The translations under genes and the position numbers were made by a program. A stretch of 64,000 bases of DNA from an uncultured Pseudomonadales bacterium. Its GTDB lineage: Bacteria > Patescibacteriota > Microgenomatia > UBA1400 > PJMF01. Numbering within the stretch: position 1 is the stretch's first letter; the number at the start of each line of letters is the position of its first letter. Below, one piece after another: positions 1 to 64,000 of the stretch. The notes below the pieces were generated by a model that searched no databases, was not told the DNA's origin, and saw nothing but the letters and a program-made list of their open reading frames with translations. Location: NCBI GenBank assembly GCA_964645645.1, contig CAZYBC010000003.1, forward strand, positions 13,369 through 77,368. The letters run 5' to 3'.

Positions 1-199
1 TTTGGAACTCATGGTTTTATAACCTAATTTTGTAAACTCAGAGCTAGAAAAAACATATGAAACTAAAGTAAAACTCAAATAAAATATTAATGAGAAACTA
101 TCTCATTTTCATTAACTTTCAACTCTTTCAGATCCACTGATATCACTTTCAGCCAAAAAAAAGCGGCCAGTGTAAAACCGGCCGCTAGAAACAAAGAAA

Positions 200-421
200 C
201 TATTTTTTTGTGGCATAAGCTACACGCTTAAGCCACAAATAAAATAAAGATGCCCCCAAGGGGAATATCCAAACAAAAAAAAGGGACCTATTAGATAGTA
301 AGTCAAACAAAGCCCCTAACGCAAGGAAAAAACTTATTCCTCCAATCCACCGTCCAACTCTCAACCATTGATAAACATTCATCCCAAACCTCTTTTTTCC
401 TAAGCTTCCCAGGCCATTCAT
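200..421 (-). CDS. small hydrophobic hypothetical protein (73 aa)
   Basis: ORF with two predicted hydrophobic segments (GGISFFLALGALF, FFVWIFPLGASLFYLWL); no recognisable motif. Confidence 0.25.
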   Translation of the reverse strand: MNGLGSLGKKRFGMNVYQWLRVGRWIGGISFFLALGALFDLLSNRSLFFVWIFPLGASLFYLWLKRVAYATKK

Positions 422-555
422 GTTTGCCTGGGTCCCATTTTATTTAAAACAAGGGAGATTAATTAAGCTTTTAACTTTAAATCTTGGCTTTAAAAAAATT
501 TAAACCAAAACTAAGCTTAACTAATTTCCCTTGTTTTATTGGGTCAAAAAAATAG

Positions 556-719
556 ACTTACTGCGAAATAAAATTTCGCAGTGAAGAATCGATATTTAAG
601 AGCGAAAAGGTCTGTTTTTGAGCGAAGTAGTAGCCATGCTACTTCGAGCGAGAAAACAAGCTTTACAGCCCTAAAGAGCGATTCTGTAGCCGAAAGGCTT
701 ATTTCGCAGTAAGTCTAAT
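556..719. repeat. ~165-bp element flanked by inverted repeats, with an internal conserved hairpin; candidate structured RNA or MITE-like element (copy A)
   Basis: Terminal inverted repeat gacttactgcgaaata ... tatttcgcagtaagtc. Internal hairpin cgaagtagtagccatgctacttcg. Homologous core to the element at 56059-56228, with different but still complementary terminal arms. Confidence 0.4.
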
Positions 720-884
720 AAATAGTTTCTTTTTAAAGAACTCTAACAAGTCAAATTTGAATCCGCTGTTGGAATAAACGTTACTTATTAGATACGTATC
801 TAATTATAACAAAAAAACTTAAAAAAGTAAAATTATGGGCTAAAATTTTTCTACAAAACCAGGCTAAAATAATTCAAAATAAAA

Positions 885-1289
885 TTACCACTTGATCCGA
901 TAAACATATTTATCTTTATCTTGACTATAATCACGAATTTCGACGATATCACTATGGGGATAATAACGACCTTCAAATCTAGAGCCATCTTCTTCTTCAC
1001 CTCTAAAATCATAACCTTCTGGTAACAATAATTTAATTTTATTTGAACCTTTTCTCCAGGTAAATTCAATTTTCACTCCAGTAGGATTAGTTAAAAATTC
1101 ATCATGATTAGCCTGATAATATTTATCATCACGTAAATTAATAGAATTAGGTAAAATTTCGCCATTAAATTCATACATTTTTGCCTCATCAGGCATGCGT
1201 TTTACCCCAACTCGATGGCTATTAAAAAATTCCTTATTTTTAAAGGTATAAACTAGGGTGGCAATTAAGGCTCGTTCTCTATCAATCAT
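885..1289 (-). CDS. hypothetical protein (134 aa)
   Basis: Long ORF, coding-like composition, no recognisable motif; the overlapping + strand ORF 851-1069 is judged spurious. Confidence 0.4.
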   Translation of the reverse strand: MIDRERALIATLVYTFKNKEFFNSHRVGVKRMPDEAKMYEFNGEILPNSINLRDDKYYQANHDEFLTNPTGVKIEFTWRKGSNKIKLLLPEGYDFRGEEEDGSRFEGRYYPHSDIVEIRDYSQDKDKYVYRIKW

Positions 1290-1355
1290 AAGTTATATTA
1301 TACCCTAGATTTAACTTTTAAATAAGTTGATCTTGAGAAAAGCAACAATCTCAAC

Positions 1356-2279
1356 TCAAGATTGCAAAATCAGCTTTAGCGCGCCAAAAACCGGGGAGTC
1401 ATTAGGATAAATTATCTTCACTTGAGGATATTGTTCTGTTAAAAGTTGGCTTAATTGTTCTCTGAAGTTGGCTTGCTTAACTAGACCTCCTACAATAACT
1501 AAGTCAAAAATTTGTTGATTTAAGGCTAAATCTTCCACTACTGTTTTCACTAAATTGACTAAATCTAATTGAGCTTGATCAATAATTTCAATGGCTACTG
1601 GGTCTTGCTGAGCAATGGCTTGATCGAGTAGGGGAGCTAATTGAGCAATCTGTCTTTTTCTAAGCACGGGTTGATAAATTTTAGCTTTTAATTCTGGCCA
1701 ACTGAAAATTTGCAAATGCTCCATTAATAAATCTTCTAAATTAGTTTTAGGGCCACTGCCATCATAACTTTGGGCCGCGGCTTTTAAAACTGCTAAGCCT
1801 AAGGCATAGCCTGAGCCTTGATCAGAAAGTAAATGCCCCCAGCCGCCAGCTTTTGCCTGAGCACCCAAACTATTCCTCCCTAAACAATTAGAACCGGTGC
1901 CGGCAATTAAAACCACCGCGGCTGGGTTATCGGTGCCGCTGGCTAAAGCAATCCAAGCGTCATTAATCACTTGATATTTCAAACAATGAAATTTTTGCAA
2001 AACCGGCTTTAATAAAGCTTGGGCTTGCGCCTGTTCTAAATCGGTATCAACTCCAGCCATACCGATTACAGCTTGATCAATTAACCGTAATTCTGGTAAT
2101 GATGCTTGAGTGACTAAATCAGCTAGAGCTTGTTCAAAATTAGCTACTGCTTCAGCTGGAGTAACAGATCCCAAATTAGCTGGACCGGCTTGTGACCGAG
2201 CTAAAATCTGACCAGTTTCATTGGCCAAAAGCATGGCGGTTTTAGTGCCGCCGGCATCGACAGCTAAATAGATTGACAT
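1356..2279 (-). CDS. BadF/BadG/BcrA/BcrD-type ATPase; N-acetylglucosamine/sugar kinase-like
   Basis: N-terminal YLAVDAGGTKT phosphate-1 motif of the ASKHA/BadF-type sugar kinase family. Glycine-rich GMAGVD and AGTGSN motifs. Confidence 0.6.
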   Translation of the reverse strand: MSIYLAVDAGGTKTAMLLANETGQILARSQAGPANLGSVTPAEAVANFEQALADLVTQASLPELRLIDQAVIGMAGVDTDLEQAQAQALLKPVLQKFHCLKYQVINDAWIALASGTDNPAAVVLIAGTGSNCLGRNSLGAQAKAGGWGHLLSDQGSGYALGLAVLKAAAQSYDGSGPKTNLEDLLMEHLQIFSWPELKAKIYQPVLRKRQIAQLAPLLDQAIAQQDPVAIEIIDQAQLDLVNLVKTVVEDLALNQQIFDLVIVGGLVKQANFREQLSQLLTEQYPQVKIIYPNDSPVFGALKLILQS

Positions 2280-2283
2280 AATT

Positions 2284-4281
2284 TTATAATTGCGCTAATT
2301 TTTCTTGATTGGTTTTTAATTTTTCCTTATGGTCTAAATATTCCAAAATCAAATCTACATACACGGCATGGCTCCAAACCAAAGGCGTGGCTGACAAAGA
2401 TTCTTCACTGTAAGGATCTAATTGCTCAGCTAAAATCCCTGATTCATATTTGTGTTTAACTACCCAATCAATAATTTTTTCTACTTTTTCCAAATCTAAA
2501 GCAGTGACGTTGGGCTGGTGTAAAATCCGCATTGCTTCCCACATCGTTGTAATTAGCCAAGGATTAGATTTATCTGCTCGTCTAAAATAAGCGTCATTTT
2601 CATAACGAATTATTCCGCCTAAAGGAGTAGGATTAATCAAATTTTTGTTAATCTGCTCCAGAGTAGAGATAAACTTAGGATCATCTTGATTAAGAACATC
2701 AAAGTACCACAAACCAAACAAAGAACTGGCATCTAAAGTATTATTTTGCACTAATTGTTCACCCTGATATTCTGAAATTCTAATAAAAGCTTGACGGCGG
2801 GCACTAAACAAATGATCAATCATAGCTTGCTTTACATCTTTAGCGGCCTGCTTATACTCTCGCATATGATTACGCTTACCTAGCAGCTCGCTAAAATTAG
2901 CTGCTGCCATTAAACCACCATAAACAGCACAGCAAGTATAAGTAGAAACACCGATTTTTTCTTCCCATAAATCATAAGAGGGCAGAGGTAAACCAGTTTC
3001 TGGATCACGGAATTTAACCAAAAATTGAGCGATTTTTTCAATTAAAGGTTTATAAAGTTTTTCAATATATTCTAAATCTTTACAGTAAAGATAATGTTTC
3101 CATAAAGCAAATAATGCCCCAGCACTTTCATCTTCCTGAATAGGTAACTGTAAAATTTTATCTTTTAACCAAGCAGTTTGGGCGGTAGTAGAATGCCAAG
3201 TAGAACCTAAACTTCTATCGCTATTAAAACGGTGATGTAAATAACCATCTGGATGAAGGACATCTTGGCAAAATTCAAAGAATGGTCTAGTAACTGGCGC
3301 AAAGCCAGCTTTGTCTAAAACAGTACTAATAAAAGCCGCGTCTCTAGGCCACATATACGTATAATCATCTTTGCCATATTCAATCATTTCACTATCAGCA
3401 CTGGCAATAATGCTGCCTCGGTTATCCACGTGAGCGCGTAACACAAATAATGACGTATCAAATAAACGTTGTTGGTCTTCGCTTAATTCCTCAAAGTGTA
3501 AATTTTTCTTTTCTAACCAAGCATGCCAAAAATCTTCGGTGGAATGAATCATTCCTTCAGGAGTTTTTTCATTAACCATGGTGTTTAAATCATAAGCTTC
3601 TGTTAAAGTCTTACCCACACAAATCCAATAATAAATTCTGGTTTTTAGCTTAGCTTCTACTTGAATAGAAAAACGAATCACGCTATCTACACTGCCATGC
3701 TCAACCGCATTTTTACCTAATTGTCCGTCTTCAGCATCTTTATAAGTACCTTCTTTACCACCAAATTGATAAGCACCCACACAATAATCATCTAAACCAA
3801 CCCCGGTTTCAGTTTTACCATTGACCACAAACACCCGTCTGCCTTTATAATGCACAATAGAATTGTGCGTAGGATCATAAAAAGCAGTATTACGTTTACG
3901 GCTTTCACTAATCATAAATACTTGATGGAAAAAAACTTTCACTTCCATTTGATTTTCTGAATGGTTATAAACATCAACCTGACGCAAAAAAACATCAGTC
4001 TCGTTGTAAATAATATCTTCCATCACTAAACTGACTTGCAGACGGTCATTTTTACAGACTAAATAACCAACCATGGTTTCTTTTTTATAACCAATGTTAA
4101 TCTTCCAATCAGGATCATCTAGCCAAGAGAAAACTCCATTAACCATTATCCCAATCCGATGTTTATGACCACTAACATGATTTTCTAAACCAACATAATG
4201 AAAATGAAAATCACGAACAAACCCATGATTATCGAGAGTAACTAAGGAAGTGCCATTCCCTAGAACCAATGCTCTTGCCAT
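2284..4281 (-). CDS. glycoside hydrolase family 15 (glucoamylase/glucodextranase-like)
   Basis: 665 aa. N-terminal beta-sandwich-like region followed by an (alpha/alpha)6-like region with a YTYMWPRDAAF motif, as in GH15 WxRD. Adjacent to other alpha-glucan genes. Confidence 0.6.
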   Translation of the reverse strand: MARALVLGNGTSLVTLDNHGFVRDFHFHYVGLENHVSGHKHRIGIMVNGVFSWLDDPDWKINIGYKKETMVGYLVCKNDRLQVSLVMEDIIYNETDVFLRQVDVYNHSENQMEVKVFFHQVFMISESRKRNTAFYDPTHNSIVHYKGRRVFVVNGKTETGVGLDDYCVGAYQFGGKEGTYKDAEDGQLGKNAVEHGSVDSVIRFSIQVEAKLKTRIYYWICVGKTLTEAYDLNTMVNEKTPEGMIHSTEDFWHAWLEKKNLHFEELSEDQQRLFDTSLFVLRAHVDNRGSIIASADSEMIEYGKDDYTYMWPRDAAFISTVLDKAGFAPVTRPFFEFCQDVLHPDGYLHHRFNSDRSLGSTWHSTTAQTAWLKDKILQLPIQEDESAGALFALWKHYLYCKDLEYIEKLYKPLIEKIAQFLVKFRDPETGLPLPSYDLWEEKIGVSTYTCCAVYGGLMAAANFSELLGKRNHMREYKQAAKDVKQAMIDHLFSARRQAFIRISEYQGEQLVQNNTLDASSLFGLWYFDVLNQDDPKFISTLEQINKNLINPTPLGGIIRYENDAYFRRADKSNPWLITTMWEAMRILHQPNVTALDLEKVEKIIDWVVKHKYESGILAEQLDPYSEESLSATPLVWSHAVYVDLILEYLDHKEKLKTNQEKLAQL

Positions 4282-4300
4282 AGATTTTTTCCTTTCAGTT

Positions 4301-5497
4301 TCAAAGTAAGGCTTGTTTTAAAGACGCCAAAGCAATGCTATAACGCCGATAAGCCTCATAAGGGGAGTGATAAGGATTAAAATAAGCATGCACATCCCCA
4401 TCAGCACTCCACTTAGTGCACATATAATAAAAATGGTCGCTAGTTTGCAACTTGCGCCAGATTTCGATTAAATTTTCGTCCTTAGTATTAAGAATAGGCT
4501 GTTCTAACTCGTAGAGCAAGCGTAAAGTATCGGATTGCAAAGGATTGTCTCGCCAAGCTGTTAAATCTCTGTCCACATCTGCCCAAGAAATAGGCTGAGG
4601 AACATCGTAAGTAGGTAATTTTTTTTGACGAGCAGAATTAACCTGCTGAAAAACTTGACTAGGTGTCACAAATTTATTCCAAGATTTTTGTAAAAATTGT
4701 TCAACAAATTTTTTGAAAAATTTAAAAATGCCAGTATCAGCCCATTGATGTTCACCAAAAGTTTCAAAATCCATAAATAAGTTGATAATTTCATTTTCTG
4801 GATAAACTTCTAACCAATTAAGATAATTAGGCGCATAGAGTGGATAAGCCTCCCAGCTACGATTACTAAAACGAAACGCAATATCATCAGATAACTTGGC
4901 ATGCTTAAGCAATAATGACAAAGGCTGAGAAGTTTTACTAGCAAAAACTTGAGTAAAATTTTGGCCATTTAAATAACGAGGCACGGCTTCGGTTAAAACT
5001 CCAGCAAAATTAAAAGGCGCTAATAATTCAGCAATGTCATTAGAATAAATTAATTCGGTATTTCTAAATACCTTAGGTTTGATGGCAAATAAATCTTCCA
5101 TTAGGGCAGAATGTTGGACAATTTGTTGACGAAATTCTCCAGGTGAATATAAAAAAGCTAAAGAATGATAATAAGTTTCAGCTAAAATTTCTAATTGACC
5201 AGTTGCGGACAATTTTTGTAACCAATCAATAATTTCTGGCTGATAAGCAGCCGCTTGCTCTAAAAAAACTCCGCTCGCAGAAATTGCGAATTTAAAATCT
5301 GGGTATTGCTGAGTCAACTTAAATAATAACTGCAACATTGGCAAATAAGATTTAGCTGCTACTTTTTGGAAAATTGATTTATTACCATCTAATTCATCTT
5401 GAGAAAAAAATTCTGTCGTATTGCCTAACTCTAAAACATCTAAGTTATTTAAACGGTAAGGCTGATGAAGCTGAAAATATAAACAAACTTGAGGCAT
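4301..5497 (-). CDS. glycoside hydrolase family 57 (alpha-amylase/4-alpha-glucanotransferase-like)
   Basis: N-terminal ...YFQLHQPYR... HQP motif, which matches GH57 region I. Size ~400 aa. In a glycogen-type gene cluster. Confidence 0.55.
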   Translation of the reverse strand: MPQVCLYFQLHQPYRLNNLDVLELGNTTEFFSQDELDGNKSIFQKVAAKSYLPMLQLLFKLTQQYPDFKFAISASGVFLEQAAAYQPEIIDWLQKLSATGQLEILAETYYHSLAFLYSPGEFRQQIVQHSALMEDLFAIKPKVFRNTELIYSNDIAELLAPFNFAGVLTEAVPRYLNGQNFTQVFASKTSQPLSLLLKHAKLSDDIAFRFSNRSWEAYPLYAPNYLNWLEVYPENEIINLFMDFETFGEHQWADTGIFKFFKKFVEQFLQKSWNKFVTPSQVFQQVNSARQKKLPTYDVPQPISWADVDRDLTAWRDNPLQSDTLRLLYELEQPILNTKDENLIEIWRKLQTSDHFYYMCTKWSADGDVHAYFNPYHSPYEAYRRYSIALASLKQALL

Positions 5498-5506
5498 ATA
5501 AAATTC

Positions 5507-6724
5507 TCAACCTAAAAACACTTGGCGATAAACTTGCTTCATTTTTTGAGCACTATTTTGCCAAGTAGCAGATTTTAATTCTTCCAGTTGTTTTTCAGCA
5601 ACTTCGGTATAAAAACCTTGATCTTCTAATAAAGCAGCTACTGTATCAGCCATTTTCTCTACATCCCAAAAATCAATGGCAATACTACTAGGCATTACTT
5701 CGCTCACACCAGCTGTTTTAGAAACAATTACCGGTGTATGACGTAAAGCCGCTTCTACTGCTACTAAACCAAAAGGCTCCGAAACTGAAGGCATGATAAA
5801 AACATCAGTTCTAGCTAAAAGTTTATTTTTCTGTTTATCACGCACAAAACCGCTAAATAAAACGCTAGCAGAAAGCTGACTGCCCGCTGTTCTTAATAAA
5901 AGCTCTTGATACATATCACCTGAACCAGCCACAATAAATAAACAATTTGGCACTTGCTTAAGAATAGCTTGTGCTACTTGAAGAAAAAACTCAGGGCCTT
6001 TTTGCATGGTTAATCTCCCCATAAATGACACCACTGGCCGTTTTTGAGCAAAACTTTCTGGAGTGGGAGAGATGGGTTGATAAAAAATCCCATTATGCAC
6101 TACTTCAATTTTAGACGGATTAACCTGATATTTTTCAATTAATAATTTTCTGGTGTAATAACTAACTGCAATAATTTTATCTGCGGCTTGCATGCCTAAA
6201 TATTCAGTATGAGTAATATAGTGACTGCCCTGACCATTAGGGATGCGGTCAAACTCAGTAGAATGAATCTGCGCAATCATCGGTTTACCAGTTTTTTGCT
6301 TTAAGTTAATCGCAGCTGGAAAAGCCATCCAATCATGAGCATGAATTAAATTAAAATTACTTTTTACTTTTTTGGCTTGTTGCTCAACTAATTGACTATA
6401 ACGCTCTACTTTTTGCTCTAATTCTGAAGTAGGCAAAGCTGATAAAGTTTGAGTATCCAAAAGTTTATCTAACTTATGACTAACTAGCTGATTGTAAGCC
6501 TTAAAAGGTGGCTGCTTAGAGTCAGCCCATTGAGGGTCATAACAATCTAAAACCTGCATATGACTCAATTGCTTAGAAAAATGATAGGGTAAAGTAAAAT
6601 AAATTTGAGTATTAGCGTCAGCTAAAGCCTTAGTTAAACCAGCACAAGCTGTACCTAATCCACCACTATTGTGTGGAGGGTATTCCCATCCAATCATCAG
6701 AACTTGATCGCTAGTATTTAGCAT
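5507..6724 (-). CDS. glycosyltransferase, glycogen synthase-like (GT4/GT5, archaeal-type)
   Basis: N-terminal WEYPPHNSGGLGTACAGLTKALA, matching the E-x-P...GGL..AL signature of glycogen/starch synthases. C-terminal GT-B fold motifs (SVSEPFGLVAVEAA). Confidence 0.55.
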   Translation of the reverse strand: MLNTSDQVLMIGWEYPPHNSGGLGTACAGLTKALADANTQIYFTLPYHFSKQLSHMQVLDCYDPQWADSKQPPFKAYNQLVSHKLDKLLDTQTLSALPTSELEQKVERYSQLVEQQAKKVKSNFNLIHAHDWMAFPAAINLKQKTGKPMIAQIHSTEFDRIPNGQGSHYITHTEYLGMQAADKIIAVSYYTRKLLIEKYQVNPSKIEVVHNGIFYQPISPTPESFAQKRPVVSFMGRLTMQKGPEFFLQVAQAILKQVPNCLFIVAGSGDMYQELLLRTAGSQLSASVLFSGFVRDKQKNKLLARTDVFIMPSVSEPFGLVAVEAALRHTPVIVSKTAGVSEVMPSSIAIDFWDVEKMADTVAALLEDQGFYTEVAEKQLEELKSATWQNSAQKMKQVYRQVFLG

Positions 6725-6862
6725 GCAATTAAACTAATTTTAGTTTAGCGCTTTTTAATGAGAAAAAACAAGTAGAAGTTTAAAAATAAAAACAGAAATA
6801 ATTACTGAAAAATCAAATAAATATTTTGACGAAAATAAACTTAAGACTTAAGTTTATTTTCA

Positions 6863-8110
6863 ATGCTTTATAATAGCTTTATGCTTAATGATTTACTCTA
6901 TTATTTAAAACGTCCTTATCATTTTTTTAAGACTGGACTTTTATCAGCTTTACCAGCCCAATTAAAATATCGATTTCCAGCTCGCAAACTTAAAATTTTA
7001 ATGATTACTGGAACAGATGGCAAAACTACTTCTTCAACTCTCTTATATTATATACTCAAGACAGCTAATAAAAAGGTCGGTTTAATTTCTACAGTTAACG
7101 CTCAAATTGGGGATGAACAACTAGATACTGGTTTACACGTCACTACCCCAGAGCCACCAATGTTAGCCAAAATGATGGCTAAAATGGTTAAAGCTCATTT
7201 GGAATATCTAGTATTGGAATTTACTTCTCATGCTGCCTATCAATATCGCAATTGGGGTATCAAAGCTTTTTTAGCTGGTTTAACCAATATTCACTATGAA
7301 CATTTAGATTACCATCTCAATTATGAAAACTATCTCCAAGCCAAAGCTCTAATTTTAAGTCAACCTAAAACTGTTGTTCTTAACCAAGATGATAGTTCAT
7401 ATAATAAAATGTTAAAATTTTTAAACAAAGAACGGCAAACTATCTTAACTTATAGCCAAAATGATTCATTGCCTAAAATCATTAATCAAGCAATTGAGGC
7501 TAGATTCCCCGAAAATTACAATCAGATGAATGCCCGTTTAGTTTATACCATGGCTAAACAACTAGAGATTGCTGACCAAGATATTGCTCAAGCTATTAAA
7601 ACTTTTCCTGGTGTACCTGGCAGATTACAGAAAGTAACTAATAAACGTGGCTACAAAATATATGTTGATTTTGCTCATACTTCGCAAGGTGTAGAGGCTG
7701 TTTTAACTGCTCTACGTCAACAAATAAAAAGAGATAAATCAACGGGCAGGCTGATTGTCTTACTTGGTTGTGCGGGTTTAAGAGACAAAGAAAAACGGCC
7801 TGTGATTGGTAAATTGGCTACCCAATTAGCTGATTATGCCGTCTTTACCGCCGATGACCCTCGCGTTGAAGGAGTCTGGTCCATTATTCGTCAGATGAAA
7901 GAACAACTAACTGAAGGTCATGATAAAGTAATTTCTATTGCTGATCGTGAACAAGCCATTGATTTTGTTATTAACAACTTAGCTAAAAAAGGTGACGTTT
8001 TAGCTTTCTTAGGTAAGGGTCCTGAAAAAAGTTTAGCCTTAGCTAATAAAGAAATGCCTTGGGATGAAATCAATATTATTCAGCAAAAATTAAATAAAAC
8101 TAAACAATAA
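6863..8110 (+). CDS. Mur ligase family protein (MurE-like, short form)
   Basis: ITGTDGKTT P-loop and DFAHT motif. 415 aa, so it lacks the usual N-terminal domain. Confidence 0.6.
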   Translation: MLYNSFMLNDLLYYLKRPYHFFKTGLLSALPAQLKYRFPARKLKILMITGTDGKTTSSTLLYYILKTANKKVGLISTVNAQIGDEQLDTGLHVTTPEPPMLAKMMAKMVKAHLEYLVLEFTSHAAYQYRNWGIKAFLAGLTNIHYEHLDYHLNYENYLQAKALILSQPKTVVLNQDDSSYNKMLKFLNKERQTILTYSQNDSLPKIINQAIEARFPENYNQMNARLVYTMAKQLEIADQDIAQAIKTFPGVPGRLQKVTNKRGYKIYVDFAHTSQGVEAVLTALRQQIKRDKSTGRLIVLLGCAGLRDKEKRPVIGKLATQLADYAVFTADDPRVEGVWSIIRQMKEQLTEGHDKVISIADREQAIDFVINNLAKKGDVLAFLGKGPEKSLALANKEMPWDEINIIQQKLNKTKQ

Positions 8111-8118
8111 CTTAACTT

Positions 8119-9567
8119 ATGTCTTATTATTCTTGGCCTCAAGCCCGCACTAATTTATTAACTTTTCAACATTTTTATCTAGTTGGAATCAAGGGCGTCG
8201 CCATGACTTCTTTGGCCCAATGCCTCTTAGATGCCAATAAAAAAGTGAGCGGTTGTGATGTGGCTGAAGAATTTGTCACTCAACCATTATTGAATCAATT
8301 AGCTTTAAAGATTGAAACAGGCTTTGACCACCCCTTACCTGAACAAACTGATTGTTTAATTTATACTAGCGCCCATCAAGCTGAACTTAATCCCATGGTG
8401 CAACAAGCTAAAAAACGCGGTTTGGCAATTTTTTCTCAGGCTGAAGCCTTAGCCAGTTTGTTTAATCAAAAGCAAGGTATTGCTGTATGTGGAGTGGGCG
8501 GGAAGTCAACTGTCTCAGCTATGCTCAGTTTTATTTTAGAAAAAACCAATAAAAAACCTTCTTTCAGTGTGGGAGTAGGGGAAATTATTGGTTTAGATAG
8601 AACTGGAGTATGGCGCCAAAATAGTGACATTTTTGTAGCTGAAGCTGACGAATATGTGATTAACCCTCAAGCTAGAAATAATGGAGAAGAAATTATTCCA
8701 CGCTTTGCTTTTTTACAACCCAGTACCATTATTTGTACTAATCTAAAATTTGATCATCCTGATGTTTATGAAAATTTAGAACATACTAAAAAAGTTTTTT
8801 ATCAATTTTTTACTCAGCTTAAACCCAATGGCAAATTAGTTTTTAATGCTGACAATGCTGATTTATTAGAACTGGCTCAACAATTGCAACAAGAACGCCC
8901 TGACTTAAAATTAGTCAGTTTTGCCAGTCAAAATTCTCAAGCTGATTTTTATTTACAAGATTATCAAGTGGCAGAAGCTACTAGCCTAAGCAATTTTCAA
9001 TTCCAAAATCAAAGTTACCAATTAAAACTGAAAATTCCTGGCCAATTTAATATGCTTAATGCCTTAGCGGCTCTGGCCAGTTTAGATTTTAAAACTGAAA
9101 ATTTAACTGCTCTAGAAAATTTCGCTTCTACTAAACGACGCTTTGAATTTATCGGCCAAAAAAATGGCATCTATTATTACGACGACTACGCTCACCATCC
9201 TAGCGAAGTGGCAGCGGTGATTACAGCTTTACAACAATGGCATCCTCAACAAAGAATTGTAGTAGCTTTTCAATCACACACCTTTTCACGCACCAAACAA
9301 CTCTTTGATCAATTTGTGGAAGCTTTTAAAAATGCTCCAGAAGTAGTAATGATTGATATCTTTCCTAGTGCCAGAGAAGCTTTTGATGCCAGTGTTAGCA
9401 GTGATTTGCTGTGCGAAAAAATTAGTCAAACTTATCCACAGATTAAGTGCCAAAATTTAAAAAACACAGAAAATTTGGCCAAGTTTTGTAAAACTGAGCT
9501 AAAACAAGGTGATGTCTTTATCACAATTGGGGCTGGAGATATTTATTTAGTTCATGATTTAATATAA
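8119..9567 (+). CDS. murC: UDP-N-acetylmuramate--L-alanine ligase-like Mur ligase
   Basis: N-terminal GIKGVAMTSLAQ Rossmann motif, GVGGKST P-loop and DDYAHHPSEV motif typical of MurC. Confidence 0.65.
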   Translation: MSYYSWPQARTNLLTFQHFYLVGIKGVAMTSLAQCLLDANKKVSGCDVAEEFVTQPLLNQLALKIETGFDHPLPEQTDCLIYTSAHQAELNPMVQQAKKRGLAIFSQAEALASLFNQKQGIAVCGVGGKSTVSAMLSFILEKTNKKPSFSVGVGEIIGLDRTGVWRQNSDIFVAEADEYVINPQARNNGEEIIPRFAFLQPSTIICTNLKFDHPDVYENLEHTKKVFYQFFTQLKPNGKLVFNADNADLLELAQQLQQERPDLKLVSFASQNSQADFYLQDYQVAEATSLSNFQFQNQSYQLKLKIPGQFNMLNALAALASLDFKTENLTALENFASTKRRFEFIGQKNGIYYYDDYAHHPSEVAAVITALQQWHPQQRIVVAFQSHTFSRTKQLFDQFVEAFKNAPEVVMIDIFPSAREAFDASVSSDLLCEKISQTYPQIKCQNLKNTENLAKFCKTELKQGDVFITIGAGDIYLVHDLI

Positions 9568-9624
9568 AATAATGTTATAATTTGCTTTGTTAAAAAAGCT
9601 GTTTAAAATTAAAATAAAACTTTT

Positions 9625-9708
9625 GCCTCTGTGGCGGAATTGGCAGACGCGCGAGACTTAAAATCTCGTGATCGCAAGATCGTGTGGGTTCGACCCCCTC
9701 CGGAGGCA
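9625..9708 (+). tRNA. tRNA-Leu (anticodon TAA)
   Basis: Cloverleaf readable by eye: acceptor GCCTCTG/CGGAGGC, anticodon stem CGAGA/TCTCG with loop CTTAAAA, long variable arm, and T-loop GGTTCGACCCC. Confidence 0.8.
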
Positions 9709-9721
9709 CTTGATCATCATT

Positions 9722-10033
9722 ATGGTAAAAAAAGTAATTTTGATTTTTGGGATAATCATTGTTTTATTTATCACTATTTTAAAATTAAATTTATTGAGAG
9801 TAGAAATTTCACCTGGAGCTTATTTTTTTAAAATTCCACTCATAAAATTATTTCTTTTAATCAAAACTTCAGATAAAGCAAATCAAAAAAATGAATTTGG
9901 ATATCTAACTGATTATTTAAAAGCTGATGGTTTTGAACCATATGACCAATTGGGTTGTTTAATTAAATATAAAAAAGCAGCCAAAACTAAAAATTATAAC
10001 TGTACCGACATTAAAACTATTAGGTTATACTAG
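9722..10033 (+). CDS. small membrane-anchored hypothetical protein (103 aa)
   Basis: ATG just after tRNA-Leu with a strongly hydrophobic N-terminus (VILIFGIIIVLFITIL). The longer tracked ORFs 9631/9668 start inside the tRNA and are rejected. Confidence 0.25.
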   Translation: MVKKVILIFGIIIVLFITILKLNLLRVEISPGAYFFKIPLIKLFLLIKTSDKANQKNEFGYLTDYLKADGFEPYDQLGCLIKYKKAAKTKNYNCTDIKTIRLY

Positions 10034-10052
10034 ACTTATTGAAAATTAAAAT

Positions 10053-10126
10053 CGGGGAATAGCTCAGATGGCTAGAGCGCACGGTTTGGGACCGTGAGGC
10101 CGCAGGTTCGAGTCCTGTTTCCCCGA
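10053..10126 (+). tRNA. tRNA-Pro (anticodon TGG)
   Basis: Acceptor CGGGGAA/TTCCCCG, D-loop AGCTCAGATGGCTAGAGC, anticodon stem CACGG/CCGTG with loop TTTGGGA, and T-loop GGTTCGAGTCC. Confidence 0.8.
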
Positions 10127-10147
10127 CAACTTCAGCTAGCGTAACGT

Positions 10148-11245
10148 TTACAAAGATTTAGAGGCTATTAAAAAATCTTCATAGCCTCTTTTTCTCAAAA
10201 AATCAGTATATCCGTTGTAATCTTTGACGATGATATTTGTTTTAACCTGAGGTATATCCTGGAACCGTGGAATCAACTTAGTCGCCTCCTCCTTATTACT
10301 GGAAATAATTTCTAATGTAAGCAGTCCTTGCAAATTTTCCTTCATGAGATCAAGTAAATACTTATCTTGTGCTCTCCAACCAACAACAAGAATTCTATCC
10401 ACCTTTTTAATTTCATTGATGAGCACTTTAATATGTGCTGGCGGGCAGACACTTTTTGCTTTTGAAGCGATAGGAACCGCTATAGCAGGCAAATAATACA
10501 ACCAAGAATCACCATCAAACTGATTATTTTTACGCTCTCTGTAAGCTTCAAGGCTAAATTTTTCTTTAAAATAATCAAAGTCTCTGATAATATTGGGATA
10601 TACTTCTTGGCTATTATATTTCTGATACAGTTTTTGCCCACCAGATACAAAGAATTCATACACATCTTTTTTTTGAAAATCTATTTCTGGCTTGTATCTC
10701 CAATTATGAGCTCCATGGATTTTTATTACTTTAATATTGCCAGAAACGTAGCTATTTATATCTTTACTTGAATTTATCTCTTTGATGTTTTTTTCTAAAA
10801 GAGTATCGTAGTTAAAATTTACAAATAAGGCTTTTCCGACTCTATTGTTGATTTCATTGAGTAAATGGTTATGGTTATTAGTATGTCGATAAAATCTGTT
10901 GGAAACATTACTAAAAAGTTCTGCTAGATAAAAACGCAGTGCAATTATTTGTGGATAACTCCTTTCTGGGAATTGTATTTCTAATTCAGATAAGTACTTT
11001 TCAAAATCAAAAGGGTCGTCACTATCTGTGATATTAATGATAGCTGAAGCTAGTGGTTTAACATGTTCATAATTTCCTATAATTTCCAAAAATCTTGCAA
11101 CGTCAAAAATATTGTTGGTTAATGGCGGTCTCCAATTATTTAAGTCGTATTGATTAGCCCCACTGAAACGTCCTATCTTTTGGAAATCATAAGACGCTCC
11201 AGCCCCGAGGATAATTAATGGATATGCCATAGATTTTAACTCCAA
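10148..11245 (-). CDS. SIR2_2-like (ThsA-type SIR2/DHS-like NAD-binding) domain protein
   Basis: N-terminal IILGAGAS motif, FNYDTLLE (TNYD-like) motif and IKIHGAHNW (HG catalytic-His region), spaced as in SIR2_2/ThsA domains. C-terminal ~180 aa unassigned. Confidence 0.55.
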   Translation of the reverse strand: MELKSMAYPLIILGAGASYDFQKIGRFSGANQYDLNNWRPPLTNNIFDVARFLEIIGNYEHVKPLASAIINITDSDDPFDFEKYLSELEIQFPERSYPQIIALRFYLAELFSNVSNRFYRHTNNHNHLLNEINNRVGKALFVNFNYDTLLEKNIKEINSSKDINSYVSGNIKVIKIHGAHNWRYKPEIDFQKKDVYEFFVSGGQKLYQKYNSQEVYPNIIRDFDYFKEKFSLEAYRERKNNQFDGDSWLYYLPAIAVPIASKAKSVCPPAHIKVLINEIKKVDRILVVGWRAQDKYLLDLMKENLQGLLTLEIISSNKEEATKLIPRFQDIPQVKTNIIVKDYNGYTDFLRKRGYEDFLIASKSL

Positions 11246-11755
11246 TTACCATATAATACGCTAAGAATATATCATTTACACTAGTATCCACATATCTAAT
11301 GCTAACAATGACTTTTTTGAGTGCCTAGAAAAAATTTGAAGAGATATAACTACCTTTGAATTTTTAATGCGTTGTGCAATTGCCAAAAAAAACAAAAATA
11401 GGGATACATAATGAAAAAAGTTGATGATAATAAAGCATAAAAAAAGTTTAGATTGACCTAATCTAAGCTTGTTTTACATTTCTAGTAAAAACGCTACAAG
11501 TTATGGGATTATTAATCTGGAAACAAGTTTTCATTCCATAGATCAGACACGAATTTTTTTCCTAACTTAACTTCCATTAACTCTTAACTATTTCAAATTA
11601 ACGAGATCCACTAATTTGTCATCTTTTTGTCATAATTTATTGGTATTATTATATAAATACCACTAAACTATTTTGATCTATTTATAAACACTCAAATTGT
11701 GGTTATATTTGGTGTTTATTCGTTTCACAGATCAGGATAAAATAGACTAATATAT

Positions 11756-14700
11756 ATGAACCTCTTCAACAAAAAACTTTTAGCCCAACATCTAGTTAAA
11801 TATAATTTTCCTAACGGTCAACAATTAGAAGATATCCAAAAAATCCTATCCGGTTGGCAAAAAGCTCTAAAAGACAGCAATCTTGATCGTACTAAAGAAA
11901 CTAGTATTCAAGGTCAATTCTTAACTAAATTTTTTGAAACTATTCTTGGATACGACACGCAAACATCTGGCAAAGAACTTTGGCATTTAAACCAAGAACC
12001 TAAAACCGAAGTTGATGCACAAGAGGCTGATGGAGCATTAGGCTTTTTTACCAAAAATTCAAGTAAAGTTTTAGCAGTCATTGAACTTAAAGATGCAAAA
12101 ACTTCTCTAGACAAAAAACAATCTGGCAGAATCGGTAAACTCACGCCAGTTGAACAAGCTTTTCAATATCTTAATAAATTTGATGGCTGTAAGTGGGCAA
12201 TTGTTGCAAACTTTAGAGAGATTAGAATTTACAGCAAACTTCGAGGCCAAGGTTTCTATGAAAAATTTGATATTATTAGCCTGACAGAAGAACCTGAATT
12301 TAAACGTTTTTATTACATTTTTAATAAAAATAATCTTATTAATGAAGGTAAAATATCAGTTACTGAATCTTTAGCTGCTGATACTACTGTCCAAGAAGAA
12401 AATATCACCAAAAAATTCTATGAGCAGTACAAAGAAATTAGACTTAAAGTTCTTAATCATTTATTTGAATACAATCCACAGGTTGATCGCTTAGTGCTAG
12501 TAGAAAAAACTCAAAAATTATTAGATAGATTATTGTTTACTTTAGTCTGTGAAGACTCAACCACCCTTTTACCAACACACATTGTTAAAACCACCTATGA
12601 TAGAAGTTTTCAATCCTTTGCTCTATCTGGCAACAATCAGCGAGTCTGGCTAAACTTTAAAGGCTTGTTTAAAGCTATTGATGAAGGTGTTAAGGATATC
12701 GATCCGCCAATCAATAAATATAACGGTGGTTTATTCAAAAATGATGAAATTTTAGATAATTTGATTATTAAAGATGACATCTGGAAAGAAATTATCAAGC
12801 TTACTCAATATGATTTTGAAAGCGATCTAAACGTCAATGTTCTGGGTCATATCTTTGAACAAAGTATTAGTGACCTAGAAGAAATCAAAGCTCAAGTTGA
12901 GGGTGAAGCGGTTGATAAGAAAAAATCATTACGAAAAAAACAAGGTATTTTTTATACTCCAGAATACATTACCAAATTTATTGTTGAAAATACTGTGGGT
13001 AAATACCTAGAAAAAAATCCTGATAAACTCAAAACTATCAAAATTCTTGATCCTGCTTGCGGTAGTGGAGCATTTTTAAATCAAGCTCATTCATTCTTGC
13101 TCAATCAATACAAGGTTAGAGATGAAGAAAAGCAACTAGAATTACAAAAGCAAGGGAAAGCCACTAGTTTATTTGATCTAAGTTGGGTAGAAAATGATAA
13201 AACTATTTTACTTAATAATTTATATGGAGTTGACTTAAGCCCTGAGAGTGTCGAAATTACCAAGCTTGCTCTGTGGCTGAAAACTGCCAAGGCTACTGAA
13301 CCACTGCAAAATCTAGACAATAATATTAAGTGTGGTAACTCACTGATTGATGATCCAGAAATTGCTGGTGATAAAGCATTTAATTGGAATACTGAATTTA
13401 AAGACATTATGGATGAAGGCGGATTTGATGTGATTATTGGGAATCCACCGTATGTGTACGCTAGGGAAAAAATTTCTTTTAACGAAAAGGAATATTTCAA
13501 CTCTGAATATTTATCAGCTGAATATCAGCTCAACACTTTTGTTTTATTTATAGAAAAATCAATTAAACTCTTGAAAGATAAAGGATTGCTTGGTTTTATT
13601 ATTCCCAATAGTTTACTAAAAATTGGTTCAATTTCAAAATTAAGAAAATACATTTTAGACAATACATCTGTCAATATTATAGTAAGTTTGTCTGGGTATT
13701 CATTTGAGAGTGTTAATGTGGAAACCGTAATACTTGTGGTCCAAAAAAACTCAAAAAATTCATATGTAGATGTAAAGAAAATTGAATCAGATACTGATAT
13801 ATATTCACAAGAATCATTTTCTGTTAATAGCTCAAGATGGAAAACGAATCAAAACTATGAATTTGATATTTTCTCATCAGATTCCGACTTAAAGCTGATC
13901 AGTAAAATTCAAACAAGCTCTCAAACTCTTGAGAGCTTGTTTAACGTAAAGGCTGGACTTCAAGCATACGAAAAAGGCAAAGGAAATCCAGTTCAAAATG
14001 AAGAAGATGTTAGGAATAGACCATATGACTTCCAAACTAAGGTTGATGAAAATACCCATAAATATTTAGAAGGAAAAAATATATCAAGATATCTTATCCA
14101 AGGATTTAGTTACTGGCTTAAATACGGTGATAACTTAGCTGCACCAAGATCATTCGATATTTTTTGTAGACCAAGAATATTGATCAGGGAAATAACAAAT
14201 AACCAACCATACTGCTTTCATGCATCCTATGTTGAAGAAACTTTTTTAAATAATAGAAGCATCATCAATGTGTTGGATCCCCAAAATGATAGGCAGAAAT
14301 TGCTGAATTTATTGGCAATAATCAATAGCAAACTAGCATCATGGTATTTCGTTAAAACTAATCCAAAAGCCAATAGATCAATGTTTCCAAAGCTGATTCT
14401 TAGAGATCTAGCAAATTTTCCCATTACTTTACCCAAAAACAAGATAAATCTGGATAAAGTAGAAAAATTAATAATCAAAATTTCAAAATTAAATACAAAA
14501 CTGTTCACTGAAAAAGGTAGATTGAATGAAATTATTGTTTCAAAATTTAAGTTAAAAAATAAAACAAACTTAATCAATTTTTACCAACTCGGTTGGAACG
14601 GATTCATTGCAGAACTTGAAAAACAAAAAGTTAAACTTGATGTCAGTGAACAAGATAAACTTAATAAGTGGTTCAACAAAGTTGGAAAGTCTTTATTGGA

Positions 14701-14803
14701 TCTTGAACAAGAAATTAGTGATCTAGACAGACAAATTGATCAATTTGTCTATGAGCTTTATGACTTAACCAAAGAAGAAATAAAATTAATAGAAAAAGAA
14801 TAA
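11756..14803 (+). CDS. Type IIG/IIL restriction-modification enzyme (gamma-class N6-adenine MTase with target-recognition C-terminus; putative N-terminal nuclease)
   Basis: 1015-aa single polypeptide. SAM-binding motif I LDPACGSGAFL and catalytic motif IV VIIGNPPY. N-terminal region has an IELKDAK stretch compatible with PD-ExK. No BREX partners nearby. Confidence 0.8.
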   Translation: MNLFNKKLLAQHLVKYNFPNGQQLEDIQKILSGWQKALKDSNLDRTKETSIQGQFLTKFFETILGYDTQTSGKELWHLNQEPKTEVDAQEADGALGFFTKNSSKVLAVIELKDAKTSLDKKQSGRIGKLTPVEQAFQYLNKFDGCKWAIVANFREIRIYSKLRGQGFYEKFDIISLTEEPEFKRFYYIFNKNNLINEGKISVTESLAADTTVQEENITKKFYEQYKEIRLKVLNHLFEYNPQVDRLVLVEKTQKLLDRLLFTLVCEDSTTLLPTHIVKTTYDRSFQSFALSGNNQRVWLNFKGLFKAIDEGVKDIDPPINKYNGGLFKNDEILDNLIIKDDIWKEIIKLTQYDFESDLNVNVLGHIFEQSISDLEEIKAQVEGEAVDKKKSLRKKQGIFYTPEYITKFIVENTVGKYLEKNPDKLKTIKILDPACGSGAFLNQAHSFLLNQYKVRDEEKQLELQKQGKATSLFDLSWVENDKTILLNNLYGVDLSPESVEITKLALWLKTAKATEPLQNLDNNIKCGNSLIDDPEIAGDKAFNWNTEFKDIMDEGGFDVIIGNPPYVYAREKISFNEKEYFNSEYLSAEYQLNTFVLFIEKSIKLLKDKGLLGFIIPNSLLKIGSISKLRKYILDNTSVNIIVSLSGYSFESVNVETVILVVQKNSKNSYVDVKKIESDTDIYSQESFSVNSSRWKTNQNYEFDIFSSDSDLKLISKIQTSSQTLESLFNVKAGLQAYEKGKGNPVQNEEDVRNRPYDFQTKVDENTHKYLEGKNISRYLIQGFSYWLKYGDNLAAPRSFDIFCRPRILIREITNNQPYCFHASYVEETFLNNRSIINVLDPQNDRQKLLNLLAIINSKLASWYFVKTNPKANRSMFPKLILRDLANFPITLPKNKINLDKVEKLIIKISKLNTKLFTEKGRLNEIIVSKFKLKNKTNLINFYQLGWNGFIAELEKQKVKLDVSEQDKLNKWFNKVGKSLLDLEQEISDLDRQIDQFVYELYDLTKEEIKLIEKE

Positions 14804-14815
14804 TAATAACTTAAA

Positions 14816-15586
14816 ATGACACAAACAAAAATAGCAGAGCTACAAGAAGAATTAAAAAACATCAAAAGTTATTTTATTGCTGATGGAAGATATTCTTTAG
14901 ATGGATTAGTAAAGTGGTCAGCAAAAACAGCTGCTTTTTTTGAAACCGTTGGAGTTCCTCAAAATGTTATTGATCATTTTTTAATAATTTTTAACATAAA
15001 TTATCTTAAAGAAAAAGAAATATCACCTCTAGAAAGAGATCCAAGAGATGGAGCTTTCGTTTACTTTAAAAAATTTTCAGAAGATCGATTAATGCCTCTT
15101 TGGATAGCCATTGAATATGCAGAAATCAAAATAAAGTATATGCAGTTTGAGGAATCATTGGTTCCAAGATGGTTGCTATCAACACTTTCAAATAAAAAAG
15201 GGGTTGAACACATTTCTTCTGCACTACAGGCTTTGGATCAAGCATTTGAAAATAGATCAGCAAAAGACATTTTGAATCACTCCAATTCATTGTTGGAGAG
15301 CATACTTAACCTAGATAGTAGACTTACTACTAAAGATCTAGGTCCAAAACTACAAACTTTATCAGAAGATAGAGATGGAAAAATTCGTTATAAGTTTGGT
15401 GGTCTTAGTTGTGATTTTTTTAGAGGTATTAATGCCTCAAGACTGATAAGAAATGAAAGAGTAGTGCATTCAAATATAGGAATGAATCATAACATCCCAT
15501 TTATTGTTGGAGCATCATCAGCTTATCTAGTTGTTACCCTGCTTGAAGCAACGTTGTCTGCTGGAAAACTAGTTAAGTTAACATAA
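14816..15586 (+). CDS. hypothetical protein co-operonic with the RM enzyme (256 aa)
   Basis: Starts 12 nt after the RM stop on the same strand; no recognisable motif. Confidence 0.45.
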   Translation: MTQTKIAELQEELKNIKSYFIADGRYSLDGLVKWSAKTAAFFETVGVPQNVIDHFLIIFNINYLKEKEISPLERDPRDGAFVYFKKFSEDRLMPLWIAIEYAEIKIKYMQFEESLVPRWLLSTLSNKKGVEHISSALQALDQAFENRSAKDILNHSNSLLESILNLDSRLTTKDLGPKLQTLSEDRDGKIRYKFGGLSCDFFRGINASRLIRNERVVHSNIGMNHNIPFIVGASSAYLVVTLLEATLSAGKLVKLT

Positions 15587-15735
15587 CTCTCACCTTGCTT
15601 GCTTAACACTAGCTAGGTTATATTTTTGTGATTTTGGTCTTGAATCTGTATTAAAAACGAAGAATTCTATAGGTTTTTCTATCTGAAAGAATGTTATAAT
15701 TTCATTCCAAAGGTCCGACAAAAGTTTATAAAAAA

Positions 15736-15765
15736 ATCCCCAGATTTCATACTGGGGATTTTTTA
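15736..15765. terminator. bidirectional intrinsic terminator
   Basis: Hairpin atccccag-N8-ctggggat, flanked by an A-run upstream and a T-run downstream, between convergent genes. Confidence 0.5.
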
Positions 15766-15781
15766 AATCTTACTTACTCAT

Positions 15782-17176
15782 TTACCGATTTAATAAGAAA
15801 TAAAGTTTTCCAGTCGCTAAAGGTGTAGCCCAATTAGTATAGTTACCAACAATATAAGAGGCTTTAACTTTAGGATTATTATCTCTAGTAAGCATAAAAC
15901 GATTAATGTTAGCATCTGCTTTAATAATTGATTCTGTATAATCAATATTATTAGTATAAGGATTGTAAATTATCTCTTTAATTTCATGTCTAAAAGAGGA
16001 GTAAAGAGCAATTTTACCGTCAGCTAAAGTTTCTGAATCCCATAAAACAATCCTATCAGCTTTAGCTTCTCGATAATTTAAGACTGTTTTTTTCCATTCT
16101 CCATTAAGATATCGTAAATTATAAAGTTGATAAAATTGTTGACCATTAGCATCAGTGATTAAATCAGTTGCAAAAATTATGGGAGCTCCTTCAGCGGTAA
16201 ATCCTAAACATAGAGTAAGATTAGAGCCAGCTGTACTCATAGTTGGTTTTTTTTCAACCAGGGTAAGAGCCATCTTAGGCCCAACTTTTTTACCATCAAT
16301 CGTCTCTAATTTATCTGTTTTAGTATTAAAAATTCCAAAAAAATTATGGCCGTAATAAGCACCATAATTACCCCTTAAACTCCACAAAATAGCTAATTTA
16401 TGCCTTTCTTTAGGCATGGGTAAAATAGAAGCCACAGAAGTGTTATTCCAATTAATAGTTTCATTATTGAATTGTTCTTCTCTCCTTTGATAAGTAATGT
16501 ACTGAATAGGTTTACTCCAAGCCTTAGTGTCATAATCATATTTGACATAATATTGAGTCCCTTTTACATAATAAGCTTGATCTTTTTTACCTTCTGGATA
16601 AAGAGTATCGCGATAAAAGTAATACAACGCATTATTTCCTGGCATAGCTACTCCATAAGTAGCTCTAAAAGTATCTGGAATTTCCACTAAATTAGAACCG
16701 TCAAAACTACTGAAATGTAAATTGTGATTAGCATGGTAAGATTCCATGACTGCGAATTCATCTTGATCTAATCTGAAAAGCTGAGGATAATTATGTGAAT
16801 CACTTTTTACAGCTGGTTCAAAAATTCGTCTTTCTGTAACTTTTTCAGTTTTATGGTCAAAAGAGGCTAAATAAGGAGCTGTTTCTGAAAGGCCATTAGG
16901 CATTTTACCAGCAGGGTAAACAATGTAAGTTCTATTGGTATTATTGTCATATATCATTGTTCCCCAACCCATATTTCTACCAGGGGCACCAACTACTTCA
17001 GTGATATTAGAAGCAATTAAAACTGAACGATATCTATCTACTGCTGCTGAAGCATCTTCTGGATTGACGTTTTTTTTGCTGTTTAACATGGCCACACTGG
17101 CCAACAAACTCACTCCAGCAATTAAGATAAAACAAATGCTAATTATGGTGATTAAAAATTTTCTGTTTTTGTACAT
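15782..17176 (-). CDS. membrane-anchored extracytoplasmic hypothetical protein (464 aa)
   Basis: Single N-terminal transmembrane helix (FLITIISICFILIAGVSLLASVAML) followed by a large Tyr/Asn/Gly/Thr-rich soluble domain; no catalytic motif recognised. Confidence 0.5.
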   Translation of the reverse strand: MYKNRKFLITIISICFILIAGVSLLASVAMLNSKKNVNPEDASAAVDRYRSVLIASNITEVVGAPGRNMGWGTMIYDNNTNRTYIVYPAGKMPNGLSETAPYLASFDHKTEKVTERRIFEPAVKSDSHNYPQLFRLDQDEFAVMESYHANHNLHFSSFDGSNLVEIPDTFRATYGVAMPGNNALYYFYRDTLYPEGKKDQAYYVKGTQYYVKYDYDTKAWSKPIQYITYQRREEQFNNETINWNNTSVASILPMPKERHKLAILWSLRGNYGAYYGHNFFGIFNTKTDKLETIDGKKVGPKMALTLVEKKPTMSTAGSNLTLCLGFTAEGAPIIFATDLITDANGQQFYQLYNLRYLNGEWKKTVLNYREAKADRIVLWDSETLADGKIALYSSFRHEIKEIIYNPYTNNIDYTESIIKADANINRFMLTRDNNPKVKASYIVGNYTNWATPLATGKLYFLLNR

Positions 17177-17269
17177 AAACTAAAACTAATTTATAGATAT
17201 TTTCATAATACACTATTTATACTAATAATTGCTAATGCAAAGTAAAACTGGCTGATATAATCACTGATT

Positions 17270-17518
17270 ATGTCCTTAAAATATCCATTCCCCTTTAAAA
17301 CTAGTTCAGCTCATTCTGAAAAAATTTCTAAAAAAATTGATCTAAATCAATTTCAAAAAGAAAACTTACAAAATCAGCTTGATGATCTAACTAAACAACA
17401 ACAACGACTTAAAGCAGCAGTTAATATTGGTGCTAAATCATTTGAAAGTTTTATTAAAGCACGTAGTGAAATCGTAAAAAATAGAATTGCTGATTTACAA
17501 GCTAGATTAAAAGATTAA
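17270..17518 (+). CDS. small coiled-coil hypothetical protein (82 aa)
   Basis: ORF rich in heptad-like charged repeats; no motif. Confidence 0.3.
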   Translation: MSLKYPFPFKTSSAHSEKISKKIDLNQFQKENLQNQLDDLTKQQQRLKAAVNIGAKSFESFIKARSEIVKNRIADLQARLKD

Positions 17519-17529
17519 CTGTCAGTTGT

Positions 17530-18990
17530 TTGTTAAGATTAGCGCTTAAGCTAAAATTAATGTCAACTTTTTCCAATCTGCTTTTAGCTAAACAAACCTT
17601 ACAAAAATACTTTCATTATCAAGACTTTAGACCAAAGCAAACAGCCATTGTTCAAAGCATTCTCAATCAGCATGATACTTTAGCTATCTTAGCAACCGGA
17701 GGAGGAAAATCAATTTGTTTTCAGATCCCTGGCTTAATTTTTGCCGGAACAACTTTAGTGATTTCTCCTTTAATTTCTTTAATGAAAGATCAAGTAGCTC
17801 ATTTAGCCGCTAAAAAAATTCCCGCTAGTTTCTTAAATAGTAGCCTTGATAAAGCAGAACAACAGCAGCGCTTAAAAAATTTAGCCAAACAAAAATACAA
17901 ATTTTTTTATCTCGCTCCAGAAAGATTAGACAATCCTCAGTTAATTAAAATTTGCCAAGCCATCAAGATTCCTTTATTGGTCATTGATGAGGCTCACTGT
18001 ATCTCTTTATGGGGGCACAATTTTAGACCAAATTATCTTAAAATTAATCATTTTATTAAACAGCTTCAACCAAGACCCACTGTAGCTAGCTTTACAGCTA
18101 CCGCCACACCATTAGTAATTAAAGACATTAAGCAATCTTTAAAACTCAATCATCCTCAGCTATTCATTAATTCTTTTGTACGACCTAATTTGCAATTAAT
18201 TATTTATCATTGTCAAGAAAATTTTTTAAAAGAAATTTTATTATTTTGTTTGCTAAAAAAACACTTAAATCAAGCTGGCATTATTTACACCGCTACTCGC
18301 AAAGAAGCAGAACGGCTTTATCAATTAATTAAAAATTATGATTTTAAACAACAATTTAAATTAGCTTTTTATCATGGTGGCCTAGATCACCGACAACGTG
18401 ACCAAATTCAAGAAGATTTTTTAACTGATAAAATTAAAATTATCATTGCTACCAACGCTTTTGGCATGGGAGTTGATAAAAGTAATATCAGATTTGTAAT
18501 TCACTACCAAATTCCTGGTTGTTTGGAAAATTACAGCCAAGAAATTGGACGAGCGGGGAGAGATCAACAAGCGGCAGTTTGCTATTTGTTGTTTTATCAA
18601 CCTGACATATTAATTCAACAACAATTTATAGCAAATAAAAAAAATTTAGTTGACCAACAACAGATTGAGCAAACTAAACTAAAAAAAATGTTAGCCTTTG
18701 TCACTGAGCCAGGTTGTTTACAACAAAAAATTGCTCAATATTTTCAACAAAAACCAATATCTACTTGTAACCAATGTAGTAACTGTGTTAAGCCTCAGCT
18801 TCCAATTGACCCAATTTTTAAACAACGGTATATTCAGCTTCATCAAACTTTATCGCAATTAGCAATTGAAGATTTCCCGATTATTGAAAAAACTCAACTT
18901 TTACTTGCTTTACACCAGCCTCAAAACAAAGACCAATTATTAAAAATTGCTGGAGTAGGGCGGGGGCTTTGCCAATATTTAAATTTTTAA
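17530..18990 (+). CDS. recQ: ATP-dependent DNA helicase RecQ (short form without HRDC)
   Basis: FRPKQ motif, Walker A ATGGGKSICFQIPGL, DEAHCISLWGHNFRPNY (DEAH box plus RecQ signature), and a C-terminal Zn-binding Cys cluster CNQCSNC. Confidence 0.8.
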   Translation: MLRLALKLKLMSTFSNLLLAKQTLQKYFHYQDFRPKQTAIVQSILNQHDTLAILATGGGKSICFQIPGLIFAGTTLVISPLISLMKDQVAHLAAKKIPASFLNSSLDKAEQQQRLKNLAKQKYKFFYLAPERLDNPQLIKICQAIKIPLLVIDEAHCISLWGHNFRPNYLKINHFIKQLQPRPTVASFTATATPLVIKDIKQSLKLNHPQLFINSFVRPNLQLIIYHCQENFLKEILLFCLLKKHLNQAGIIYTATRKEAERLYQLIKNYDFKQQFKLAFYHGGLDHRQRDQIQEDFLTDKIKIIIATNAFGMGVDKSNIRFVIHYQIPGCLENYSQEIGRAGRDQQAAVCYLLFYQPDILIQQQFIANKKNLVDQQQIEQTKLKKMLAFVTEPGCLQQKIAQYFQQKPISTCNQCSNCVKPQLPIDPIFKQRYIQLHQTLSQLAIEDFPIIEKTQLLLALHQPQNKDQLLKIAGVGRGLCQYLNF

Positions 18991-19042
18991 GTCAGGGCTA
19001 CGCTCAAAGGGCGTGGCTTGACTTAGCCATAGTGGAAAAAAA

Positions 19043-19077
19043 ACTCCCCCCGCAGGGGGAGTTAAATCATTTTGGTT
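19043..19077. terminator. bidirectional intrinsic terminator
   Basis: GC-rich hairpin actccccccgcagggggagt with an A-run on one side and T-rich sequence on the other, between convergent recQ and the LTXXQ gene. Confidence 0.5.
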
Positions 19078-19105
19078 TTTAACCAACGGTGAGGTTTTTA
19101 AAAAT

Positions 19106-19645
19106 TTACTCAGTAGCTTGATGAAGCATCATGCCTCTACCTTTGCCTTGAGGACCATTTTCAAACTCACCTCTGCCCAGATTAAAATATTTCATATCAA
19201 TCCCATTTGCTTCTGCCCAAGCTTTTAATTCAGCTTGTCTGTTTTCTCGTTCAGTTTTTTCGGCTTGCATTTGAGTTTGACGTTCTTCTGCGCTTAAATT
19301 TTTCCAATCTTCACCTTTAGGGCCTCGATTTTGATTTTGTTGTTGTAACTCTTGATGTTTGGCTAAAATTAAAGCTTTTTGTTCAGCAGTAAGTTCTCCA
19401 GCTGTGACAGCTTCTTCTAATTTAGCTTCAAACCTAGCTTGATTTTCTTGCTGTCTAGCTTGTTGATCTTCTTGAAAAACAGTTTCTACTTCTTCTTTTT
19501 TAAGACCAAATTTAGCTACTAAACGATCAACAATCGATTGATGATTGTTTTGACCTTCTTGAGCGTTGACTGGTCTCGTAAGAAAAATCCCAGTGCCAAC
19601 TGCTGTCATTAATAAGGCAGCTGGAATAATCAATTTTTTATTCAT
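19106..19645 (-). CDS. periplasmic LTXXQ-motif protein (Spy/CpxP/ZraP-like)
   Basis: Signal-peptide-like N-terminus. Highly charged Gln/Glu-rich helical body with an LTAEQKALI (LTXXQ) motif. Immediately downstream of a two-component system. Confidence 0.5.
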   Translation of the reverse strand: MNKKLIIPAALLMTAVGTGIFLTRPVNAQEGQNNHQSIVDRLVAKFGLKKEEVETVFQEDQQARQQENQARFEAKLEEAVTAGELTAEQKALILAKHQELQQQNQNRGPKGEDWKNLSAEERQTQMQAEKTERENRQAELKAWAEANGIDMKYFNLGRGEFENGPQGKGRGMMLHQATE

Positions 19646-19733
19646 TGATCCCTTTCTTTTAAGATTAATTAATACTAAAGTTAATATACAAAACTAAGTT
19701 GAAAAGAAGTTGAAAAATAACAAGGAGTCTATC

Positions 19734-20762
19734 CTAGGCTTTATTTAAACTAAGTGTAAAAACACTACCTTTACCTAATTGGCTAGCTACTTTTAATGAG
19801 CCTTGATGTTTATCAACAATAGCCTTAGCAATTGCTAAACCCAAACCTACTCCTTGCTTAGCAGTTCTAGCTGTATCAACTTGATAAAAACGTTCAAAAA
19901 TTTTATTAAGATGCTCTTTAGCAATTCCATCACCAAAGTCTTGAACAGCAAAATTAACCTGATTCTTCTGACTCAATATCAATTTAATTGAAGCTCCTTT
20001 TTTAGAATGCTTAATTGCATTATCCAACAAAATTGTTATTACCTGAGTAAAGGCGGCTGGCTCAACTCTTACAAAATGATCTTTTTTATCTGATTCCACT
20101 AAAATTTTAATTTTCTTATTTTTAATTAAAGCCCGTAAATTTAATAAGGCTTGATCTAATAAAGAATCTAAAGCTAAAACTTGAAATTGATAAATAGCCG
20201 TTTCATTTTTGGCCAAATCTAATAAACTTTGAGTTAATAGTTCTAATCTTTTAACATCTTCTAAATAGCTAATTAAAAGTTGTTGAGTTTTTGCTGGCAA
20301 CTTTTGATCTAATAAATCTGCCTCAATCCCTGTTTTTAAGGCTGTTAGAGGTGTTCTTAATTCATGGGCTGCATCGCTAACAAAGCGCTGTTGTTGTTCT
20401 AACGACTCTTGCAATGGCGCTAAAGTTTTCCCTGAAACATAAAAACTCGCTAATAAAATAATAGCGCCAATATAAAGATTAATTAATAAAATTTGTTCTA
20501 ATAAATCTTGACGAATTTTTAAATAATCTTCTGGGGCTACTCGCCAATTTCTTAACAAACCGGCTGGAGGAGGATTTAAAGGCTGGTTAAACTGATTCTG
20601 TAAGCGATCTTGCCAATGTTCAAATTGAGTTTTTAAAATTCCATTCACACGCCAATAAAGTAAGGCAGAAATTGTGCCAGTAATTGTTAAAGTAATTAAT
20701 GTATAAAGTAAACTTAATTTTAACCTAGCTAAAAAAAAGGTTTTTTTATTTTGTGTATTCAT
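19734..20762 (-). CDS. sensor histidine kinase
   Basis: N-terminal transmembrane segments, H-box HELRTPLTAL, N-box LLDNAIKHS, G-boxes DFGDGI and GVGLGLAIAK. Confidence 0.8.
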   Translation of the reverse strand: MNTQNKKTFFLARLKLSLLYTLITLTITGTISALLYWRVNGILKTQFEHWQDRLQNQFNQPLNPPPAGLLRNWRVAPEDYLKIRQDLLEQILLINLYIGAIILLASFYVSGKTLAPLQESLEQQQRFVSDAAHELRTPLTALKTGIEADLLDQKLPAKTQQLLISYLEDVKRLELLTQSLLDLAKNETAIYQFQVLALDSLLDQALLNLRALIKNKKIKILVESDKKDHFVRVEPAAFTQVITILLDNAIKHSKKGASIKLILSQKNQVNFAVQDFGDGIAKEHLNKIFERFYQVDTARTAKQGVGLGLAIAKAIVDKHQGSLKVASQLGKGSVFTLSLNKA

Positions 20763-21438
20763 CTGGTACTTTCAAAGCATAACCAAAACCACGCTTGGTT
20801 AAGATTAATGCTGGTAAGTGTTGAAAGGCTTGATCAATTTTTTTTCTTAAATAACCCAAATAAACTTGAGCGGTATTAGCTAAAACATTGTCTTCATAAG
20901 CCCAAACTTTTTCTACCAATTCATCCGCACTAAAAAAACGATTGGGATTACGCATTAAAAATTCTAATAATAAATATTCTTTTCGACTTAAATCAATTTT
21001 TTGCTTAGCTCTTTTAACTTCTTGAGTGTCAAAATTCAACTCTAAATCAACTATTTTGAGCATCTCTTGTTTATTGATTTTTGGTCTTCTAGTTAAAGCT
21101 TTAAGTCTAGCCAGTAATTCAGCAAAGGCAAATGGTTTTGCTAAATAATCATCTGCTCCAGCTTCTAAACCTTCTACTTTATCATTAATCATGGTTTTAG
21201 CAGTTAACATTAAAATGGGAGTAAAATTTTGTTTTTCTCGTAACTTTTGACAAACACTTAAACCATCTAAACTTGGCAACATTCGATCTAAAATAATCAC
21301 TTGATAATAATCATCTAAGGCCATTTCCAGACCAGTTATTCCATCTTCAGCCACATCAACGACATAGTTTTTAAACTCTAAACCTTTTTTAAGGTTGCTG
21401 GCAATTTTAGCATCATCCTCAATAATTAAAATTTTCAT
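20746..21438 (-). CDS. OmpR-family response regulator
   Basis: Receiver domain (IIEDD, D in ILDRMLP, Thr, Lys-Pro) plus a C-terminal winged-helix with GFGYAL; overlaps the kinase start. Confidence 0.85.
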   Translation of the reverse strand: MKILIIEDDAKIASNLKKGLEFKNYVVDVAEDGITGLEMALDDYYQVIILDRMLPSLDGLSVCQKLREKQNFTPILMLTAKTMINDKVEGLEAGADDYLAKPFAFAELLARLKALTRRPKINKQEMLKIVDLELNFDTQEVKRAKQKIDLSRKEYLLLEFLMRNPNRFFSADELVEKVWAYEDNVLANTAQVYLGYLRKKIDQAFQHLPALILTKRGFGYALKVPDEYTK

Positions 21439-21446
21439 AATAATTT

Positions 21447-21575
21447 CTTAATCTATACTCTTTCTAAACGCACCGCAGGCGGAATGGTTTAGAAAGAGTA
21501 TAGATTAAGTTCATATTTTCATATCTTTTCTAAACACATCGCGAGCAGAATGGTTTAAAAAAAAATATAGATTAA
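21447..21575. repeat. long hairpin with conserved loop (CATTCCGCCTGCGGTG family, inverted orientation) plus a degenerate second copy
   Basis: The 23-bp arms cttaatctatactctttctaaac / gtttagaaagagtatagattaag flank the loop gcaccgcaggcggaatg. A second related unit follows at 21523-21575. Confidence 0.5.
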
Positions 21576-21615
21576 GTTTATATTTTAGTAGATTAACTTA
21601 AAATTATCTTGAGAA

Positions 21616-23457
21616 TCAGTCTTTTTTCTCAGCTTCTACTAAGTCACAAATTTGATATAAGCTAACTTGATTAAAACCTCTATCTTGGTAATATTCTTTG
21701 GTGCCAATGGCAGAAATAACCGCTAACTTTTGATAACCAGCTGCTTGAGCTAATTTTTTAGCTTCAATAATTAATTTGCTACCAAATCCACCATGTTGAG
21801 CCAAATGTTGATCTTTTTTACCTAAAGCCGCTGTAACTCCATAAACGTGAACTTCACGGATCATCGCTGATTGATTCAATTCTGGCAAAAGAATAGGCTG
21901 ATTCTTTTTGGGTAAACTTAAACGCAAAAAAGCTAAAATCTTTTGATTGTTTTTTAAGATGAATTGCAAAAAAATCTCCTGACTAACAGCTGTTTCATAA
22001 ACAATTTGATCTAAAACCACATCATCTAAATTAAATTGCTCACGCCGAATTTCTCTTGCTCTAATATTCTGCGATTCTTGATGAAGTTTAGCTAAATAAT
22101 CTTGGGCAATCTGTCGGAAATTAGTTTTTTTATTTCCCACAACGATATTTTGCGAAGGAATATCCCTAATTACTCTCGTAATTCGGCAATAAGCCGGTGT
22201 ATTTTGTAACGCAAAACTAACTACCGCCAATAATTCTTCTTCAGTATATGGTTGCCATAAACCTTGCTGATATTTTTCCACTAAAGGAGCGCTGGCTAAT
22301 AAAGAGCAAGGATAAATCTTAATTTCATCTGGTCTAAAAGCTGGATCAGCAAAAATTTTTAAATAATCTTGCTGATCTTTTTGAGGGTCGCTGCCATATA
22401 AATTAGCCATCCAATGAATATGAATTTTAAAACCGGCCAAACGCAATAAAGCAAAAGCCTGTTTAGTCTGAGCCACAGTATGACCACGTTGATTTTTAGC
22501 TAAAACCTCATCATCCAAACTTTGCACGCCGATTTGCACTTTAGTACAGCCCAAACGGCGTAATTGTAAAACTCGCTGGGGAGTAATTCTATCTGGACGA
22601 GTTTCTAAAACTAAACCAACACAGCGCTTTTGCGCCTTTTGGTTAGTGGCTTGTTCAACTTCCAAGTCTGCCCAATCAGCTTGTTGATAAATATCTAAGC
22701 CCACCGCTTTTTCTGGACCAAGATATAATTCTTCCACAATTTGATTAAAACGTTGCGTTTTATTTTTGGCTGATAAATTCTTTTCTAACTGAATTTGATT
22801 TTTTTCTGGATTACTACTGCGAGCAAAAAAACCTAACTGCTCAGATTTTTTAGAAAAATTTTCATATAACTGTTCAATTTTTTGACAATCATTATTAACC
22901 CCAAATTCATTCATCGCCCGAAAACATTCTTTAATAAACCAAATTTGATAAGCGAGCGGATAATAATCCCATGTTCCACCCAAAACAATTAACTCTACTT
23001 TATCAATAGTATGACCCATTGCTTGTAGAGATTCCAAACGGCGATAGACTTGCAAATAAGGATCAAAAAAATTCCGCTCAGCCCGTTGCGCACCTGGCTC
23101 ATCAGCTAAATAACTTTTAGGCATGCGTAAATCATTAGGACAAAATAGACAATTGCCAGGACAAGGATAAGGTTTAGTGAGCACTGTTACAGGCGCTACT
23201 CCAGAGCTAGTGCGAATTGGTTTCATCTGCAATTGCGCCACAAATTGTGGATTAAAAGCTTGAAGGCCATGACTACCAGCCAACGCTCGATAAGCGGTAA
23301 TTAAATCAGTTTGCGAAAATAAATGCCCATTTACTTGAGGATATTTTTTCTTTAAGCGTTGTAATTCATCACCACTAAGCGGCAAATTTTTTTCTAGTTG
23401 CTTTAACAAGTCCAGAATCACTGGTAAATGTTTAGTATAATCAAAATTATGAGCCAT
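21616..23457 (-). CDS. Elp3-family radical SAM/GNAT protein (tRNA uridine-34 carboxymethyl/acetyl-transferase-like)
   Basis: CPGNCLFCPND radical-SAM Cys motif, followed by DPYLQVYRRLESLQAMGHTIDKVELIVLGGTW, which closely parallels the Elp3 block [32 protein letters not shown]. C-terminal GNAT-like region. Confidence 0.8.
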   Translation of the reverse strand: MAHNFDYTKHLPVILDLLKQLEKNLPLSGDELQRLKKKYPQVNGHLFSQTDLITAYRALAGSHGLQAFNPQFVAQLQMKPIRTSSGVAPVTVLTKPYPCPGNCLFCPNDLRMPKSYLADEPGAQRAERNFFDPYLQVYRRLESLQAMGHTIDKVELIVLGGTWDYYPLAYQIWFIKECFRAMNEFGVNNDCQKIEQLYENFSKKSEQLGFFARSSNPEKNQIQLEKNLSAKNKTQRFNQIVEELYLGPEKAVGLDIYQQADWADLEVEQATNQKAQKRCVGLVLETRPDRITPQRVLQLRRLGCTKVQIGVQSLDDEVLAKNQRGHTVAQTKQAFALLRLAGFKIHIHWMANLYGSDPQKDQQDYLKIFADPAFRPDEIKIYPCSLLASAPLVEKYQQGLWQPYTEEELLAVVSFALQNTPAYCRITRVIRDIPSQNIVVGNKKTNFRQIAQDYLAKLHQESQNIRAREIRREQFNLDDVVLDQIVYETAVSQEIFLQFILKNNQKILAFLRLSLPKKNQPILLPELNQSAMIREVHVYGVTAALGKKDQHLAQHGGFGSKLIIEAKKLAQAAGYQKLAVISAIGTKEYYQDRGFNQVSLYQICDLVEAEKKD

Positions 23458-23487
23458 GATCTAATTATACCTGGCTAGTAAAGCAAA

Positions 23488-24246
23488 ATGGACTTACAAA
23501 CAATTTCAACCCTCAATCAGCTTAATCAAACTTTCTACCAAACAGTGGCTCAAGACTTTAGTAACACCCGTAATTATTCTTGGCCTGGCTGGGAAAAACT
23601 ATTACCAAGCATTACCGAATTGCTAAAAAACAAAAAAACTATTCGCGTCTTAGACCTTGGTTGCGGGAATGGTCGCTTTGCGTTATTTTTAGCCCAACAC
23701 TTTGCTGGACAAATTGATTATTTAGGTTTAGATAGTGACGAACAATTATTATCAATTGCTCAAAAAAAATTAAGCGATCAAAACATCAAGACAAAATTTG
23801 AACAATTTGATTTAGTGGAAAATTTACTAAATCAGCAATTAACTGATAAGCTCACAGAAAAATTTGATCTGATTGTAATGTTTGGGGTCATTCATCATTT
23901 ACCAGCTTTACAACTTCGCCAACAGTTAATGAGTAGTTTAAATAGTTTATTAAATCATGATGGATTATTAATTTTTAGCTGTTGGCAATTTGCCAAAGAC
24001 GAAAGATTTAAAGATAGAGTAGTGGATCCTAAAAACTTAAAAATTGATCCCCAAAATTTAGAACATAACGACTATATTTTAGATTGGAAGCAAGGCCAAA
24101 CCGCTTATCGCTACTGTCATTTTGTTGATGAACAAGAATTGGCTAATTTAACTAACTCTGCCAATTGGCAAACTCAACAAACTTTTTTAGCCGACGGGAA
24201 AAGCGGTCAGCTAAATTTATATTGGGTAGGGGAATTGGGGAAATAA
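23488..24246 (+). CDS. class I SAM-dependent methyltransferase
   Basis: Motif I VLDLGCGNGRFALFLA, and post-I acidic D in LGLDSDE. Confidence 0.65.
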   Translation: MDLQTISTLNQLNQTFYQTVAQDFSNTRNYSWPGWEKLLPSITELLKNKKTIRVLDLGCGNGRFALFLAQHFAGQIDYLGLDSDEQLLSIAQKKLSDQNIKTKFEQFDLVENLLNQQLTDKLTEKFDLIVMFGVIHHLPALQLRQQLMSSLNSLLNHDGLLIFSCWQFAKDERFKDRVVDPKNLKIDPQNLEHNDYILDWKQGQTAYRYCHFVDEQELANLTNSANWQTQQTFLADGKSGQLNLYWVGELGK

Positions 24247-24511
24247 TCTTTGCTTGATTTGCTTGGCTTCGCCAAGAGATCTGCGCAAAGATTATTTCCC
24301 CAATTTATCATTCTGCCCTCGGTGTGTTTAATTAGAATAGCTAATATTAGATCTTGTAAATCGTTCCACTCGCGGTGCGTTTAACTAGGAAACTAATACT
24401 ATACTTTTCAAATCATTCCGCTTCTTGCGGGGCATTTAATTAGAATAGCTAATATTAGATCTTGTAAATCGTTCCGCCTGCGGCGTATTTACAAGATCTA
24501 ATATTAGAGAA
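24247..24511. repeat. composite repeat locus: conserved ~45-nt leader plus four hairpin/loop units of the CATTCCGCCTGCGGTG family
   Basis: Begins ttgcttgatttgcttggcttcgccaagagatctgcgcaaag, ~90% identical to 52495-52540. Contains the units cattctgccctcggtgtgtttaattag, cgttccactcgcggtgcgtttaactag, cattccgcttcttgcggggcatttaattag and cgttccgcctgcggcgtatttacaag. The last 21-bp-stem hairpin spans 24449-24507. Confidence 0.55.
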
Positions 24512-25726
24512 TCATTCATATCTCAGCGCATCAATTGGTTGTAAGTTAGCTGCTTTATTAGCTGGATAAATTCCAAACACTAAACCAATTAAGGCTGACA
24601 CTCCAAAAGCCAAACCGATTGATGAACCATTGACACTAAAAGGTAAACTCATACTTTTAGCTAAAAAGTAAGAAACACCAACTCCCATTAAAATGCCAAT
24701 AATTCCTCCAATGGCAGTAATTAAAATTGTTTCAATTAAAAATTGATAAACAATAATTTTTTTCTTAGCCCCCAAGGCTTTGCGTAAACCAATTTCTCTG
24801 GTTCTTTCTGTCACCGTTACCAACATAATATTCATAATCCCAATTCCACCAACCACCAAAGAAATAGCCGCAATGCCAGATAATAAAGTAACAAAAGTAG
24901 AAGTCACTTCAGTCATGGTTGATAAGATTTCTTCCTGAGACATAATATTAAAATCAGCTGAAGCTTCATCAACAATCTGGTGTCGCTGCATTAAAAGTTG
25001 AGTAATATCTGCTTGTAATTGAGTCATCACTTCTTCATTGCTTGCACTCACAGATAAACTACTTAAATAATCCTGACCAAATAAAACTTTTTGTGCCACT
25101 GTAATTGGCACAAAAACTGTTTCGTCTGCGCTTCCGACCATATTTCCGCCCTTACTTTTGCTTACGCCAATAATAGTAAATGATTGATTATTAATTCTAA
25201 TTTTTTCCCCAATAGCATTGGCTCCTTCGCCAAATAAATCTTCAACCACAGTTGGTCCTACCACTGCTACTTTTTTAAGCCCGATAATTTGACTGGTTGA
25301 AAAAAAGCTACCACTCGCAATTTCTAAATTATTAACCGTTGGATAATCAATCGTAACTCCATAAACACTATTATTACTATTATTTCTGCCAGCCACTAAT
25401 TGAGCATTTCCAGAAATCAATGGGGCAATAGCTTGAACATTATCTAATTGAGCAACTGCTTCAGCATCATCCATAGTTAATGTGGTAGAGCTACCAAAGC
25501 TACTTCTTACCCCGCCACTTCTGGCTGCACCAGGACGAATAGTTAATAAATTAGCTCCCAAAGATTGAATATTATTAGTAATACTTTTTTGTGAAGATTG
25601 ACCTAAAGACATTAAAGCAATCACACTGCCAATGCCAATAATTACTCCCAACATAGCTAAACCGGTGCGAATTTTATTAACTGTTAAAGTAGTAGTGCTT
25701 TCACTAACAAGTTCAAAAATGTCCAT
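24512..25726 (-). CDS. ABC transporter permease, MacB/FtsX family
   Basis: N-terminal transmembrane helix, large periplasmic domain, C-terminal FtsX-type four-helix region. Confidence 0.8.
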   Translation of the reverse strand: MDIFELVSESTTTLTVNKIRTGLAMLGVIIGIGSVIALMSLGQSSQKSITNNIQSLGANLLTIRPGAARSGGVRSSFGSSTTLTMDDAEAVAQLDNVQAIAPLISGNAQLVAGRNNSNNSVYGVTIDYPTVNNLEIASGSFFSTSQIIGLKKVAVVGPTVVEDLFGEGANAIGEKIRINNQSFTIIGVSKSKGGNMVGSADETVFVPITVAQKVLFGQDYLSSLSVSASNEEVMTQLQADITQLLMQRHQIVDEASADFNIMSQEEILSTMTEVTSTFVTLLSGIAAISLVVGGIGIMNIMLVTVTERTREIGLRKALGAKKKIIVYQFLIETILITAIGGIIGILMGVGVSYFLAKSMSLPFSVNGSSIGLAFGVSALIGLVFGIYPANKAANLQPIDALRYE

Positions 25727-25727
25727 A

Positions 25728-26414
25728 TTATTTTTTATTCTGATAATCTTTTACTAAATGACCAGCTCGGATTAATAAAATTCGTTTAGCATAAGCAGCG
25801 ATTTCTTCATCGTGAGTAATTAAAATAATGGTATGACCTTGCTTATTAAGTTGCTGCAAAGTTCTCATAATTTCATCTACATTTTTTCCAGAAATATTGC
25901 CGGTTGGTTCATCAGCTAAAATAATGCTAGGGTTCATTGCTAAAGCCCGAGCAATAGCAACACGTTGTTTTTGTCCACCGGATAACTGATTAGATTTGTG
26001 ATACATTCTGTCTTCTAAACCAACCAAAGCTAAGTATTTTTTAGCTAAATTTTCTCTTTTATCTTTAGCAATATCACCATACATCATCGGAATTATTACA
26101 TTGCGTAAAGAAGTAGTACGAGGTAATAAATTAAATGACTGAAAAACAAAACCAATTTTTTTGTTACGGATTTCTGCCAACTGGTCATCTTTTAATTCAC
26201 TCACTTTTTCGCCATCTAAATAATATTCACCACTGGTGGGAATGTCTAATGCTCCAAGAATATGCATTAATGTAGATTTACCAGAACCAGAAGGACCCAT
26301 GATGGCCACAAATTCACCTTTTTTAATCTCGAAATTAATCTCTTTTAAAGCATGAGTTTCAATATCATCTACTTTATAAACTTTAGATAGATTTTTAATT
26401 TTAATTAATGACAT
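25728..26414 (-). CDS. ABC transporter ATP-binding protein (MacB/LolD-type)
   Basis: Walker [10 protein letters not shown], signature [15 protein letters not shown], and Walker [10 protein letters not shown]. Confidence 0.85.
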
Positions 26415-26428
26415 AACTTTATTTGGAT

Positions 26429-27742
26429 TTAATCACGATGATTAGTCATCAGCCCTCTAACCTGACCACCGCCCATTCCACCTCCAACAGGAATTAAACT
26501 AGAAGGTCTTTGCTCATTATTATTTGGGGTTTTGGTAGAAGTAGCTGAAGTTGATCCATTTTGTAAAATCACAATATCACCTTCTGACAAACCATTCGTA
26601 ATTTCTACTTGCGTATCATTTTCTAAACCTGTTTCTACTGCGCGTATTTCTTCGTTACCATTTACTTGTACTTTTACAAATTTTTTATCTCTAAGAGTTG
26701 TCACAGCAGACAGAGGGATAACAACTACATCTTTACGGCTATCTAAAACAATTTGCGCATTAACAGCCATATTGGTTAAAATTTTGTCCAAATTTTCCTG
26801 GCTGTCAAATTTAATTAAAACTGGATATTGAGTCACATTGCTAGTGACACTGCCAACTCTATCCACCGCTACCACTGTACCAATGTAAGTTAAATCTTCT
26901 AAACTATCTAAAGTTAAAGTGACTTGCTGACCAACTTTTATCTGCCCAATATCAACTTCACTAACATTAAATAAGGCAATGGGAGTACCTTGGGTTTGAA
27001 TTTTTGCTACAGTTTGGCTAGAAGCATTACCGCTACTACCTTCACTATATGAAATAGTTAAACCTTCGGCTAAATTCATCCCCACAATTTTGCCATCAAC
27101 TGGAGCTGTGACAGTAGCTTGATAAAGCTGATAATTATACCAAGCATTAGAAACCGAAGCTTGAGATTGAGCAACAGCTTGTTGCTGACTAAGATAAGTT
27201 TGTTCAGCAGCTAGCCAATCACGATTAGTTTGAATATAAATAGGATCATCAACTGACAATTCAGTGTCTAAAGCTTTAGATTCAAAAGTTTCATGAGCTG
27301 CCCACATGCTTGATTCTAAAGATAATTTTTTAGTTTTTGAGCTATCTAATGAATTTTTAGCTGACAAATAACTCGCCCAAGCTGAAGACTGGCTAGTAAT
27401 ACCTTCACTATCTAAAGTAATTTCTGCTAATTTATCTCCAGCTTTAACTTGCTGCCCATCAGTGACATAAACTTTGCTAACTACACCGCTTGCTTTAGTT
27501 AAAACGGAAATTAAATTAGATTGTTCAATTTGCCCAGATAAATCTAAAGCTTGAAAAATATCTGATTTTTGAACTGAAAGAGTCTGGATTTTAACAGTCT
27601 GATCATTGCTCTGTTTTTTAGCTATTTGCCAAATACCTACGCCAACTCCAGCCACAATTATTAAGGCCAAAATTTTAAATTTCCAATTCCATTTAAAAGG
27701 ATTTGACCAATGTGATTTAAAAAAATTAAAAACTTTTTTCAT
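26429..27742 (-). CDS. HlyD-family membrane fusion/periplasmic adaptor protein (MacA-like)
   Basis: N-terminal membrane anchor with coiled-coil and beta-barrel/lipoyl-like regions. Operonic with the MacB-type permease and ATPase. Gly-rich C-terminal tail. Confidence 0.65.
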   Translation of the reverse strand: MKKVFNFFKSHWSNPFKWNWKFKILALIIVAGVGVGIWQIAKKQSNDQTVKIQTLSVQKSDIFQALDLSGQIEQSNLISVLTKASGVVSKVYVTDGQQVKAGDKLAEITLDSEGITSQSSAWASYLSAKNSLDSSKTKKLSLESSMWAAHETFESKALDTELSVDDPIYIQTNRDWLAAEQTYLSQQQAVAQSQASVSNAWYNYQLYQATVTAPVDGKIVGMNLAEGLTISYSEGSSGNASSQTVAKIQTQGTPIALFNVSEVDIGQIKVGQQVTLTLDSLEDLTYIGTVVAVDRVGSVTSNVTQYPVLIKFDSQENLDKILTNMAVNAQIVLDSRKDVVVIPLSAVTTLRDKKFVKVQVNGNEEIRAVETGLENDTQVEITNGLSEGDIVILQNGSTSATSTKTPNNNEQRPSSLIPVGGGMGGGQVRGLMTNHRD

Positions 27743-27835
27743 GATTGATTTCTAAAAAATAATATTTCGAGATTTAGCCATAATCATAAAAAAAATTTTT
27801 GAGAATAAATTGAGAAACTAGGTATAATTAAAAAA

Positions 27836-27860
27836 AGCCTGTGGTTTTAAGGTCACAGGC
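27836..27860 (-). terminator. intrinsic terminator for the minus-strand cupin/SDR operon
   Basis: Hairpin gcctgtgg-N8-tcacaggc; on the minus strand it is followed by a T-run. Confidence 0.4.
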
Positions 27861-27887
27861 TTTAATTTATTTCTTTTAAAATGAAAA

Positions 27888-28268
27888 TTATTCAGCTTTT
27901 TCTGCTTCTAAAGCATCTGCTTTAGTGGGATGCACAGTGCCATCTGGATGATGGGCTGGAGAATAAATTGTATACATTTTAAGCATTTCGCTCACTGATA
28001 AATTAATGACATTGTGTTTAGCCCCAGCAGGAATAACCACCGCATCGCCAGCTTCAACCATAAATTCTTCGCCATCAATCACTACTTTACCAGTTCCTTC
28101 CTCAAAACGGAAAAACTGATCATTTTCTGGATGAACTTCCATGCCAATTTCTTCTAATGGTTGCAGCGCCATCAGCACTAACTGGCTATGAGGCCCGGTA
28201 TGAAGAACTTTCCTAAAAAAAGTATTATTAACAGTTTGTTCTTCAAGTTTAACAAAATATCCTGACAT
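27888..28268 (-). CDS. cupin domain protein
   Basis: Small beta-barrel protein with a DAVVIPAGAKHNVIN cupin_2-like motif. Confidence 0.6.
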   Translation of the reverse strand: MSGYFVKLEEQTVNNTFFRKVLHTGPHSQLVLMALQPLEEIGMEVHPENDQFFRFEEGTGKVVIDGEEFMVEAGDAVVIPAGAKHNVINLSVSEMLKMYTIYSPAHHPDGTVHPTKADALEAEKAE

Positions 28269-28334
28269 ATAAGTCTCCTTTTCTACAACGGCCTTAAGCC
28301 GCTAGTTAATTTAACTATACACTTTTTTTAATGT

Positions 28335-29123
28335 TTAGACAGCTGTCCAGCCACCATCAACACAAATTATCTGGCCAGTAAGATAACTGGATTCTTTGGC
28401 AGCCAATAATAATAAGGTTGTATCTAATTCTCCAGCTTTACCAATTCTTCTTTTAGGACAGCCACCTTCTACATAAGCTTTAAAATTAGGATCAGCAATT
28501 GAAGCAGCGGTCATCTCTGATTCAAAAAAACCAGGCCCAATGGCATTAACGCAGATATCACCTTTATTTGCCCATTCACCAGCTAAAGCTTTAGTTAAGC
28601 CAACCACGCCACTTTTAGCGGCATGATAATTAACTACCCCAAAAGCAGTATTTCCTACAACGCCATAAATAGAGGCAATATTTACTAATCGGCCATAACC
28701 TTTGGCTAAAAAATGTTGCCCAATGTGTTTCGCCACCAAAAACACTCCTTTTAAATTAACATTTAACACTTTATCCCAATCTTCTTGGCTCATTTGCTCG
28801 GCAGGGGAAATAGCGGAAACGCCAGCATTATTAACTAAAATATGCACTTGGCCAAATTTAGCCACCGCTTGATCAACTAAGTTTTTTACTTGAGTTTCAT
28901 CGGTAACATCGGTGGGAACAGTTAAAACTTCAACGCCCAGCTGACGAAGAGTAGTCGCTACTTGATCTAGTTTATCTTGCCGTCTAGCGGCCAAAACCAA
29001 ATTAGCCCCCTGTTTAGCTAAAGCCGTGGCAAATTGCACCCCCAAACCACTCGAGGCGCCAGTAACAATGGCAGTTTGACCAGAAAAATTGAAAAGTGGA
29101 GATGCTGAGGCAAGATTAGACAT
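28335..29123 (-). CDS. SDR-family oxidoreductase (3-oxoacyl-ACP reductase-like)
   Basis: TGASSGLG cofactor motif, NNAG, catalytic YHAAKSG (YxxxK), and IGPG. Confidence 0.85.
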   Translation of the reverse strand: MSNLASASPLFNFSGQTAIVTGASSGLGVQFATALAKQGANLVLAARRQDKLDQVATTLRQLGVEVLTVPTDVTDETQVKNLVDQAVAKFGQVHILVNNAGVSAISPAEQMSQEDWDKVLNVNLKGVFLVAKHIGQHFLAKGYGRLVNIASIYGVVGNTAFGVVNYHAAKSGVVGLTKALAGEWANKGDICVNAIGPGFFESEMTAASIADPNFKAYVEGGCPKRRIGKAGELDTTLLLLAAKESSYLTGQIICVDGGWTAV

Positions 29124-29318
29124 TGGATTCCTTAGTTATTAGCTTTATAGCGAAATAAAAGCTTAGTTCGCGATAAATTTAGATAAATTTATAAAGGTAA
29201 ATCCAGCATAACGAAAAAACAGGAGTGTGTCAAACTAAAGGGGGAGTTTTTTGATATCTAGAAAATGCACTTAACAAAAGTGCTATCGAAAATTTAATAA
29301 GGAAAAAAGTCAAAAAAA

Positions 29319-29344
29319 ATCCCCGACAAAAAAAAGTCGGGGAT
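29319..29344 (-). terminator. intrinsic terminator downstream of the small peptide gene
   Basis: Hairpin atccccgac-A8-gtcggggat; on the minus strand it is followed by TTTTTTTTG. Confidence 0.45.
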
Positions 29345-29355
29345 GGTAAGTGGGA

Positions 29356-29502
29356 TTAGTGGAACAAAACATAAGCGTAAGTGCCAAGAAAAATGGCAAT
29401 GGCTATGTGTAAAACAACCGGAATTGGCCATATTGCAATCGCAATGCAGCCGCCTAAAAGAACTATTAACATTACTAAAACTTTAGTTTTATATTTCATC
29501 AT
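29356..29502 (-). CDS. 48-aa hydrophobic peptide (MMKYKTKVLVMLIVLLGGCIAIAIWPIPVVLHIAIAIFLGTYAYVLFH), not in the ORF track
   Basis: ATGATG start preceded by a GGAGGAT ribosome-binding site 5 nt upstream. Single transmembrane-like segment. Immediately followed by a strong terminator. Confidence 0.35.
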   Translation of the reverse strand: MMKYKTKVLVMLIVLLGGCIAIAIWPIPVVLHIAIAIFLGTYAYVLFH

Positions 29503-29778
29503 ATCCTCCAAAAAAAACCACTAAATTTACAGACTTTCAGGCTCCTTTGTAGAGCCGACATTTAAGTCTGTAGATAAAATTACCAGCTGGATAGTAACTT
29601 TATTTACAGACCTAAATTCATCTGTTTTTATTAAAGAGCTTTTAGTTTAATTATTTTGCAATAAAATAACAAACTAAAATATTTAATACTCAATATTATA
29701 AGACATTAAACCATTTTTGTCAATAGTTATAGGACGTAAACAAAAAAAATTCTATACAAACTAAACACCAATTCAAAC

Positions 29779-30516
29779 TTATTGTTTCCCCAAAATTCCA
29801 ACTTGAGTATTCTCTAAATCTCTAACTAGCAACCATCTGGGCGCAACTTGCTGATCTTCCACTTGAGCATAAAGATTTTTACCATGAGCTAAATAATATG
29901 GTAGTTCTGGAAAAAGCTTAATAGCCTGAGCATCCTGATAAATCATCTTAAAAACACTTTCTGGTGGATGCAAAACCAGCCTTGTTCCTAAACCCATCAC
30001 TGCCAATTTTCTTATAGCTATATTAGAATCTTCATCTTTTTCTAATTGCGTACAATCAAAAATACGATCACTGGCAATTTTTACTTTCAACATATAAACA
30101 TGCAAATTGGGATTTTCACCAATTTTATAAGCATTAGGCATATTTGCTGTATATAAACCTTCCCCTAAAGTTGAACGTAAATAAGTGGTAATTGGTGAAT
30201 TCTTATCAGAATTAAACAAATCATTTATCTGTGTTTGAGCCAACGGCTGATCAGCAGTTAAACCAGTACGGAAAATAATCAAATTTCCCTGATCATCTTC
30301 AAAAAATCCATCTTTTCTAAGTCTGAAATTAGGGATTTCACCAGTCCATTGAAAATCTTTTAATAAAGGAATTTCATTAGCTGGCGTAAAATTTTTTTCT
30401 TGATTTGACTCTATTTGACTACTTAAATTTTTCGCAACACTAGATGAATTATCTGCTCCTCCCAAAGTAACCCTAGAAGAAAAATCAGGTTGAAGATAAG
30501 ATTCTGTTGATGTCAT
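29779..30516 (-). CDS. hypothetical protein (245 aa)
   Basis: Long ORF downstream of the helicase on the same strand; no recognisable motif. Confidence 0.45.
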   Translation of the reverse strand: MTSTESYLQPDFSSRVTLGGADNSSSVAKNLSSQIESNQEKNFTPANEIPLLKDFQWTGEIPNFRLRKDGFFEDDQGNLIIFRTGLTADQPLAQTQINDLFNSDKNSPITTYLRSTLGEGLYTANMPNAYKIGENPNLHVYMLKVKIASDRIFDCTQLEKDEDSNIAIRKLAVMGLGTRLVLHPPESVFKMIYQDAQAIKLFPELPYYLAHGKNLYAQVEDQQVAPRWLLVRDLENTQVGILGKQ

Positions 30517-30607
30517 AGATCGAGATTTTAATTAATTAACTCATTTTTACTCTTTATATCTAACTTTAGCAAGACTTCAATAAAATATACTTAATCAATT
30601 CATCACG

Positions 30608-31783
30608 CTACCCAAAAATATAAAGTTCTTCCTGCGCCCTCGTTACCGCCGTATACAACCACCGCCGCCATTGTTGCTCATCAATCTGTTTAAAACGCTC
30701 TTCCAACAAAATCACGCGCTTAGCTTGACTGCCTTGAGCCTTGTGGACAGTGAGAGCATAACCAAAATCAAACAAATCACCTTTAACAGTTAAAGCTCGT
30801 TGCTGAGTAAAGTTAAGAGGTGAGGTGCTATTAAATTGCTGACGAGCAATTAAACCAGTATAGTTTTGCTGTTCATCATCCATAGCAATTTCTGCTTCAT
30901 ACCAATTTTCATCCTTAGGTTTAATAGCAACCAGCGTACCCAGCATACCATTAAAAATGTGTTTAATATGATTGTTACGTAAACAAATAACTCGGTCATT
31001 TACTTGAGGAGATAGAGAAGTAAAACCTAAGGCTGTTCTGATAAAACTATTTAATTGCCGACGAGTATTGTTATAAGCACATAAGACCAAAGTATCTTGA
31101 TTAAAACTACTCAATAGTGATTCTAAAATCTCTTGATTATCAGATTCTTTACGAGAATATTTTTTAACGCCTTCACCATAATTATCAATTGGGATTAAGC
31201 CCTTCATTCTAGCTTCTATAGACAAAGCAATAATAGGGTTCTCTTGAGCTTGGCGATGAATTTTATCTAAAATTAAATCTGGTTTCTTCATTAAACTAAA
31301 TTCACCATTAATTGGAGGAAGCTGGCCATGATCACCAACAGCAATAATTGGTTTTTGATAAGCTAAAAGATGCTGCCAAATAGTTTGATCAACCATTGAG
31401 GCTTCATCAATAATAATCAAATCCTGATCTATTTTTTCTTTGGCTTGCCAACCCACAATTTCTTGTTGATTATTTAAAAGCGGCGAATAAATTAAAGCAT
31501 GGATGGTACTGACACTGTCTTTAGCTTGAATAGCTTTAGCTTCATTTAAACGTTGATATAAAACTCGGCTAGCTTTACCGGTATAACTAACAAAAGCTAC
31601 TTTAAGTTTAGGAAATTTGTCAGCCAATTGCTGACGCAGAATAGCTAAAAGCGTAGTTTTTCCTGTCCCAGCATAACCACCTAAGGTAACGTAAGGCATG
31701 GAAACTTTGTCTTTAACATACCATTCTAAAAGATGATCTAAGGCTTGTTGTTGATCAGCAGAAATTTCAAACATAAACTGCAT
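30608..31783 (-). CDS. Dda/Pif1/RecD-like superfamily 1 helicase (short, 391 aa)
   Basis: Walker A GYAGTGKTT, Walker B IIIDEASMVD, and C-terminal YALTVHKAQGSQAKRVILL (motif VI, typical of the RecD/Pif1/Dda clade). Confidence 0.7.
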   Translation of the reverse strand: MQFMFEISADQQQALDHLLEWYVKDKVSMPYVTLGGYAGTGKTTLLAILRQQLADKFPKLKVAFVSYTGKASRVLYQRLNEAKAIQAKDSVSTIHALIYSPLLNNQQEIVGWQAKEKIDQDLIIIDEASMVDQTIWQHLLAYQKPIIAVGDHGQLPPINGEFSLMKKPDLILDKIHRQAQENPIIALSIEARMKGLIPIDNYGEGVKKYSRKESDNQEILESLLSSFNQDTLVLCAYNNTRRQLNSFIRTALGFTSLSPQVNDRVICLRNNHIKHIFNGMLGTLVAIKPKDENWYEAEIAMDDEQQNYTGLIARQQFNSTSPLNFTQQRALTVKGDLFDFGYALTVHKAQGSQAKRVILLEERFKQIDEQQWRRWLYTAVTRAQEELYIFG

Positions 31784-31808
31784 TATAAAGGATAATTAAT
31801 CATCTCAT

Positions 31809-32426
31809 TCATTGACTAATTTTATAACAGCTTATTGATGGCAAATATCCTTTATTTATCAATTCATTAAGTTTTTTGATATTTATTTCTTGATTTTTCC
31901 AGGTAGTGCCTTGTCCAATTAAATCAATAAAAATCCTAAAAATATTTTTTCCTTCTGCTTCTGCCATCTTAATCATAGCTGTCATTAAATCAGATACCTT
32001 AATAACTCTTAAAGTAGGCCTCTTCCTAATTTCTCCACTATAACCTGAATAAACAAAATTTAAAGCAGTATCAATATCAAAAGTCCAATGACTCCCCACA
32101 TAACTAAGATCTCCACCATGATAAATCATGGTTTCTGACGGTAATTTAACAAATAAATCAAATAATTGTCCATTAGTAAAACCACCTGGATCTTTTTCTC
32201 CTGTAACGCTTTCTACAATCTTTGATATCAGCTCTAATGTCCTACTTTGTTCTTTTTCTGGAATCTGCAATGCTAATTTTAATAAATCTGGATTAATTAA
32301 AGGAATAGAAGCATACTCTCTATCTAGTTGCTCATTTTTTAATCTTACTTGTTCCATTATCTTACTTAAATCAATACCAACAGATTCAGTAGAACTATTT
32401 TTTTGAATGTTTAAAGTTTCACCCAT
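31809..32426 (-). CDS. hypothetical protein (205 aa), first gene of the helicase operon
   Basis: ORF 25 nt upstream of the helicase on the same strand; no recognisable motif. Confidence 0.45.
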   Translation of the reverse strand: MGETLNIQKNSSTESVGIDLSKIMEQVRLKNEQLDREYASIPLINPDLLKLALQIPEKEQSRTLELISKIVESVTGEKDPGGFTNGQLFDLFVKLPSETMIYHGGDLSYVGSHWTFDIDTALNFVYSGYSGEIRKRPTLRVIKVSDLMTAMIKMAEAEGKNIFRIFIDLIGQGTTWKNQEINIKKLNELINKGYLPSISCYKISQ

Positions 32427-32557
32427 ACATTGTTTCTAACATACTAAATATTAAATAACAATAAACTGCTAACAAAATTTAGATCTTAAGATAGTAATTA
32501 GTAAGATTATTGCATTGACAATTCAAACGGGTATACAATAAAAAAAGAGGGATCTAT

Positions 32558-32926
32558 ATGCAAAAAATTCTTTTTATTGAAGACGATTTAATCTTTTTAA
32601 AAGCTTATGCTACTAAATTAAAAATGGAAGGTTTAGAAGTAACTGCTGTAGATAATTGTGATGAAGCTTTAGAGTTAATTAAAAAAGATTGCCCTGATCT
32701 TATTATTTTAGACATTATGCTAAAAGGCAAAAAAAATGGCTTTGATTTTTTAGAGCTAGTTAAAGCTGATCCATGTTTATCTAAAATTCCAGTTATAGTT
32801 CTAACTAATTTAGATTCAGAAGAAAAAGTGGCAAAAGAAATTGGTGCAGTAGCTTACTTAACTAAAACCAAGACTGATCCTAAGTCTGTAAGCAATTATA
32901 TCAAAAAAATATTATCTAAAAATTAA
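32558..32926 (+). CDS. single-domain response regulator (CheY-like receiver)
   Basis: ILFIEDD, phospho-acceptor D in LIILDIML, and KIPVIVLT..EE. 122 aa with no output domain. Confidence 0.8.
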   Translation: MQKILFIEDDLIFLKAYATKLKMEGLEVTAVDNCDEALELIKKDCPDLIILDIMLKGKKNGFDFLELVKADPCLSKIPVIVLTNLDSEEKVAKEIGAVAYLTKTKTDPKSVSNYIKKILSKN

Positions 32927-32969
32927 TATTATTTTTAATGCCAAACATTAAAAAACAAAGGCTAGTAAT

Positions 32970-35900
32970 ATGAATTGGCAAAGATGGTTTAAATCAATTT
33001 TAATTTCTTTAATTATTTTTACTTTTATTTGCCAAATACCACTAAACTTATTTAAAACTTATGCCAGCGAAAACAAGATTATCAAAGTGGGTGTTTATGA
33101 AAACAAACCCAAAGTTTATCGTGCTAACGATGGTAAAATTACCGGATTTTTTCCAGATGTTCTAAATTACATTGCTCAACAAGAAAATTGGCAATTGGAA
33201 TATGTACATGGCACTTGGGAAGAAGGTTTAAATCAATTAAAAAATGGTGAAATTGATCTAATGGTTGATGTTGCTATCTCTCCAGAAAGACAAGTGGAAT
33301 TTGATTTTACTAACGAGACTGTGTTAAATAGCTGGGCAGTTATTTGTGTTAAAAATAATTCTAAAATAAAATCATTTTCTGATTTGGAAGGTAAAAAAAT
33401 TGGTATTTTAAAATCAAGTGTCTATTTACAAGGTCCTCAATCAATTACTTACTACTTAAAATCATTTGGCATCAATGCTGAATTTATTTACGTTGATGAA
33501 TATTCTCAACTTTGCAAATTATTAGAAGAAGATAAAATTGATGCAGCAGTGGTTAGCAGAATTTTTGCTCTATATAATGCTAAAAATTATCAAAATATCA
33601 AACAAACAGATCTTGTTTTTAATCCAACAGAATTACGCTTTGCCCTTAATAAAAATAATCCCGATAACCCTTATTTAATTGAACGACTCGATTATTGGGT
33701 AAAAAAAATTAAGAATAAAGAAACTTATTATCAATTATTAAAAAAATATAATTTAGAAGAAGTAGAGATCATTAAAAAAATTCCACCTGTTTGGTTATTT
33801 TATGTCTTGCCAATCTTAATAGTTATTTTAACTGGCCTAATCATTACTATCATTTTGATTAGACGTTCTAAAAATATTGCTTTAAAAAAATGGAAATCTA
33901 GTGAAAAAAAGTTTCAATCTTTGTATGAATCAATGGATGAACTGATTGCAATTCATGAAATTATCAACGATAAACATGGTCAAGCCATTGATTACAAAAT
34001 TATTGAATGTAATAAGGCTTACAATCAATTAACCCATTTATCACGTGCCAAAGTAATTGGCCAATTAGCCTCAAAGCTTTATAAAATTAACCCACCGCCT
34101 TTTTTATCTTTTTTTGCTAATGTAGCTAAAACTGGCAAACCAGGACATTTTGAATATTATTCTCCAGATTTGAATCAACACTTATATGTCTCTGTTTTTT
34201 CGCCAGCCCCAGGGATATTCGGAACAATTATAAGTAACATGTCAGAACTCAAACAAATGGAACAGTCTTTAAAAATAGAACGTGACCGTGCTGAACTTTA
34301 TTTAAATACCGTTGAAACTATTATCGTAGCCTTAGACAAAGATGGAAAGATTATTTCGATTAATCGTAAAGGCTACGAGCTATTAGGCTATAAAAAGGAT
34401 GAATTAATTGGTCAATCCTGGTTTGAAACTTGTTTACTACAACCTGAAGGAAAAGAGAAAGTTTATCCTGTTTTTAAAAAATTAGTCACTGGTAAAGGCA
34501 AAAATGTTGAATTTTTTGAAAATAAAATAATTACCAAAAATGGAGAAATTAAACTAATTTCTTGGCATAACGCACTATTGCGTGATAAAAACAAAAAAAT
34601 TATTGGCACATTAAGTTCTGGCAACAACATTACTGTCCAAAAACAAGTTCAAGAAAAACTGATTCAAAGTGAACAGAAATTTGCTACTATTTTTGCCACT
34701 TCAACATATGCTATTACGATTACTCAATTAGCAGATGGTAGTTTTATTGATGTTAATGATGCTTATGTAAAACTAACTGGCTTTACTAAAAAAGAAACTC
34801 TGTTTAATTCATCAATCAGCCTAAAACTTTGGGCAAATCCAAAAGATAGAAAAACAGTAGTCAGTGACCTCCAAAAAGGTAAACCTGTTATTAACCGAGA
34901 ATTTCTTTTTAAAATCAAAGATGGCTCTTTAATAAATGGTTTATTTTCTGCTCGAATTATTAGTATTAATAACCAGCCATTCATCATGTCCAGCATTGCA
35001 GATATTACCGAACTAAAACAAGCAGAACAAAAAATCATAGAAACTAAAGACAGAGAGCATGCTATTTTAACAAGCATAGGCGACGCGGTTTTTGCAATAG
35101 ACACCAAAGGGATAATTTTATTATTTAATAAAATGGCTGAAAAACTTAGTGGCATTAGTACTGATCAAGCTATTGGGAACCATTATTCTAAAATTGTAAA
35201 ATTTATAAAAAAGAACAGTAATATTGTTGGGGATAATTTTATCAATCAAGCATTAGAAGAAGATAAAATTACGGCCATGGCTAATGATACTATGCTACTA
35301 AAATCAGATGGCAGTGAAATTCCCGTAGCAGATTCAGCTGCCCCAATCAAAGATATCAATGGCAAAATAATTGGCTGTGTTGTAGTTTTTCGTGATGTAA
35401 GCAAAGATTATGAGCTTAACAAAACCAAATCAGAGTTTGTGTCAATTGTTTCTCATGAATTACGTGCTCCATTAGGTATTATTAAAGCCTTTAATTCAAT
35501 GATTTTTGATGGTGATTATGGACCAATTAATCCTCAACTTAAAGAACCATTATCCGAAATTAAAAATTCAACCGACCACTTAGCTTCCTTAGTTAATGAT
35601 ATTTTAAATGTTTCTAGACTTGAATCTGGTAAACTATCACTAAAACTCTCTAAGTTTGATCCTCAAAAATTAATTAATGAAGCCGTAAAAAATTTTACCA
35701 CTGTGGTAAATAAAAAAGTAAATTTAAAAACAGGCAAATTAAACCAATCAATGATTGAAGCAGATCAAGATAAATTTTTGATTATTTTAAATAACTTACT
35801 AAGCAACGCTGTTAAATTTACTAATAAAGGAAGTATTACTGTCAAATCAGAAGCCGTTGGTAAATTTGTTAACTTTATAATTACTGATACAGGCATTGGC

Positions 35901-36098
35901 ATTAAATCCATTAATCAAAAAAATATTTTTGGGAAATTCCAACAAATTATTGAAAGTGAATCTGGCAAACCTCCAGGGACTGGTTTGGGTTTGTATATTA
36001 GCAAACAGTTGGTTGAAAAAATGGGAGGTAAAATTTGGCTGGAATCATCAATCCCTGGAAAAGGCAGTACTTTTATCTTCTCTCTTCCAAAAGCATAA
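32970..36098 (+). CDS. multi-domain sensor histidine kinase (periplasmic solute-binding family-3 domain, several PAS domains, HisKA and HATPase)
   Basis: Signal/transmembrane N-terminus. SBP_bac_3-like periplasmic region, then a transmembrane helix (WLFYVLPILIVILTGLIITIILI), repeated PAS-like blocks, H-box SHELRAPL, and GTGLGLYISKQLVEKMGGKIW. Confidence 0.8.
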   Translation: MNWQRWFKSILISLIIFTFICQIPLNLFKTYASENKIIKVGVYENKPKVYRANDGKITGFFPDVLNYIAQQENWQLEYVHGTWEEGLNQLKNGEIDLMVDVAISPERQVEFDFTNETVLNSWAVICVKNNSKIKSFSDLEGKKIGILKSSVYLQGPQSITYYLKSFGINAEFIYVDEYSQLCKLLEEDKIDAAVVSRIFALYNAKNYQNIKQTDLVFNPTELRFALNKNNPDNPYLIERLDYWVKKIKNKETYYQLLKKYNLEEVEIIKKIPPVWLFYVLPILIVILTGLIITIILIRRSKNIALKKWKSSEKKFQSLYESMDELIAIHEIINDKHGQAIDYKIIECNKAYNQLTHLSRAKVIGQLASKLYKINPPPFLSFFANVAKTGKPGHFEYYSPDLNQHLYVSVFSPAPGIFGTIISNMSELKQMEQSLKIERDRAELYLNTVETIIVALDKDGKIISINRKGYELLGYKKDELIGQSWFETCLLQPEGKEKVYPVFKKLVTGKGKNVEFFENKIITKNGEIKLISWHNALLRDKNKKIIGTLSSGNNITVQKQVQEKLIQSEQKFATIFATSTYAITITQLADGSFIDVNDAYVKLTGFTKKETLFNSSISLKLWANPKDRKTVVSDLQKGKPVINREFLFKIKDGSLINGLFSARIISINNQPFIMSSIADITELKQAEQKIIETKDREHAILTSIGDAVFAIDTKGIILLFNKMAEKLSGISTDQAIGNHYSKIVKFIKKNSNIVGDNFINQALEEDKITAMANDTMLLKSDGSEIPVADSAAPIKDINGKIIGCVVVFRDVSKDYELNKTKSEFVSIVSHELRAPLGIIKAFNSMIFDGDYGPINPQLKEPLSEIKNSTDHLASLVNDILNVSRLESGKLSLKLSKFDPQKLINEAVKNFTTVVNKKVNLKTGKLNQSMIEADQDKFLIILNNLLSNAVKFTNKGSITVKSEAVGKFVNFIITDTGIGIKSINQKNIFGKFQQIIESESGKPPGTGLGLYISKQLVEKMGGKIWLESSIPGKGSTFIFSLPKA

Positions 36099-36121
36099 AT
36101 AAATATGTCATAATAAATTTA

Positions 36122-36544
36122 ATGTCAAAAATTCTTATTGTTGATGACGATTTAGTTTATATTAGAATCTATCAATTAAAACTAAAAAATGATGGTTATG
36201 ATGTGGAAATTGCTAATGATGGGGAAGAAGCCTTACTCAAAGTTGAGACTTTTAAACCAGATCTGATTTTATTAGATATTATGATGCCTAAAATTGATGG
36301 CTTTGAAGTTTTAAAACAACTTAAAAAAAATTCTGCAACCAAAAATATTCCCGTTATTATGCTCACTAACTTGGGCGGAGATGAAGCTAACATTCTAAAA
36401 GGTATTGATTTGGGAGCAGTTTCTTATTTAATTAAATCTGCTTATACACCAAAAGAAGTTGTCCAAAAAATCAAAGAAATCTTAGCTGCTTATGCTCCAG
36501 AAATACCTAAAGTTAAAACGGTGATGAAAAAATTAGAATTTTAA
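36122..36544 (+). CDS. single-domain response regulator (receiver)
   Basis: Start reassigned to MSKILIVDDD at 36122; the tracked ORF 36035 overlaps the kinase end. D in LILLDIMMP and KNIPVIMLT. Confidence 0.75.
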   Translation: MSKILIVDDDLVYIRIYQLKLKNDGYDVEIANDGEEALLKVETFKPDLILLDIMMPKIDGFEVLKQLKKNSATKNIPVIMLTNLGGDEANILKGIDLGAVSYLIKSAYTPKEVVQKIKEILAAYAPEIPKVKTVMKKLEF

Positions 36545-36766
36545 ATAATTATCATTTTCCTGGCAAAAACCCATATATCTGTTATAATGTTAATATTGTA
36601 CGACATAAATATACAGTTACCCATGGGGTAAAATTTTAATAACTTCAAGAAAATTTTCTTCTAGACATAAAAATATAACTGTACTACACAGTTTTTTAGC
36701 ATATTTATCACGCATAATAAATTTAATCTCAACTTTTTTTATTAAGTTATTTTAGGAAAAATTAAC

Positions 36767-37828
36767 ATGCAAGCTTTCATCTATTCTAGATTTACCCCCA
36801 ATGGCCTTATAAAAGGTCAAAATATTAGTAGCAGTACTAAAATCGCTTTACAAGAAGCTGAAAAACTTGGTGTAACTTGGGAAACTATTCCCAATACAAA
36901 AATTATTAAACTTCAATTAGCAGATAAAATTCATTTTTTTCATCATCAAATTCCAACTAATACCAAAGCTATTAGTTTATTTGCTTGTAGCAAAACTAAT
37001 ACTAAAAGTTTTTTACAACTAAATAATATCTCTACCGCCAAAGGTTTTACGATTTATAAAAATGATCCCCAAGAATATTGGCAAGAAATTTTTGACTGCT
37101 TAACTAAACCTTTAGTTATTAAACCCACCCATGGAAGTCATGGCGATGGCGTTATTATTGGCATTAACAAATTTGAAAGATATCAAAAAATTATTAGTAA
37201 AATGTTAGAAAAAATTATTGATGAACAAACTGGTGTTTTAGTAGAAGAAATGTTTCAAAATGCCAAAGAGTTTAGAATTTTAACAACCAAAAAACAAGTA
37301 ATTGGCATTACCCATAGAATGCCGGCTAATGTCATTGGCGATGGTTTAGCCACTATTGAAGAACTTATTAAAGAAAAAAACAATGATCCTAGAAGAGGTG
37401 ATAAATGGTCTGATGGGACAACTTTATTAAAAATTAAAATTAATAAAACTTTATTGAAATATTTAGAAAAACAACATAAATCTCTAACTTATATTCCTCA
37501 AAAAAATGAACAAATTTTTTTAAGAAAAGTGTCTAATTTATCCCAAGGAGGGGATAGCTTTGATTTTACAGATCAAGCTCATCCCAGTGTTAAAGAAATT
37601 GCCCTTAAAGCAATCAATGCCCTTCCTGAATTAAATTTTGCAGGCATTGATTTTATGACCCGTGATATTACAAAAGAACAAAATCCAGAAGATTATATTA
37701 TTGCTGAAATAAATGATTCTCCAGGTTTTGATATGCATGATTATCCTTATGAAGGCATCAATCGCCATGCAGCTAGAGCATTTATCAATTTAATTTTTCC
37801 GGAATTAGTTAATGTTAATTATGTTTAA
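36767..37828 (+). CDS. ATP-grasp family protein (RimK/glutathione-synthetase-like)
   Basis: KPTHGSHGDGV ATP-binding loop and C-terminal IIAEINDSPGFD, resembling the RimK E-x-N-x-SPG motif. Confidence 0.5.
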   Translation: MQAFIYSRFTPNGLIKGQNISSSTKIALQEAEKLGVTWETIPNTKIIKLQLADKIHFFHHQIPTNTKAISLFACSKTNTKSFLQLNNISTAKGFTIYKNDPQEYWQEIFDCLTKPLVIKPTHGSHGDGVIIGINKFERYQKIISKMLEKIIDEQTGVLVEEMFQNAKEFRILTTKKQVIGITHRMPANVIGDGLATIEELIKEKNNDPRRGDKWSDGTTLLKIKINKTLLKYLEKQHKSLTYIPQKNEQIFLRKVSNLSQGGDSFDFTDQAHPSVKEIALKAINALPELNFAGIDFMTRDITKEQNPEDYIIAEINDSPGFDMHDYPYEGINRHAARAFINLIFPELVNVNYV

Positions 37829-37834
37829 TTAGGC

Positions 37835-38836
37835 CTAGTTAGGTTTAATCACAAAGGGATAAGTAAAACTTTCGCCTGGCAAAAGATAAACTTTTTCTAT
37901 TGCTTGTAAATCTTTTTCATATTCGTGATGAGTTTGTAAAACTTTTTCGATTGTGCTTTCTTGATACAAATCAAAATCATGCATGAACTTAAACAAATGC
38001 AAAGACACTAAAACTTTAGGATGAAGATCGCGAAGATTATAAGGATGAAGCATAATATTACCCAACAAAATATCAAAATCTTTCATTGCATAAACTTGCG
38101 CTTGTTCAGCTTTATTTTTAAAATCTCGGCCATCGCCGGTATGTAATAATTTAAACCCATCTACTTCAATTAAATACCAAGCTCCTTCTGCAAAATTACC
38201 ATCACCACGATGATCGGTATGATAAGCAGTAATTTTCACTGAATTAATTGTTTTTGTTTCTCCGCTAGCTAGTTTAATAATATTATCTGGTTTTTTACCA
38301 TTGAAAAAAAACTGATCAGAAAAAACCACTTTTTTATTTTGTGCCAAAGCTTTATTAAGCAACACGGCATCAAAATGGTCGCCATCAGCATGAGTAACAA
38401 TAAAAATATCAGCTAAATCAGCTAACTGATTATGAGCCATAGAAAAAGGCAAGTTAGCAGTATCAATGGCAATCGTTTGACCGGATGTTTTAATTACTAC
38501 TCCCATATTTAACAAACTCCAAATCTTAATCTTGCCTGGCTCTATAGTAGTATTTTTAATTTCTTCAATCGCTTTCTTAACTCTTAAATCTGCTAATTTT
38601 CTTTGTTTAGCATACCAATAAAAATATAATTTTGGAGTTGTGGCAGGTAAACCATCAGCCACAAAATTAGCATATTCTTTAACCAAATTTAAGCGAACTT
38701 CATCCAAAATTAAAGGCTGAGATTGATTAACTTTTTGATGAAACTTCTTAACTTGGGGAGGATTATAAAAATAAAAGATCAAAAGCAAAAGCGCAAGAAA
38801 TATAACAATAATGACATCATTAAGATATTTTTTCAC
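37835..38836 (-). CDS. membrane-anchored MBL-fold metallo-hydrolase
   Basis: N-terminal transmembrane helix. IVTHADGDHFD (His/Asp metal-binding cluster), HTDHRGDG and LHTGDG. Confidence 0.5.
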   Translation of the reverse strand: MKKYLNDVIIVIFLALLLLIFYFYNPPQVKKFHQKVNQSQPLILDEVRLNLVKEYANFVADGLPATTPKLYFYWYAKQRKLADLRVKKAIEEIKNTTIEPGKIKIWSLLNMGVVIKTSGQTIAIDTANLPFSMAHNQLADLADIFIVTHADGDHFDAVLLNKALAQNKKVVFSDQFFFNGKKPDNIIKLASGETKTINSVKITAYHTDHRGDGNFAEGAWYLIEVDGFKLLHTGDGRDFKNKAEQAQVYAMKDFDILLGNIMLHPYNLRDLHPKVLVSLHLFKFMHDFDLYQESTIEKVLQTHHEYEKDLQAIEKVYLLPGESFTYPFVIKPN

Positions 38837-38885
38837 TAATAAAAGTATAGCATTTTGATCAGCTTTTGTGAGGCTTTATCCTTAA

Positions 38886-39356
38886 TTAATTTTTTTCAAA
38901 CTCATCCCAGCTAAAAGGATTAAAAAATGAAGGACACTTTTCAGTGCGTTTTATTTGACTTGGATTAATTATCCCAATCTGAAGAACTATACAATTTGCA
39001 TGCCATCTTAAATAATAAAAATAAGTAAAAATTAAACTAACAGTCATCAAAAAAATAATTTTAGTTAAAATAACTAATTTTCGTTCTTGATGATATTTTT
39101 TAGTTACCTCAAATATTAAAGAAGCAAAACCATAAAAAACTAAAACAAGTAACAAGGAAAAGTAATTAATATTATGAGGAAATTTCCAAACTACACACAT
39201 CTCACAACCTGGACAACCAGGATTAGGCGCACAACCATTTTTAAAAAAAATACGATTATTAAAACTAGATACTCCAATTAAATAAACCAAAAAACAAAAA
39301 AATATTGTTAATAAAATTTTAGTTAAATTGGGTTTTAAAAATTCTATAATTTTCAT
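38886..39356 (-). CDS. polytopic membrane protein with Cys cluster (hypothetical)
   Basis: Four hydrophobic segments plus GCAPNPGCPGCEMC between helices 1 and 2. Confidence 0.4.
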   Translation of the reverse strand: MKIIEFLKPNLTKILLTIFFCFLVYLIGVSSFNNRIFFKNGCAPNPGCPGCEMCVVWKFPHNINYFSLLLVLVFYGFASLIFEVTKKYHQERKLVILTKIIFLMTVSLIFTYFYYLRWHANCIVLQIGIINPSQIKRTEKCPSFFNPFSWDEFEKN

Positions 39357-39639
39357 TATTTTTATTGTAACATGGCTTATTTTTTAAAATATTAACGATA
39401 AAAATTTATTTCAATTAATCGTTAATATGCCCATAGTAATTTTTTGTAGCGGCTCTCACAATTTTTTCTTTGGTCAGTTTCTCAATTACAGCATCTTCCT
39501 CACCGCTAGTAACCTTTATAAAAAATAAGTTAATTGTTTTTAACACAGTTTGCTGTTCAGGAGTATATTTTTCAGCTTTCCAGTATCCATTAGTTCCTTC
39601 AATTTCTAGTCCTAAACTTGAAAATTGGCTAAACTTGCG

Positions 39640-39675
39640 CTTGACAAATGTGTCTTATTTGACACAATATAATTA
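39640..39675 (+). promoter_or_regulatory. putative autoregulated promoter/operator of the toxin-antitoxin pair
   Basis: TTGACA followed by a short inverted repeat tgtgtc...gacaca and a TATAAT hexamer, ending 1 nt before the higB-like ATG. Confidence 0.35.
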
Positions 39676-39984
39676 TTGAAAAAAGAAATCATCCTACATT
39701 TTTTAGCTATAAAAGAGCTTGATACTTTTTCTGTAGAAGTTAGAGCTAGATTCAATGATCTCTTTGAAATTTTAGGTGAAAAAGGCAAGTTAGAAATGCC
39801 TTTTTCAAAGAAAATAAACAATAAATTATTTGAAATTAGAATTAAACAAAAAGGTCAATGGAGAGCTATCTATGCTTACATCTCTAAAAAACAAATAATA
39901 ATTTTGTCTGCTTTTGCAAAAAAAACTCAAAAAACACCAAAGAAAGAATTAACAAAAGCATTAAAGAGGCTTAGAGAATATTAA
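39676..39984 (+). CDS. type II toxin, HigB/Gp49-like (DUF891, RelE/ParE superfamily)
   Basis: 102 aa. LFEIRIKQKGQWRAIYAYISKKQIIILSAFAKKTQKTPKKEL matches the Gp49/HigB block (...WELR...RI.Y......I.LLH.F.KKTQKTP..E). It precedes an HTH antitoxin. Confidence 0.6.
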   Translation: MKKEIILHFLAIKELDTFSVEVRARFNDLFEILGEKGKLEMPFSKKINNKLFEIRIKQKGQWRAIYAYISKKQIIILSAFAKKTQKTPKKELTKALKRLREY

Positions 39985-39991
39985 AAAATAT

Positions 39992-40273
39992 ATGAAAAAT
40001 AAAACCACAATTCCACTCCATCAATGGAGTCAACAATTTACTCCCGCGCAGAAAAAAAATGCACAAAAAGCTAATAATTACTATGCTGTTGTTGAAGAAT
40101 TTAAAAAAACTAGAAAAAAGCTTGGGCTTACTCAACAGCAATTAGCAGATAAAGCTAAAATTGATCGCACCGTTGTAACTAAAATAGAAACTGGAGCCAG
40201 AAATACTACTATCAATAGTTTAATGATCTTTGCGGAAGCAATGGGTAAAAAACTTAAAATAAGTTTTGTTTAA
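39992..40273 (+). CDS. HTH XRE-family antitoxin (HigA-like)
   Basis: LGLTQQQLADKAKIDRTVVTKIETGARNTTINSLMIFAEAMG is a canonical Cro/C1-type HTH; starts 8 nt after the toxin stop. Confidence 0.7.
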   Translation: MKNKTTIPLHQWSQQFTPAQKKNAQKANNYYAVVEEFKKTRKKLGLTQQQLADKAKIDRTVVTKIETGARNTTINSLMIFAEAMGKKLKISFV

Positions 40274-40327
40274 GCTGTAAAAACGCGCCCGTTTTGGAAC
40301 GGTGTCGTGTCACGGTGTCAATGTTGA

Positions 40328-40397
40328 TGCCCGACCTGGATTCGAACCAGGATTGAAGGCTTCAAAGGCCTCTGTCCTGCCATTAGACGATCGGGCA
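40328..40397 (-). tRNA. tRNA-Gln (anticodon TTG)
   Basis: Reverse complement TGCCCGATCGTCTAATGGCAGGACAGAGGCCTTTGAAGCCTTCAATCCTGGTTCGAATCCAGGTCGGGCA. U1-A72 acceptor pair typical of tRNA-Gln, anticodon loop CTTTGAA, and T-loop GGTTCGAATCC. Confidence 0.7.
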
Positions 40398-40448
40398 ATT
40401 ACATTAAGTTAATTTAACTTTATTTTAACTCACTGATTATATCAAAAC

Positions 40449-41084
40449 TTGAGCAAATTCCCAAAAGCTATTTTAATCCTGGATTCATTTATCCGCAACC
40501 AAAGCTTACAGTATAATAGACTTATGATTTTTAGCTTTATTCAACTGATTTTTTTAATTTTATTTATCCGTCAAATTATTATTTTTCTTTTAGCTTGGTA
40601 TACTGGTACTCAAACTGAAGTACCTTTTAAACCAACTTCACTGACTCATATTTGGCGCTTAACTAAATATTTACAAGGGCAACTAAATAAAAATCAAAGC
40701 TACACTGTTTTGGAAATTGGCAGTGGCAGTGGACGAGTTAGCCTAGAGTTAGCAAAAAAATTTCCTTTTAAAATTACAGCCATTGAAAAAAATCCTATTT
40801 TGCATGTTTTATCAAAAGTTAAAAGCTATTTAAATTTTAAAAAGGGAACAATTAATTGGCAACAGGCTGATTTATTTAAAACCAGTTTTGCTGGCTATGA
40901 AATTATCTACTTTTATTTACTCCCCAATATCATTGCTGACATTGCTGATCGCTTAGTTAAAGAAACTCCCAGTAAATTCCTAATCATTAGCTATTGTTTT
41001 CCGGTTAAGCATCCTCGCTTAAATTTGCAAACTAAACTTGGTGGCAATAAAAATCCACTTTATATTTATCAAAAAAAAGCTTAA
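40449..41084 (+). CDS. class I SAM-dependent methyltransferase with N-terminal membrane segment
   Basis: VLEIGSGSGRVSLELA motif I; hydrophobic N-terminus; the true start may be internal. Confidence 0.5.
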   Translation: MSKFPKAILILDSFIRNQSLQYNRLMIFSFIQLIFLILFIRQIIIFLLAWYTGTQTEVPFKPTSLTHIWRLTKYLQGQLNKNQSYTVLEIGSGSGRVSLELAKKFPFKITAIEKNPILHVLSKVKSYLNFKKGTINWQQADLFKTSFAGYEIIYFYLLPNIIADIADRLVKETPSKFLIISYCFPVKHPRLNLQTKLGGNKNPLYIYQKKA

Positions 41085-41108
41085 TTTTTGCTGGCTGTAC
41101 TTTTAAAA

Positions 41109-41783
41109 TTATTTTTTAAACACTGATTTGGCTTTTTTGTAGATTCTTTCCCAATTCTTACGTAAAAATAAGAAAGCCCAACCACAAGCACTCATCACAA
41201 TTAAGATTTCAAAAATACTATTGGTGGCATCAACGGTATTAAGCATGCCTTCATATTTTTTCACTCCCTGATAAGCGAGGATTAAATAAAACATAAAACG
41301 AATGTACGTACCAATAAAAGTTGTTACCATAAAAGAAACAATGTTTAGTTTAACTAAACCGGCAATCACAGACACTGGTAAAGTTGGTACAAATGGCAGA
41401 GCCCGCAAAATTATCATTACCACTTCATCTTTGCGAGTGCCGTTAAAAAACTTACCCATTTGTTCAATTTCGTGCTTATCTATGCCCAAAATTTTACCGA
41501 TTTTACTGCCAGTTAAAAAATCTTCTAATTTATCTGCAATCCAATAAGTTAAAAGAGTTGCCAAGGTTTTACCAAGCGTACCAAAAAAAGCAATTACAAA
41601 TAAAAACCAAAAAGCTTTATTTTGCGTAAAGGCTAAAGTACCGCTCGTAATGGGAACTAAAGGAGAGGGCACAATGGCCACAATTTCATCTACTAAAGAC
41701 CCGACAAAAGCAAACACAGTTAAAGGTACTTGATGTGCAAAAGCTTGAAGCCAATTTATCACTGGTTGAATAAGTTGCTGCAT
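41109..41783 (-). CDS. DedA/SNARE-associated family membrane protein
   Basis: ~220 aa, multi-pass, with a central G-rich re-entrant-like region (FFGTLGKTLATLLTYWIADK, FVPTLPVSVIAGL) typical of DedA/TVP38. Confidence 0.45.
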   Translation of the reverse strand: MQQLIQPVINWLQAFAHQVPLTVFAFVGSLVDEIVAIVPSPLVPITSGTLAFTQNKAFWFLFVIAFFGTLGKTLATLLTYWIADKLEDFLTGSKIGKILGIDKHEIEQMGKFFNGTRKDEVVMIILRALPFVPTLPVSVIAGLVKLNIVSFMVTTFIGTYIRFMFYLILAYQGVKKYEGMLNTVDATNSIFEILIVMSACGWAFLFLRKNWERIYKKAKSVFKK

Positions 41784-41856
41784 AATTTCTTTCTATAATT
41801 AGGATTATTTCCTATGGGAAAATTCCGCGCTAAACTATTTTTCAATAGCTTTGATT

Positions 41857-41891
41857 AGCCTTACTGCTAAATAAAATTTCGTAGTAAGGCT
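41857..41891. repeat. palindromic hairpin of the cttactgcNaaat family
   Basis: agccttactgctaaataaaatttcgtagtaaggct is a near-perfect 15-bp stem, related to the hairpins at 556-590 and 51133-51150. Confidence 0.4.
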
Positions 41892-41923
41892 ATTATATCT
41901 ATAGATCATAATTTTACACAAGC

Positions 41924-42841
41924 CTAACTCATTAGAGGCAAGACTGCGGCCAAGTCTCTAGTTTGTGTTGCTCTAGAAATTAAAGTTTGATCTTTAAGAC
42001 AAATTTGCTGTTGATGATAAGCTGGCCGATGATCTTGGTAAAAAATACCTAAAGGAATCCTCTGATCTGGCTGCATTTTTTGCCAAGCTTGAGTTTTATC
42101 ACCAGCTTGATAGCCTTCTTTAGCCATGTCATAAACTCGGCTAGCAAACCATTGGTAAGTATTATGCTTATTAAACGTTGGACAAGGTTGCAAAATATCC
42201 ACCAAAGAAAAACCAACGTGATTAATAGCTGCTTTCAAAATTTCTACAAACTGCATTACTTGGCCAACATAAGCCCGAGCCACAAAACTAGCTCCAGTGT
42301 CTAAAGCAGTCACCAATGGATTTAAAGGTTGTTCGATCAAACCTTGTGGTGTTGATTTAGTCTTGGTGCCTTGTTCAGTAGTGGGAGAACTTTGCCCAGT
42401 GGTCAAACTATACATTTGGTTATTATGCACTAAGACAGTAATATCATGATTACCTCTGGCTGCTCCAATTAAATGATTAAGCCCTTCACCATAAAGATCG
42501 CCATCACCACCCACCACAATAATTTTTAAATCATGGTTGGCTAATTTGGCTCCAATCGCACTGGCTACCGCTCTACCATGAAGGCCATGAAAACCATAAA
42601 CATTATTGAAATCTGCCATGTTGCCACTACAACCAATACCATAAAAGATAGCTAATTTTTCTTGAGGAATAGCAAGCTGTTCAATTGCTTGTCTTAAGGC
42701 AGCTAAGATAGCAAAATTACCGCAACCTGGACACCAAGTTGGTTTAATAGGTGAAGCAATGGTTTGTTGAGTAAAATTTTCCATAATAAGTTTTCTTTTT
42801 ACAGTTTTGTTATTTAAGTTGCTAGCTGATTTTTTAGCCAA
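41924..42841 (-). CDS. 2-oxoacid:ferredoxin oxidoreductase beta subunit (TPP-binding)
   Basis: WCPGCGNF Cys motif and GDG...N TPP/Mg-binding region (VVGGDGDLYGEGLNH); overlaps the alpha gene. Confidence 0.8.
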   Translation of the reverse strand: MAKKSASNLNNKTVKRKLIMENFTQQTIASPIKPTWCPGCGNFAILAALRQAIEQLAIPQEKLAIFYGIGCSGNMADFNNVYGFHGLHGRAVASAIGAKLANHDLKIIVVGGDGDLYGEGLNHLIGAARGNHDITVLVHNNQMYSLTTGQSSPTTEQGTKTKSTPQGLIEQPLNPLVTALDTGASFVARAYVGQVMQFVEILKAAINHVGFSLVDILQPCPTFNKHNTYQWFASRVYDMAKEGYQAGDKTQAWQKMQPDQRIPLGIFYQDHRPAYHQQQICLKDQTLISRATQTRDLAAVLPLMS

Positions 42842-44565
42842 ATTAGTAAATCTTCGGCATAAAATGGTCGGCCATCATAACGCAAAATTTTATCTTTGAT
42901 GTCAATGCCGGTTTCCTGACGAATTAACTTAGCCCCTTGGCCGGTTACATTTGCTTCCACCATTACCAAATGCTTAGCTTGGCTAGCTAATTGTTGGAAC
43001 TGTTCAGTGGGGAAGGGCCACATACAAGGCAAATGAATCATATTCACTAAAGTCTGACCTGGTTGATCAAGTTCAAACCAAGCTAAAAGCTGTTTAAAAA
43101 CATTAACCGTAGATCCCCAACCCACCATCGTAAATTGAGCTTGAGCTGGCCCCAATAAAACTGGTTGAGGAACTTCTTTACTCAAAGCTGACATTTTTTT
43201 CTGCCGTTTATTTACTTGAGCAATAATTGGTTCAGCTAATTCTGTTGCAAACCCAAATTCATCATGTTCATAAGAATTAGTAATCCCCAAACCAAAATCT
43301 TGACCAGGAATAGAACGAGGCGAAATACCGTTATCAGTAACACGATAACGACGATAGGAATTATCTGGTTTTAATTCTGCTGCACCAGCAATACTATAGC
43401 GTTCTACAGTATATTGAGTAGCTGGCATCGGCATAGTTTGATGAGATTCCAAAATGAGTTTGTCAGATAAAATTAGAACTGGAATTTGGTACCTTTCCGC
43501 CAATTCTAAAGCTAGCTTACCAGCCTGAAAATGTTCTTCAACGGTACCAGGAGTTAAAACTACGCGCACAAAATCACCATGACCAGCTGTTAAGACAAAT
43601 TCTAAATCAGCTTGAGAAGTCCAAGTTGGTAAACCTGTGCCTGGAGCACCCCGTTGAGCAACTAAAATAGCTAAAGGCACTTCGGCCACCCCAATCAAAG
43701 ATAAAGCTTCTACCATCAACGCAAAACCGCCACCCGCACTGCCAGTCATTGCTCTTACGCCAGCATACGCTGCGCCGATAGCTTGATTAATAGCAGCAAT
43801 TTCATCCTCAACATGTTTAACTACTAAAGGATAATTATTTTGCTGTTCAGCTAAAAAGTGGAGTAAACCAGAAGCAGGTGTCATCGGATAGGCGCTGTAA
43901 TATTGAATACCACCAGCTAATGCCCCCAAACCAATCGCTTCACTACCAGTCATTAATAAAGTTTGAGTTTGAGCTTGATTAAATTTAACTTCCTTTGAAC
44001 TAGTGGCTTGAGCCACTTGATAACCTGCCACAAAAGCGGCTAGAATTTTGGCAATTACTTCTGTTGGCTTATCCGCAAATTCTTGATTTAAAACGGTCTG
44101 AATAATTTCTTGTTTAAATTCCACACCAGCCAAATAAAAAGCTGCCCCCGTAGCCACAGCATTAATGGAAATTTTAGACCCAGAAGCTTGCACGGCTAAT
44201 TGTTCTAAAGGAAAATTATAAAAACTAGCCTTAACACCTTGATAGTCAGTAAAAGTAGCTGGCTGATCAGCAAATTCACCAACAATTATCGTGTTTGGAG
44301 TAAGTTCTCCTTGATAAAGAGGCAATGACGTTGGATCTAAAGTGATGAGTAAATCTAAAGCTCTTTTTTGGCAGAAAGCTTGTTCAGCCGCATAAACCTG
44401 ACCAGTTTGTTGACCGCCTTTAATTAGCGACGGATACTCGTAGTAATTAAAAATTTGGTAGCCTAATTTTTGTAAAACTCTGGCTACAATTTTAGAGCTG
44501 GTCATAATTCCGGCCCCAGCTGGACCGGTAATTTTAAGGTTTAGGGAAAGAGTTTGAGTTGACAT
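42814..44565 (-). CDS. 2-oxoacid:ferredoxin oxidoreductase alpha subunit (fused gamma-alpha)
   Basis: 583 aa. N-terminal gamma-like Rossmann (ITGPAGAGIMTSS) fused to alpha domains (GYPMTPAS, transketolase-C-like). No delta ferredoxin subunit, i.e. the two-subunit OFOR architecture. Confidence 0.8.
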   Translation of the reverse strand: MSTQTLSLNLKITGPAGAGIMTSSKIVARVLQKLGYQIFNYYEYPSLIKGGQQTGQVYAAEQAFCQKRALDLLITLDPTSLPLYQGELTPNTIIVGEFADQPATFTDYQGVKASFYNFPLEQLAVQASGSKISINAVATGAAFYLAGVEFKQEIIQTVLNQEFADKPTEVIAKILAAFVAGYQVAQATSSKEVKFNQAQTQTLLMTGSEAIGLGALAGGIQYYSAYPMTPASGLLHFLAEQQNNYPLVVKHVEDEIAAINQAIGAAYAGVRAMTGSAGGGFALMVEALSLIGVAEVPLAILVAQRGAPGTGLPTWTSQADLEFVLTAGHGDFVRVVLTPGTVEEHFQAGKLALELAERYQIPVLILSDKLILESHQTMPMPATQYTVERYSIAGAAELKPDNSYRRYRVTDNGISPRSIPGQDFGLGITNSYEHDEFGFATELAEPIIAQVNKRQKKMSALSKEVPQPVLLGPAQAQFTMVGWGSTVNVFKQLLAWFELDQPGQTLVNMIHLPCMWPFPTEQFQQLASQAKHLVMVEANVTGQGAKLIRQETGIDIKDKILRYDGRPFYAEDLLIWLKNQLAT

Positions 44566-44720
44566 GATGCGTTTTTATTGTAAACCAAAATTAGCAATGA
44601 GGGAACATTAGACTTACGGCAGGTAGATCGCTTGGTGGCAAAAACCTTAAATTCTGCTATATTAAAAAAGATAATAAGTTGGCTTTTAGCCAAATAATTA
44701 ACAATTTTTAAGGAACCACT

Positions 44721-45170
44721 ATGTCCCAACTTTTACTCGTTTATGGCACTACTACTGGCAACACTGAAACCGTAGCACTTAAAATTCAACAATTACTTAC
44801 TCAAGCTAACCACCAAGTAACGGTTAAAAATGTCACTGAAACTAGTGTCGAGGAATTAAAAAATTATGAAAACTTCATCTTCGGTAGCTCTACTTGGGAT
44901 GATGGTCAATTGCAAGCTGATATGAAAGAATTTTTAGCTAAATTAGCTGGCAGTGGTTTTAAGTTAGTTGGTAAAAAAGTTGCCTTATTTGCCTTGGGTG
45001 ACTCTGGTTATCCAGCTTTTTGCGCTAGTGCAGAATTATTAAAAACAGCCTTAATTACCGACGGTGTTAATCAAGTAGGCGAAGTGCTAAAAGTTGATGG
45101 CTTCCCAGATATGGGAGAAAATCCTCAAAAAATTACTGCTTGGGTAACTAATCTAAGTGCCAACTTATAG
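44721..45170 (+). CDS. flavodoxin
   Basis: LLVYGTTTGNTE FMN-phosphate-binding signature and SSTWDDG; 149 aa. Confidence 0.8.
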   Translation: MSQLLLVYGTTTGNTETVALKIQQLLTQANHQVTVKNVTETSVEELKNYENFIFGSSTWDDGQLQADMKEFLAKLAGSGFKLVGKKVALFALGDSGYPAFCASAELLKTALITDGVNQVGEVLKVDGFPDMGENPQKITAWVTNLSANL

Positions 45171-46604
45171 CTTACACTCATAAATTGCTACATCGTCAAA
45201 AATTTCTTGATCATTGCCATTAATGATAGTTAATTGGTGACAGGTTTTTACGAAAACTTCTTCTGCAAAATAACCTTCATAACCAGTATCAGGTTTGGCG
45301 TTGTAGCTTAAATTTGCCACTTTAGTAAATAAATAAATACCTTGTTCAGCTGCTTGCTGGCTAACAGCTTGTTTATCCAAAGCCCCAGAGGCAAAAAGTT
45401 GAGTATTGGTATCAATTAGCTCACCAAATAATTCTTTGTGGCTGGCTAAAGCAACTAAAGGAGCCACTTCATGCGAACCATAAAATTTGTAATTTTTAGT
45501 TAAATGATTATTAACATAATTAACAACTTCAACTAATTGAACAAATTTTCCTTGATCATGAAACACTTGCATATAATTTAAAAAACGAGGAACAGTTACA
45601 AGCAAATAAAAAACAGCCACTGATACTAAAACCTGCTTCTGCCAAGATTTACTTTGTTGCCAAAAAGATGCCAAATTTTCCAATAATAATAAACTAAAAA
45701 AAGGACTAAAAACTCCCAAGTATAAATAATATAAATCTGCAAAGCTAAGAAAAAAGATTAGCAAAGCAATAATCGGTAAAACTAGACGATAATCTTTTTT
45801 CTTAACTGTGTTAATAGCGCTCCAAACTAATAACATTAATAACAAAAAATCTTTTTCAATAAAAAATTTAATGATTGTTAATTTATCTAAACCCTTTGGC
45901 CGAGCGAGTTGATGCAACAAAGTAAAATTAAATACTTCTTTAAAAGCTGTTAACAAAAATGGCAACATGACTAATAAACCAGTTGCAATAAAACCCAACA
46001 AAAATTTTGCTAATTTTTGCCAATCTTTTTTTAAAACTAAATACAAGCAATAAGCTAACAAAGCTGGCGCTGTGTAAAGTTTGATTAAACTAGCTAAGGC
46101 CCAAAAAATGCCACTCATTAACGGTTGGTCCTCAAAGTACCAAGCTAAACTTAAAAATAAAATCACCCAATGCAAACCAGTAACATAATCGCTAGTGGAT
46201 AAAATCAAAAAAGAAAATAAATGAATAAAACTAACTAGGGGAGCAAAGTGATTGTGAGCTTTTTTTAATTTTAAAAATAAAACTAGAACTGTCAGTAACT
46301 CACAAATAATCGGCACAGCTTGAAATAAAATTAAATGATCACCAATCAAAAATTTAACTCCGGCTAGTAAATAAACTAATAAAGGCGGATCAGCTAACGG
46401 AAAATCTAAATAAGGTTTAGCCCCGTGCAAGATTTGATCAGCCATGTAAAAATAAGCATTGCCATCACCAAAACGCAAAGCTAAATGACTGAATTTGTAC
46501 CATGCAAAAAAAATCATTGGCAATAAAAAAATCAACCAACTAAAAACTGACTTTTTAGCTAGATTAGCAAAGTCTAATTGCAAATTTTTTTTTAAGCCAA
46601 GCAT
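45165..46604 (-). CDS. polytopic membrane protein, GT-C/DUF2029-like putative glycosyltransferase
   Basis: ~10 transmembrane segments with an Asp-containing first loop (RFGDGNAYFY, DFPLADPP) and a C-terminal soluble domain. Assignment by architecture only. Confidence 0.35.
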   Translation of the reverse strand: MLGLKKNLQLDFANLAKKSVFSWLIFLLPMIFFAWYKFSHLALRFGDGNAYFYMADQILHGAKPYLDFPLADPPLLVYLLAGVKFLIGDHLILFQAVPIICELLTVLVLFLKLKKAHNHFAPLVSFIHLFSFLILSTSDYVTGLHWVILFLSLAWYFEDQPLMSGIFWALASLIKLYTAPALLAYCLYLVLKKDWQKLAKFLLGFIATGLLVMLPFLLTAFKEVFNFTLLHQLARPKGLDKLTIIKFFIEKDFLLLMLLVWSAINTVKKKDYRLVLPIIALLIFFLSFADLYYLYLGVFSPFFSLLLLENLASFWQQSKSWQKQVLVSVAVFYLLVTVPRFLNYMQVFHDQGKFVQLVEVVNYVNNHLTKNYKFYGSHEVAPLVALASHKELFGELIDTNTQLFASGALDKQAVSQQAAEQGIYLFTKVANLSYNAKPDTGYEGYFAEEVFVKTCHQLTIINGNDQEIFDDVAIYECKL

Positions 46605-46610
46605 GGCAAA

Positions 46611-46895
46611 CTATCTTCTGGATTTGGCTTTAGCGGCAGCTTTTTGATAGGCTTTTACTGCTTTTTTGGCTGTTTTGCTAGCCACTTTTTTAGCAGTTTT
46701 TTTAGCATTACTAATCACTTTTTCTGGATTTTTATCCCATTCTTTCTTTAAGTGTTTAGCTTTACCAGCAGCTTTTACGGCAGCCTTTTTAGCCTTCACT
46801 CGATTTTCTTTTTTAGAAAGAAACAATCCTGCGGCACCAATAGCTACTCCAGTGAGTAAAGCTAAAAGTCCTCCGCCTGAATTTCTCTTTGACAT
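46611..46895 (-). CDS. membrane-anchored Lys/Ala-rich basic protein (94 aa)
   Basis: N-terminal transmembrane helix (LLALLTGVAIGAAGLFL) followed by a highly basic AKK-repeat tail. Confidence 0.35.
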   Translation of the reverse strand: MSKRNSGGGLLALLTGVAIGAAGLFLSKKENRVKAKKAAVKAAGKAKHLKKEWDKNPEKVISNAKKTAKKVASKTAKKAVKAYQKAAAKAKSRR

Positions 46896-47434
46896 GGCAG
46901 GTCCTTTCTTAATAATAGTTTAGTACTATTATTAACCATAATAAGATCACTTTGCAAGAAAGGACTTTGTTCTTTTCTAAAATTGCTAGAAATATTTTTA
47001 AAATTAAATATAAAAAATAAAAATCCAATAATTAAACTAATAAATTGAATAAATAAAAGAAATCTTCTTCCACCAAGCAAATCTGTTTTTTTTGTTATTA
47101 ATTTAAATATTCTAGGAAATGTCTCAAAAACACCCAACTTTTTTTTAATTTTACTAAAATTTGGAAAATATTCTTCTTCTATAGTATTAAAACTTTCAAT
47201 TGATTCAACTAATCTTACTATAAAAAATAGTAATCCGAGAGTTATTGATATTAGAACAGATATTGTTGATAGTTTTTCTTCTATAGTTAAAATTTGCCCA
47301 ATATTCAATAATGCAAAAAAACCAATAGCAATAATAATCATTTGTTCAGATAATCTTTGTTCATCTATCAGAAAAATCTTTTGAAGATTATTTAGTTCAG
47401 ATATTGCTTTATTTTCTGACCAAGGATTTTTCAT
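46862..47434 (-). CDS. hypothetical membrane protein (190 aa)
   Basis: Several hydrophobic segments; overlaps the downstream ORF by 34 nt. Confidence 0.3.
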   Translation of the reverse strand: MKNPWSENKAISELNNLQKIFLIDEQRLSEQMIIIAIGFFALLNIGQILTIEEKLSTISVLISITLGLLFFIVRLVESIESFNTIEEEYFPNFSKIKKKLGVFETFPRIFKLITKKTDLLGGRRFLLFIQFISLIIGFLFFIFNFKNISSNFRKEQSPFLQSDLIMVNNSTKLLLRKDLPCQREIQAEDF

Positions 47435-47519
47435 TGTATAAATTTTAACATCTAAATTTTTAAATTCACTATCAGCTCAACACTTGGCAAACTCCTTAAA
47501 TCATGTTAAAACTAGCTTA

Positions 47520-47712
47520 TTAAAAATTAATTAAGATTGTTTGGAAGTAAGGTGAAAATCCTTCGCTGTGCCGCAACGGTTAAAGTCCGATACAAGCAAT
47601 CACTTTGAATTATTTTCAAAGTTAAACTGACGAGCATCGGGTTTTTGGTTGCCCAATAAATATTGGCAAACAAAAAAATTTCCCCGTATTGCTCCTCTTT
47701 TGAGGAGTTTTT
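47520..47712 (+). promoter_or_regulatory. cobalamin (AdoCbl-variant-like) riboswitch with terminator expression platform
   Basis: GGAAGTAAGGTGAAAATCCTTCGCTGTGCCGCAACGGTTAAAGTCCGATAC matches the cobalamin aptamer core (GGTGnAAnTCC ... CnGnCCCGCnACnGTnA ... AGYCnGAnAC B12-box-like), without a long peripheral extension. Followed by the hairpin gctcctcttttgaggag plus TTTTTT at 47691-47712, immediately before the ATG. Confidence 0.55.
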
Positions 47713-47714
47713 TA

Positions 47715-48320
47715 ATGGCTATTAACGCCGAATTACTTAGACCAACACGAGTTTTTCATCCAGAAAAAAGTACTCATTTCTGGCAAGATTTAACAGCCGT
47801 AGCTGTTGGTTTTTTTAGTAACTTAAAACTCAATTCCAAAAATCTTTTTCACCCCAATACTAATAAACAAGCTGGTGAAACTTGGCAAAGTTTGTCGTAT
47901 CTAAACAATCGCGATCAGTATCAGCAGCTAACTCAGTTGCTTGAATATATGGCTTTAGAATTGCGAACATATTTTGATGAATATGTCGCTTTAAAAGTTA
48001 TCAAAACTTATCCTAATTTTGGCGAAAAAGGCATTGATAATATTGCTCCATTTAATTTAGTCAGTATTGCTCAGCAAACTAAACAAGATTTAGCCGAAAA
48101 AGGTTTTGATACAACTAGAGCTGATTTAGAAATTATCGCTATGCAAAAACTGCTTAATTTTCTTAGTGATGAACAAGTTCCGATTGGCAGTTGTCTCGTT
48201 TACATTAGTCCACGTGGGCCTAAATATATGTATTTAGGTTATGAACTAAGCAATAACAATTATCTTAATTTGTATCTTAAAAACCGGGCCGGGGCAAGCT
48301 CGATTAATTCAATTGCTTAA
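47715..48320 (+). CDS. hypothetical protein (201 aa), first gene under the riboswitch
   Basis: Start reassigned to MAINAELL, right after the terminator. The tracked start 47649 lies inside the expression platform. Soluble, no motif. Confidence 0.45.
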   Translation: MAINAELLRPTRVFHPEKSTHFWQDLTAVAVGFFSNLKLNSKNLFHPNTNKQAGETWQSLSYLNNRDQYQQLTQLLEYMALELRTYFDEYVALKVIKTYPNFGEKGIDNIAPFNLVSIAQQTKQDLAEKGFDTTRADLEIIAMQKLLNFLSDEQVPIGSCLVYISPRGPKYMYLGYELSNNNYLNLYLKNRAGASSINSIA

Positions 48321-48786
48321 CTATGACGTTAATGAAAGTTTAATTAATCAATTTTTACCTTTTTTAAGCCAACAACAAGCAGCGCAAATTTATTCACCGT
48401 TTCAATCAGCTAATCCTTTGCATCATTTAGCCGCTGGGTCTTTAAGTGATGAACATTTTTTGATTAATACTTTAATGCTCATTCCAGCTGACCAATTCAA
48501 TTTAGATCTAGTCATTCAGCAAGCGTTCCAAAATTCAGCGCAATGGCTAACTAAAATTAGCGACTTTCCTCAATTTGATTATCAAGCTTATGTTCAGCAA
48601 GAAAATCAATTATTAGCTTTATTTAAACAATTAACTGAACAAGTTTTTTCTGCAAATGAAGATCCCCAGTTAAACGCCCAAAAGCTTGATCAATTAGTGG
48701 CCATTATGAAAAAAATTTTCAAAAATGGACAGAAGAAAATGCGAGCAACTATCATCCAGTTAAACAAATTAGCAAACTTAATTTGA
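48313..48786 (+). CDS. hypothetical protein (157 aa)
   Basis: Overlaps the upstream stop by 8 nt (translational coupling); Gln-rich; no motif. Confidence 0.45.
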   Translation: MLNYDVNESLINQFLPFLSQQQAAQIYSPFQSANPLHHLAAGSLSDEHFLINTLMLIPADQFNLDLVIQQAFQNSAQWLTKISDFPQFDYQAYVQQENQLLALFKQLTEQVFSANEDPQLNAQKLDQLVAIMKKIFKNGQKKMRATIIQLNKLANLI

Positions 48787-49367
48787 TGGATATTGAAACT
48801 GAATGGCGCTTAGCTTGTAAAAAAATCACTGGCCAACAACTCAATCAACAAGAGCAACAACACGCGAAACAACTTCAACAACGTTATCAACTTAATCCTA
48901 GTTTGCCTTTACAAAAAATTAGCCACTTAAATTTTTGTTTACCACGTTTTAATTTAGCTAGAAATTTACAAATCCATACTGGGCAAGGATTAAGTAATTT
49001 ACAAGGTTTAGAACTAAATCAATTTTTGCGAAAACAAAAATACATTACTTTAAAACTAGCTGGGCAAGAATGGAAAGTGCCAGCTAGTTACTTAAAAGGC
49101 AAAGGTTGTTATGAAAATGGAGGAGTGGCCTATGGCCCGTGTGGCATTCCTTTAGCGCAAGATCCTTATGCCATTACTTTGGCAGATTATCAGCAGTTGT
49201 TAGACCGTCAACGCTCAGAAAAAAAATCATCCAAAAAAGCTAATCAAAATTTACCGGCCACTAACGATAATGAAAAAATTGATTTGCCACCAGTGAGTCT
49301 AACTGCTTTTATTAATAGTTTGGTTTTTGGCGACCCACTAGAAATCACTAACTTAGACTTAGATTAG
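48783..49367 (+). CDS. hypothetical protein (194 aa)
   Basis: Overlaps the upstream stop by 4 nt. Gln-rich N-terminus and a GCYENGGVAYGPCGIP Cys/Gly motif. Confidence 0.45.
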   Translation: MMDIETEWRLACKKITGQQLNQQEQQHAKQLQQRYQLNPSLPLQKISHLNFCLPRFNLARNLQIHTGQGLSNLQGLELNQFLRKQKYITLKLAGQEWKVPASYLKGKGCYENGGVAYGPCGIPLAQDPYAITLADYQQLLDRQRSEKKSSKKANQNLPATNDNEKIDLPPVSLTAFINSLVFGDPLEITNLDLD

Positions 49368-50371
49368 CTTTGCCCAGCTAATTGCCCACACGCGGCTTTA
49401 ATATCATCACCCATGGTTACTCTAATTGAATAAGCAATGCCAGCTTGATCTAAAATTTGGGCAAAATGATGAATGCGATTTTTGCTTGGCCTAGCAAAAC
49501 TTTCACCGGCTACTGGATTGTACGGAATTAAATTAACATGAGCTAAACGATTTTTTAATAATTTAGCTAATTGTTGCGCATGTTCAGATGAATCATTAAA
49601 GTTTTCAATTAAAATGTATTCATAAGTAATTCTTTTATTAGTCAAACGAACATATTCGTCCATGGCTTGAAATAATTCATCCAAAATATAAGTTTTAGCC
49701 ACAGGCATTAATTGTTCACGCAACGCTTGATTGGGCGCGTGCAAACTAATTGCCACTCTGCCTCTAAAACCTAGTTTAACAATTTGTCTAAATTCTCGCA
49801 CAAAGCCAGCGGTAGAAAGTGTCACTCGTCTTTTACCTAACGCAAACTTTTTTTCATCAGTTAAAGTTTGAATAGCTTGCCAAACATTGTCTAAATTGAG
49901 CAACGGTTCACCCATACCCATAAAAACTACATTCGTAATTTGCTGATTTCCACTCTGAAGTAGCCGGGCAAAATATAAAACTTGATCGACAATTTCTTGA
50001 GCATTTAATTTACCCAAAAAAACCATTTTGCCAGTGGCGCAAAATTTACAACCCACGGGACAACCTACCATACAACTAACACAAACACTATTGCGCCCAT
50101 CTTCATGTTGCATCAGTACTGCTTCTAATTTTTGACCATTTTCCCGCTCTAATAAAACCTTCGTTGTGCCGCCATCGGCTGAAACTAATTTTTTAATAAA
50201 TTTAAGCGAACTAAAAGCCACCGCTGCTTTTAGCTTAGTGCGTAAATCTTTAGACCAAGTAGTAAGCTGATCAAAATCACTAATCAATTGCTGATAAATA
50301 GCTTGATTAAATTGTTGCCAGCGGTAATTAGGTAATTTTTCTTGTTCAAAAAATTGCTCGATCGTTATCAT
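49364..50371 (-). CDS. rlmN: dual-specificity RNA methyltransferase RlmN (radical SAM)
   Basis: CVSCMVGCPVGCKFCATG radical-SAM cluster in the RlmN/Cfr context, MGMGEPLLN, and C-terminal catalytic Cys (AACGQL). Confidence 0.8.
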   Translation of the reverse strand: MITIEQFFEQEKLPNYRWQQFNQAIYQQLISDFDQLTTWSKDLRTKLKAAVAFSSLKFIKKLVSADGGTTKVLLERENGQKLEAVLMQHEDGRNSVCVSCMVGCPVGCKFCATGKMVFLGKLNAQEIVDQVLYFARLLQSGNQQITNVVFMGMGEPLLNLDNVWQAIQTLTDEKKFALGKRRVTLSTAGFVREFRQIVKLGFRGRVAISLHAPNQALREQLMPVAKTYILDELFQAMDEYVRLTNKRITYEYILIENFNDSSEHAQQLAKLLKNRLAHVNLIPYNPVAGESFARPSKNRIHHFAQILDQAGIAYSIRVTMGDDIKAACGQLAGQS

Positions 50372-50420
50372 TACCAGGTATTGTATAATTTTTAATAAGA
50401 GAATACTATCTAAAATAGCT

Positions 50421-51131
50421 ATGCTTAAAAAATTAGAAAAAGAACTCCAACAATTAGCTAATCCACAACATGCTCAAACTTTGAGCCGTTTTTTTAAAAC
50501 TGGCCCAGGTCAATATGGAGAAGGCGATATTTTTTTAGGCATTAAAACACCGGTATTGCGACAATTAGTTAAAAAATATAAAGATTTAAGTTTGTCGGAT
50601 TTAACTCAATTACTTAAAAGTAAAATTCACGAACATCGAGCTGTTGCCTTATCCATTTTAACAACTAGATTTGCTAAAGCCGATGACAATCTTCGTCAGC
50701 AAATTTATCAGTTTTATTTAGCTAACACTCAATACATTAATAACTGGGATTTGGTTGACATTAGCGCCCCTAAAATTGTAGGTTCATATTTATTAGATAA
50801 AGAAAAGGAACGAAAAATTCTTTATTCTTTGGCAAAATCACAAGACTTATGGCAAAAAAGAATTGCCATGCTTAGCACTTATACTTTTATCAAAAAATCT
50901 CAATTTACAGATGCTTTAGCCATTGCTCAAATTTTAGTTAATGATCAGCATGATTTAATTCATAAAGCTGTAGGCTGGATGTTGCGCGAATTAGGCAAAA
51001 TTGATCAAAATGTTGAAGAACAATTTCTTAACCAATACGCCGCGACCATGCCTCGTACTATGTTGCGCTATGCTATTGAAAAATTTAATGACAATAAAAG
51101 AAAACATTATCTAAATTTTCGTGCTAAATAA
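50421..51131 (+). CDS. DNA alkylation repair protein (AlkC/AlkD-like HEAT-repeat glycosylase family)
   Basis: N-terminal ANPQHAQTLSRFFKTGPGQYGEGDIFLGIKTPVLR is typical of the DNA_alkylation family. ~236 aa, all-helical. Confidence 0.6.
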   Translation: MLKKLEKELQQLANPQHAQTLSRFFKTGPGQYGEGDIFLGIKTPVLRQLVKKYKDLSLSDLTQLLKSKIHEHRAVALSILTTRFAKADDNLRQQIYQFYLANTQYINNWDLVDISAPKIVGSYLLDKEKERKILYSLAKSQDLWQKRIAMLSTYTFIKKSQFTDALAIAQILVNDQHDLIHKAVGWMLRELGKIDQNVEEQFLNQYAATMPRTMLRYAIEKFNDNKRKHYLNFRAK

Positions 51132-51159
51132 TAGCCTTACTGCGAAATAAAACAACAAA

Positions 51160-52500
51160 ATGAAAAAAATTTTAGCCTTAATTTTACTTAGCTACTTTAG
51201 ATTTTTTGCTCAGCTACAACTTAAAAAAATTAAACCGTTAATTATTGGCGTTACTGGTACAGCTGGTAAAACCAGCACCCGTGATGAAATTTATGCCATC
51301 CTCAAAAACCACTTTAAAGTAAAAGTTAGTTATAAAGCCAATAGTGAAAGTGGCATTCCGCTTAATATTTTAGGCTTAGCGCCAACTAATTTTTCATTAC
51401 TAGATTGGTTGCGCTTAGCCATTTTAGCGCCTGTAAAATTGCTTACCAATTGGGAAAAATATGATATTTATTTGGTAGAAATGGCCATTGATGGCCCAAC
51501 TCCTCCCAAAAACATGGGCTACCTCTTAACCATTATTAAGCCTGACATTGGCGTTTTTCTAAATACCGCCCTTGTCCACAGTCTTGCTTTTGATCATTTA
51601 GTGGAAGAAACCGATCCAAAATTACGAGCTAAAAAAATCCGCCAAATCATTGCCGCTGAAAAGGGTAAATTAATTACTCAATTACCAAAAAATGGTTTAG
51701 CGGTTTTAAACGCTGATGATGAATCAGTAGCTAATTTTGCTAAACAAACTCAAGCCCAAGTAACTTTATTTGGTCAAAATAAATCCGCCCAATTAAAAAT
51801 CGGCCTGATTACTCAAAATTTAAGCGGCAGTACTTTTACCCTCAGTTATCAACAAGAAAGCGTAACAATCAAAATTAAAAATTATTTACTCCCTGACCAT
51901 TTTGCTTACAGTTTAGCTGCCGCCTGTGCAGTAGGCTTGCATTTAGGTTTAACTCTAGCCACCTGTGCCAAAAACCTTGAAGCTAATTTTAAACTTGCTC
52001 CTGGTAGAGCGACATTAATTCCAGGAATTAAACAAAGTTTAATTTTTGATAGCTCTTACAACTCTTCTCCAAATACAGTGATTGATGGGCTGACAATGTT
52101 GAGCAAAATCAAAGCCAAACGCTTAATTGCGGTACTAGGGGACATGCGCGAAATGGGCCAGCAGAGCAAAACCGAACACGAAAAAGTCGCCCAATTTGCC
52201 GCCAAAACTGCTGATCAAATTATTTTAGTTGGCCAAGAAATGCAAGCTTATGCTTTGCCAGTGTTGGAAAAACTACAAGCTAAAGTAACAAGTTTTGACA
52301 ATGCCTATCAAGCCGCTGATTACTTAAAAACCCAAATTAAGCCAAGTGATCTAATTTTTGTCAAAGGGTCACAAAATACTATTTTCTTAGAAATTGTCGT
52401 AGAAGCCATTATGGCTAATCCCAGTAAAGCTGAACAATTGTTATGCCGAAGAGGGGAAATGTGGGGAAAAAAGAGAATATCAATAAAATCACTTGCTTGA
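51160..52500 (+). CDS. murF: UDP-N-acetylmuramoyl-tripeptide--D-alanyl-D-alanine ligase-like Mur ligase
   Basis: GVTGTAGKTST P-loop, DSSYNSSPNT (MurF DDSYNANP-like), 446 aa. Confidence 0.65.
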   Translation: MKKILALILLSYFRFFAQLQLKKIKPLIIGVTGTAGKTSTRDEIYAILKNHFKVKVSYKANSESGIPLNILGLAPTNFSLLDWLRLAILAPVKLLTNWEKYDIYLVEMAIDGPTPPKNMGYLLTIIKPDIGVFLNTALVHSLAFDHLVEETDPKLRAKKIRQIIAAEKGKLITQLPKNGLAVLNADDESVANFAKQTQAQVTLFGQNKSAQLKIGLITQNLSGSTFTLSYQQESVTIKIKNYLLPDHFAYSLAAACAVGLHLGLTLATCAKNLEANFKLAPGRATLIPGIKQSLIFDSSYNSSPNTVIDGLTMLSKIKAKRLIAVLGDMREMGQQSKTEHEKVAQFAAKTADQIILVGQEMQAYALPVLEKLQAKVTSFDNAYQAADYLKTQIKPSDLIFVKGSQNTIFLEIVVEAIMANPSKAEQLLCRRGEMWGKKRISIKSLA

Positions 52501-52723
52501 TTTGCTTGGCTTTGCCAAGAGATCTACACAAGTGATTTTATTTCTATCTATACTTTTCAAATTATTTAAGTGGAGCGCTTTTATGTTTTAAAAATAAGTT
52601 CATGAACTTAATATTAGCCTTTCTAAATCATTCCGCTTGCGGTGTGTTTAACTAGAAAAATAGTAATAGACCTTGTAAACCATTCCGCCTGCGGTGTGTT
52701 TACAAGGTCTATTACTATTTTTT
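52495..52723. repeat. composite repeat locus (second copy): conserved leader plus loop units; terminal 20-bp-stem hairpin 52660-52718
   Basis: cttgcttgatttgcttggctttgccaagagatctacacaag, then ctatacttttcaaat, then cattccgcttgcggtgtgtttaactag, then atagtaatagaccttgtaaa-c-cattccgcctgcggtgtg-tttacaaggtctattactat followed by T8. Confidence 0.55.
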
Positions 52724-54466
52724 TTATTCATACTTCTCTTTTTTCTTATACTCCGTATGCAGTAGCTCATGCTCTCGTTCATGGCCTAAACTTTTAGCAT
52801 ACTCCACAAAATCAGTGGCAATTTGATTGTGGTGCGCACAACGCAAATCCATTTTTTTATCAATGGCGTAAAGCCCAGCAATCCGCTGTTCAACAATTTT
52901 TTCAGTGCTAGGAATAGGTTGTCCACCGCCTCCAATACAACCACCGGGGCAAGCCATAAATTCAACATAATCATAGGCTTTGGGATCTCGTTTAATTTCT
53001 CGTAGAACTCGGTGCGCATTAGCTGGGGTAGCCACTACCGCTACTTTAAGGCTTAAATTATCAATCTGAATAGTGGCTTTTTTAATCCCTTTCATGCCGC
53101 GCACTTGTTCAAAATCTACCTTGTCTAAATCTTTACCTGTCAGCATATAAACTGCTGTACGCAAGGCTGATTCCATCACTCCGCCAGAAGCGCCATAAAT
53201 GGCCGCCGCTCCAGAATAATGACCTAATTCATCTAGTTCGCTATCTTCCAGTTTAGTAGGATCTAAACCATATTCACGTAACAAAACCGCTGTTTCACGA
53301 GTGGTCAAAACATAATCTACAGGGGACATCCCGTCAATTTTTAATTTTTCATGGTGACATTCATATTTTTTGGAAGTACAAGGCATAAAAGACACCACCA
53401 CTACTTTTTTAGGATCAATCCCAACTAATTCTGCCCACCAAGTTTTATAAGCTCCACCAGAATGAATTTGCGGTGACCTGGCCGTAGTTAAATGAGGGAT
53501 CATTTCTGGATAATAAAACTCCAAAAATTTTACCCAACCTGGACAACAAGAAGTAAACATCGGTAAAACCTGATCATTTTTAATCCGATTCACTAATTCT
53601 TCAGCTTCCACCAAGGTGGTAATATCCGCGCCCATGTTAACATCAAAAATATAGTCAAAACCAATCTGACGAAAAGCCGTAAACATTTTTTTCTCCAAAT
53701 TAACTCCAGGTTCAATCCCAAATTCTTCACCAATACTGGCCCTCACTGAAGGTGCCATCTGGGCAATCACTACTTTGTCTTCATCTTTAAGAGCGGCAAT
53801 GACTGCTGCCAAATGGCTCTGTTCTCGTACCGCCCCCACGGGGCAATGCACGGTACATTGACCGCAATAAATACAATCAGTTTTAGGATCTTTGTCATGA
53901 TCAATATGATTATCAACGCCCTTACCTTCCAATTGCAAAAAACCAATCCCAATTTTTTCGCACACTTCCACACATTTATTACATTTAATACACATATTGG
54001 GATCAATCTCCGCCGCCGTCACCATCTTATGAATCTTCCAATCTTTTTTTAACTTGTCATACTTTTTACCAGTGATACCATAACTTTTCATCTTTTCATA
54101 AGTGGCACAGTAAAAACCTTGCTGACATTTAGGACATAAATCTAAATGAGAGGCAAATAACAACTCCAGATTTTCTTGACGTAGTTTTTTAACCTGCTCA
54201 GTTAAACTGCTTACCTTTAAACCTTCACTAGCCATTAATGAGCAAGAAGTAACCACCTGGCCAGCTTTTAACTTTTTGTTGTCTCCAGGATCAAGCACTT
54301 CCACCAGGCAAGTGCGGCAACTAGCGCCGACTGGCAAATCTTCGTGATAACAAAAATGAGCAATATCAATTTGCTGAGCTAACGCTACCTGTAGCACATT
54401 TTGTTCAGCTTGAGCTTCACAGGCTTGATCATTAATACTGAGATGAATAATTGGCTTATCTGACAC
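52724..54466 (-). CDS. hydA: [FeFe]-hydrogenase catalytic subunit HydA (with N-terminal 2Fe-2S and 4Fe-4S ferredoxin-like domains)
   Basis: H-cluster motifs FTSCCPGW (L2), FMPCTSKKYE (L1) and EFMACPGGCIGGGGQP (L3). Ferredoxin motifs CIKCNKCVEVCE and CIYCGQCTVHCP. Confidence 0.85.
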   Translation of the reverse strand: MSDKPIIHLSINDQACEAQAEQNVLQVALAQQIDIAHFCYHEDLPVGASCRTCLVEVLDPGDNKKLKAGQVVTSCSLMASEGLKVSSLTEQVKKLRQENLELLFASHLDLCPKCQQGFYCATYEKMKSYGITGKKYDKLKKDWKIHKMVTAAEIDPNMCIKCNKCVEVCEKIGIGFLQLEGKGVDNHIDHDKDPKTDCIYCGQCTVHCPVGAVREQSHLAAVIAALKDEDKVVIAQMAPSVRASIGEEFGIEPGVNLEKKMFTAFRQIGFDYIFDVNMGADITTLVEAEELVNRIKNDQVLPMFTSCCPGWVKFLEFYYPEMIPHLTTARSPQIHSGGAYKTWWAELVGIDPKKVVVVSFMPCTSKKYECHHEKLKIDGMSPVDYVLTTRETAVLLREYGLDPTKLEDSELDELGHYSGAAAIYGASGGVMESALRTAVYMLTGKDLDKVDFEQVRGMKGIKKATIQIDNLSLKVAVVATPANAHRVLREIKRDPKAYDYVEFMACPGGCIGGGGQPIPSTEKIVEQRIAGLYAIDKKMDLRCAHHNQIATDFVEYAKSLGHEREHELLHTEYKKKEKYE

Positions 54467-55496
54467 TGTTTTCCTCCATGTTTAAGACATTTTTCATATA
54501 CGAGTGAATAGGCATTGCTAAAGATTTGCCTAAATCACAAAAAGAAGTTTTTTCCATAACCTGTACTAGCTCAGTAATTCTTGGCCAGGGGATAGGCTGA
54601 CCAAATTCTAATTTTTCTAGGAGAGCATAGAGCTGAGCACTACCTTCTCGGCAAGGGGTACACTTGCCACAGGTTTCATTTTTATAAAATTCAAACCAGC
54701 GTTTTAAAACATCATAGGGTTGGGCATCAGTGCCATAAACTTCAATTGCCCCACAACCAGTTAGCACTTGATTAGCTATCTGGTCAACATTAAAAACTTC
54801 ACCACTGGCACTGCCACCAACCTGAACAAAAAAATTAAAGCTGGGCCAATTCTGAGTGAGTTGCAAAATTTCCTTAACTGTCGCCTCATTAGCGACTTCA
54901 TAAACCCCAGGGTGGGGAATTGGGCCAGAGATAGTCGTAAAACGAGTGGGTTTAAAAGTCCCTTGCGCCACTCTAGCTACATCATAAAAAGTCTCAACAT
55001 TATTAATTAAGACCGGTTTACCAAAGATTCCACTTAAAGAAGGCGAAACTGTCTCGAGACGAGGCTGAGTACGTTTACCTTCAATAGCATTCAACATCGC
55101 TCCACTTTCACCTCCAATATAGCTTGGTTCTTCAATGAAAAAGTTAAATTTGAGCTTTTGGCGGTCTAAGTAGCTATCTGCTAATTTTTGCAGCTCCTTA
55201 CCAACTCGAGAAAAGTAGTGTTTATTGATATTAAAATAGGCTTCTTCCACCTCTAGAAACTGCATAGCTTCAACCATGCCTGCAAAAACCATTTGCGGAA
55301 AATGTTCCAAAATATACAAATCTTTTTTTACTCCAGGTTCACCTTCACTAGCATTACACACTACATAACCAATTGGCTTACCTAATTCTTTCAGCCTTTG
55401 CCATTTAAGATGAGCAGGGAAGCCCGCTCCACCACGGCCAACTAGGTTAGCCTGCTTAATTTTTTCTAAAATGGTATTGCTGTAGTCATTCGGCAT
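54456..55496 (-). CDS. NuoF-like flavoprotein subunit (HydB-like, short form)
   Basis: GRGGAGFP NADH/FMN-binding motif and 4Fe-4S motif CGKCTPCREG. 346 aa. Overlaps hydA by 11 nt. Confidence 0.7.
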   Translation of the reverse strand: MPNDYSNTILEKIKQANLVGRGGAGFPAHLKWQRLKELGKPIGYVVCNASEGEPGVKKDLYILEHFPQMVFAGMVEAMQFLEVEEAYFNINKHYFSRVGKELQKLADSYLDRQKLKFNFFIEEPSYIGGESGAMLNAIEGKRTQPRLETVSPSLSGIFGKPVLINNVETFYDVARVAQGTFKPTRFTTISGPIPHPGVYEVANEATVKEILQLTQNWPSFNFFVQVGGSASGEVFNVDQIANQVLTGCGAIEVYGTDAQPYDVLKRWFEFYKNETCGKCTPCREGSAQLYALLEKLEFGQPIPWPRITELVQVMEKTSFCDLGKSLAMPIHSYMKNVLNMEENSVR

Positions 55497-55498
55497 AA

Positions 55499-56065
55499 TT
55501 ATTTAGCTTGAGTTTTAAAAACTTGATAAACCGTATAAGCAATGAGCCCCCCCAGTAAAGCCGTGGCCAATTGTGGCCAACTCATCATTACTGACATGGG
55601 TGAAATAAACTTGGCAGGCAGAAGTTTAGTCAAAATTTGCTGGCTGAATAAATTCAGCCATAAAAATTTGATACTAGCCGCCGCCATCACACTTAAACCC
55701 CAATTCTTTTTTACTAATTTGGCAAAAATTAAAATATATAAACTATTACTTAACATAATAAAAGGCACCATGGCCGCTAAGGGAGCAGGTAAAGTACCAC
55801 TAGCTAAGGCTACAGTACTCGGAATTAAACCAAGTAGCATGGCTTCACTAGAACCCACCCACAAACAAGCTAAAAGCAAGCTGGCATTAACTAACGGGCC
55901 AGTAATAAACTGCTGATGGATAATGGCTGGAACAACTAGCATTATTGTACTCAGACCCAGCATCACGGCTAATTTTTGTAACCAAGCTAAATTAAGAGTT
56001 TGGCTGGTCACGACCGATTCAGAAGTATGATTAGAAAAAGATTTAGAAAAGGCAGAATTGGGCAT
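55499..56065 (-). CDS. polytopic membrane protein (possible ECF-transporter S-component/BioY-like)
   Basis: 188 aa, ~6 hydrophobic segments; assignment by size and topology only. Confidence 0.3.
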   Translation of the reverse strand: MPNSAFSKSFSNHTSESVVTSQTLNLAWLQKLAVMLGLSTIMLVVPAIIHQQFITGPLVNASLLLACLWVGSSEAMLLGLIPSTVALASGTLPAPLAAMVPFIMLSNSLYILIFAKLVKKNWGLSVMAAASIKFLWLNLFSQQILTKLLPAKFISPMSVMMSWPQLATALLGGLIAYTVYQVFKTQAK

Positions 56066-56228
56066 AGTAACCTGAATCTCAAAATAGATCTTGAGATAAT
56101 TGTATAATATTTAATTAATTTTAGCATTTTCTGATGACAATAGTAGCCGTAGCTACTTGCGAAAGAAGAAAATAGCTAAAATTGTTAAAGAGTATAAAAT
56201 TAGCCAAGATATATTTTGAGATTCAGGT
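56059..56228. repeat. ~170-bp inverted-repeat-flanked element homologous to 556-719 (copy B)
   Basis: Terminal inverted repeat aacctgaatctcaaaata ... tattttgagattcaggtt (18 bp). Internal caatagtagccgtagctacttgcgaaagaagaaaatag parallels cgaagtagtagccatgctacttcgagcgagaaaacaag of copy A. Shared taaagag and tagccNaa blocks. Confidence 0.4.
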
Positions 56229-56368
56229 TAAACAATATAAAATAAACTCAGGAGAATAAAAAAGTTGAAAGAAAACAAAACGCATGGTTTTAAACAAAAT
56301 TTTTTTAAGTAATATTAGTCGCGCAGATCTCTGCAGCGAAGCAAAGACAATCAAGCGACTATTATTAC

Positions 56369-57064
56369 TTAAAACCGCCACCCCACATAATGAATTTTTT
56401 TGCCTAATTTAAGATTCTTTTTTTCAAAGCGAGTTTGTACGCTAGTTAAAAAAGGGATCCCCAAATCTTGAGCATAAATATCCTGGCTCTGATTAATCAC
56501 CTGGGCACGATAAGCCGCCAATTCTGCTAAGGTAAAATCAAACAATCCTTGATTATCAGTTTTTAGCTGCACTAAACCACCGGGCTTAATAATTTGCTGA
56601 TAAAGTTGTAAAAATTTCTGACCAGTTAAACGTCTTTTAGCATGGCGATCTTTAGGGTATGGATCAGGGAAAGTCAGCCAAATTTCATCTACACTTTTAG
56701 TAGGGAGATAAGCTAATAATTCTTCAATATAAATGCGCAAAAAAAGCAAGTTATCTAAATGCAAATTTAAGGCTTGTTTGGCCCCACGGTATAAACGCTC
56801 ACCTTGAATATCAACGCCAATAAATTTTTTGTCAGGATTTTGCTCTGCCATTGCTACGCTATACTCACCATAGCCACAAGCTAATTCTAAAACTAAGGGT
56901 CTTGGGTCAACTAGAAATTTTTTTAACTGAGCTAAAATTTGCCAAAGTGGCGCTTGATCATCAGCCAACTTAACTGCTGAAGGATGAATTTCACCAGGCA
57001 GTCTTTGCACTACATTAGCAAAAGTATTAAGTTGGGCAAATTTTTCTAATTTGGTTTTTGGCAT
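56369..57064 (-). CDS. trmB: tRNA (guanine46-N7)-methyltransferase TrmB
   Basis: LELACGYGEYSVAMAEQNPDKKFIGVDIQ SAM motif plus the TrmB-specific context (W...FPDP). Confidence 0.75.
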   Translation of the reverse strand: MPKTKLEKFAQLNTFANVVQRLPGEIHPSAVKLADDQAPLWQILAQLKKFLVDPRPLVLELACGYGEYSVAMAEQNPDKKFIGVDIQGERLYRGAKQALNLHLDNLLFLRIYIEELLAYLPTKSVDEIWLTFPDPYPKDRHAKRRLTGQKFLQLYQQIIKPGGLVQLKTDNQGLFDFTLAELAAYRAQVINQSQDIYAQDLGIPFLTSVQTRFEKKNLKLGKKIHYVGWRF

Positions 57065-57138
57065 TGTTAAGTTTATTCTAACAAAAAAGGGGAATCATTT
57101 TGTAACGATTCCCCTTGAATATTTTTTCTAAAACAAAA

Positions 57139-57666
57139 TTATTCTAAAGTTAATTTCATAGAATCAACTGTACCAAAAGAGCCTTTGATATTGCCAAAAA
57201 CTCTAACAATGAAAGTTTTTTCTTGTTTGTTAGCCATTGAACTTAATTTACCAATAGCGCCAAAAACACCACCCATATCTTTAAGATCATCAGCATTAGT
57301 GTTAATTAAGCTATAAGCAACATCAAAATTCACTACTTTTTCACTACCAGCTTTCATGGTAAAACCTTCTAAAACTTTGTTGCCAACCAAATGAGTTTTG
57401 GATTTTTTAACTGGACCTTGAGCAGTACTCTTAGTTTCAGTAATGGTTTCTTCAATTTTAATTTCGATGTTATCAAGAGTAGTTTCATCTTTGCAGGTAA
57501 AGAGCAGTTTACCTTTTAAACTTTTACCTTTACTGCTAATAACTGGATCCATATCAATCTTAACTTTAGCCCCACCAATATTTAAAAGTTTTTTTGCTTT
57601 ACTAACTAAATTAGCAAAAAAGCCTGGTTGAGCATTTTTCTCTGTTTTGGTTTGATTTTCTGACAT
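57139..57666 (-). CDS. Spo0M-family-like protein (hypothetical)
   Basis: N-terminal FFANLVSKAKKLLNIGGAKVKIDMD resembles the Spo0M start (FKKLL.S.GIGAAKVDT); beta-rich. Confidence 0.35.
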   Translation of the reverse strand: MSENQTKTEKNAQPGFFANLVSKAKKLLNIGGAKVKIDMDPVISSKGKSLKGKLLFTCKDETTLDNIEIKIEETITETKSTAQGPVKKSKTHLVGNKVLEGFTMKAGSEKVVNFDVAYSLINTNADDLKDMGGVFGAIGKLSSMANKQEKTFIVRVFGNIKGSFGTVDSMKLTLE

Positions 57667-58016
57667 TTTTGACCTTTCTTAGTCTGATATTAAGTAGATT
57701 TATTCTAATCATAGCTAACTGATTTTCCAAGAGGGAAATGAAGAGAAAACTAGATAAGTTATCAAAAAAAAATTTATCAGCGTTAAGCAAGCATAGCAAT
57801 TTGTTGAAAATTTTTTAACATTAAACTAGCATTGCTGTTTGTAAAAATTTTTTTTGGATTGGAAAAATTTAACTGGCTAAAATAAAACTTTTTTTGCTTA
57901 ATCCCAGAGATAAACAAACAAATTAATCTGCGGCTTAACCACAGACTCAACTCACTGAAGTGGATAAAAAAAAGGCGGCAAACTATAAAGCTTGCCGCCA
58001 GAGAGAAAAGAGAGCA

Positions 58017-58274
58017 CTAGGGCTTTTGAAAAATCTTTTCCCAGTTAAACACCAAAAAAATCATGAAGGGGATGAATCCCCAGTTAAGGCCATTCTGCAC
58101 CCATGCTGGTGCAGACATCGCCGAAAAACACATGCCGAAAAATCCGGCAAAAATCAATCCAATCACAGCCCCGACAACCAATTTTACCCAAAACATACTA
58201 CGCATCTCAAACCTCCACCCCTTACCGTGTTTTATTCTCGTTTGTCCCAAGAATAGGTAAGGGATATCAAGCAA
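58017..58274 (-). CDS. small membrane protein (85 aa or shorter)
   Basis: Two hydrophobic helices (VKLVVGAVIGLIFAGFFGMCF, FIPFMIFLVFNW). Several overlapping + strand ORFs are rejected as shadow ORFs. Confidence 0.3.
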   Translation of the reverse strand: MLDIPYLFLGQTRIKHGKGWRFEMRSMFWVKLVVGAVIGLIFAGFFGMCFSAMSAPAWVQNGLNWGFIPFMIFLVFNWEKIFQKP

Positions 58275-58581
58275 GTTTTTACACTTAACTGATATCCCTC
58301 ACTTATTTCTCAGGATTTTTTTAGTTTCTCTTTTTCAAAGAACTTTGTTGAAATTAAAAAATGCCAGCTCTTGGCATAACTAATTTCGACAAATATGTAT
58401 TAATTATATCAAAAAATATCCTTTTTGTAAAATTATAGGCCAATGGTGCATTTCGTTTGCGAACTCAGGCCTCAGGACTTAGAAACTCAAAAACAGGTAT
58501 TACTAAAAAATACTTTTCCAAATAACTAAAAAAACTTCTAAGCTTTAAAAATAAAGCATTTATAGAGTAAAATAGCGTTTA

Positions 58582-59487
58582 ATGAAAACTTATTTTGCAC
58601 CTCACTGGCCTGATTATCAATTGCTGGATAGTGGCAAGCAACAACGCTTAGAAAAATTTGGTCCCTATTTAATTGTTAAACCAGACCCCATGGCTAATTG
58701 GCAACCCCAGTTGAGCCCAGCCGAGTGGAACAAAGCAACCGCAATTTTTTCTGGTAAACCAGGGCAAACAGATTTAACTTGGCAAATTAAAAACCAGCCA
58801 GCAAATTCTCAAATTACCATTGATAATTTAACTAACCAAGGCTGGCCTTTAAGTTTTGGTTCAATTAAATTTTATGCTCGCTTAACTCCTTATAAACACG
58901 TGGGTTTTTTTCCTGAGCAAGCTTTTCACTGGCAATGGTTAGAACAATTAGTCAAAACCCACCAATCCTCTAAACCGCTTAAAGCGCTTAATTTATTTGC
59001 TTATACTGGAGTAAGCTCTTTAGTTTTAGCATCATTAGGAGTGAAAGTGACTCACGTGGATTCTTCTTACCCAGCCATTGCGTGGGCTAAAAAAAACCAA
59101 GAGCTGTCTAACTTACCACCAGACTCTATCCGCTGGATTAGAGAAGATGCACTAAAATTTGTGCAAAGGGAAGTTAAACGTGGCAATCAATACCACATTA
59201 TTTTGTTGGATCCACCTGGTTTTGGGCATGGACCTCACAAAGAAAAATGGAGTTTTAATCAGCATTTTCCGCTTTTGCTTAAAGCCTGCCGACAAATCTT
59301 AGCTCCGGATGCCCTGGCTTTGCTGGTTAATGCTTATACTCAATCATCTTCTATTTTAAGTAAAACTTTTTTACAAACAATGGCCGATCTACCAGGTAAT
59401 ATCACTTTAGGTAAATTAGCCATCGCCAATAAAACAAAGATCGATAATGTTCTCACAACTGGTATTTTTGCTCGCTGGGAAAAATAA
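58582..59487 (+). CDS. class I SAM-dependent methyltransferase, RlmI/RlmKL-like
   Basis: LNLFAYTGVSSLVLA (motif I variant), HVDSS, and IILLDPPGFGHG (the DPPxF motif of the RlmI/YccW-type rRNA m5C methyltransferases). Confidence 0.55.
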   Translation: MKTYFAPHWPDYQLLDSGKQQRLEKFGPYLIVKPDPMANWQPQLSPAEWNKATAIFSGKPGQTDLTWQIKNQPANSQITIDNLTNQGWPLSFGSIKFYARLTPYKHVGFFPEQAFHWQWLEQLVKTHQSSKPLKALNLFAYTGVSSLVLASLGVKVTHVDSSYPAIAWAKKNQELSNLPPDSIRWIREDALKFVQREVKRGNQYHIILLDPPGFGHGPHKEKWSFNQHFPLLLKACRQILAPDALALLVNAYTQSSSILSKTFLQTMADLPGNITLGKLAIANKTKIDNVLTTGIFARWEK

Positions 59488-59494
59488 ACTAAGT

Positions 59495-62400
59495 TTATAG
59501 CGTTAAAACAAAGCCAATTTGCGCTAGATTAACCACTACCGTTGCTTTTTTTTCCAATTCAGGCAGATATTCCGCAAAAACCTGTCGCACTTGACCAATT
59601 AAGACAGCTTGCTTGGCTGGCTCAACTGGATTAGCTTGGTTTTGCCAAACGTAATTCATGTAATCAATAAATTGTTCTTGATAAAGTTTTACTGACTCCA
59701 CTAATTTAGGCCCATCGAGGTGCATACCGCATTCATAATTTTCATCACCACGGCATTCTGCCCGATTTTTTCCTGGCTTAGTACATTGTTCACAGCCAAC
59801 ACTGGCATGAGTTTCTTTTAAGCCATGTTCTGGCAAATGGTAGACAGCTGCCAACCGTTGTTTTTCGGCATCCATGTACTCTTTAGTCGCTGCTATCCAA
59901 GGATGGACGTGTAATTGGCCATCTTTAAGTTTTAAAACTTGATTACCCGCACGACCGCGCAAAGAGCTAAGCATCACTGGAGGACTATCTAGATCTAGAG
60001 TCCATTCTGCCAAGGCTAAAACTTTTCTTAACCCACAACACATTTTATTAAAAACCTGTTTATTAGTAGCTATTTCTTCTTGATCAGCTGAATCAGGCCA
60101 AAATTCATATTGGCTTTGGGGAAAACTGAAAATCGCTTCTAATTTTTCTACTAATGGTGATTTGACTTTAATGATATCTAAATTTAAAACTTCAGCAACT
60201 TGATCTAAATAAGCTAAAACTTCTGGGAAATGATTGCCTGTATCTCCAAAAACAACTGGCACTTTAAGCTCAGTTTTTTGGCTAATTTCCGCAATCGCTG
60301 ATAAAGCAAAACCACTATTAGGTTGCGCGGAGGTCATTAAATAAACGTTGCCTGGATCAAGCTTCACTGCCCAATCTAGAATTTCTTGAGGATTAAATTG
60401 GCCCATAAATTGATTGAGTTTTTCTAATTCATCAAGAGGCAAGGCCATAATGTCGGTTTTGGTATAAATTTTACCAAAACTTTGTAGCATTTTTTTCTCA
60501 ACTGAGTTGTGGTAAAGTTGTCTTTCCATTTCTCTAAAATTGCTGACCGTTTCCATTAAACGCCGACAGTTTTCTTGCCAAAGCTGAGTAATCATAAGTA
60601 GTTTATATTCCACGTCTAATAAACGATGAGAAACTTGAAAGCCATCTCTGTTTTCAATTAAACTTTCTGCTAAAATTTCTTTGCGTTTCATTAAAAGCTC
60701 AGTGATTAATTGCACTAACTCAATTTTTGGCCCAAAACGTAACATCGAAGGATGTTTTTTGCCTTTGTTAACAGCAACTCTGAGATTACCAGCTTCATCA
60801 GCTTCTGATTCCGCAGTAATATCAATAAAAGGGTTACCTGTAAAAATTTTGCTATCATTAAACTGTAATTGTCCGTTTTTTAAGCTTGTGCCAGCTCTTA
60901 ATAAAGCTCTGATTCTCTTTAATTCAGTATCGCTAAAAGCTTTACCATCTGTACCTTTAATTAAAAATGATAAAGTCATAGATGGGACTAAATCTGGATT
61001 ATTATCATCCATTAATTTAATTTGTTGCTGTTTAGCTAATTGCTTTCTAGTTAAAGAACGCAACCAATCAATACCTGCTTGTAAATAACCTTCTGGGAGA
61101 TGATGAAATTCATTATATTTTTTGGCTACTCCTAATTCTTTAGCCAAAACATTAAAGTTAACAGCTAAATCATCAGCTAAACCGGCTTCTTGTAATTTGG
61201 CTACTAATAATTTTTCCAAATCATCTGGCAAAAAACCAATGCCAAAGTAACGATAAAGTAAAGTTAATTCTTCTTGGCTAGCATATTGAATTTTATCTCT
61301 TAAAATAGCTATAGCTTGATCAGTATAGTAAAAAACTCCACCCAATTTTAAACCGCCAATTGCTTTGGAAAACGTGCTCATTAAAACCGCAGAAATATTA
61401 TTTTGTTCACAAGTTTCTAAAATTCTTTCTGGATTAACTAACCATCTTTCTTGAGCCACATCTAATACAAGCATAATTTGGCCTTGACGCTCCAAAAATT
61501 GAGCGACAATTTCTTTTTGGGCTGAAGTAAGTTGCTCGCTGGCTAAAAGTTTTTCCAAATTAAAATAGCTAATTAAAGTTTCAATATCTTTATAAATCAA
61601 ACCACCTTTGGGCGGAATCGCAATCACATGAGAATAAACTGGGGCGGGTAAACCTTCCGGTATCTCTAATTTTAAACATCGTTCTAAACCTTTGACTAAG
61701 GTATCTAAATGTAATCTGGAAAATTCTGCAAAAGATAAAGCTTCACCATCTTTTTTACGATAGGGGATAGTATTTAATTCCAAATGAGGGGTTGTGTTTT
61801 TTACTCCATCCTGATTAGCATATTCAGCTAAACCTCCTCCTAAGGCTGTCCCTTCTGCCGCATCTTTAACTGTACTGCCAGCCTCTACCACTTGGCCCAT
61901 TACCCCAATTGCTAAACCGCCTGCAAAACCAGCCGGATAAACCCCATGCGTGCCAGAAATAGCAAAAGATTGAGCAAAACTACGACCATTTTGACGATAT
62001 AAAGCAGTTTCATCTCTTAATACATCAAACAAAAACTTGGCAGCTTGTTTTCTTTGTTGAGGATTTTCTAATCTCTCTAAACGCATGGATAACTGCAACC
62101 AAGCTAAAGTATTTTTAAAAACTTGACTATTAAGATTAAGTGAATTGCCAGTTGTTGAATCCACGCCTAAAAGCAAAGGAATTAAGTTGTCTAAAAATTT
62201 TTGATGTTTTTCTCTAATTTTTTGCAAACATTGCACCTGTTGTTCATTTAAAGGTTGATTATGATCAAAATGAGCAAAAATAGCAGGAAAAGTAAGTTGG
62301 GCTAAATTTAGTAAAATTGCTTCTTCTTTTTCTTTAGTTAAAAAATTACCTTGAGTTAAACCATCCACATATGGATCAGATCCTGTCGGCAAAACCTTGG

Positions 62401-62881
62401 CTAAAGCTTGTCTTAATGCTTTTGCTTCTTTGCTAAGAGAGTCTGGCAATCCTCCTGGTAATTCTGGTTTTTCTTGACCAGCTTGAATTTGAGCTTCTAG
62501 CTCAACCCAAGAACGAGGCGTATTTCTGGTATCAACACCTTGATCTAAACATTTAGTCCAGGTTTGTAAAACTTCTTGCCTTAAGTCTGGGGATAAGGTT
62601 TCTAGTTGTTCTGCTAAAACTGACTCTGCTAAATTAGCTCTGGGTAAAAAAATGCCTACCTCCGCTAATTTAGTTTCTAAAATTTTAATCAATTCTCGCT
62701 CAGAATGGGGTTTTTGATCTTCTGGCAAATTTCCAAGCTCATTCAGAAAAAGTTTAGCAGCGATAATTGGATTAAGTGCTCCTATATCCCAAAGACTAGC
62801 TAAGTTGTTAGGTAAATGTCCTGGTTCAAAATCAATAGAATTATTAGGTTGAGTTTCAAGTTGATGCATAGACTTTTTCAA
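59495..62881 (-). CDS. 1128-aa multidomain protein: N-terminal unknown region, central PLP-dependent (cysteine-desulfurase/aminotransferase-like) fold, C-terminal PAPS-reductase-like ATP-pyrophosphatase domain
   Basis: Central LVLDVAQERW...MSTFSKAIGGLKLGGVFY resembles the PLP-lysine region of NifS/IscS (SxHK-x2-GPKGxGxLY) with Ser in place of His. C-terminal domain has CCGLRKVLALAEW and ECGMH (CysH/DndC-family KxECGLH signature), plus a CEQC...C...C cluster. Confidence 0.55.
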   Translation of the reverse strand: MKKSMHQLETQPNNSIDFEPGHLPNNLASLWDIGALNPIIAAKLFLNELGNLPEDQKPHSERELIKILETKLAEVGIFLPRANLAESVLAEQLETLSPDLRQEVLQTWTKCLDQGVDTRNTPRSWVELEAQIQAGQEKPELPGGLPDSLSKEAKALRQALAKVLPTGSDPYVDGLTQGNFLTKEKEEAILLNLAQLTFPAIFAHFDHNQPLNEQQVQCLQKIREKHQKFLDNLIPLLLGVDSTTGNSLNLNSQVFKNTLAWLQLSMRLERLENPQQRKQAAKFLFDVLRDETALYRQNGRSFAQSFAISGTHGVYPAGFAGGLAIGVMGQVVEAGSTVKDAAEGTALGGGLAEYANQDGVKNTTPHLELNTIPYRKKDGEALSFAEFSRLHLDTLVKGLERCLKLEIPEGLPAPVYSHVIAIPPKGGLIYKDIETLISYFNLEKLLASEQLTSAQKEIVAQFLERQGQIMLVLDVAQERWLVNPERILETCEQNNISAVLMSTFSKAIGGLKLGGVFYYTDQAIAILRDKIQYASQEELTLLYRYFGIGFLPDDLEKLLVAKLQEAGLADDLAVNFNVLAKELGVAKKYNEFHHLPEGYLQAGIDWLRSLTRKQLAKQQQIKLMDDNNPDLVPSMTLSFLIKGTDGKAFSDTELKRIRALLRAGTSLKNGQLQFNDSKIFTGNPFIDITAESEADEAGNLRVAVNKGKKHPSMLRFGPKIELVQLITELLMKRKEILAESLIENRDGFQVSHRLLDVEYKLLMITQLWQENCRRLMETVSNFREMERQLYHNSVEKKMLQSFGKIYTKTDIMALPLDELEKLNQFMGQFNPQEILDWAVKLDPGNVYLMTSAQPNSGFALSAIAEISQKTELKVPVVFGDTGNHFPEVLAYLDQVAEVLNLDIIKVKSPLVEKLEAIFSFPQSQYEFWPDSADQEEIATNKQVFNKMCCGLRKVLALAEWTLDLDSPPVMLSSLRGRAGNQVLKLKDGQLHVHPWIAATKEYMDAEKQRLAAVYHLPEHGLKETHASVGCEQCTKPGKNRAECRGDENYECGMHLDGPKLVESVKLYQEQFIDYMNYVWQNQANPVEPAKQAVLIGQVRQVFAEYLPELEKKATVVVNLAQIGFVLTL

Positions 62882-63066
62882 TATTTTAAATTATATATTG
62901 AGTCTTTAATAGTTACTTAAAGTTTATAGTTATTGGTTAATTTTCACTAAACCAAATAGAGTAAGTAATAAATATGTATAAAAAAAGATATTCTATGCGT
63001 ATTATAGGACTTTGTCAAGGTTAAACCAGGTTTATTTTTTATTTTAAGTTATAATTAATCAGATCT

Positions 63067-64000
63067 ATGAACCTTTATCTCCATTTTCCCTTTTGCCAAC
63101 AAAAATGTTTTTATTGTGATTTTTATTCATTGAGTGGCCAAGAAGCCTTAATTGATAATTATTGTCAAAGTTTAATCAAAGAAATCTTAATTTATGCTCA
63201 GCAATTTCCTCAGCTTAAAATTGACACTATTTATTTAGGCGGAGGCACACCTTCTTTAATTCCAGTTAAAAATTTAGCGGAAATTCTAGCTTGTCTTAAA
63301 CAAAACTTTAACATTGACCCTAAAGCCGAAATTTCTATTGAGGCTAATCCTGATTCTTTAAGCCAAGAAAAATTACAAGCATATCTACAAATGGGCATTA
63401 ACCGCTTAAGCCTTGGCGTGCAGGCTTGGCAAAACTCGCTACTTAAAAAAATTGGCCGAACTTATCAAATAGAAACTTTTTTGCAAGCCTACCACTGGGC
63501 AAGGGAAGCGGGTTTAAGCAATATTAATTTAGATCTAATTTTTGCTTTACCCACGCAAACCTTAACTCAATGGCAAGAAAGTTTAGAAAACGTGATTGCC
63601 CTAAAACCAGAACACATTGCTTGTTATAGTTTGGAATGGGATAACCATTCCATTTTTGCCCAACAATTAAAAAATGGCAAAATTGTCATGAATACTGATG
63701 AATTAGACAGACAGATGTATCAGCTAGCTTGTAATTTACTCAGCAAAGCTGGCTATCAGCAATATGAAATCTCCAACTTTGCTCTGCCTAGATTGGCCTG
63801 CCAGCATAATTTAGATTTTTGGCACAGCAAAGATTATTTAGGTTTAGGCGCAGGAGCGACCTCTTTAATTAATTCGCAAACTTGGCAAAATACCAAAAAT
63901 CTAAAAACATACTGTAACACATTAGCCAAAAATCAATTAACTAAAGAAAAAATTCATACTTTTAACCAAGAAGAATTAATAACTAATTTTATAATGTTAG
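63067..64000 (+). CDS. hemW: radical SAM heme chaperone HemW / HemN-like (partial, runs off window end)
   Basis: MNLYLHFPFCQQKCFYCDF radical-SAM start typical of HemW/HemN, and GGGTPS; no stop codon within the window. Confidence 0.75.
   Translation, partial: MNLYLHFPFCQQKCFYCDFYSLSGQEALIDNYCQSLIKEILIYAQQFPQLKIDTIYLGGGTPSLIPVKNLAEILACLKQNFNIDPKAEISIEANPDSLSQEKLQAYLQMGINRLSLGVQAWQNSLLKKIGRTYQIETFLQAYHWAREAGLSNINLDLIFALPTQTLTQWQESLENVIALKPEHIACYSLEWDNHSIFAQQLKNGKIVMNTDELDRQMYQLACNLLSKAGYQQYEISNFALPRLACQHNLDFWHSKDYLGLGAGATSLINSQTWQNTKNLKTYCNTLAKNQLTKEKIHTFNQEELITNFIML

Follow-up and report, generated by a model that had tools for sequence, protein, structure and literature searches.

The 64,000-nucleotide stretch of DNA analysed here (the window in the following) carries a cobalamin riboswitch in front of a single protein-coding gene, which two frameshifts have broken into three open reading frames (ORFs). 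The encoded protein belongs to a family of proteins of about 600 aa that we refer to as family A, and we consider it probable that the locus as a whole represents a canonical, repressing cobalamin riboswitch followed by one frameshifted family A gene that has recently become a pseudogene. While the riboswitch itself is ordinary, the novelty lies in family A, which has no detectable relatives in sequence or structure and is B12-controlled across widely diverged CPR genomes.

The preliminary description of this locus had proposed three translationally coupled genes. Three ORFs of the described lengths with overlapping ends do exist, but they are the fragments of one gene:

47715–49367, plus strand: one family A gene, broken into three ORFs, about 550 codons once corrected (alignment, tblastn and HMMER)
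47715–48320, plus strand: ORF1, 201 aa
48313–48786, plus strand: ORF2, 157 aa
48783–49367, plus strand: ORF3, 194 aa
48279–48283, plus strand: first frameshift, a run of five A (CTTAAAAACC) where four A keep the frame (...NLYLK/TGPGQARL...; alignment to P0001, LYIKTGHNQAML)
48709–48715, plus strand: second frameshift, a run of seven A (ATGAAAAAAATTTT) where eight A keep the frame (...IMKK/NFQKWTEENA...; alignment to P0001, IMKQHFQKWTEENA)

ORF1 and ORF3 share a reading frame, relative to which ORF2 is shifted (frames 1/2/1), and the overlapping stops and starts result from two single-nucleotide homopolymer frameshifts within the same gene, an extra A at the first site and a missing A at the second. 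When 47715–48281, 48283–48714 and 48714–49364 are joined in this order, their translation gives the corrected protein. Its single-chain homologs of 554–580 aa align continuously over both ORF junctions; 95% of the fused query, for example, aligns to P0001 (564 aa) at 57% identity. Used as tblastn queries, P0001, P0002 and P0007 each yielded HSPs in frames 1/2/1, with breakpoints at 48277–48281 and 48708–48720, and the identity of the three segments (61%, 55% and 55%) does not drop across the junctions. At the syntenic loci L001 and L005, the gene is single and intact. That the three ORFs nevertheless constitute separate, translationally coupled genes of a B12-regulated operon is extremely unlikely. 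Three ORFs whose stops and starts overlap do exist, and the gene callers of public assemblies split them too (representatives P0003, P0006 and P0004), but ORF1 and ORF3 lie in a common frame, and ORF2 has neither an ATG or GTG start (TTG only) nor a Shine-Dalgarno sequence. All other strongly similar family members are single chains of 515–816 aa; moreover, identity is kept across the junctions, and the first frameshift falls into the turn of a predicted β-hairpin.

The frameshifts themselves recur in other assemblies. Gene calls in the Logan assemblies of SRR11845627 and SRR11845628, where the DNA is 100% identical, include precisely the same truncated product of 201 aa, and the run of seven A is likewise found in the assembly of SRR11845629 (L002); the assemblies of these three runs, which probably stem from one study, show 100% identity over 1.1–2.7 kb. 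The corrected frame is free of stops over about 550 codons in a genome of 34% G+C, which fits a very recent inactivation, a reversible phase variation or a sequencing error. Since both frameshifts turn up again when the three sequencing runs are assembled separately, the first of these is the most likely, a pseudogene that lost its function recently while the riboswitch ahead of it stayed intact. An intact gene in the organism, with both frameshifts being homopolymer errors of sequencing or assembly, is quite unlikely. The two shifts are indeed mutually compensating single-base length changes in A-runs (+1, then −1), and stop codons have not accumulated in the corrected frame, but both runs recur across the per-run Logan assemblies of the three SRA runs, and no break is found in the other long ORFs of the window, which reach 1128 aa, despite its 146 A/T runs of at least seven. 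A run of five A is not error-prone on short-read platforms, which also counts against this explanation, and a systematic homopolymer error common to the three runs is unlikely. Still less probable, and in our view very unlikely, is a functional role of the frameshifts, be it slipped-strand phase variation at the A-runs that turns the gene on and off, or a transcriptional or ribosomal slippage that yields some full-length protein. The tract of seven or eight A is long enough for slippage in AT-rich bacteria, the frames are still open and the riboswitch is intact; yet two independent corrections would be required simultaneously, five A are too few for efficient slippage, the orthologs at L001 and L005 have neither shift, with L001 lacking the A8 tract at the second site, and no length heterogeneity is seen among the three assemblies. 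The window should accordingly be annotated with one frameshifted pseudogene, most likely a recent one, instead of three genes.

Upstream of this gene, the leader contains a compact aptamer:

47527–47603, plus strand: cobalamin riboswitch aptamer, class-II-like, without P6 extension (RF01689 match and covariation)
47535–47543 and 47593–47601, plus strand: P1/P3, GATTGTTTG paired with CAAGCAATC (aptamer model)
47549–47563, plus strand: P4 hairpin with the loop GUGAAAAU
47567–47575, plus strand: P5/L5, with L5 (UGCCG) at 47569–47573
47577–47579 and 47587–47589, plus strand: P6, CGG paired with CCG
47583–47593, plus strand: B12-box-like core AAGUCCGAUAC

In an Rfam scan of the 64-kb window with 4227 families, as had been proposed in the preliminary description, the aptamer scored 47.4 bits on RF01689 (AdoCbl-II), whose gathering score is 36.5, with an E-value of 2.4e-8. 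This match is far above chance level and spans the full model (positions 1–81). By its membership in RF01689, which belongs to Rfam clan CL00101, the RNA is a cobalamin riboswitch, and the aptamer core that had been recognized from the sequence (GGTGAAAATCC...CTGTGCCGCAACGGTTAAAGTCCGATAC) lies at 47551–47593. All conserved aptamer segments are present, namely L4 (GUGAAA), P5/L5 ((U)GCCG), P6 and the B12-box-like AGUCCGA in J6/3; the posterior probabilities of their alignment to the consensus are high, and all of them are unchanged across 38 related leaders. Within the same set, compensatory changes occur in 9 of the 15 predicted pairs, all of them in P1/P3 and P4, while P5 and P6 are invariant and hence uninformative for covariation. 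Judging from its sequence, the aptamer probably binds a corrinoid.

The P6 loop of the window aptamer comprises seven nucleotides (UUAAAGU) and the P6 extension is absent, as expected of class II as opposed to class I. Most related leaders, including that of L001, have a short P6 extension and score higher on RF01482. On RF01689, L005 reaches 48 bits, L010 39.2 and L008 38; on RF01482, with its gathering score of 50, L001 reaches 48.6 bits, L009 47.1 and L011 34.7. Because of their P6 extension, the latter three aptamers remain below the Rfam gathering threshold and are seen in E-value mode on RF01482. Since the orthologous L001 leader has a P6 extension of about 20 nt and scores best on RF01482, the class-II appearance of the window aptamer reflects a recent loss within the lineage.

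Two further elements flank the aptamer:

47484–47512, plus strand: putative sigma-70-type promoter, read from the sequence
47603–47621, plus strand: variable spacer hairpin between P1 and P13, CTTTGAA-TTATT-TTCAAAG (minimum-free-energy fold)

The putative promoter consists of a −35 element (TTGGCA, 47484–47489), a 17-nt spacer and an extended −10 element (TG-T-TAAAAC, 47504–47512), with a predicted transcription start at about 47519; a consensus promoter scanner did not flag it. Both L001 and L005, the syntenic loci, keep the 10-mer ATGTTAAAAC upstream of the aptamer. The stem of the spacer hairpin shows a compensatory change in L001 (CTTTAGA/TCTAAAG). We also considered this hairpin as a P13/L13 that kisses the GUGAAAAU loop, but rejected it as a kissing-loop partner because it changes freely between leaders, and those of c1 and c3 type lack it.

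The expression platform comprises the following elements:

47627–47640, plus strand: P13 hairpin with L13, stem C27-U28-G29-A30 : U37-C38-G39-G40
47629–47639, plus strand: box1 (GACGAGCAUCG), conserved, within P13
47632–47694, plus strand: predicted antiterminator of the ligand-free state, GAGCA(U)CGGG (47632–47641) paired with CCCG(UAU)UGCUC at 47683–47694
47691–47713, plus strand: intrinsic terminator and Shine-Dalgarno sequestor, GCUCCUC-UUUU-GAGGAGU and U-run (terminator scan, minimum-free-energy fold)

The terminator hairpin and U-tract that had been described just ahead of the start codon are borne out: the hairpin (47691–47708) has a 7-bp stem with four G-C pairs and a 4-nt loop, and the U-run (47708–47713) is followed by an A and then the ATG at 47715. 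Its 3' arm includes the Shine-Dalgarno sequence GAGGAG (47702–47707), 7 nt before the AUG. A matching hairpin with a U-run is also found in many further loci, among them L001, L005 and L011. Where the leader is of c1 type, 60–100 nt separate the terminator from the real RBS downstream of it, which makes control there transcriptional. The loops L5 and L13 were assigned after PMC10327014. L13 (CGAGCA, 47631–47636) is complementary to L5 (UGCCG) over 5 bp with A47633 bulged, and the calculated energies are −6.0 kcal/mol for the L5/L13 duplex and −0.6 kcal/mol for P13 alone. The outer P13 stem pairs are found in 59/59 leaders (C/U:G) and in 50/59, with U-A/C-G covariation, and box1 is unchanged in all seven leaders that were found via the protein alone. 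A DNA scan for the leader architecture added 57 loci, bringing the total to 64. Neither L5 nor L13 varies in any of the leaders examined, with the search pattern itself having fixed both in 57 of the 64. An L5–L13 kissing loop is thus suggested by complementarity and by analogy, the invariant loops showing no covariation of loop-loop pairs.

The element box2, (C)GAUGCUCC, which is complementary to box1, occurs in 44 of the 64 leaders, and its pairing with box1 and the terminator are mutually exclusive, as both use GCUC. The antiterminator pairing encloses a variable hairpin and, when enforced, yields −27.9 kcal/mol versus −28.6 for the terminator conformer, so that the two are near-isoenergetic; the minimum-free-energy fold is the antiterminator for L001 and the terminator for the window.

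From this arrangement, we infer a repressing (OFF) polarity. Corrinoid binding to the aptamer would allow L5 (UGCCG) to kiss L13 (CG[A]GCA) of the marginally stable P13; with P13 locked, the GCUCCUC/GAGGAGU hairpin and U-run would form and transcription would be terminated. The same hairpin would also hide GAGGAG and thereby keep translation from starting at AUG 47715. In the absence of corrinoid, P13 would melt, and its loop and 3' strand (GAGCAUCGGG) would pair with the terminator 5' arm (CCCG..UGCUC); formation of this antiterminator would let the downstream gene be expressed. An activating (ON) switch strikes us as decidedly improbable. In such a switch, ligand-free box1 (GAGCAUCGG) would pair with the P6 3' strand and J6/3 (GUCCGAUCUUC), freeing the terminator, and in the ligand-bound state the aptamer would keep its own core and box1 would make the antiterminator. 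The underlying complementarity (AGUCCGAUCUUCA/CGAGCAUCGGAC, 7+3 bp) is seen in many loci with −12 to −15 kcal/mol, the pairing of box1 with the aptamer 3' core (GUCCGAU with AUCGGAC) would invert the logic, and an activating corrinoid riboswitch has precedent (PMC10327014). However, just about 4 bp of this complementarity are left in all leaders of type c1 or c3, in the window clade and in L005, L008 and L010; the complementarity itself is accounted for by the resemblance of the P13 5' strand, (C)CGA, to the P6 3' strand, CCGA. By contrast, the L5/L13 pairing covers the invariance of box1 in all leaders and fits an experimentally proven repressing design (PMC10327014).

The homolog search that had been called for returned 65 cluster representatives of family A (HMMER), mostly of 550–750 aa and nearly all of 515–816 aa. 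They come mainly from CPR/Patescibacteria, with Woesebacteria, Pacebacteria and Microgenomates as named relatives, which suggest a CPR affiliation for the window too; P0001 alone as a query found no relative in the GTDB genomes. The family is marked by the motifs ISPRG, (H)C..GTP and GCY...GPC.IPL. The corrected window protein has full-length homology to it and keeps ISPRG, NFCLP, GCYE and GPCGIPL. At a background identity of about 20%, Y101, R137, S167-P-R-G, W344, C419 and C487 show no or almost no variation, and H418 (77%), C476 (85%) and H248 (82%) are partially conserved. Signal peptide, lipobox and transmembrane segment are all absent from family A, which we predict to be soluble, and the ssrA-like -LAA tail of many members hints at a protein that resides in the cytoplasm and is under proteolytic control. 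As the preliminary description had surmised, the regulated product is no recognizable B12 protein. The three window ORFs have no Pfam match at or above the gathering score, and 39 family A members have no relevant Pfam or NCBIfam match. For the family, we found no PDB sequence match at E ≤ 1, no fold match, no match in PHROGs or PADLOC, and no profile match to BtuB/C/D/F/G/H/M, CbrT, Cob/Cbi enzymes, MetE or NrdA/D/J.

The link between riboswitch and family A, whose recurrence had been an open point of the preliminary description, is found again in other genomes. All seven loci found via the protein have a cobalamin aptamer upstream, and family A is the first gene after the leader in about 27 loci: the window, six more that were reached via the protein, and about 20 among the 57 that the DNA scan returned. 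On the basis of these leaders, family A appears to be nearly always under B12 control. The scan also uncovered an unrelated helical family of about 240 aa (family B) under the same riboswitch type, and in at least six loci a giant membrane or extracellular-type protein follows family A in the same operon. Neighborhood analysis for functional partners otherwise gave just lineage-level synteny (RlmN, AP endonuclease, FolD), no recognizable transporter is adjacent to family A, and a Pfam scan of the 10 largest other genes in the window detected no B12-dependent enzyme.

CPR/Patescibacteria are B12 auxotrophs with tiny genomes that cannot make B12, and we know of no description of how they acquire, use or bypass corrinoids; our literature searches returned nothing relevant on cobalamin riboswitches in these organisms or on the box1 sequence. 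The OFF logic hints that the intact family A protein acts when B12 is scarce, and family A is probably a response to such scarcity. What this response consists of can be stated only tentatively. A role in corrinoid acquisition or handling is a reasonable possibility, though short of an even chance, while a function other than acquisition, handling or enzyme substitution is somewhat unlikely. To about the same degree we doubt that family A is a B12-independent enzyme with a new fold that replaces a B12-dependent one, for instance in deoxyribonucleotide, methionine or queuosine metabolism. OFF logic is common to metE and nrdDG, the invariant polar residues and the Cys/His pattern at about 20% identity are enzyme-like, and the absence of signal peptide and transmembrane segment as well as the frequent -LAA end would suit such an enzyme. 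Known isozymes show neither homology to family A nor a similar fold, and at six or more loci the giant membrane or extracellular-type protein lies in the same operon, both of which count against such a role; the use of the same riboswitch type over the unrelated family of about 240 aa fits less well, too. Broader, and rather doubtful, is the idea of a lineage-specific corrinoid-starvation program of CPR bacteria, in which family A with its Cys/His site, the family of about 240 aa and giant cell-envelope proteins co-transcribed with them would use new folds for the uptake or handling of host corrinoids or for sensing host contact. If true, this would be a previously unrecognized system for host-derived corrinoids, or one by which host contact is read through B12 supply. 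In any case, families A and B are concrete, testable candidates for new B12 biology, and the conserved compact leader is a possible native regulatory part for CPR genetics.

Among known systems, the closest parallel in regulatory design is offered by the metE riboswitch of Priestia megaterium, an experimentally dissected, repressing riboswitch with the L5 consensus UCCCG, in which the P13 3' side doubles as antiterminator (PMC10327014). The L5–L13 kissing loop, the weak P13 and the terminator that forms upon P13 locking are shared, here as predictions. Unlike it, the window aptamer has no P6 extension and hence falls into RF01689 instead of the classical family, its L5 reads UGCCG and the proposed kissing loop contains a bulged A, its terminator 3' arm is the Shine-Dalgarno sequence, and the controlled gene is family A and not metE. 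The compact aptamer without P6 extension is in turn typical of class-II riboswitches of RF01689 such as env8HyCbl. The env8 kissing loop tolerates a bulge or mismatch, and env8 acts translationally with its RBS within P13 (PMC10327014), whereas the window leader has a terminator/antiterminator pair. On the protein side, family A would resemble MetE and NrdDG/NrdAB in being repressed by B12, given the polarity proposed here for the window, but it has no Pfam or NCBIfam match to any of them, and its predicted fold differs from both the TIM barrel and the RNR barrel. BtuG and BtuH of B12-auxotrophic Bacteroidetes were recognized via B12-riboswitch operons and turned out to be B12-binding (PMC8941943). 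Family A differs from them in sequence and fold, in having neither signal peptide nor lipobox and in the missing adjacent recognizable transporter; what it has in common with BtuG and BtuH is that they, too, had no assigned function at first and were noticed only through their control by a B12 riboswitch.

The elements of the locus lie on the forward strand of the window as follows:

47527-47603, + strand: cobalamin aptamer, matching RF01689 (AdoCbl-II) over the full model length
47629-47639, + strand: box1, a conserved element
47691-47708, + strand: terminator hairpin GCUCCUC-UUUU-GAGGAGU, then a U-run to 47713
48279-48283, + strand: frameshift 1, one surplus A in CTTAAAAACC
48709-48715, + strand: frameshift 2, one A short in ATGAAAAAAATTTT

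The preliminary description had placed three coupled genes behind a cobalamin riboswitch. Three ORFs with overlapping ends are indeed present at the sizes proposed (201, 157 and 194 aa, from the ATG at 47715 on), but they constitute a single frameshifted gene. In a three-frame translation, ORF1 and ORF3 share one frame, while ORF2 occupies a different one. When the three pieces were fused at both junctions and searched against 5.8 billion proteins, the sole match was P0001, a single 564-aa chain (57% identity, 95% query coverage). BLASTP crosses both junctions without a break, the first as NNYLNLYLK-TGPGQARLIQLL against NNYINLYIK-TGHNQAMLVQLL in P0001, the second as LVAIMKK-NFQKWTEENASNYH against LVKIMKQ-HFQKWTEENATNYH. 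As tblastn queries, the full-length homologues P0001, P0002 and P0007 each yield three HSPs, which lie in frames 1/2/1 and break at 48277-48281 and 48708-48720. TTG is the only start that ORF2 offers, it lacks a Shine-Dalgarno sequence, and frameshift 1 falls into a predicted beta-hairpin turn, which makes the fragments implausible as separate proteins. Inside the 5' coding part, ~75 nt past the start codon, we also noted a further hairpin that resembles a terminator and carries a T7 run (47790-47816; TTAACAGCCGTAGCTGTTGG TTTTTTT).

It is unlikely that the shifts are a systematic sequencing error. The per-run Logan assemblies of SRR11845627, SRR11845628 and SRR11845629 contain 100% identical DNA over 47300-48667 and 48461-51188, stretches that include both A-runs. 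A/T runs of at least 7 bases number 146 in the window, yet none of its remaining long ORFs, which reach 1128 aa, is broken. Gene for gene, its syntenic neighbours are those of the related loci L001 and L005. We conclude that both shifts exist in the organism, where reversible phase variation is an unlikely explanation for them. The 550 corrected codons are stop-free and the three segments are evenly identical to P0001 (61, 55 and 55%), which, together with the intact riboswitch, indicates that the inactivation is recent. With its gene broken, the window locus is worth less, but the worth of the family is unaffected.

For this family, family A, searching 1.84 billion representatives exhaustively with HMMER gave 65 proteins (E <= 1e-3). 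With few exceptions each is one chain of 515-816 aa, and no high-scoring entry is short apart from the three fragments of the window organism itself. Named members are 'hypothetical proteins' of Candidatus Woesebacteria and Pacebacteria/Paceibacterota, and further members, found in a DNA scan for the leader, belong mostly to Patescibacteria MAGs. No member has a meaningful match in Pfam, NCBIfam, PHROGs or PADLOC, and the family profile finds none among PDB sequences at E <= 1. In a 39-sequence alignment (P0001 numbering), Y101, G108, R137, S167, W344, C419 and C487 are invariant. Conservation extends to the motifs ISPRG, (H)C..GTP and GCY...GPC.IPL and to H418 (77%), C476 (85%) and H248 (82%). 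The window copy ends in '-NLDLD' (last codon to 49364), whereas 17 of the 65 representatives end in -AA, mostly -LAA, and many others have V or A as a hydrophobic last residue. The -LAA ends resemble the ssrA-tag ClpXP degron, and such C-termini suggest that proteolytic turnover is built into a B12-repressed protein.

The proposed riboswitch itself was borne out: the aptamer reaches 47.4 bits where the gathering score is 36.5 (E = 2.4e-8; whole window, 4227 families), and the terminator's U-run ends just ahead of the start codon. Seven out of seven loci found via the protein alone, the window among them, have a cobalamin aptamer immediately upstream of the gene and on its strand. RF01689 matches the window, L005 (48 bits), L008 (38) and L010 (39.2) above its gathering score; with RF01482, L001 (48.6), L009 (47.1) and L011 (34.7) stay under the gathering score, which is 50 for this model, and their E-values range from 3.5e-8 to 2.5e-3. 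L008, L009, L010 and L011 share no synteny with the window. The link between riboswitch and gene is a property of family A.

Compensatory changes are plentiful in P1/P3 and P4 when 38 related leaders are compared (9 of 15 predicted pairs). The aptamers of L001, L009 and L011 carry a short P6 extension. The L001 leader is 85% identical to that of the window, which lacks the ~20-nt P6-extension hairpin (47577-47589, versus 4826-4860 in L001), and this difference explains their different best Rfam models. The compact class-II-like aptamer is thus a recent variant inside its lineage, and the change may have altered corrinoid selectivity between close relatives.

Downstream of the aptamer, box1 (GACGAGCAUCG) is invariant in all seven protein-found leaders. 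Following the nomenclature and experimental dissection of PMC10327014, we read it as a P13 hairpin whose stem has 4 bp (x2-x1-G-A / U-C-G-y1) and whose loop, CGAGCA, is complementary to the window's L5, UGCCG, with one A bulged. Standard pairing is kept at the two outer stem positions in 59/59 and 50/59 distinct leaders, and the second position covaries between U-A (24) and C-G (22). Computed energies are -0.6 kcal/mol for P13 alone and about -6 kcal/mol for the L5/L13 duplex. As L5 and L13 never vary, the kissing loop rests on complementarity and analogy. Furthermore, GAGCAUCG(GG) is complementary to box2, (CC)CGAUGCUC, which is found in 44 of 64 leaders and overlaps the terminator 5' arm. 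The P13 loop would thus kiss L5, or box1 would alternatively pair with box2 as an antiterminator in competition with the terminator. The two window conformers differ little in energy (terminator -28.6, antiterminator -27.9 kcal/mol), and the minimum-free-energy fold is the terminator in the window and the antiterminator in L001. From these models and the analogy, we conclude that the switch is probably a canonical, corrinoid-repressed OFF switch. An ON switch, in which box1 pairs with the aptamer's P6/J6/3 core, is very unlikely, given that the leaders do not all allow this pairing.

The 3' arm of the window clade's terminator, GAGGAG, doubles as the Shine-Dalgarno sequence, with the AUG 7 nt on, so that transcription and translation would both be blocked. 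In L009 (536-553) and L010 (1349-1372), GAGGAG instead makes up codons 2-3 (AUG AGG AGU = M-R-S). This partly accounts for the family's conserved 'MRS' N-terminus: in many members these codons form the terminator/sequestor 3' arm, and RNA structure thus constrains how the protein begins. Gene callers often choose an in-frame AUG further upstream, within the hairpin (MLLFMRSF...).

A scan that covered 185,579 species genomes found the leader signature TGTGCCGCAACGG-N40-70-GACGAGCATCG at 57 loci. In about 20, the first gene encodes family A or a remote relative with a common C-terminal Cys module, and in at least six cases a giant protein of 1260-1505 aa comes next. Such proteins, seen at L008 (5109-9626), L044, L055, L016, L026 and L027, follow family A immediately 3' in the same orientation; they combine low-complexity acidic stretches with a Gly/Ala-rich, multi-span hydrophobic (membrane) segment and a C-terminal, metalloprotease-like HETGH motif. 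Most remaining loci begin with a helical protein of ~230-265 aa that has no Pfam match (L014, L017, L019, L020, L022-L024, L029, L030, L032-L034, L038, L042, L043, L045, L051-L053, L056, L057, L059-L061, L063-L065, L067, L068). Its clusters c1, c3 and c5 and the L012 protein are mutually related (hhalign probability 86-95%) and show no relationship to family A. Its hosts are Patescibacteria and one TM6/Dependentiae genome (CP011212.1). Judging from sequence, the same riboswitch and expression platform would control this second, unrelated family. At c1-type loci 60-100 nt separate the terminator from the real RBS downstream, pointing to purely transcriptional control, and the next gene often looks like an OmpR-type response regulator. 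About 30 contigs with a CPR-type leader and genes (L013, L015, L016, L018, L022 and ~25 more) are mostly TPA MAG records labelled 'uncultured Pseudomonadales bacterium', with Rhizobium, Methylococcaceae and Woesearchaeota as the label of a single contig each; such names look like placeholders or errors.

Further genes of the window are:

11756-14803: fused Eco57I/MmeI-type restriction-modification enzyme, 1015 aa
32970-36098: sensor histidine kinase with solute-binding and PAS domains, 1042 aa
36035-36544: 169-aa ORF overlapping the end of the kinase gene
59495-62881: 1128-aa protein, its only recognisable part a C-terminal PAPS-reductase domain

The proposed OFF logic would place family A among functions needed when corrinoids are scarce. 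CPR organisms are B12 auxotrophs, and a role in corrinoid acquisition or handling is a reasonable possibility, consistent with the predicted co-transcription with giant envelope-type proteins and with a regulon that holds several unrelated uncharacterised proteins. A B12-independent substitute enzyme is somewhat less likely; the polar and Cys/His residues that are invariant in family A form an enzyme-like pattern, and this, the ssrA-like C-terminus and the lack of a signal peptide or membrane segment would fit such a role. That family A does something else altogether we consider about as likely as the substitute enzyme.

A literature search found neither a published description of family A nor any work on cobalamin riboswitches in CPR. 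The novelty lies in the cargo, a fold-orphan family that occurs mainly in CPR and is tied to B12 control. The RNA belongs to the cobalamin riboswitch clan and is not new in kind, and its platform in the window would work like the one in P. megaterium's metE riboswitch.

Follow-up and report, generated by a model that had tools for sequence, protein, structure and literature searches.

A PLP-enzyme-like module fused to a divergent APS/PAPS reductase domain in a Patescibacteria-like bacterium

What might a protein do that appears to carry both a PLP-dependent enzyme and an APS/PAPS reductase in one chain? The question is raised by an ORF in a 64,000-nucleotide stretch of DNA (hereafter the window) from a Patescibacteria-like bacterium (candidate phyla radiation, CPR). 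The original prediction read it as a cysteine-desulfurase-like PLP region joined to a PAPS-reductase-like domain of the CysH/DndC type, with a possible role in sulfur transfer or nucleic-acid modification. The ORF is single and unbroken (59495-62881, minus strand, stop codon included) and encodes 1128 aa from a TTG start; an alternative ATG start lies at M5, where the public gene call begins the 1124-aa protein P0001. Four parts are present in the one polypeptide, all encoded on the minus strand: a poorly conserved, mostly helical N-terminal region with a low-confidence model and no family match (residues 1-220; 62222-62881), a PLP-type module (residues 221-795; 60497-62221), an APS/PAPS reductase domain (residues 817-1056; 59714-60433) and a helical C-terminal extension (residues 1057-1128; 59498-59713). 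This fusion of a PLP module with an APS reductase is an architecture not seen elsewhere.

Matches to known families were confined to the C-terminus and all involved CysH/APS-reductase models; residues 1-810 matched no Pfam or NCBIfam family, even at E <= 10 on fragments. PF01507 was detected on residues 864-1035 with 31.1 bits (cutoff 22.5), and with 34.9 bits when the domain was scanned alone. Among the NCBIfam equivalogs tested (NF002537, TIGR02055, TIGR02057 and TIGR00434), the best score was 67 bits against a cutoff of 154, which is below equivalog level, with an alignment spanning the whole model (14-240 of 244), and PHROGs gave only a weak PAPS-reductase match. The structure model of the domain (pLDDT 89.4) had the proposed PAPS-reductase fold: the top 22 Foldseek matches were all CysH/APS reductases (E 9e-12 to 1e-7), followed after a gap by FAD synthase, CysD and TtuA, with TtuA and LarE far behind. 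The [4Fe-4S] APS reductases/CysH proteins of P. aeruginosa (2goy), M. tuberculosis (7lhr) and V. vulnificus (6vpu) were alike in fold (Foldseek E 1e-11 to 1e-8, TM ~0.7-0.79) and in their DTGxHF, CCxxRK, GCxxCT and ECGxH motifs and degenerate PP-loop, although identity was only ~20-30%.

The two signatures quoted in the original prediction, CC...RK and ECGxH, were located as MCCGLRK (residues 947-953; 60023-60043, minus strand) and ECGMH (residues 1050-1054; 59720-59734, minus strand). The former supplies the first cysteine pair of the predicted [4Fe-4S] ligands, C948 and C949, together with the invariant K953, and the latter is the catalytic-cysteine motif of CysH/APS reductases. The second ligand pair, C1030 and C1033, is a CxxC within GCEQCT (residues 1029-1034; 59780-59797, minus strand), and the four cysteines make up the CC...CxxC set that separates APS from PAPS reductases. 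Across 60 homologs the CC, CxxC and ECGxH motifs, K953, R977 and R1044 were conserved; within ECGMH, C1051 was invariant and E, G and H were at least 90% conserved. Our analysis revealed that the domain is a divergent APS/PAPS reductase of the [4Fe-4S] type, for which the motifs predict a cluster. Its divergence is unusual, with 31-35 bits in comparison to 105-140 for ordinary CysH. Unlike APS reductase/CysH, it has a 17-aa insertion, an Arg-loop shorter by 5 residues, an extra conserved C1043, a fused PLP module and a 70-aa helical extension past the catalytic cysteine. The ~74 residues beyond that cysteine are predicted to form two long helices and so leave no free flexible C-terminal tail; P0004 alone has the same extension, which ordinary CysH lacks. 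The insertion, the shortened Arg-loop and the extension could hinder the usual movement of the tail.

The PLP-type module, ~575 aa long, belongs to a small family found only in Patescibacteria (P0002, P0003 and P0005-P0007), where it otherwise occurs as a standalone protein of ~700-800 aa. An exhaustive HMMER search was needed to recover this family, since word-indexed searches found no more than the query and, at most, P0002. A genome scan that used only this one protein as query found nothing, and neither did JGI metagenome scans with the N-terminal family profile and with the CysH-like pair, a scan of viral contigs, or a tblastn search of plasmids and phages with residues 1-810. Neither PF00266, PF00155 nor related models matched the module, and the family profile retrieved no PDB chain at E <= 10. 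Sequence searches of Pfam, NCBIfam and the PDB miss the family, which is therefore annotated everywhere as hypothetical protein. Of the domain searches and structure prediction called for in the original prediction, PF01507 thus found its match in the C-terminal domain, and the PLP part was recognised by fold alone. The model of the N-terminal region (pTM 0.64, mean pLDDT 59.7, with the loops bearing SGTH and K506 below 50) contains a large alpha/beta domain with a seven-stranded sheet and a small domain, and structure comparison returned fold-type-I PLP enzymes and nothing else, the top matches being class-V sulfur enzymes. Accordingly, the central region does model as a PLP fold, as had been proposed, and its best structural matches are class-V/NifS-like proteins. 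The core at residues ~290-730 (60692-62014, minus strand), with large and small domains, has in this model the fold-type-I architecture closest to class V (C-S lyases, NifS-like proteins and AGT).

Residues expected of a fold-type-I site were conserved among family members that are only 26% identical. S309-G310-T311-H312 (61946-61957, minus strand) is invariant and is a candidate PLP-phosphate-binding loop. D474-V-A-Q477 (61451-61462, minus strand) stands at the end of a predicted strand (468-474), with D, A and Q invariant. The lysine that had been singled out, K506, lies 32 residues past D474 within STFSKAIGGLKLGGVFY (residues 502-518) and is invariant in all six distinct members; as the candidate Schiff-base lysine it belongs to T503-F-S505-K506 (61364-61375, minus strand), a loop after strand 497-501 in which T, S and K do not vary. 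R715 (60737-60739, minus strand), invariant within H710-x4-R715-x-G717, may be the arginine that binds the alpha-carboxylate in fold type I. An hhalign comparison of the family with IscS/SufS/CsdA was not significant (E 0.38) and serves as a register check only; its best segment sets D474-V-A-Q477 on IscS D180...Q183 and places K506 at IscS K206 to within one residue. The invariant D-x-A-Q is accompanied by a lysine motif of the form S-T-x-S-K, which is without the histidine of the desulfurase S-G-H-K, and the position of the desulfurase Cys-loop, upstream of the conserved arginine, is occupied by the invariant G682-N683. No cysteine is conserved anywhere in the PLP module, which speaks against the cysteine-desulfurase label and against a canonical DndA/SspA/IscS type. 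Compared with class-V fold-type-I enzymes, i.e., C-DES (1elq), a NifS-like protein (4ixo), CsdA/SufS/IscS, carbon-sulfoxide lyases of the Egt2/EgtE type, PvdN and AGT, the module shows no significant sequence similarity, catalytic Cys loop or SGHK motif. At about twice their size, it has ~290 additional residues at the N-terminus as well as insertions and long helices at the C-terminus, and unlike them is restricted to a handful of Patescibacteria. The module is thus a very rare, previously unrecognised sequence family of a well-studied fold.

In the neighbourhood, the RlmI-like SAM methyltransferase gene (58582-59487, plus strand) and TrmB (56369-57064, minus strand) were present as the original prediction had described them. 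The RlmI-like gene is convergent with the fusion gene, and a radical-SAM gene, putatively the HemW gene of the original prediction and cut off by the end of the window, runs divergently from 63067 onward on the plus strand; the fusion gene forms an operon with none of the three. A sigma-70-like promoter match (62990-63018, minus strand; TTGACA, 17 nt, TAGAAT; 11/12, a consensus match only) lies ~110 nt upstream of the ORF start, between the fusion gene and the divergent radical-SAM gene. A Pfam scan of the 40 ORFs of the window with 120 aa or more, within the 64 kb of genome visible, detected no Sat, CysC, CysDN or thioredoxin, and no conventional class-V enzyme turned up in a regex search of the window and of five related loci (L001-L005). 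At four family loci that are more distant, the 10 kb to each side contain no CysH-like gene, so the core function of the PLP module does not require the reductase. The conserved neighbours at L002-L005 (HAD hydrolase, YibE/F membrane protein, solute-binding protein and unknowns) share no common theme.

The closest comparison is the syntenic locus L001, in which the PLP-module gene and a CysH-like gene are adjacent and 2 nt apart. DNA alignment placed the fusion joint at 60503-60512 on the minus strand (between ~60508 and 60507), where the window is without a 125-nt block that in L001 holds the stop codon, the 2-nt spacer, an ATG and ~33 leader codons. Since that block is missing, the two genes are joined in frame: the indel of 3 x 41 + 2 nt turns the two frames of L001 into one. 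At 60488-60497 on the minus strand, the in-frame ATG of M798 comes after an A7 run and could be an internal start for a standalone CysH-like product. The A7 run was also considered as an artefactual fusion point and was rejected, because the joint sits upstream of it. Given that the missing block joins genes already adjacent in L001, the fusion records a lineage-specific functional partnership.

Several other explanations of this arrangement need to be weighed. A relay like that of DndA/DndC or SspA/SspD, in which the PLP module would mobilise cysteine sulfur and the reductase-like domain would adenylate and thiolate DNA or RNA, has in its favour the class-V/NifS-like fold and D-x-A-Q motif of the module, the membership of the C-terminal domain in the DndC/SspD superfamily and the RNA-modification genes nearby. 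In both known systems, too, a PLP protein of class-V-like type is paired with a member of the PAPS-reductase superfamily that bears Fe-S cysteines. In these, however, the partners are separate proteins, the desulfurase has a catalytic cysteine, the ATP pyrophosphatase has a PP-loop, and DndBDE or SspBC takes part; none of this is seen here. Without a conserved cysteine, the PLP family offers no nucleophile to form a persulfide. DndC models of NCBIfam and PADLOC gave no match at E <= 1, and the SspD model matched only locally, with 15.4 bits over 42 residues (867-908). The intact PP-loop consensus is SGGxDS; the position reads TSAQPNSG, degenerate in the manner of the SSFG type of CysH. Together with the ECGxH motif and Fe-S cysteines of APS reductases and the structural matches to CysH rather than TtuA or LarE, this leaves the proposed DndC/SspD type not borne out. 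Furthermore, no dndBDE or sspBC partner was found among the neighbours, the other scanned ORFs of the window or in L001, and the nearby genes for RNA modification, being convergent or divergent, are not co-transcribed with it; the suggested link to nucleic-acid modification thus finds no support. We therefore consider such a relay highly improbable. What stands of the original prediction is the single-chain composition, which the fold models of both parts bear out; the desulfurase type, the DndC type and the nucleic-acid link do not.

It is also conceivable that the organism has two genes as in L001 and that the single ORF stems from mis-assembly or an indel error, given that the sequence is known only as a singleton, on one MAG contig, and that the A7 run and the ATG of M798 lie near the junction. 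Against this, one clean block separates the window from L001 and its length exactly restores the frame; the joint lies outside the A7 run, both flanks of which align in frame to the continuous P0004 ORF; and ORFs are intact throughout a window with 147 homopolymers of at least 7 bases. An artefact thus appears very unlikely. A neutral deletion may instead have fused unrelated neighbours, the PLP module being an aminotransferase, lyase or decarboxylase acting on a non-sulfur substrate and the reductase being independent or decaying. Four of the six family members are without a CysH-like neighbour, the association occurs in only two related genomes, and the reductase domain is highly divergent, all of which make this reading possible. 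It is made rather doubtful by the 2-nt spacing in L001, which suggests translational coupling, by the distinctive subtype of the CysH-like partner, whose insertion and 70-aa extension are found only beside the PLP module, and by the fact that, at 55% identity between the two genomes, no catalytic or cluster residue has been lost, which argues for selection. Least credible to us is a pseudoenzyme, i.e., a catalytically dead PLP-like scaffold whose sole role is to regulate or localise the reductase domain. The lack of detectable similarity to PLP families and the low model confidence in the active-site loops could be read that way, but the expected PLP- and carboxylate-binding residues are invariant across such distant members, and the family also exists without the reductase.

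The best overall explanation, which we hold tentatively as having somewhat less than an even chance, is that the PLP module and the sulfonucleotide reductase are coupled in sulfur amino-acid chemistry; the protein probably serves the metabolism of sulfur amino acids and not the modification of DNA. In this coupled scheme, the reductase domain would bind a sulfonucleotide, APS or PAPS; C1051 would attack it to give an enzyme thiosulfonate (Cys-S-SO3-), from which a thiol reductant would then free sulfite, the product of CysH. The PLP module, with an alpha-amino acid as substrate, would be a lyase or catalyse beta-replacement and would not be a desulfurase. It might consume the sulfite or sulfur species, e.g., forming cysteate or S-sulfocysteine, or might catalyse the neighbouring step in the same pathway of sulfur amino acids, and the fusion would hold the reactive intermediate local. 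There are known examples both of PLP-dependent beta-replacement with sulfite, in cysteate synthase, and of NifS-like enzymes that react independently of Cys, in the C-DES cystine lyase and in cysteine sulfinate desulfination. In cysteate synthase and CysK/CysM, sulfite or thiosulfate acts as nucleophile on a PLP-aminoacrylate, a step that would logically follow CysH; the analogy is functional only, as these enzymes are of fold type II and have no homology to the PLP module. That known cysteate synthases are of fold type II and not type I counts against the coupled model. So do the moderate confidence of the N-terminal model, the lack of significant sequence similarity to PLP enzymes, the four family loci without a CysH-like gene, the absence of sulfate-activation genes and thioredoxin among the scanned ORFs, and the unusual divergence of the reductase domain. 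The nearest CysH relatives are fused to pathway neighbours, sulfite reductase or DUF934. In these NIR_SIR sulfite reductase-CysH and DUF934-CysH proteins the sulfonucleotide reductase domain is likewise C-terminal in a larger protein with a partner from the same pathway, although the partner is not a PLP enzyme and the CysH is canonical (105-140 bits).

Another reading, which we consider unlikely, is that the fusion is a new kind of sulfur-transfer enzyme, complete in itself, in which C1051, as thiol, persulfide or thiosulfonate, would serve in trans as nucleophile or sulfur carrier for the cysteine-less NifS-like PLP site. The enzyme would convert directly between a sulfonucleotide and an amino acid that carries sulfur or a sulfonate (e.g., S-sulfocysteine or cysteate), without free sulfite. 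To our knowledge, direct conversion between sulfonucleotides and amino acids has not been described for either superfamily. If this reading were true, a family of fold-type-I PLP enzymes that is unknown outside Patescibacteria would be responsible for the reaction.

CPR bacteria have a minimal metabolism and rarely encode sulfate-reduction genes, with cysH/aprA reported in ~5% of CPR MAGs (PMC11608272). That a divergent APS-reductase-type domain has been kept and joined to an orphan PLP enzyme suggests that this CPR lineage has a route for sulfur amino acids or sulfonates that has so far gone unrecognised, and the fusion is a testable clue to the function of the PLP family.

The fusion protein is encoded by a single unbroken ORF of 1128 codons with a TTG start (59495-62881, minus strand); its public protein call, P0001, begins at the ATG of M5 and comprises 1124 aa. 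About 110 nt upstream, TTGACA and TAGAAT, spaced by 17 nt, form a strong match to the sigma-70-like consensus. Since the neighboring RlmI-like methyltransferase gene is convergent and the radical-SAM gene divergent, the gene is monocistronic. All motifs quoted in the original prediction were located, i.e., MCCGLRK (residues 947-953), GCEQCT (1029-1034), ECGMH (1050-1054) and STFSKAIGGLKLGGVFY (502-518). An antisense ORF of 135 aa within the gene (60681-61088, plus strand) has most likely arisen by chance, the sequence being AT-rich.

Residues 1-810 had no match in Pfam, NCBIfam, PHROG, PADLOC or PDB sequences, including fragments at E ≤ 10. When 1.84 billion cluster representatives were searched exhaustively with HMMER, five relatives of the N-terminal/central region emerged, together with a single close relative of the C-terminal part. 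The former, referred to as the N-family, are P0002 (580 aa, cut by the contig end; 53% identity over residues 223-795), P0003 (781 aa; 41% over residues 109-798), and P0005, P0006 and P0007 (704-794 aa; 29-31% in phmmer matches and 26-27% over the whole alignment, covering residues ~221-743), while the C-terminal relative, P0004, has 369 aa and 56% identity. All six are standalone proteins, annotated as hypothetical in their source MAGs (Patescibacteria or Saccharibacteria); their 90%-identity clusters contain only ~9 sequences in total among 15 billion. One N-family locus (L004, CAZPFY010000007.1) belongs to a MAG labeled 'uncultured Pseudomonadales', probably through mis-binning or mislabeling, the other members being from Patescibacteria or Saccharibacteria. 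Invariant N-family residues are T243-T244, S309-G-T-H312, Q330, G335, T337, V338, P373, R375, P423, K425, G427, Y430, D474, A476, Q477, R479, W480, M501, T503, S505, K506, G515, G682-N683, H710, R715, G717, N771, R774 and Y790; the alignment contains no conserved cysteine.

AlphaFold modeling of residues 1-800 from a 6-sequence alignment gave a model of moderate quality (mean pLDDT 59.7, pTM 0.64), in which residues 1-58, 106-181, 308-369 and 503-514 were poorly defined. Foldseek returned 200 matches at E ≤ 1e-3, and all 50 of those listed were fold-type-I PLP enzymes, the best among them being carbon-sulfoxide lyases, PvdN, MppP, CsdA, a NifS-like protein, selenocysteine lyase, SufS and IscS. 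In the model, strand 468-474 ends at D474, and K506 lies in the loop between strands 497-501 and 516-519; in the canonical fold-type-I layout, the pyridine-binding Asp and the Schiff-base Lys are placed in this way. A comparison of the N-family with E. coli IscS, SufS and CsdA by hhalign was non-significant (E 0.38), its best segment placing D474/Q477 on IscS D180/Q183 and K506 within one residue of K206. From the predicted structure, we conclude that the class-V-like PLP fold of the central module is genuine, though extremely divergent, and that its putative cofactor site looks intact. The proposed PLP-like character of this region thus stands by its fold and the invariant K506; lacking a catalytic cysteine loop, the module is not a canonical cysteine desulfurase, and Cys-independent chemistry (C-S lyase, beta-replacement, desulfination or transamination) is more plausible.

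The C-terminal domain matched PF01507 over residues 864-1035 with 31.1 bits (34.9 bits for the domain alone; cutoff 22.5). NCBIfam CysH/APS-reductase models align with it end to end (NF002537 positions 14-240 of 244), at scores far under the equivalog cutoffs (67 vs. 154 bits), and every match among PDB sequences was a CysH/APS reductase. A confident AlphaFold model (pLDDT 89.4, pTM 0.88), built from a 60-sequence alignment (A6), had PAPS/APS reductases as its best 22 Foldseek matches (E 9e-12 to 1e-7, TM 0.65-0.79), with FAD synthase, CysD, TtuA, LarE and GMP synthetase following after a clear gap. Alignments indicated that C948/C949 and C1030/C1033 are both predicted cysteine pairs of an APS-reductase-type [4Fe-4S] ligand set, that K953, R977 and R1044 are invariant, that DTGxHF is kept, and that C1051 in ECGMH occupies the position of the catalytic cysteine. 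The PP-loop is degenerate and CysH-like (TSAQPNSG). Peculiarities include a 17-aa insertion, an Arg-loop shorter by 5 residues, an additional conserved cysteine (C1043) and a helical extension of 70 aa after the catalytic cysteine. The extreme C-terminus (residues 1121-1128) carries GFVLTL, with GFVIP in P0004; MAFFT aligns these with the D/A-F-x-I ends of several ordinary CysH proteins, which could be a common terminal motif or an alignment artefact. Judged by its residues, the domain appears to keep all that an APS reductase needs, without anything specific to ATP pyrophosphatases. Taken together, the two-domain anatomy described here is very likely correct.

A 9.1-kb Logan contig syntenic with the window, L001, carries P0002 and P0004 as adjacent genes, followed downstream by a convergent RlmI-like gene, TrmB, an ECF-like membrane protein, a Nuo51-like protein and an [FeFe]-hydrogenase. 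There, the P0002 gene stops at TAA, and the ATG of the CysH-like P0004 follows 2 nt later in another frame. DNA alignment revealed that the window lacks one 125-nt block (L001 1740-1864) holding the final codons of the upstream gene with its stop, the spacer, and the start codon and ~33 leader codons of the downstream gene; as 125 = 3 × 41 + 2, its loss exactly cancels the frame offset. The single ORF is unlikely to be an assembly artefact, because the joint (~60507/60508) is outside the A7 run at 60491-60497, both flanks of this run align in frame with the continuous P0004 ORF, and ORFs of the window are intact despite 147 homopolymers of at least 7 bases. Every other N-family member terminates a short distance beyond Y790, which makes the fusion the derived state. 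No PAPS-reductase-like sequence was detected within 10 kb on either side of the four more distant N-family loci (L002-L005), which share no common neighbor, so the pairing is confined to the lineage that the window and L001 represent.

The window also encodes, at 52724-56065 (-), an [FeFe]-hydrogenase large subunit (Fer2, Fer4 domains), a Nuo51-like FMN/NADH subunit and a weakly ECF-S-like membrane protein, a block syntenic in L001 (5724-9095). Together with pyruvate/2-oxoacid:ferredoxin oxidoreductase alpha/gamma and beta subunits at 41924-44565 (-), the hydrogenase is consistent with a fermentative, ferredoxin-based metabolism. Between TrmB and the RlmI-like gene lies a 175-aa ORF without a Pfam match (57139-57666, -), whose approximate place is taken in L001 by a Cu-oxidase_4 (PF02578) gene. 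An AdoCbl-II (B12) riboswitch (47527-47603, +) directly precedes three small TTG-start ORFs of 223, 157 and 194 aa (47649-49367, +), the first and third without a Pfam match, which may represent an uncharacterised operon for B12-regulated transport or salvage. A sensor histidine kinase of 1042 aa (32970-36098, +) combines a periplasmic SBP_bac_3 domain with several PAS domains, which is unusually elaborate signaling for a genome putatively assigned to CPR; a two-component pair is encoded separately at 19734-21438 (-). Other genes encode a single-chain type IIG/IIL restriction-modification enzyme of 1015 aa (11756-14803, +; Eco57I, N6_Mtase, MmeI_Mtase, MmeI_N, TaqI_C), three Mur-ligase family paralogues within the 64 kb (6863-9567 and 51160-52500, +), and a 613-aa radical-SAM protein with a Radical_SAM_C domain in an Elp3-like architecture (21616-23457, -), adjoined by a class I methyltransferase (23488-24246, +).

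The Dnd/Ssp-like role originally proposed is not supported: every DndA/DndC hallmark tested was missing, i.e., the catalytic Cys, an intact PP-loop, model matches and, among the scanned ORFs, partner genes. PAPS-reductase family membership of the C-terminal domain holds by fold, CC...RK and ECGxH, but the DndC type does not, as the PP-loop is degenerate and no DndC model matches the protein; the SspD model gave only a local match of 15 bits. DndA/DndC and SspA/SspD thus resemble it at the superfamily level only. In the most economical reading, the C-terminal domain would bind APS or PAPS, a C1051 thiosulfonate would form and sulfite would be released, and the PLP module may perform an amino-acid lyase or beta-replacement step using or supplying the sulfur species, with products such as cysteate or S-sulfocysteine. 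Such a role fits a PLP partner having a candidate carboxylate-binding Arg and no catalytic Cys. Fused genes mostly encode successive steps; among the nearest ordinary CysH relatives (PF01507 105-140 bits), the fused ones have sulfite reductase or DUF934 as the partner, never a PLP domain. This sulfite coupling is weakened by the absence of sulfate-activation and thioredoxin genes from the scanned part of the window, by the occurrence of the PLP family elsewhere independently of CysH, and by the strong divergence of the reductase domain. A real functional partnership of the two domains is reasonably probable, while the specific sulfite-coupling mechanism is tentative and rather doubtful.

CysH/AprA are uncommon in CPR, present in ~5% of MAGs (PMC11608272). 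No other PLP module-CysH fusion was found among the 1.84 billion representatives or in the literature searches. The observation behind the original prediction is confirmed and its interpretation partly supported. The protein is best viewed as a new architecture, joining a divergent APS-reductase-type domain to a module from a new sequence family within the fold-type-I PLP enzymes.
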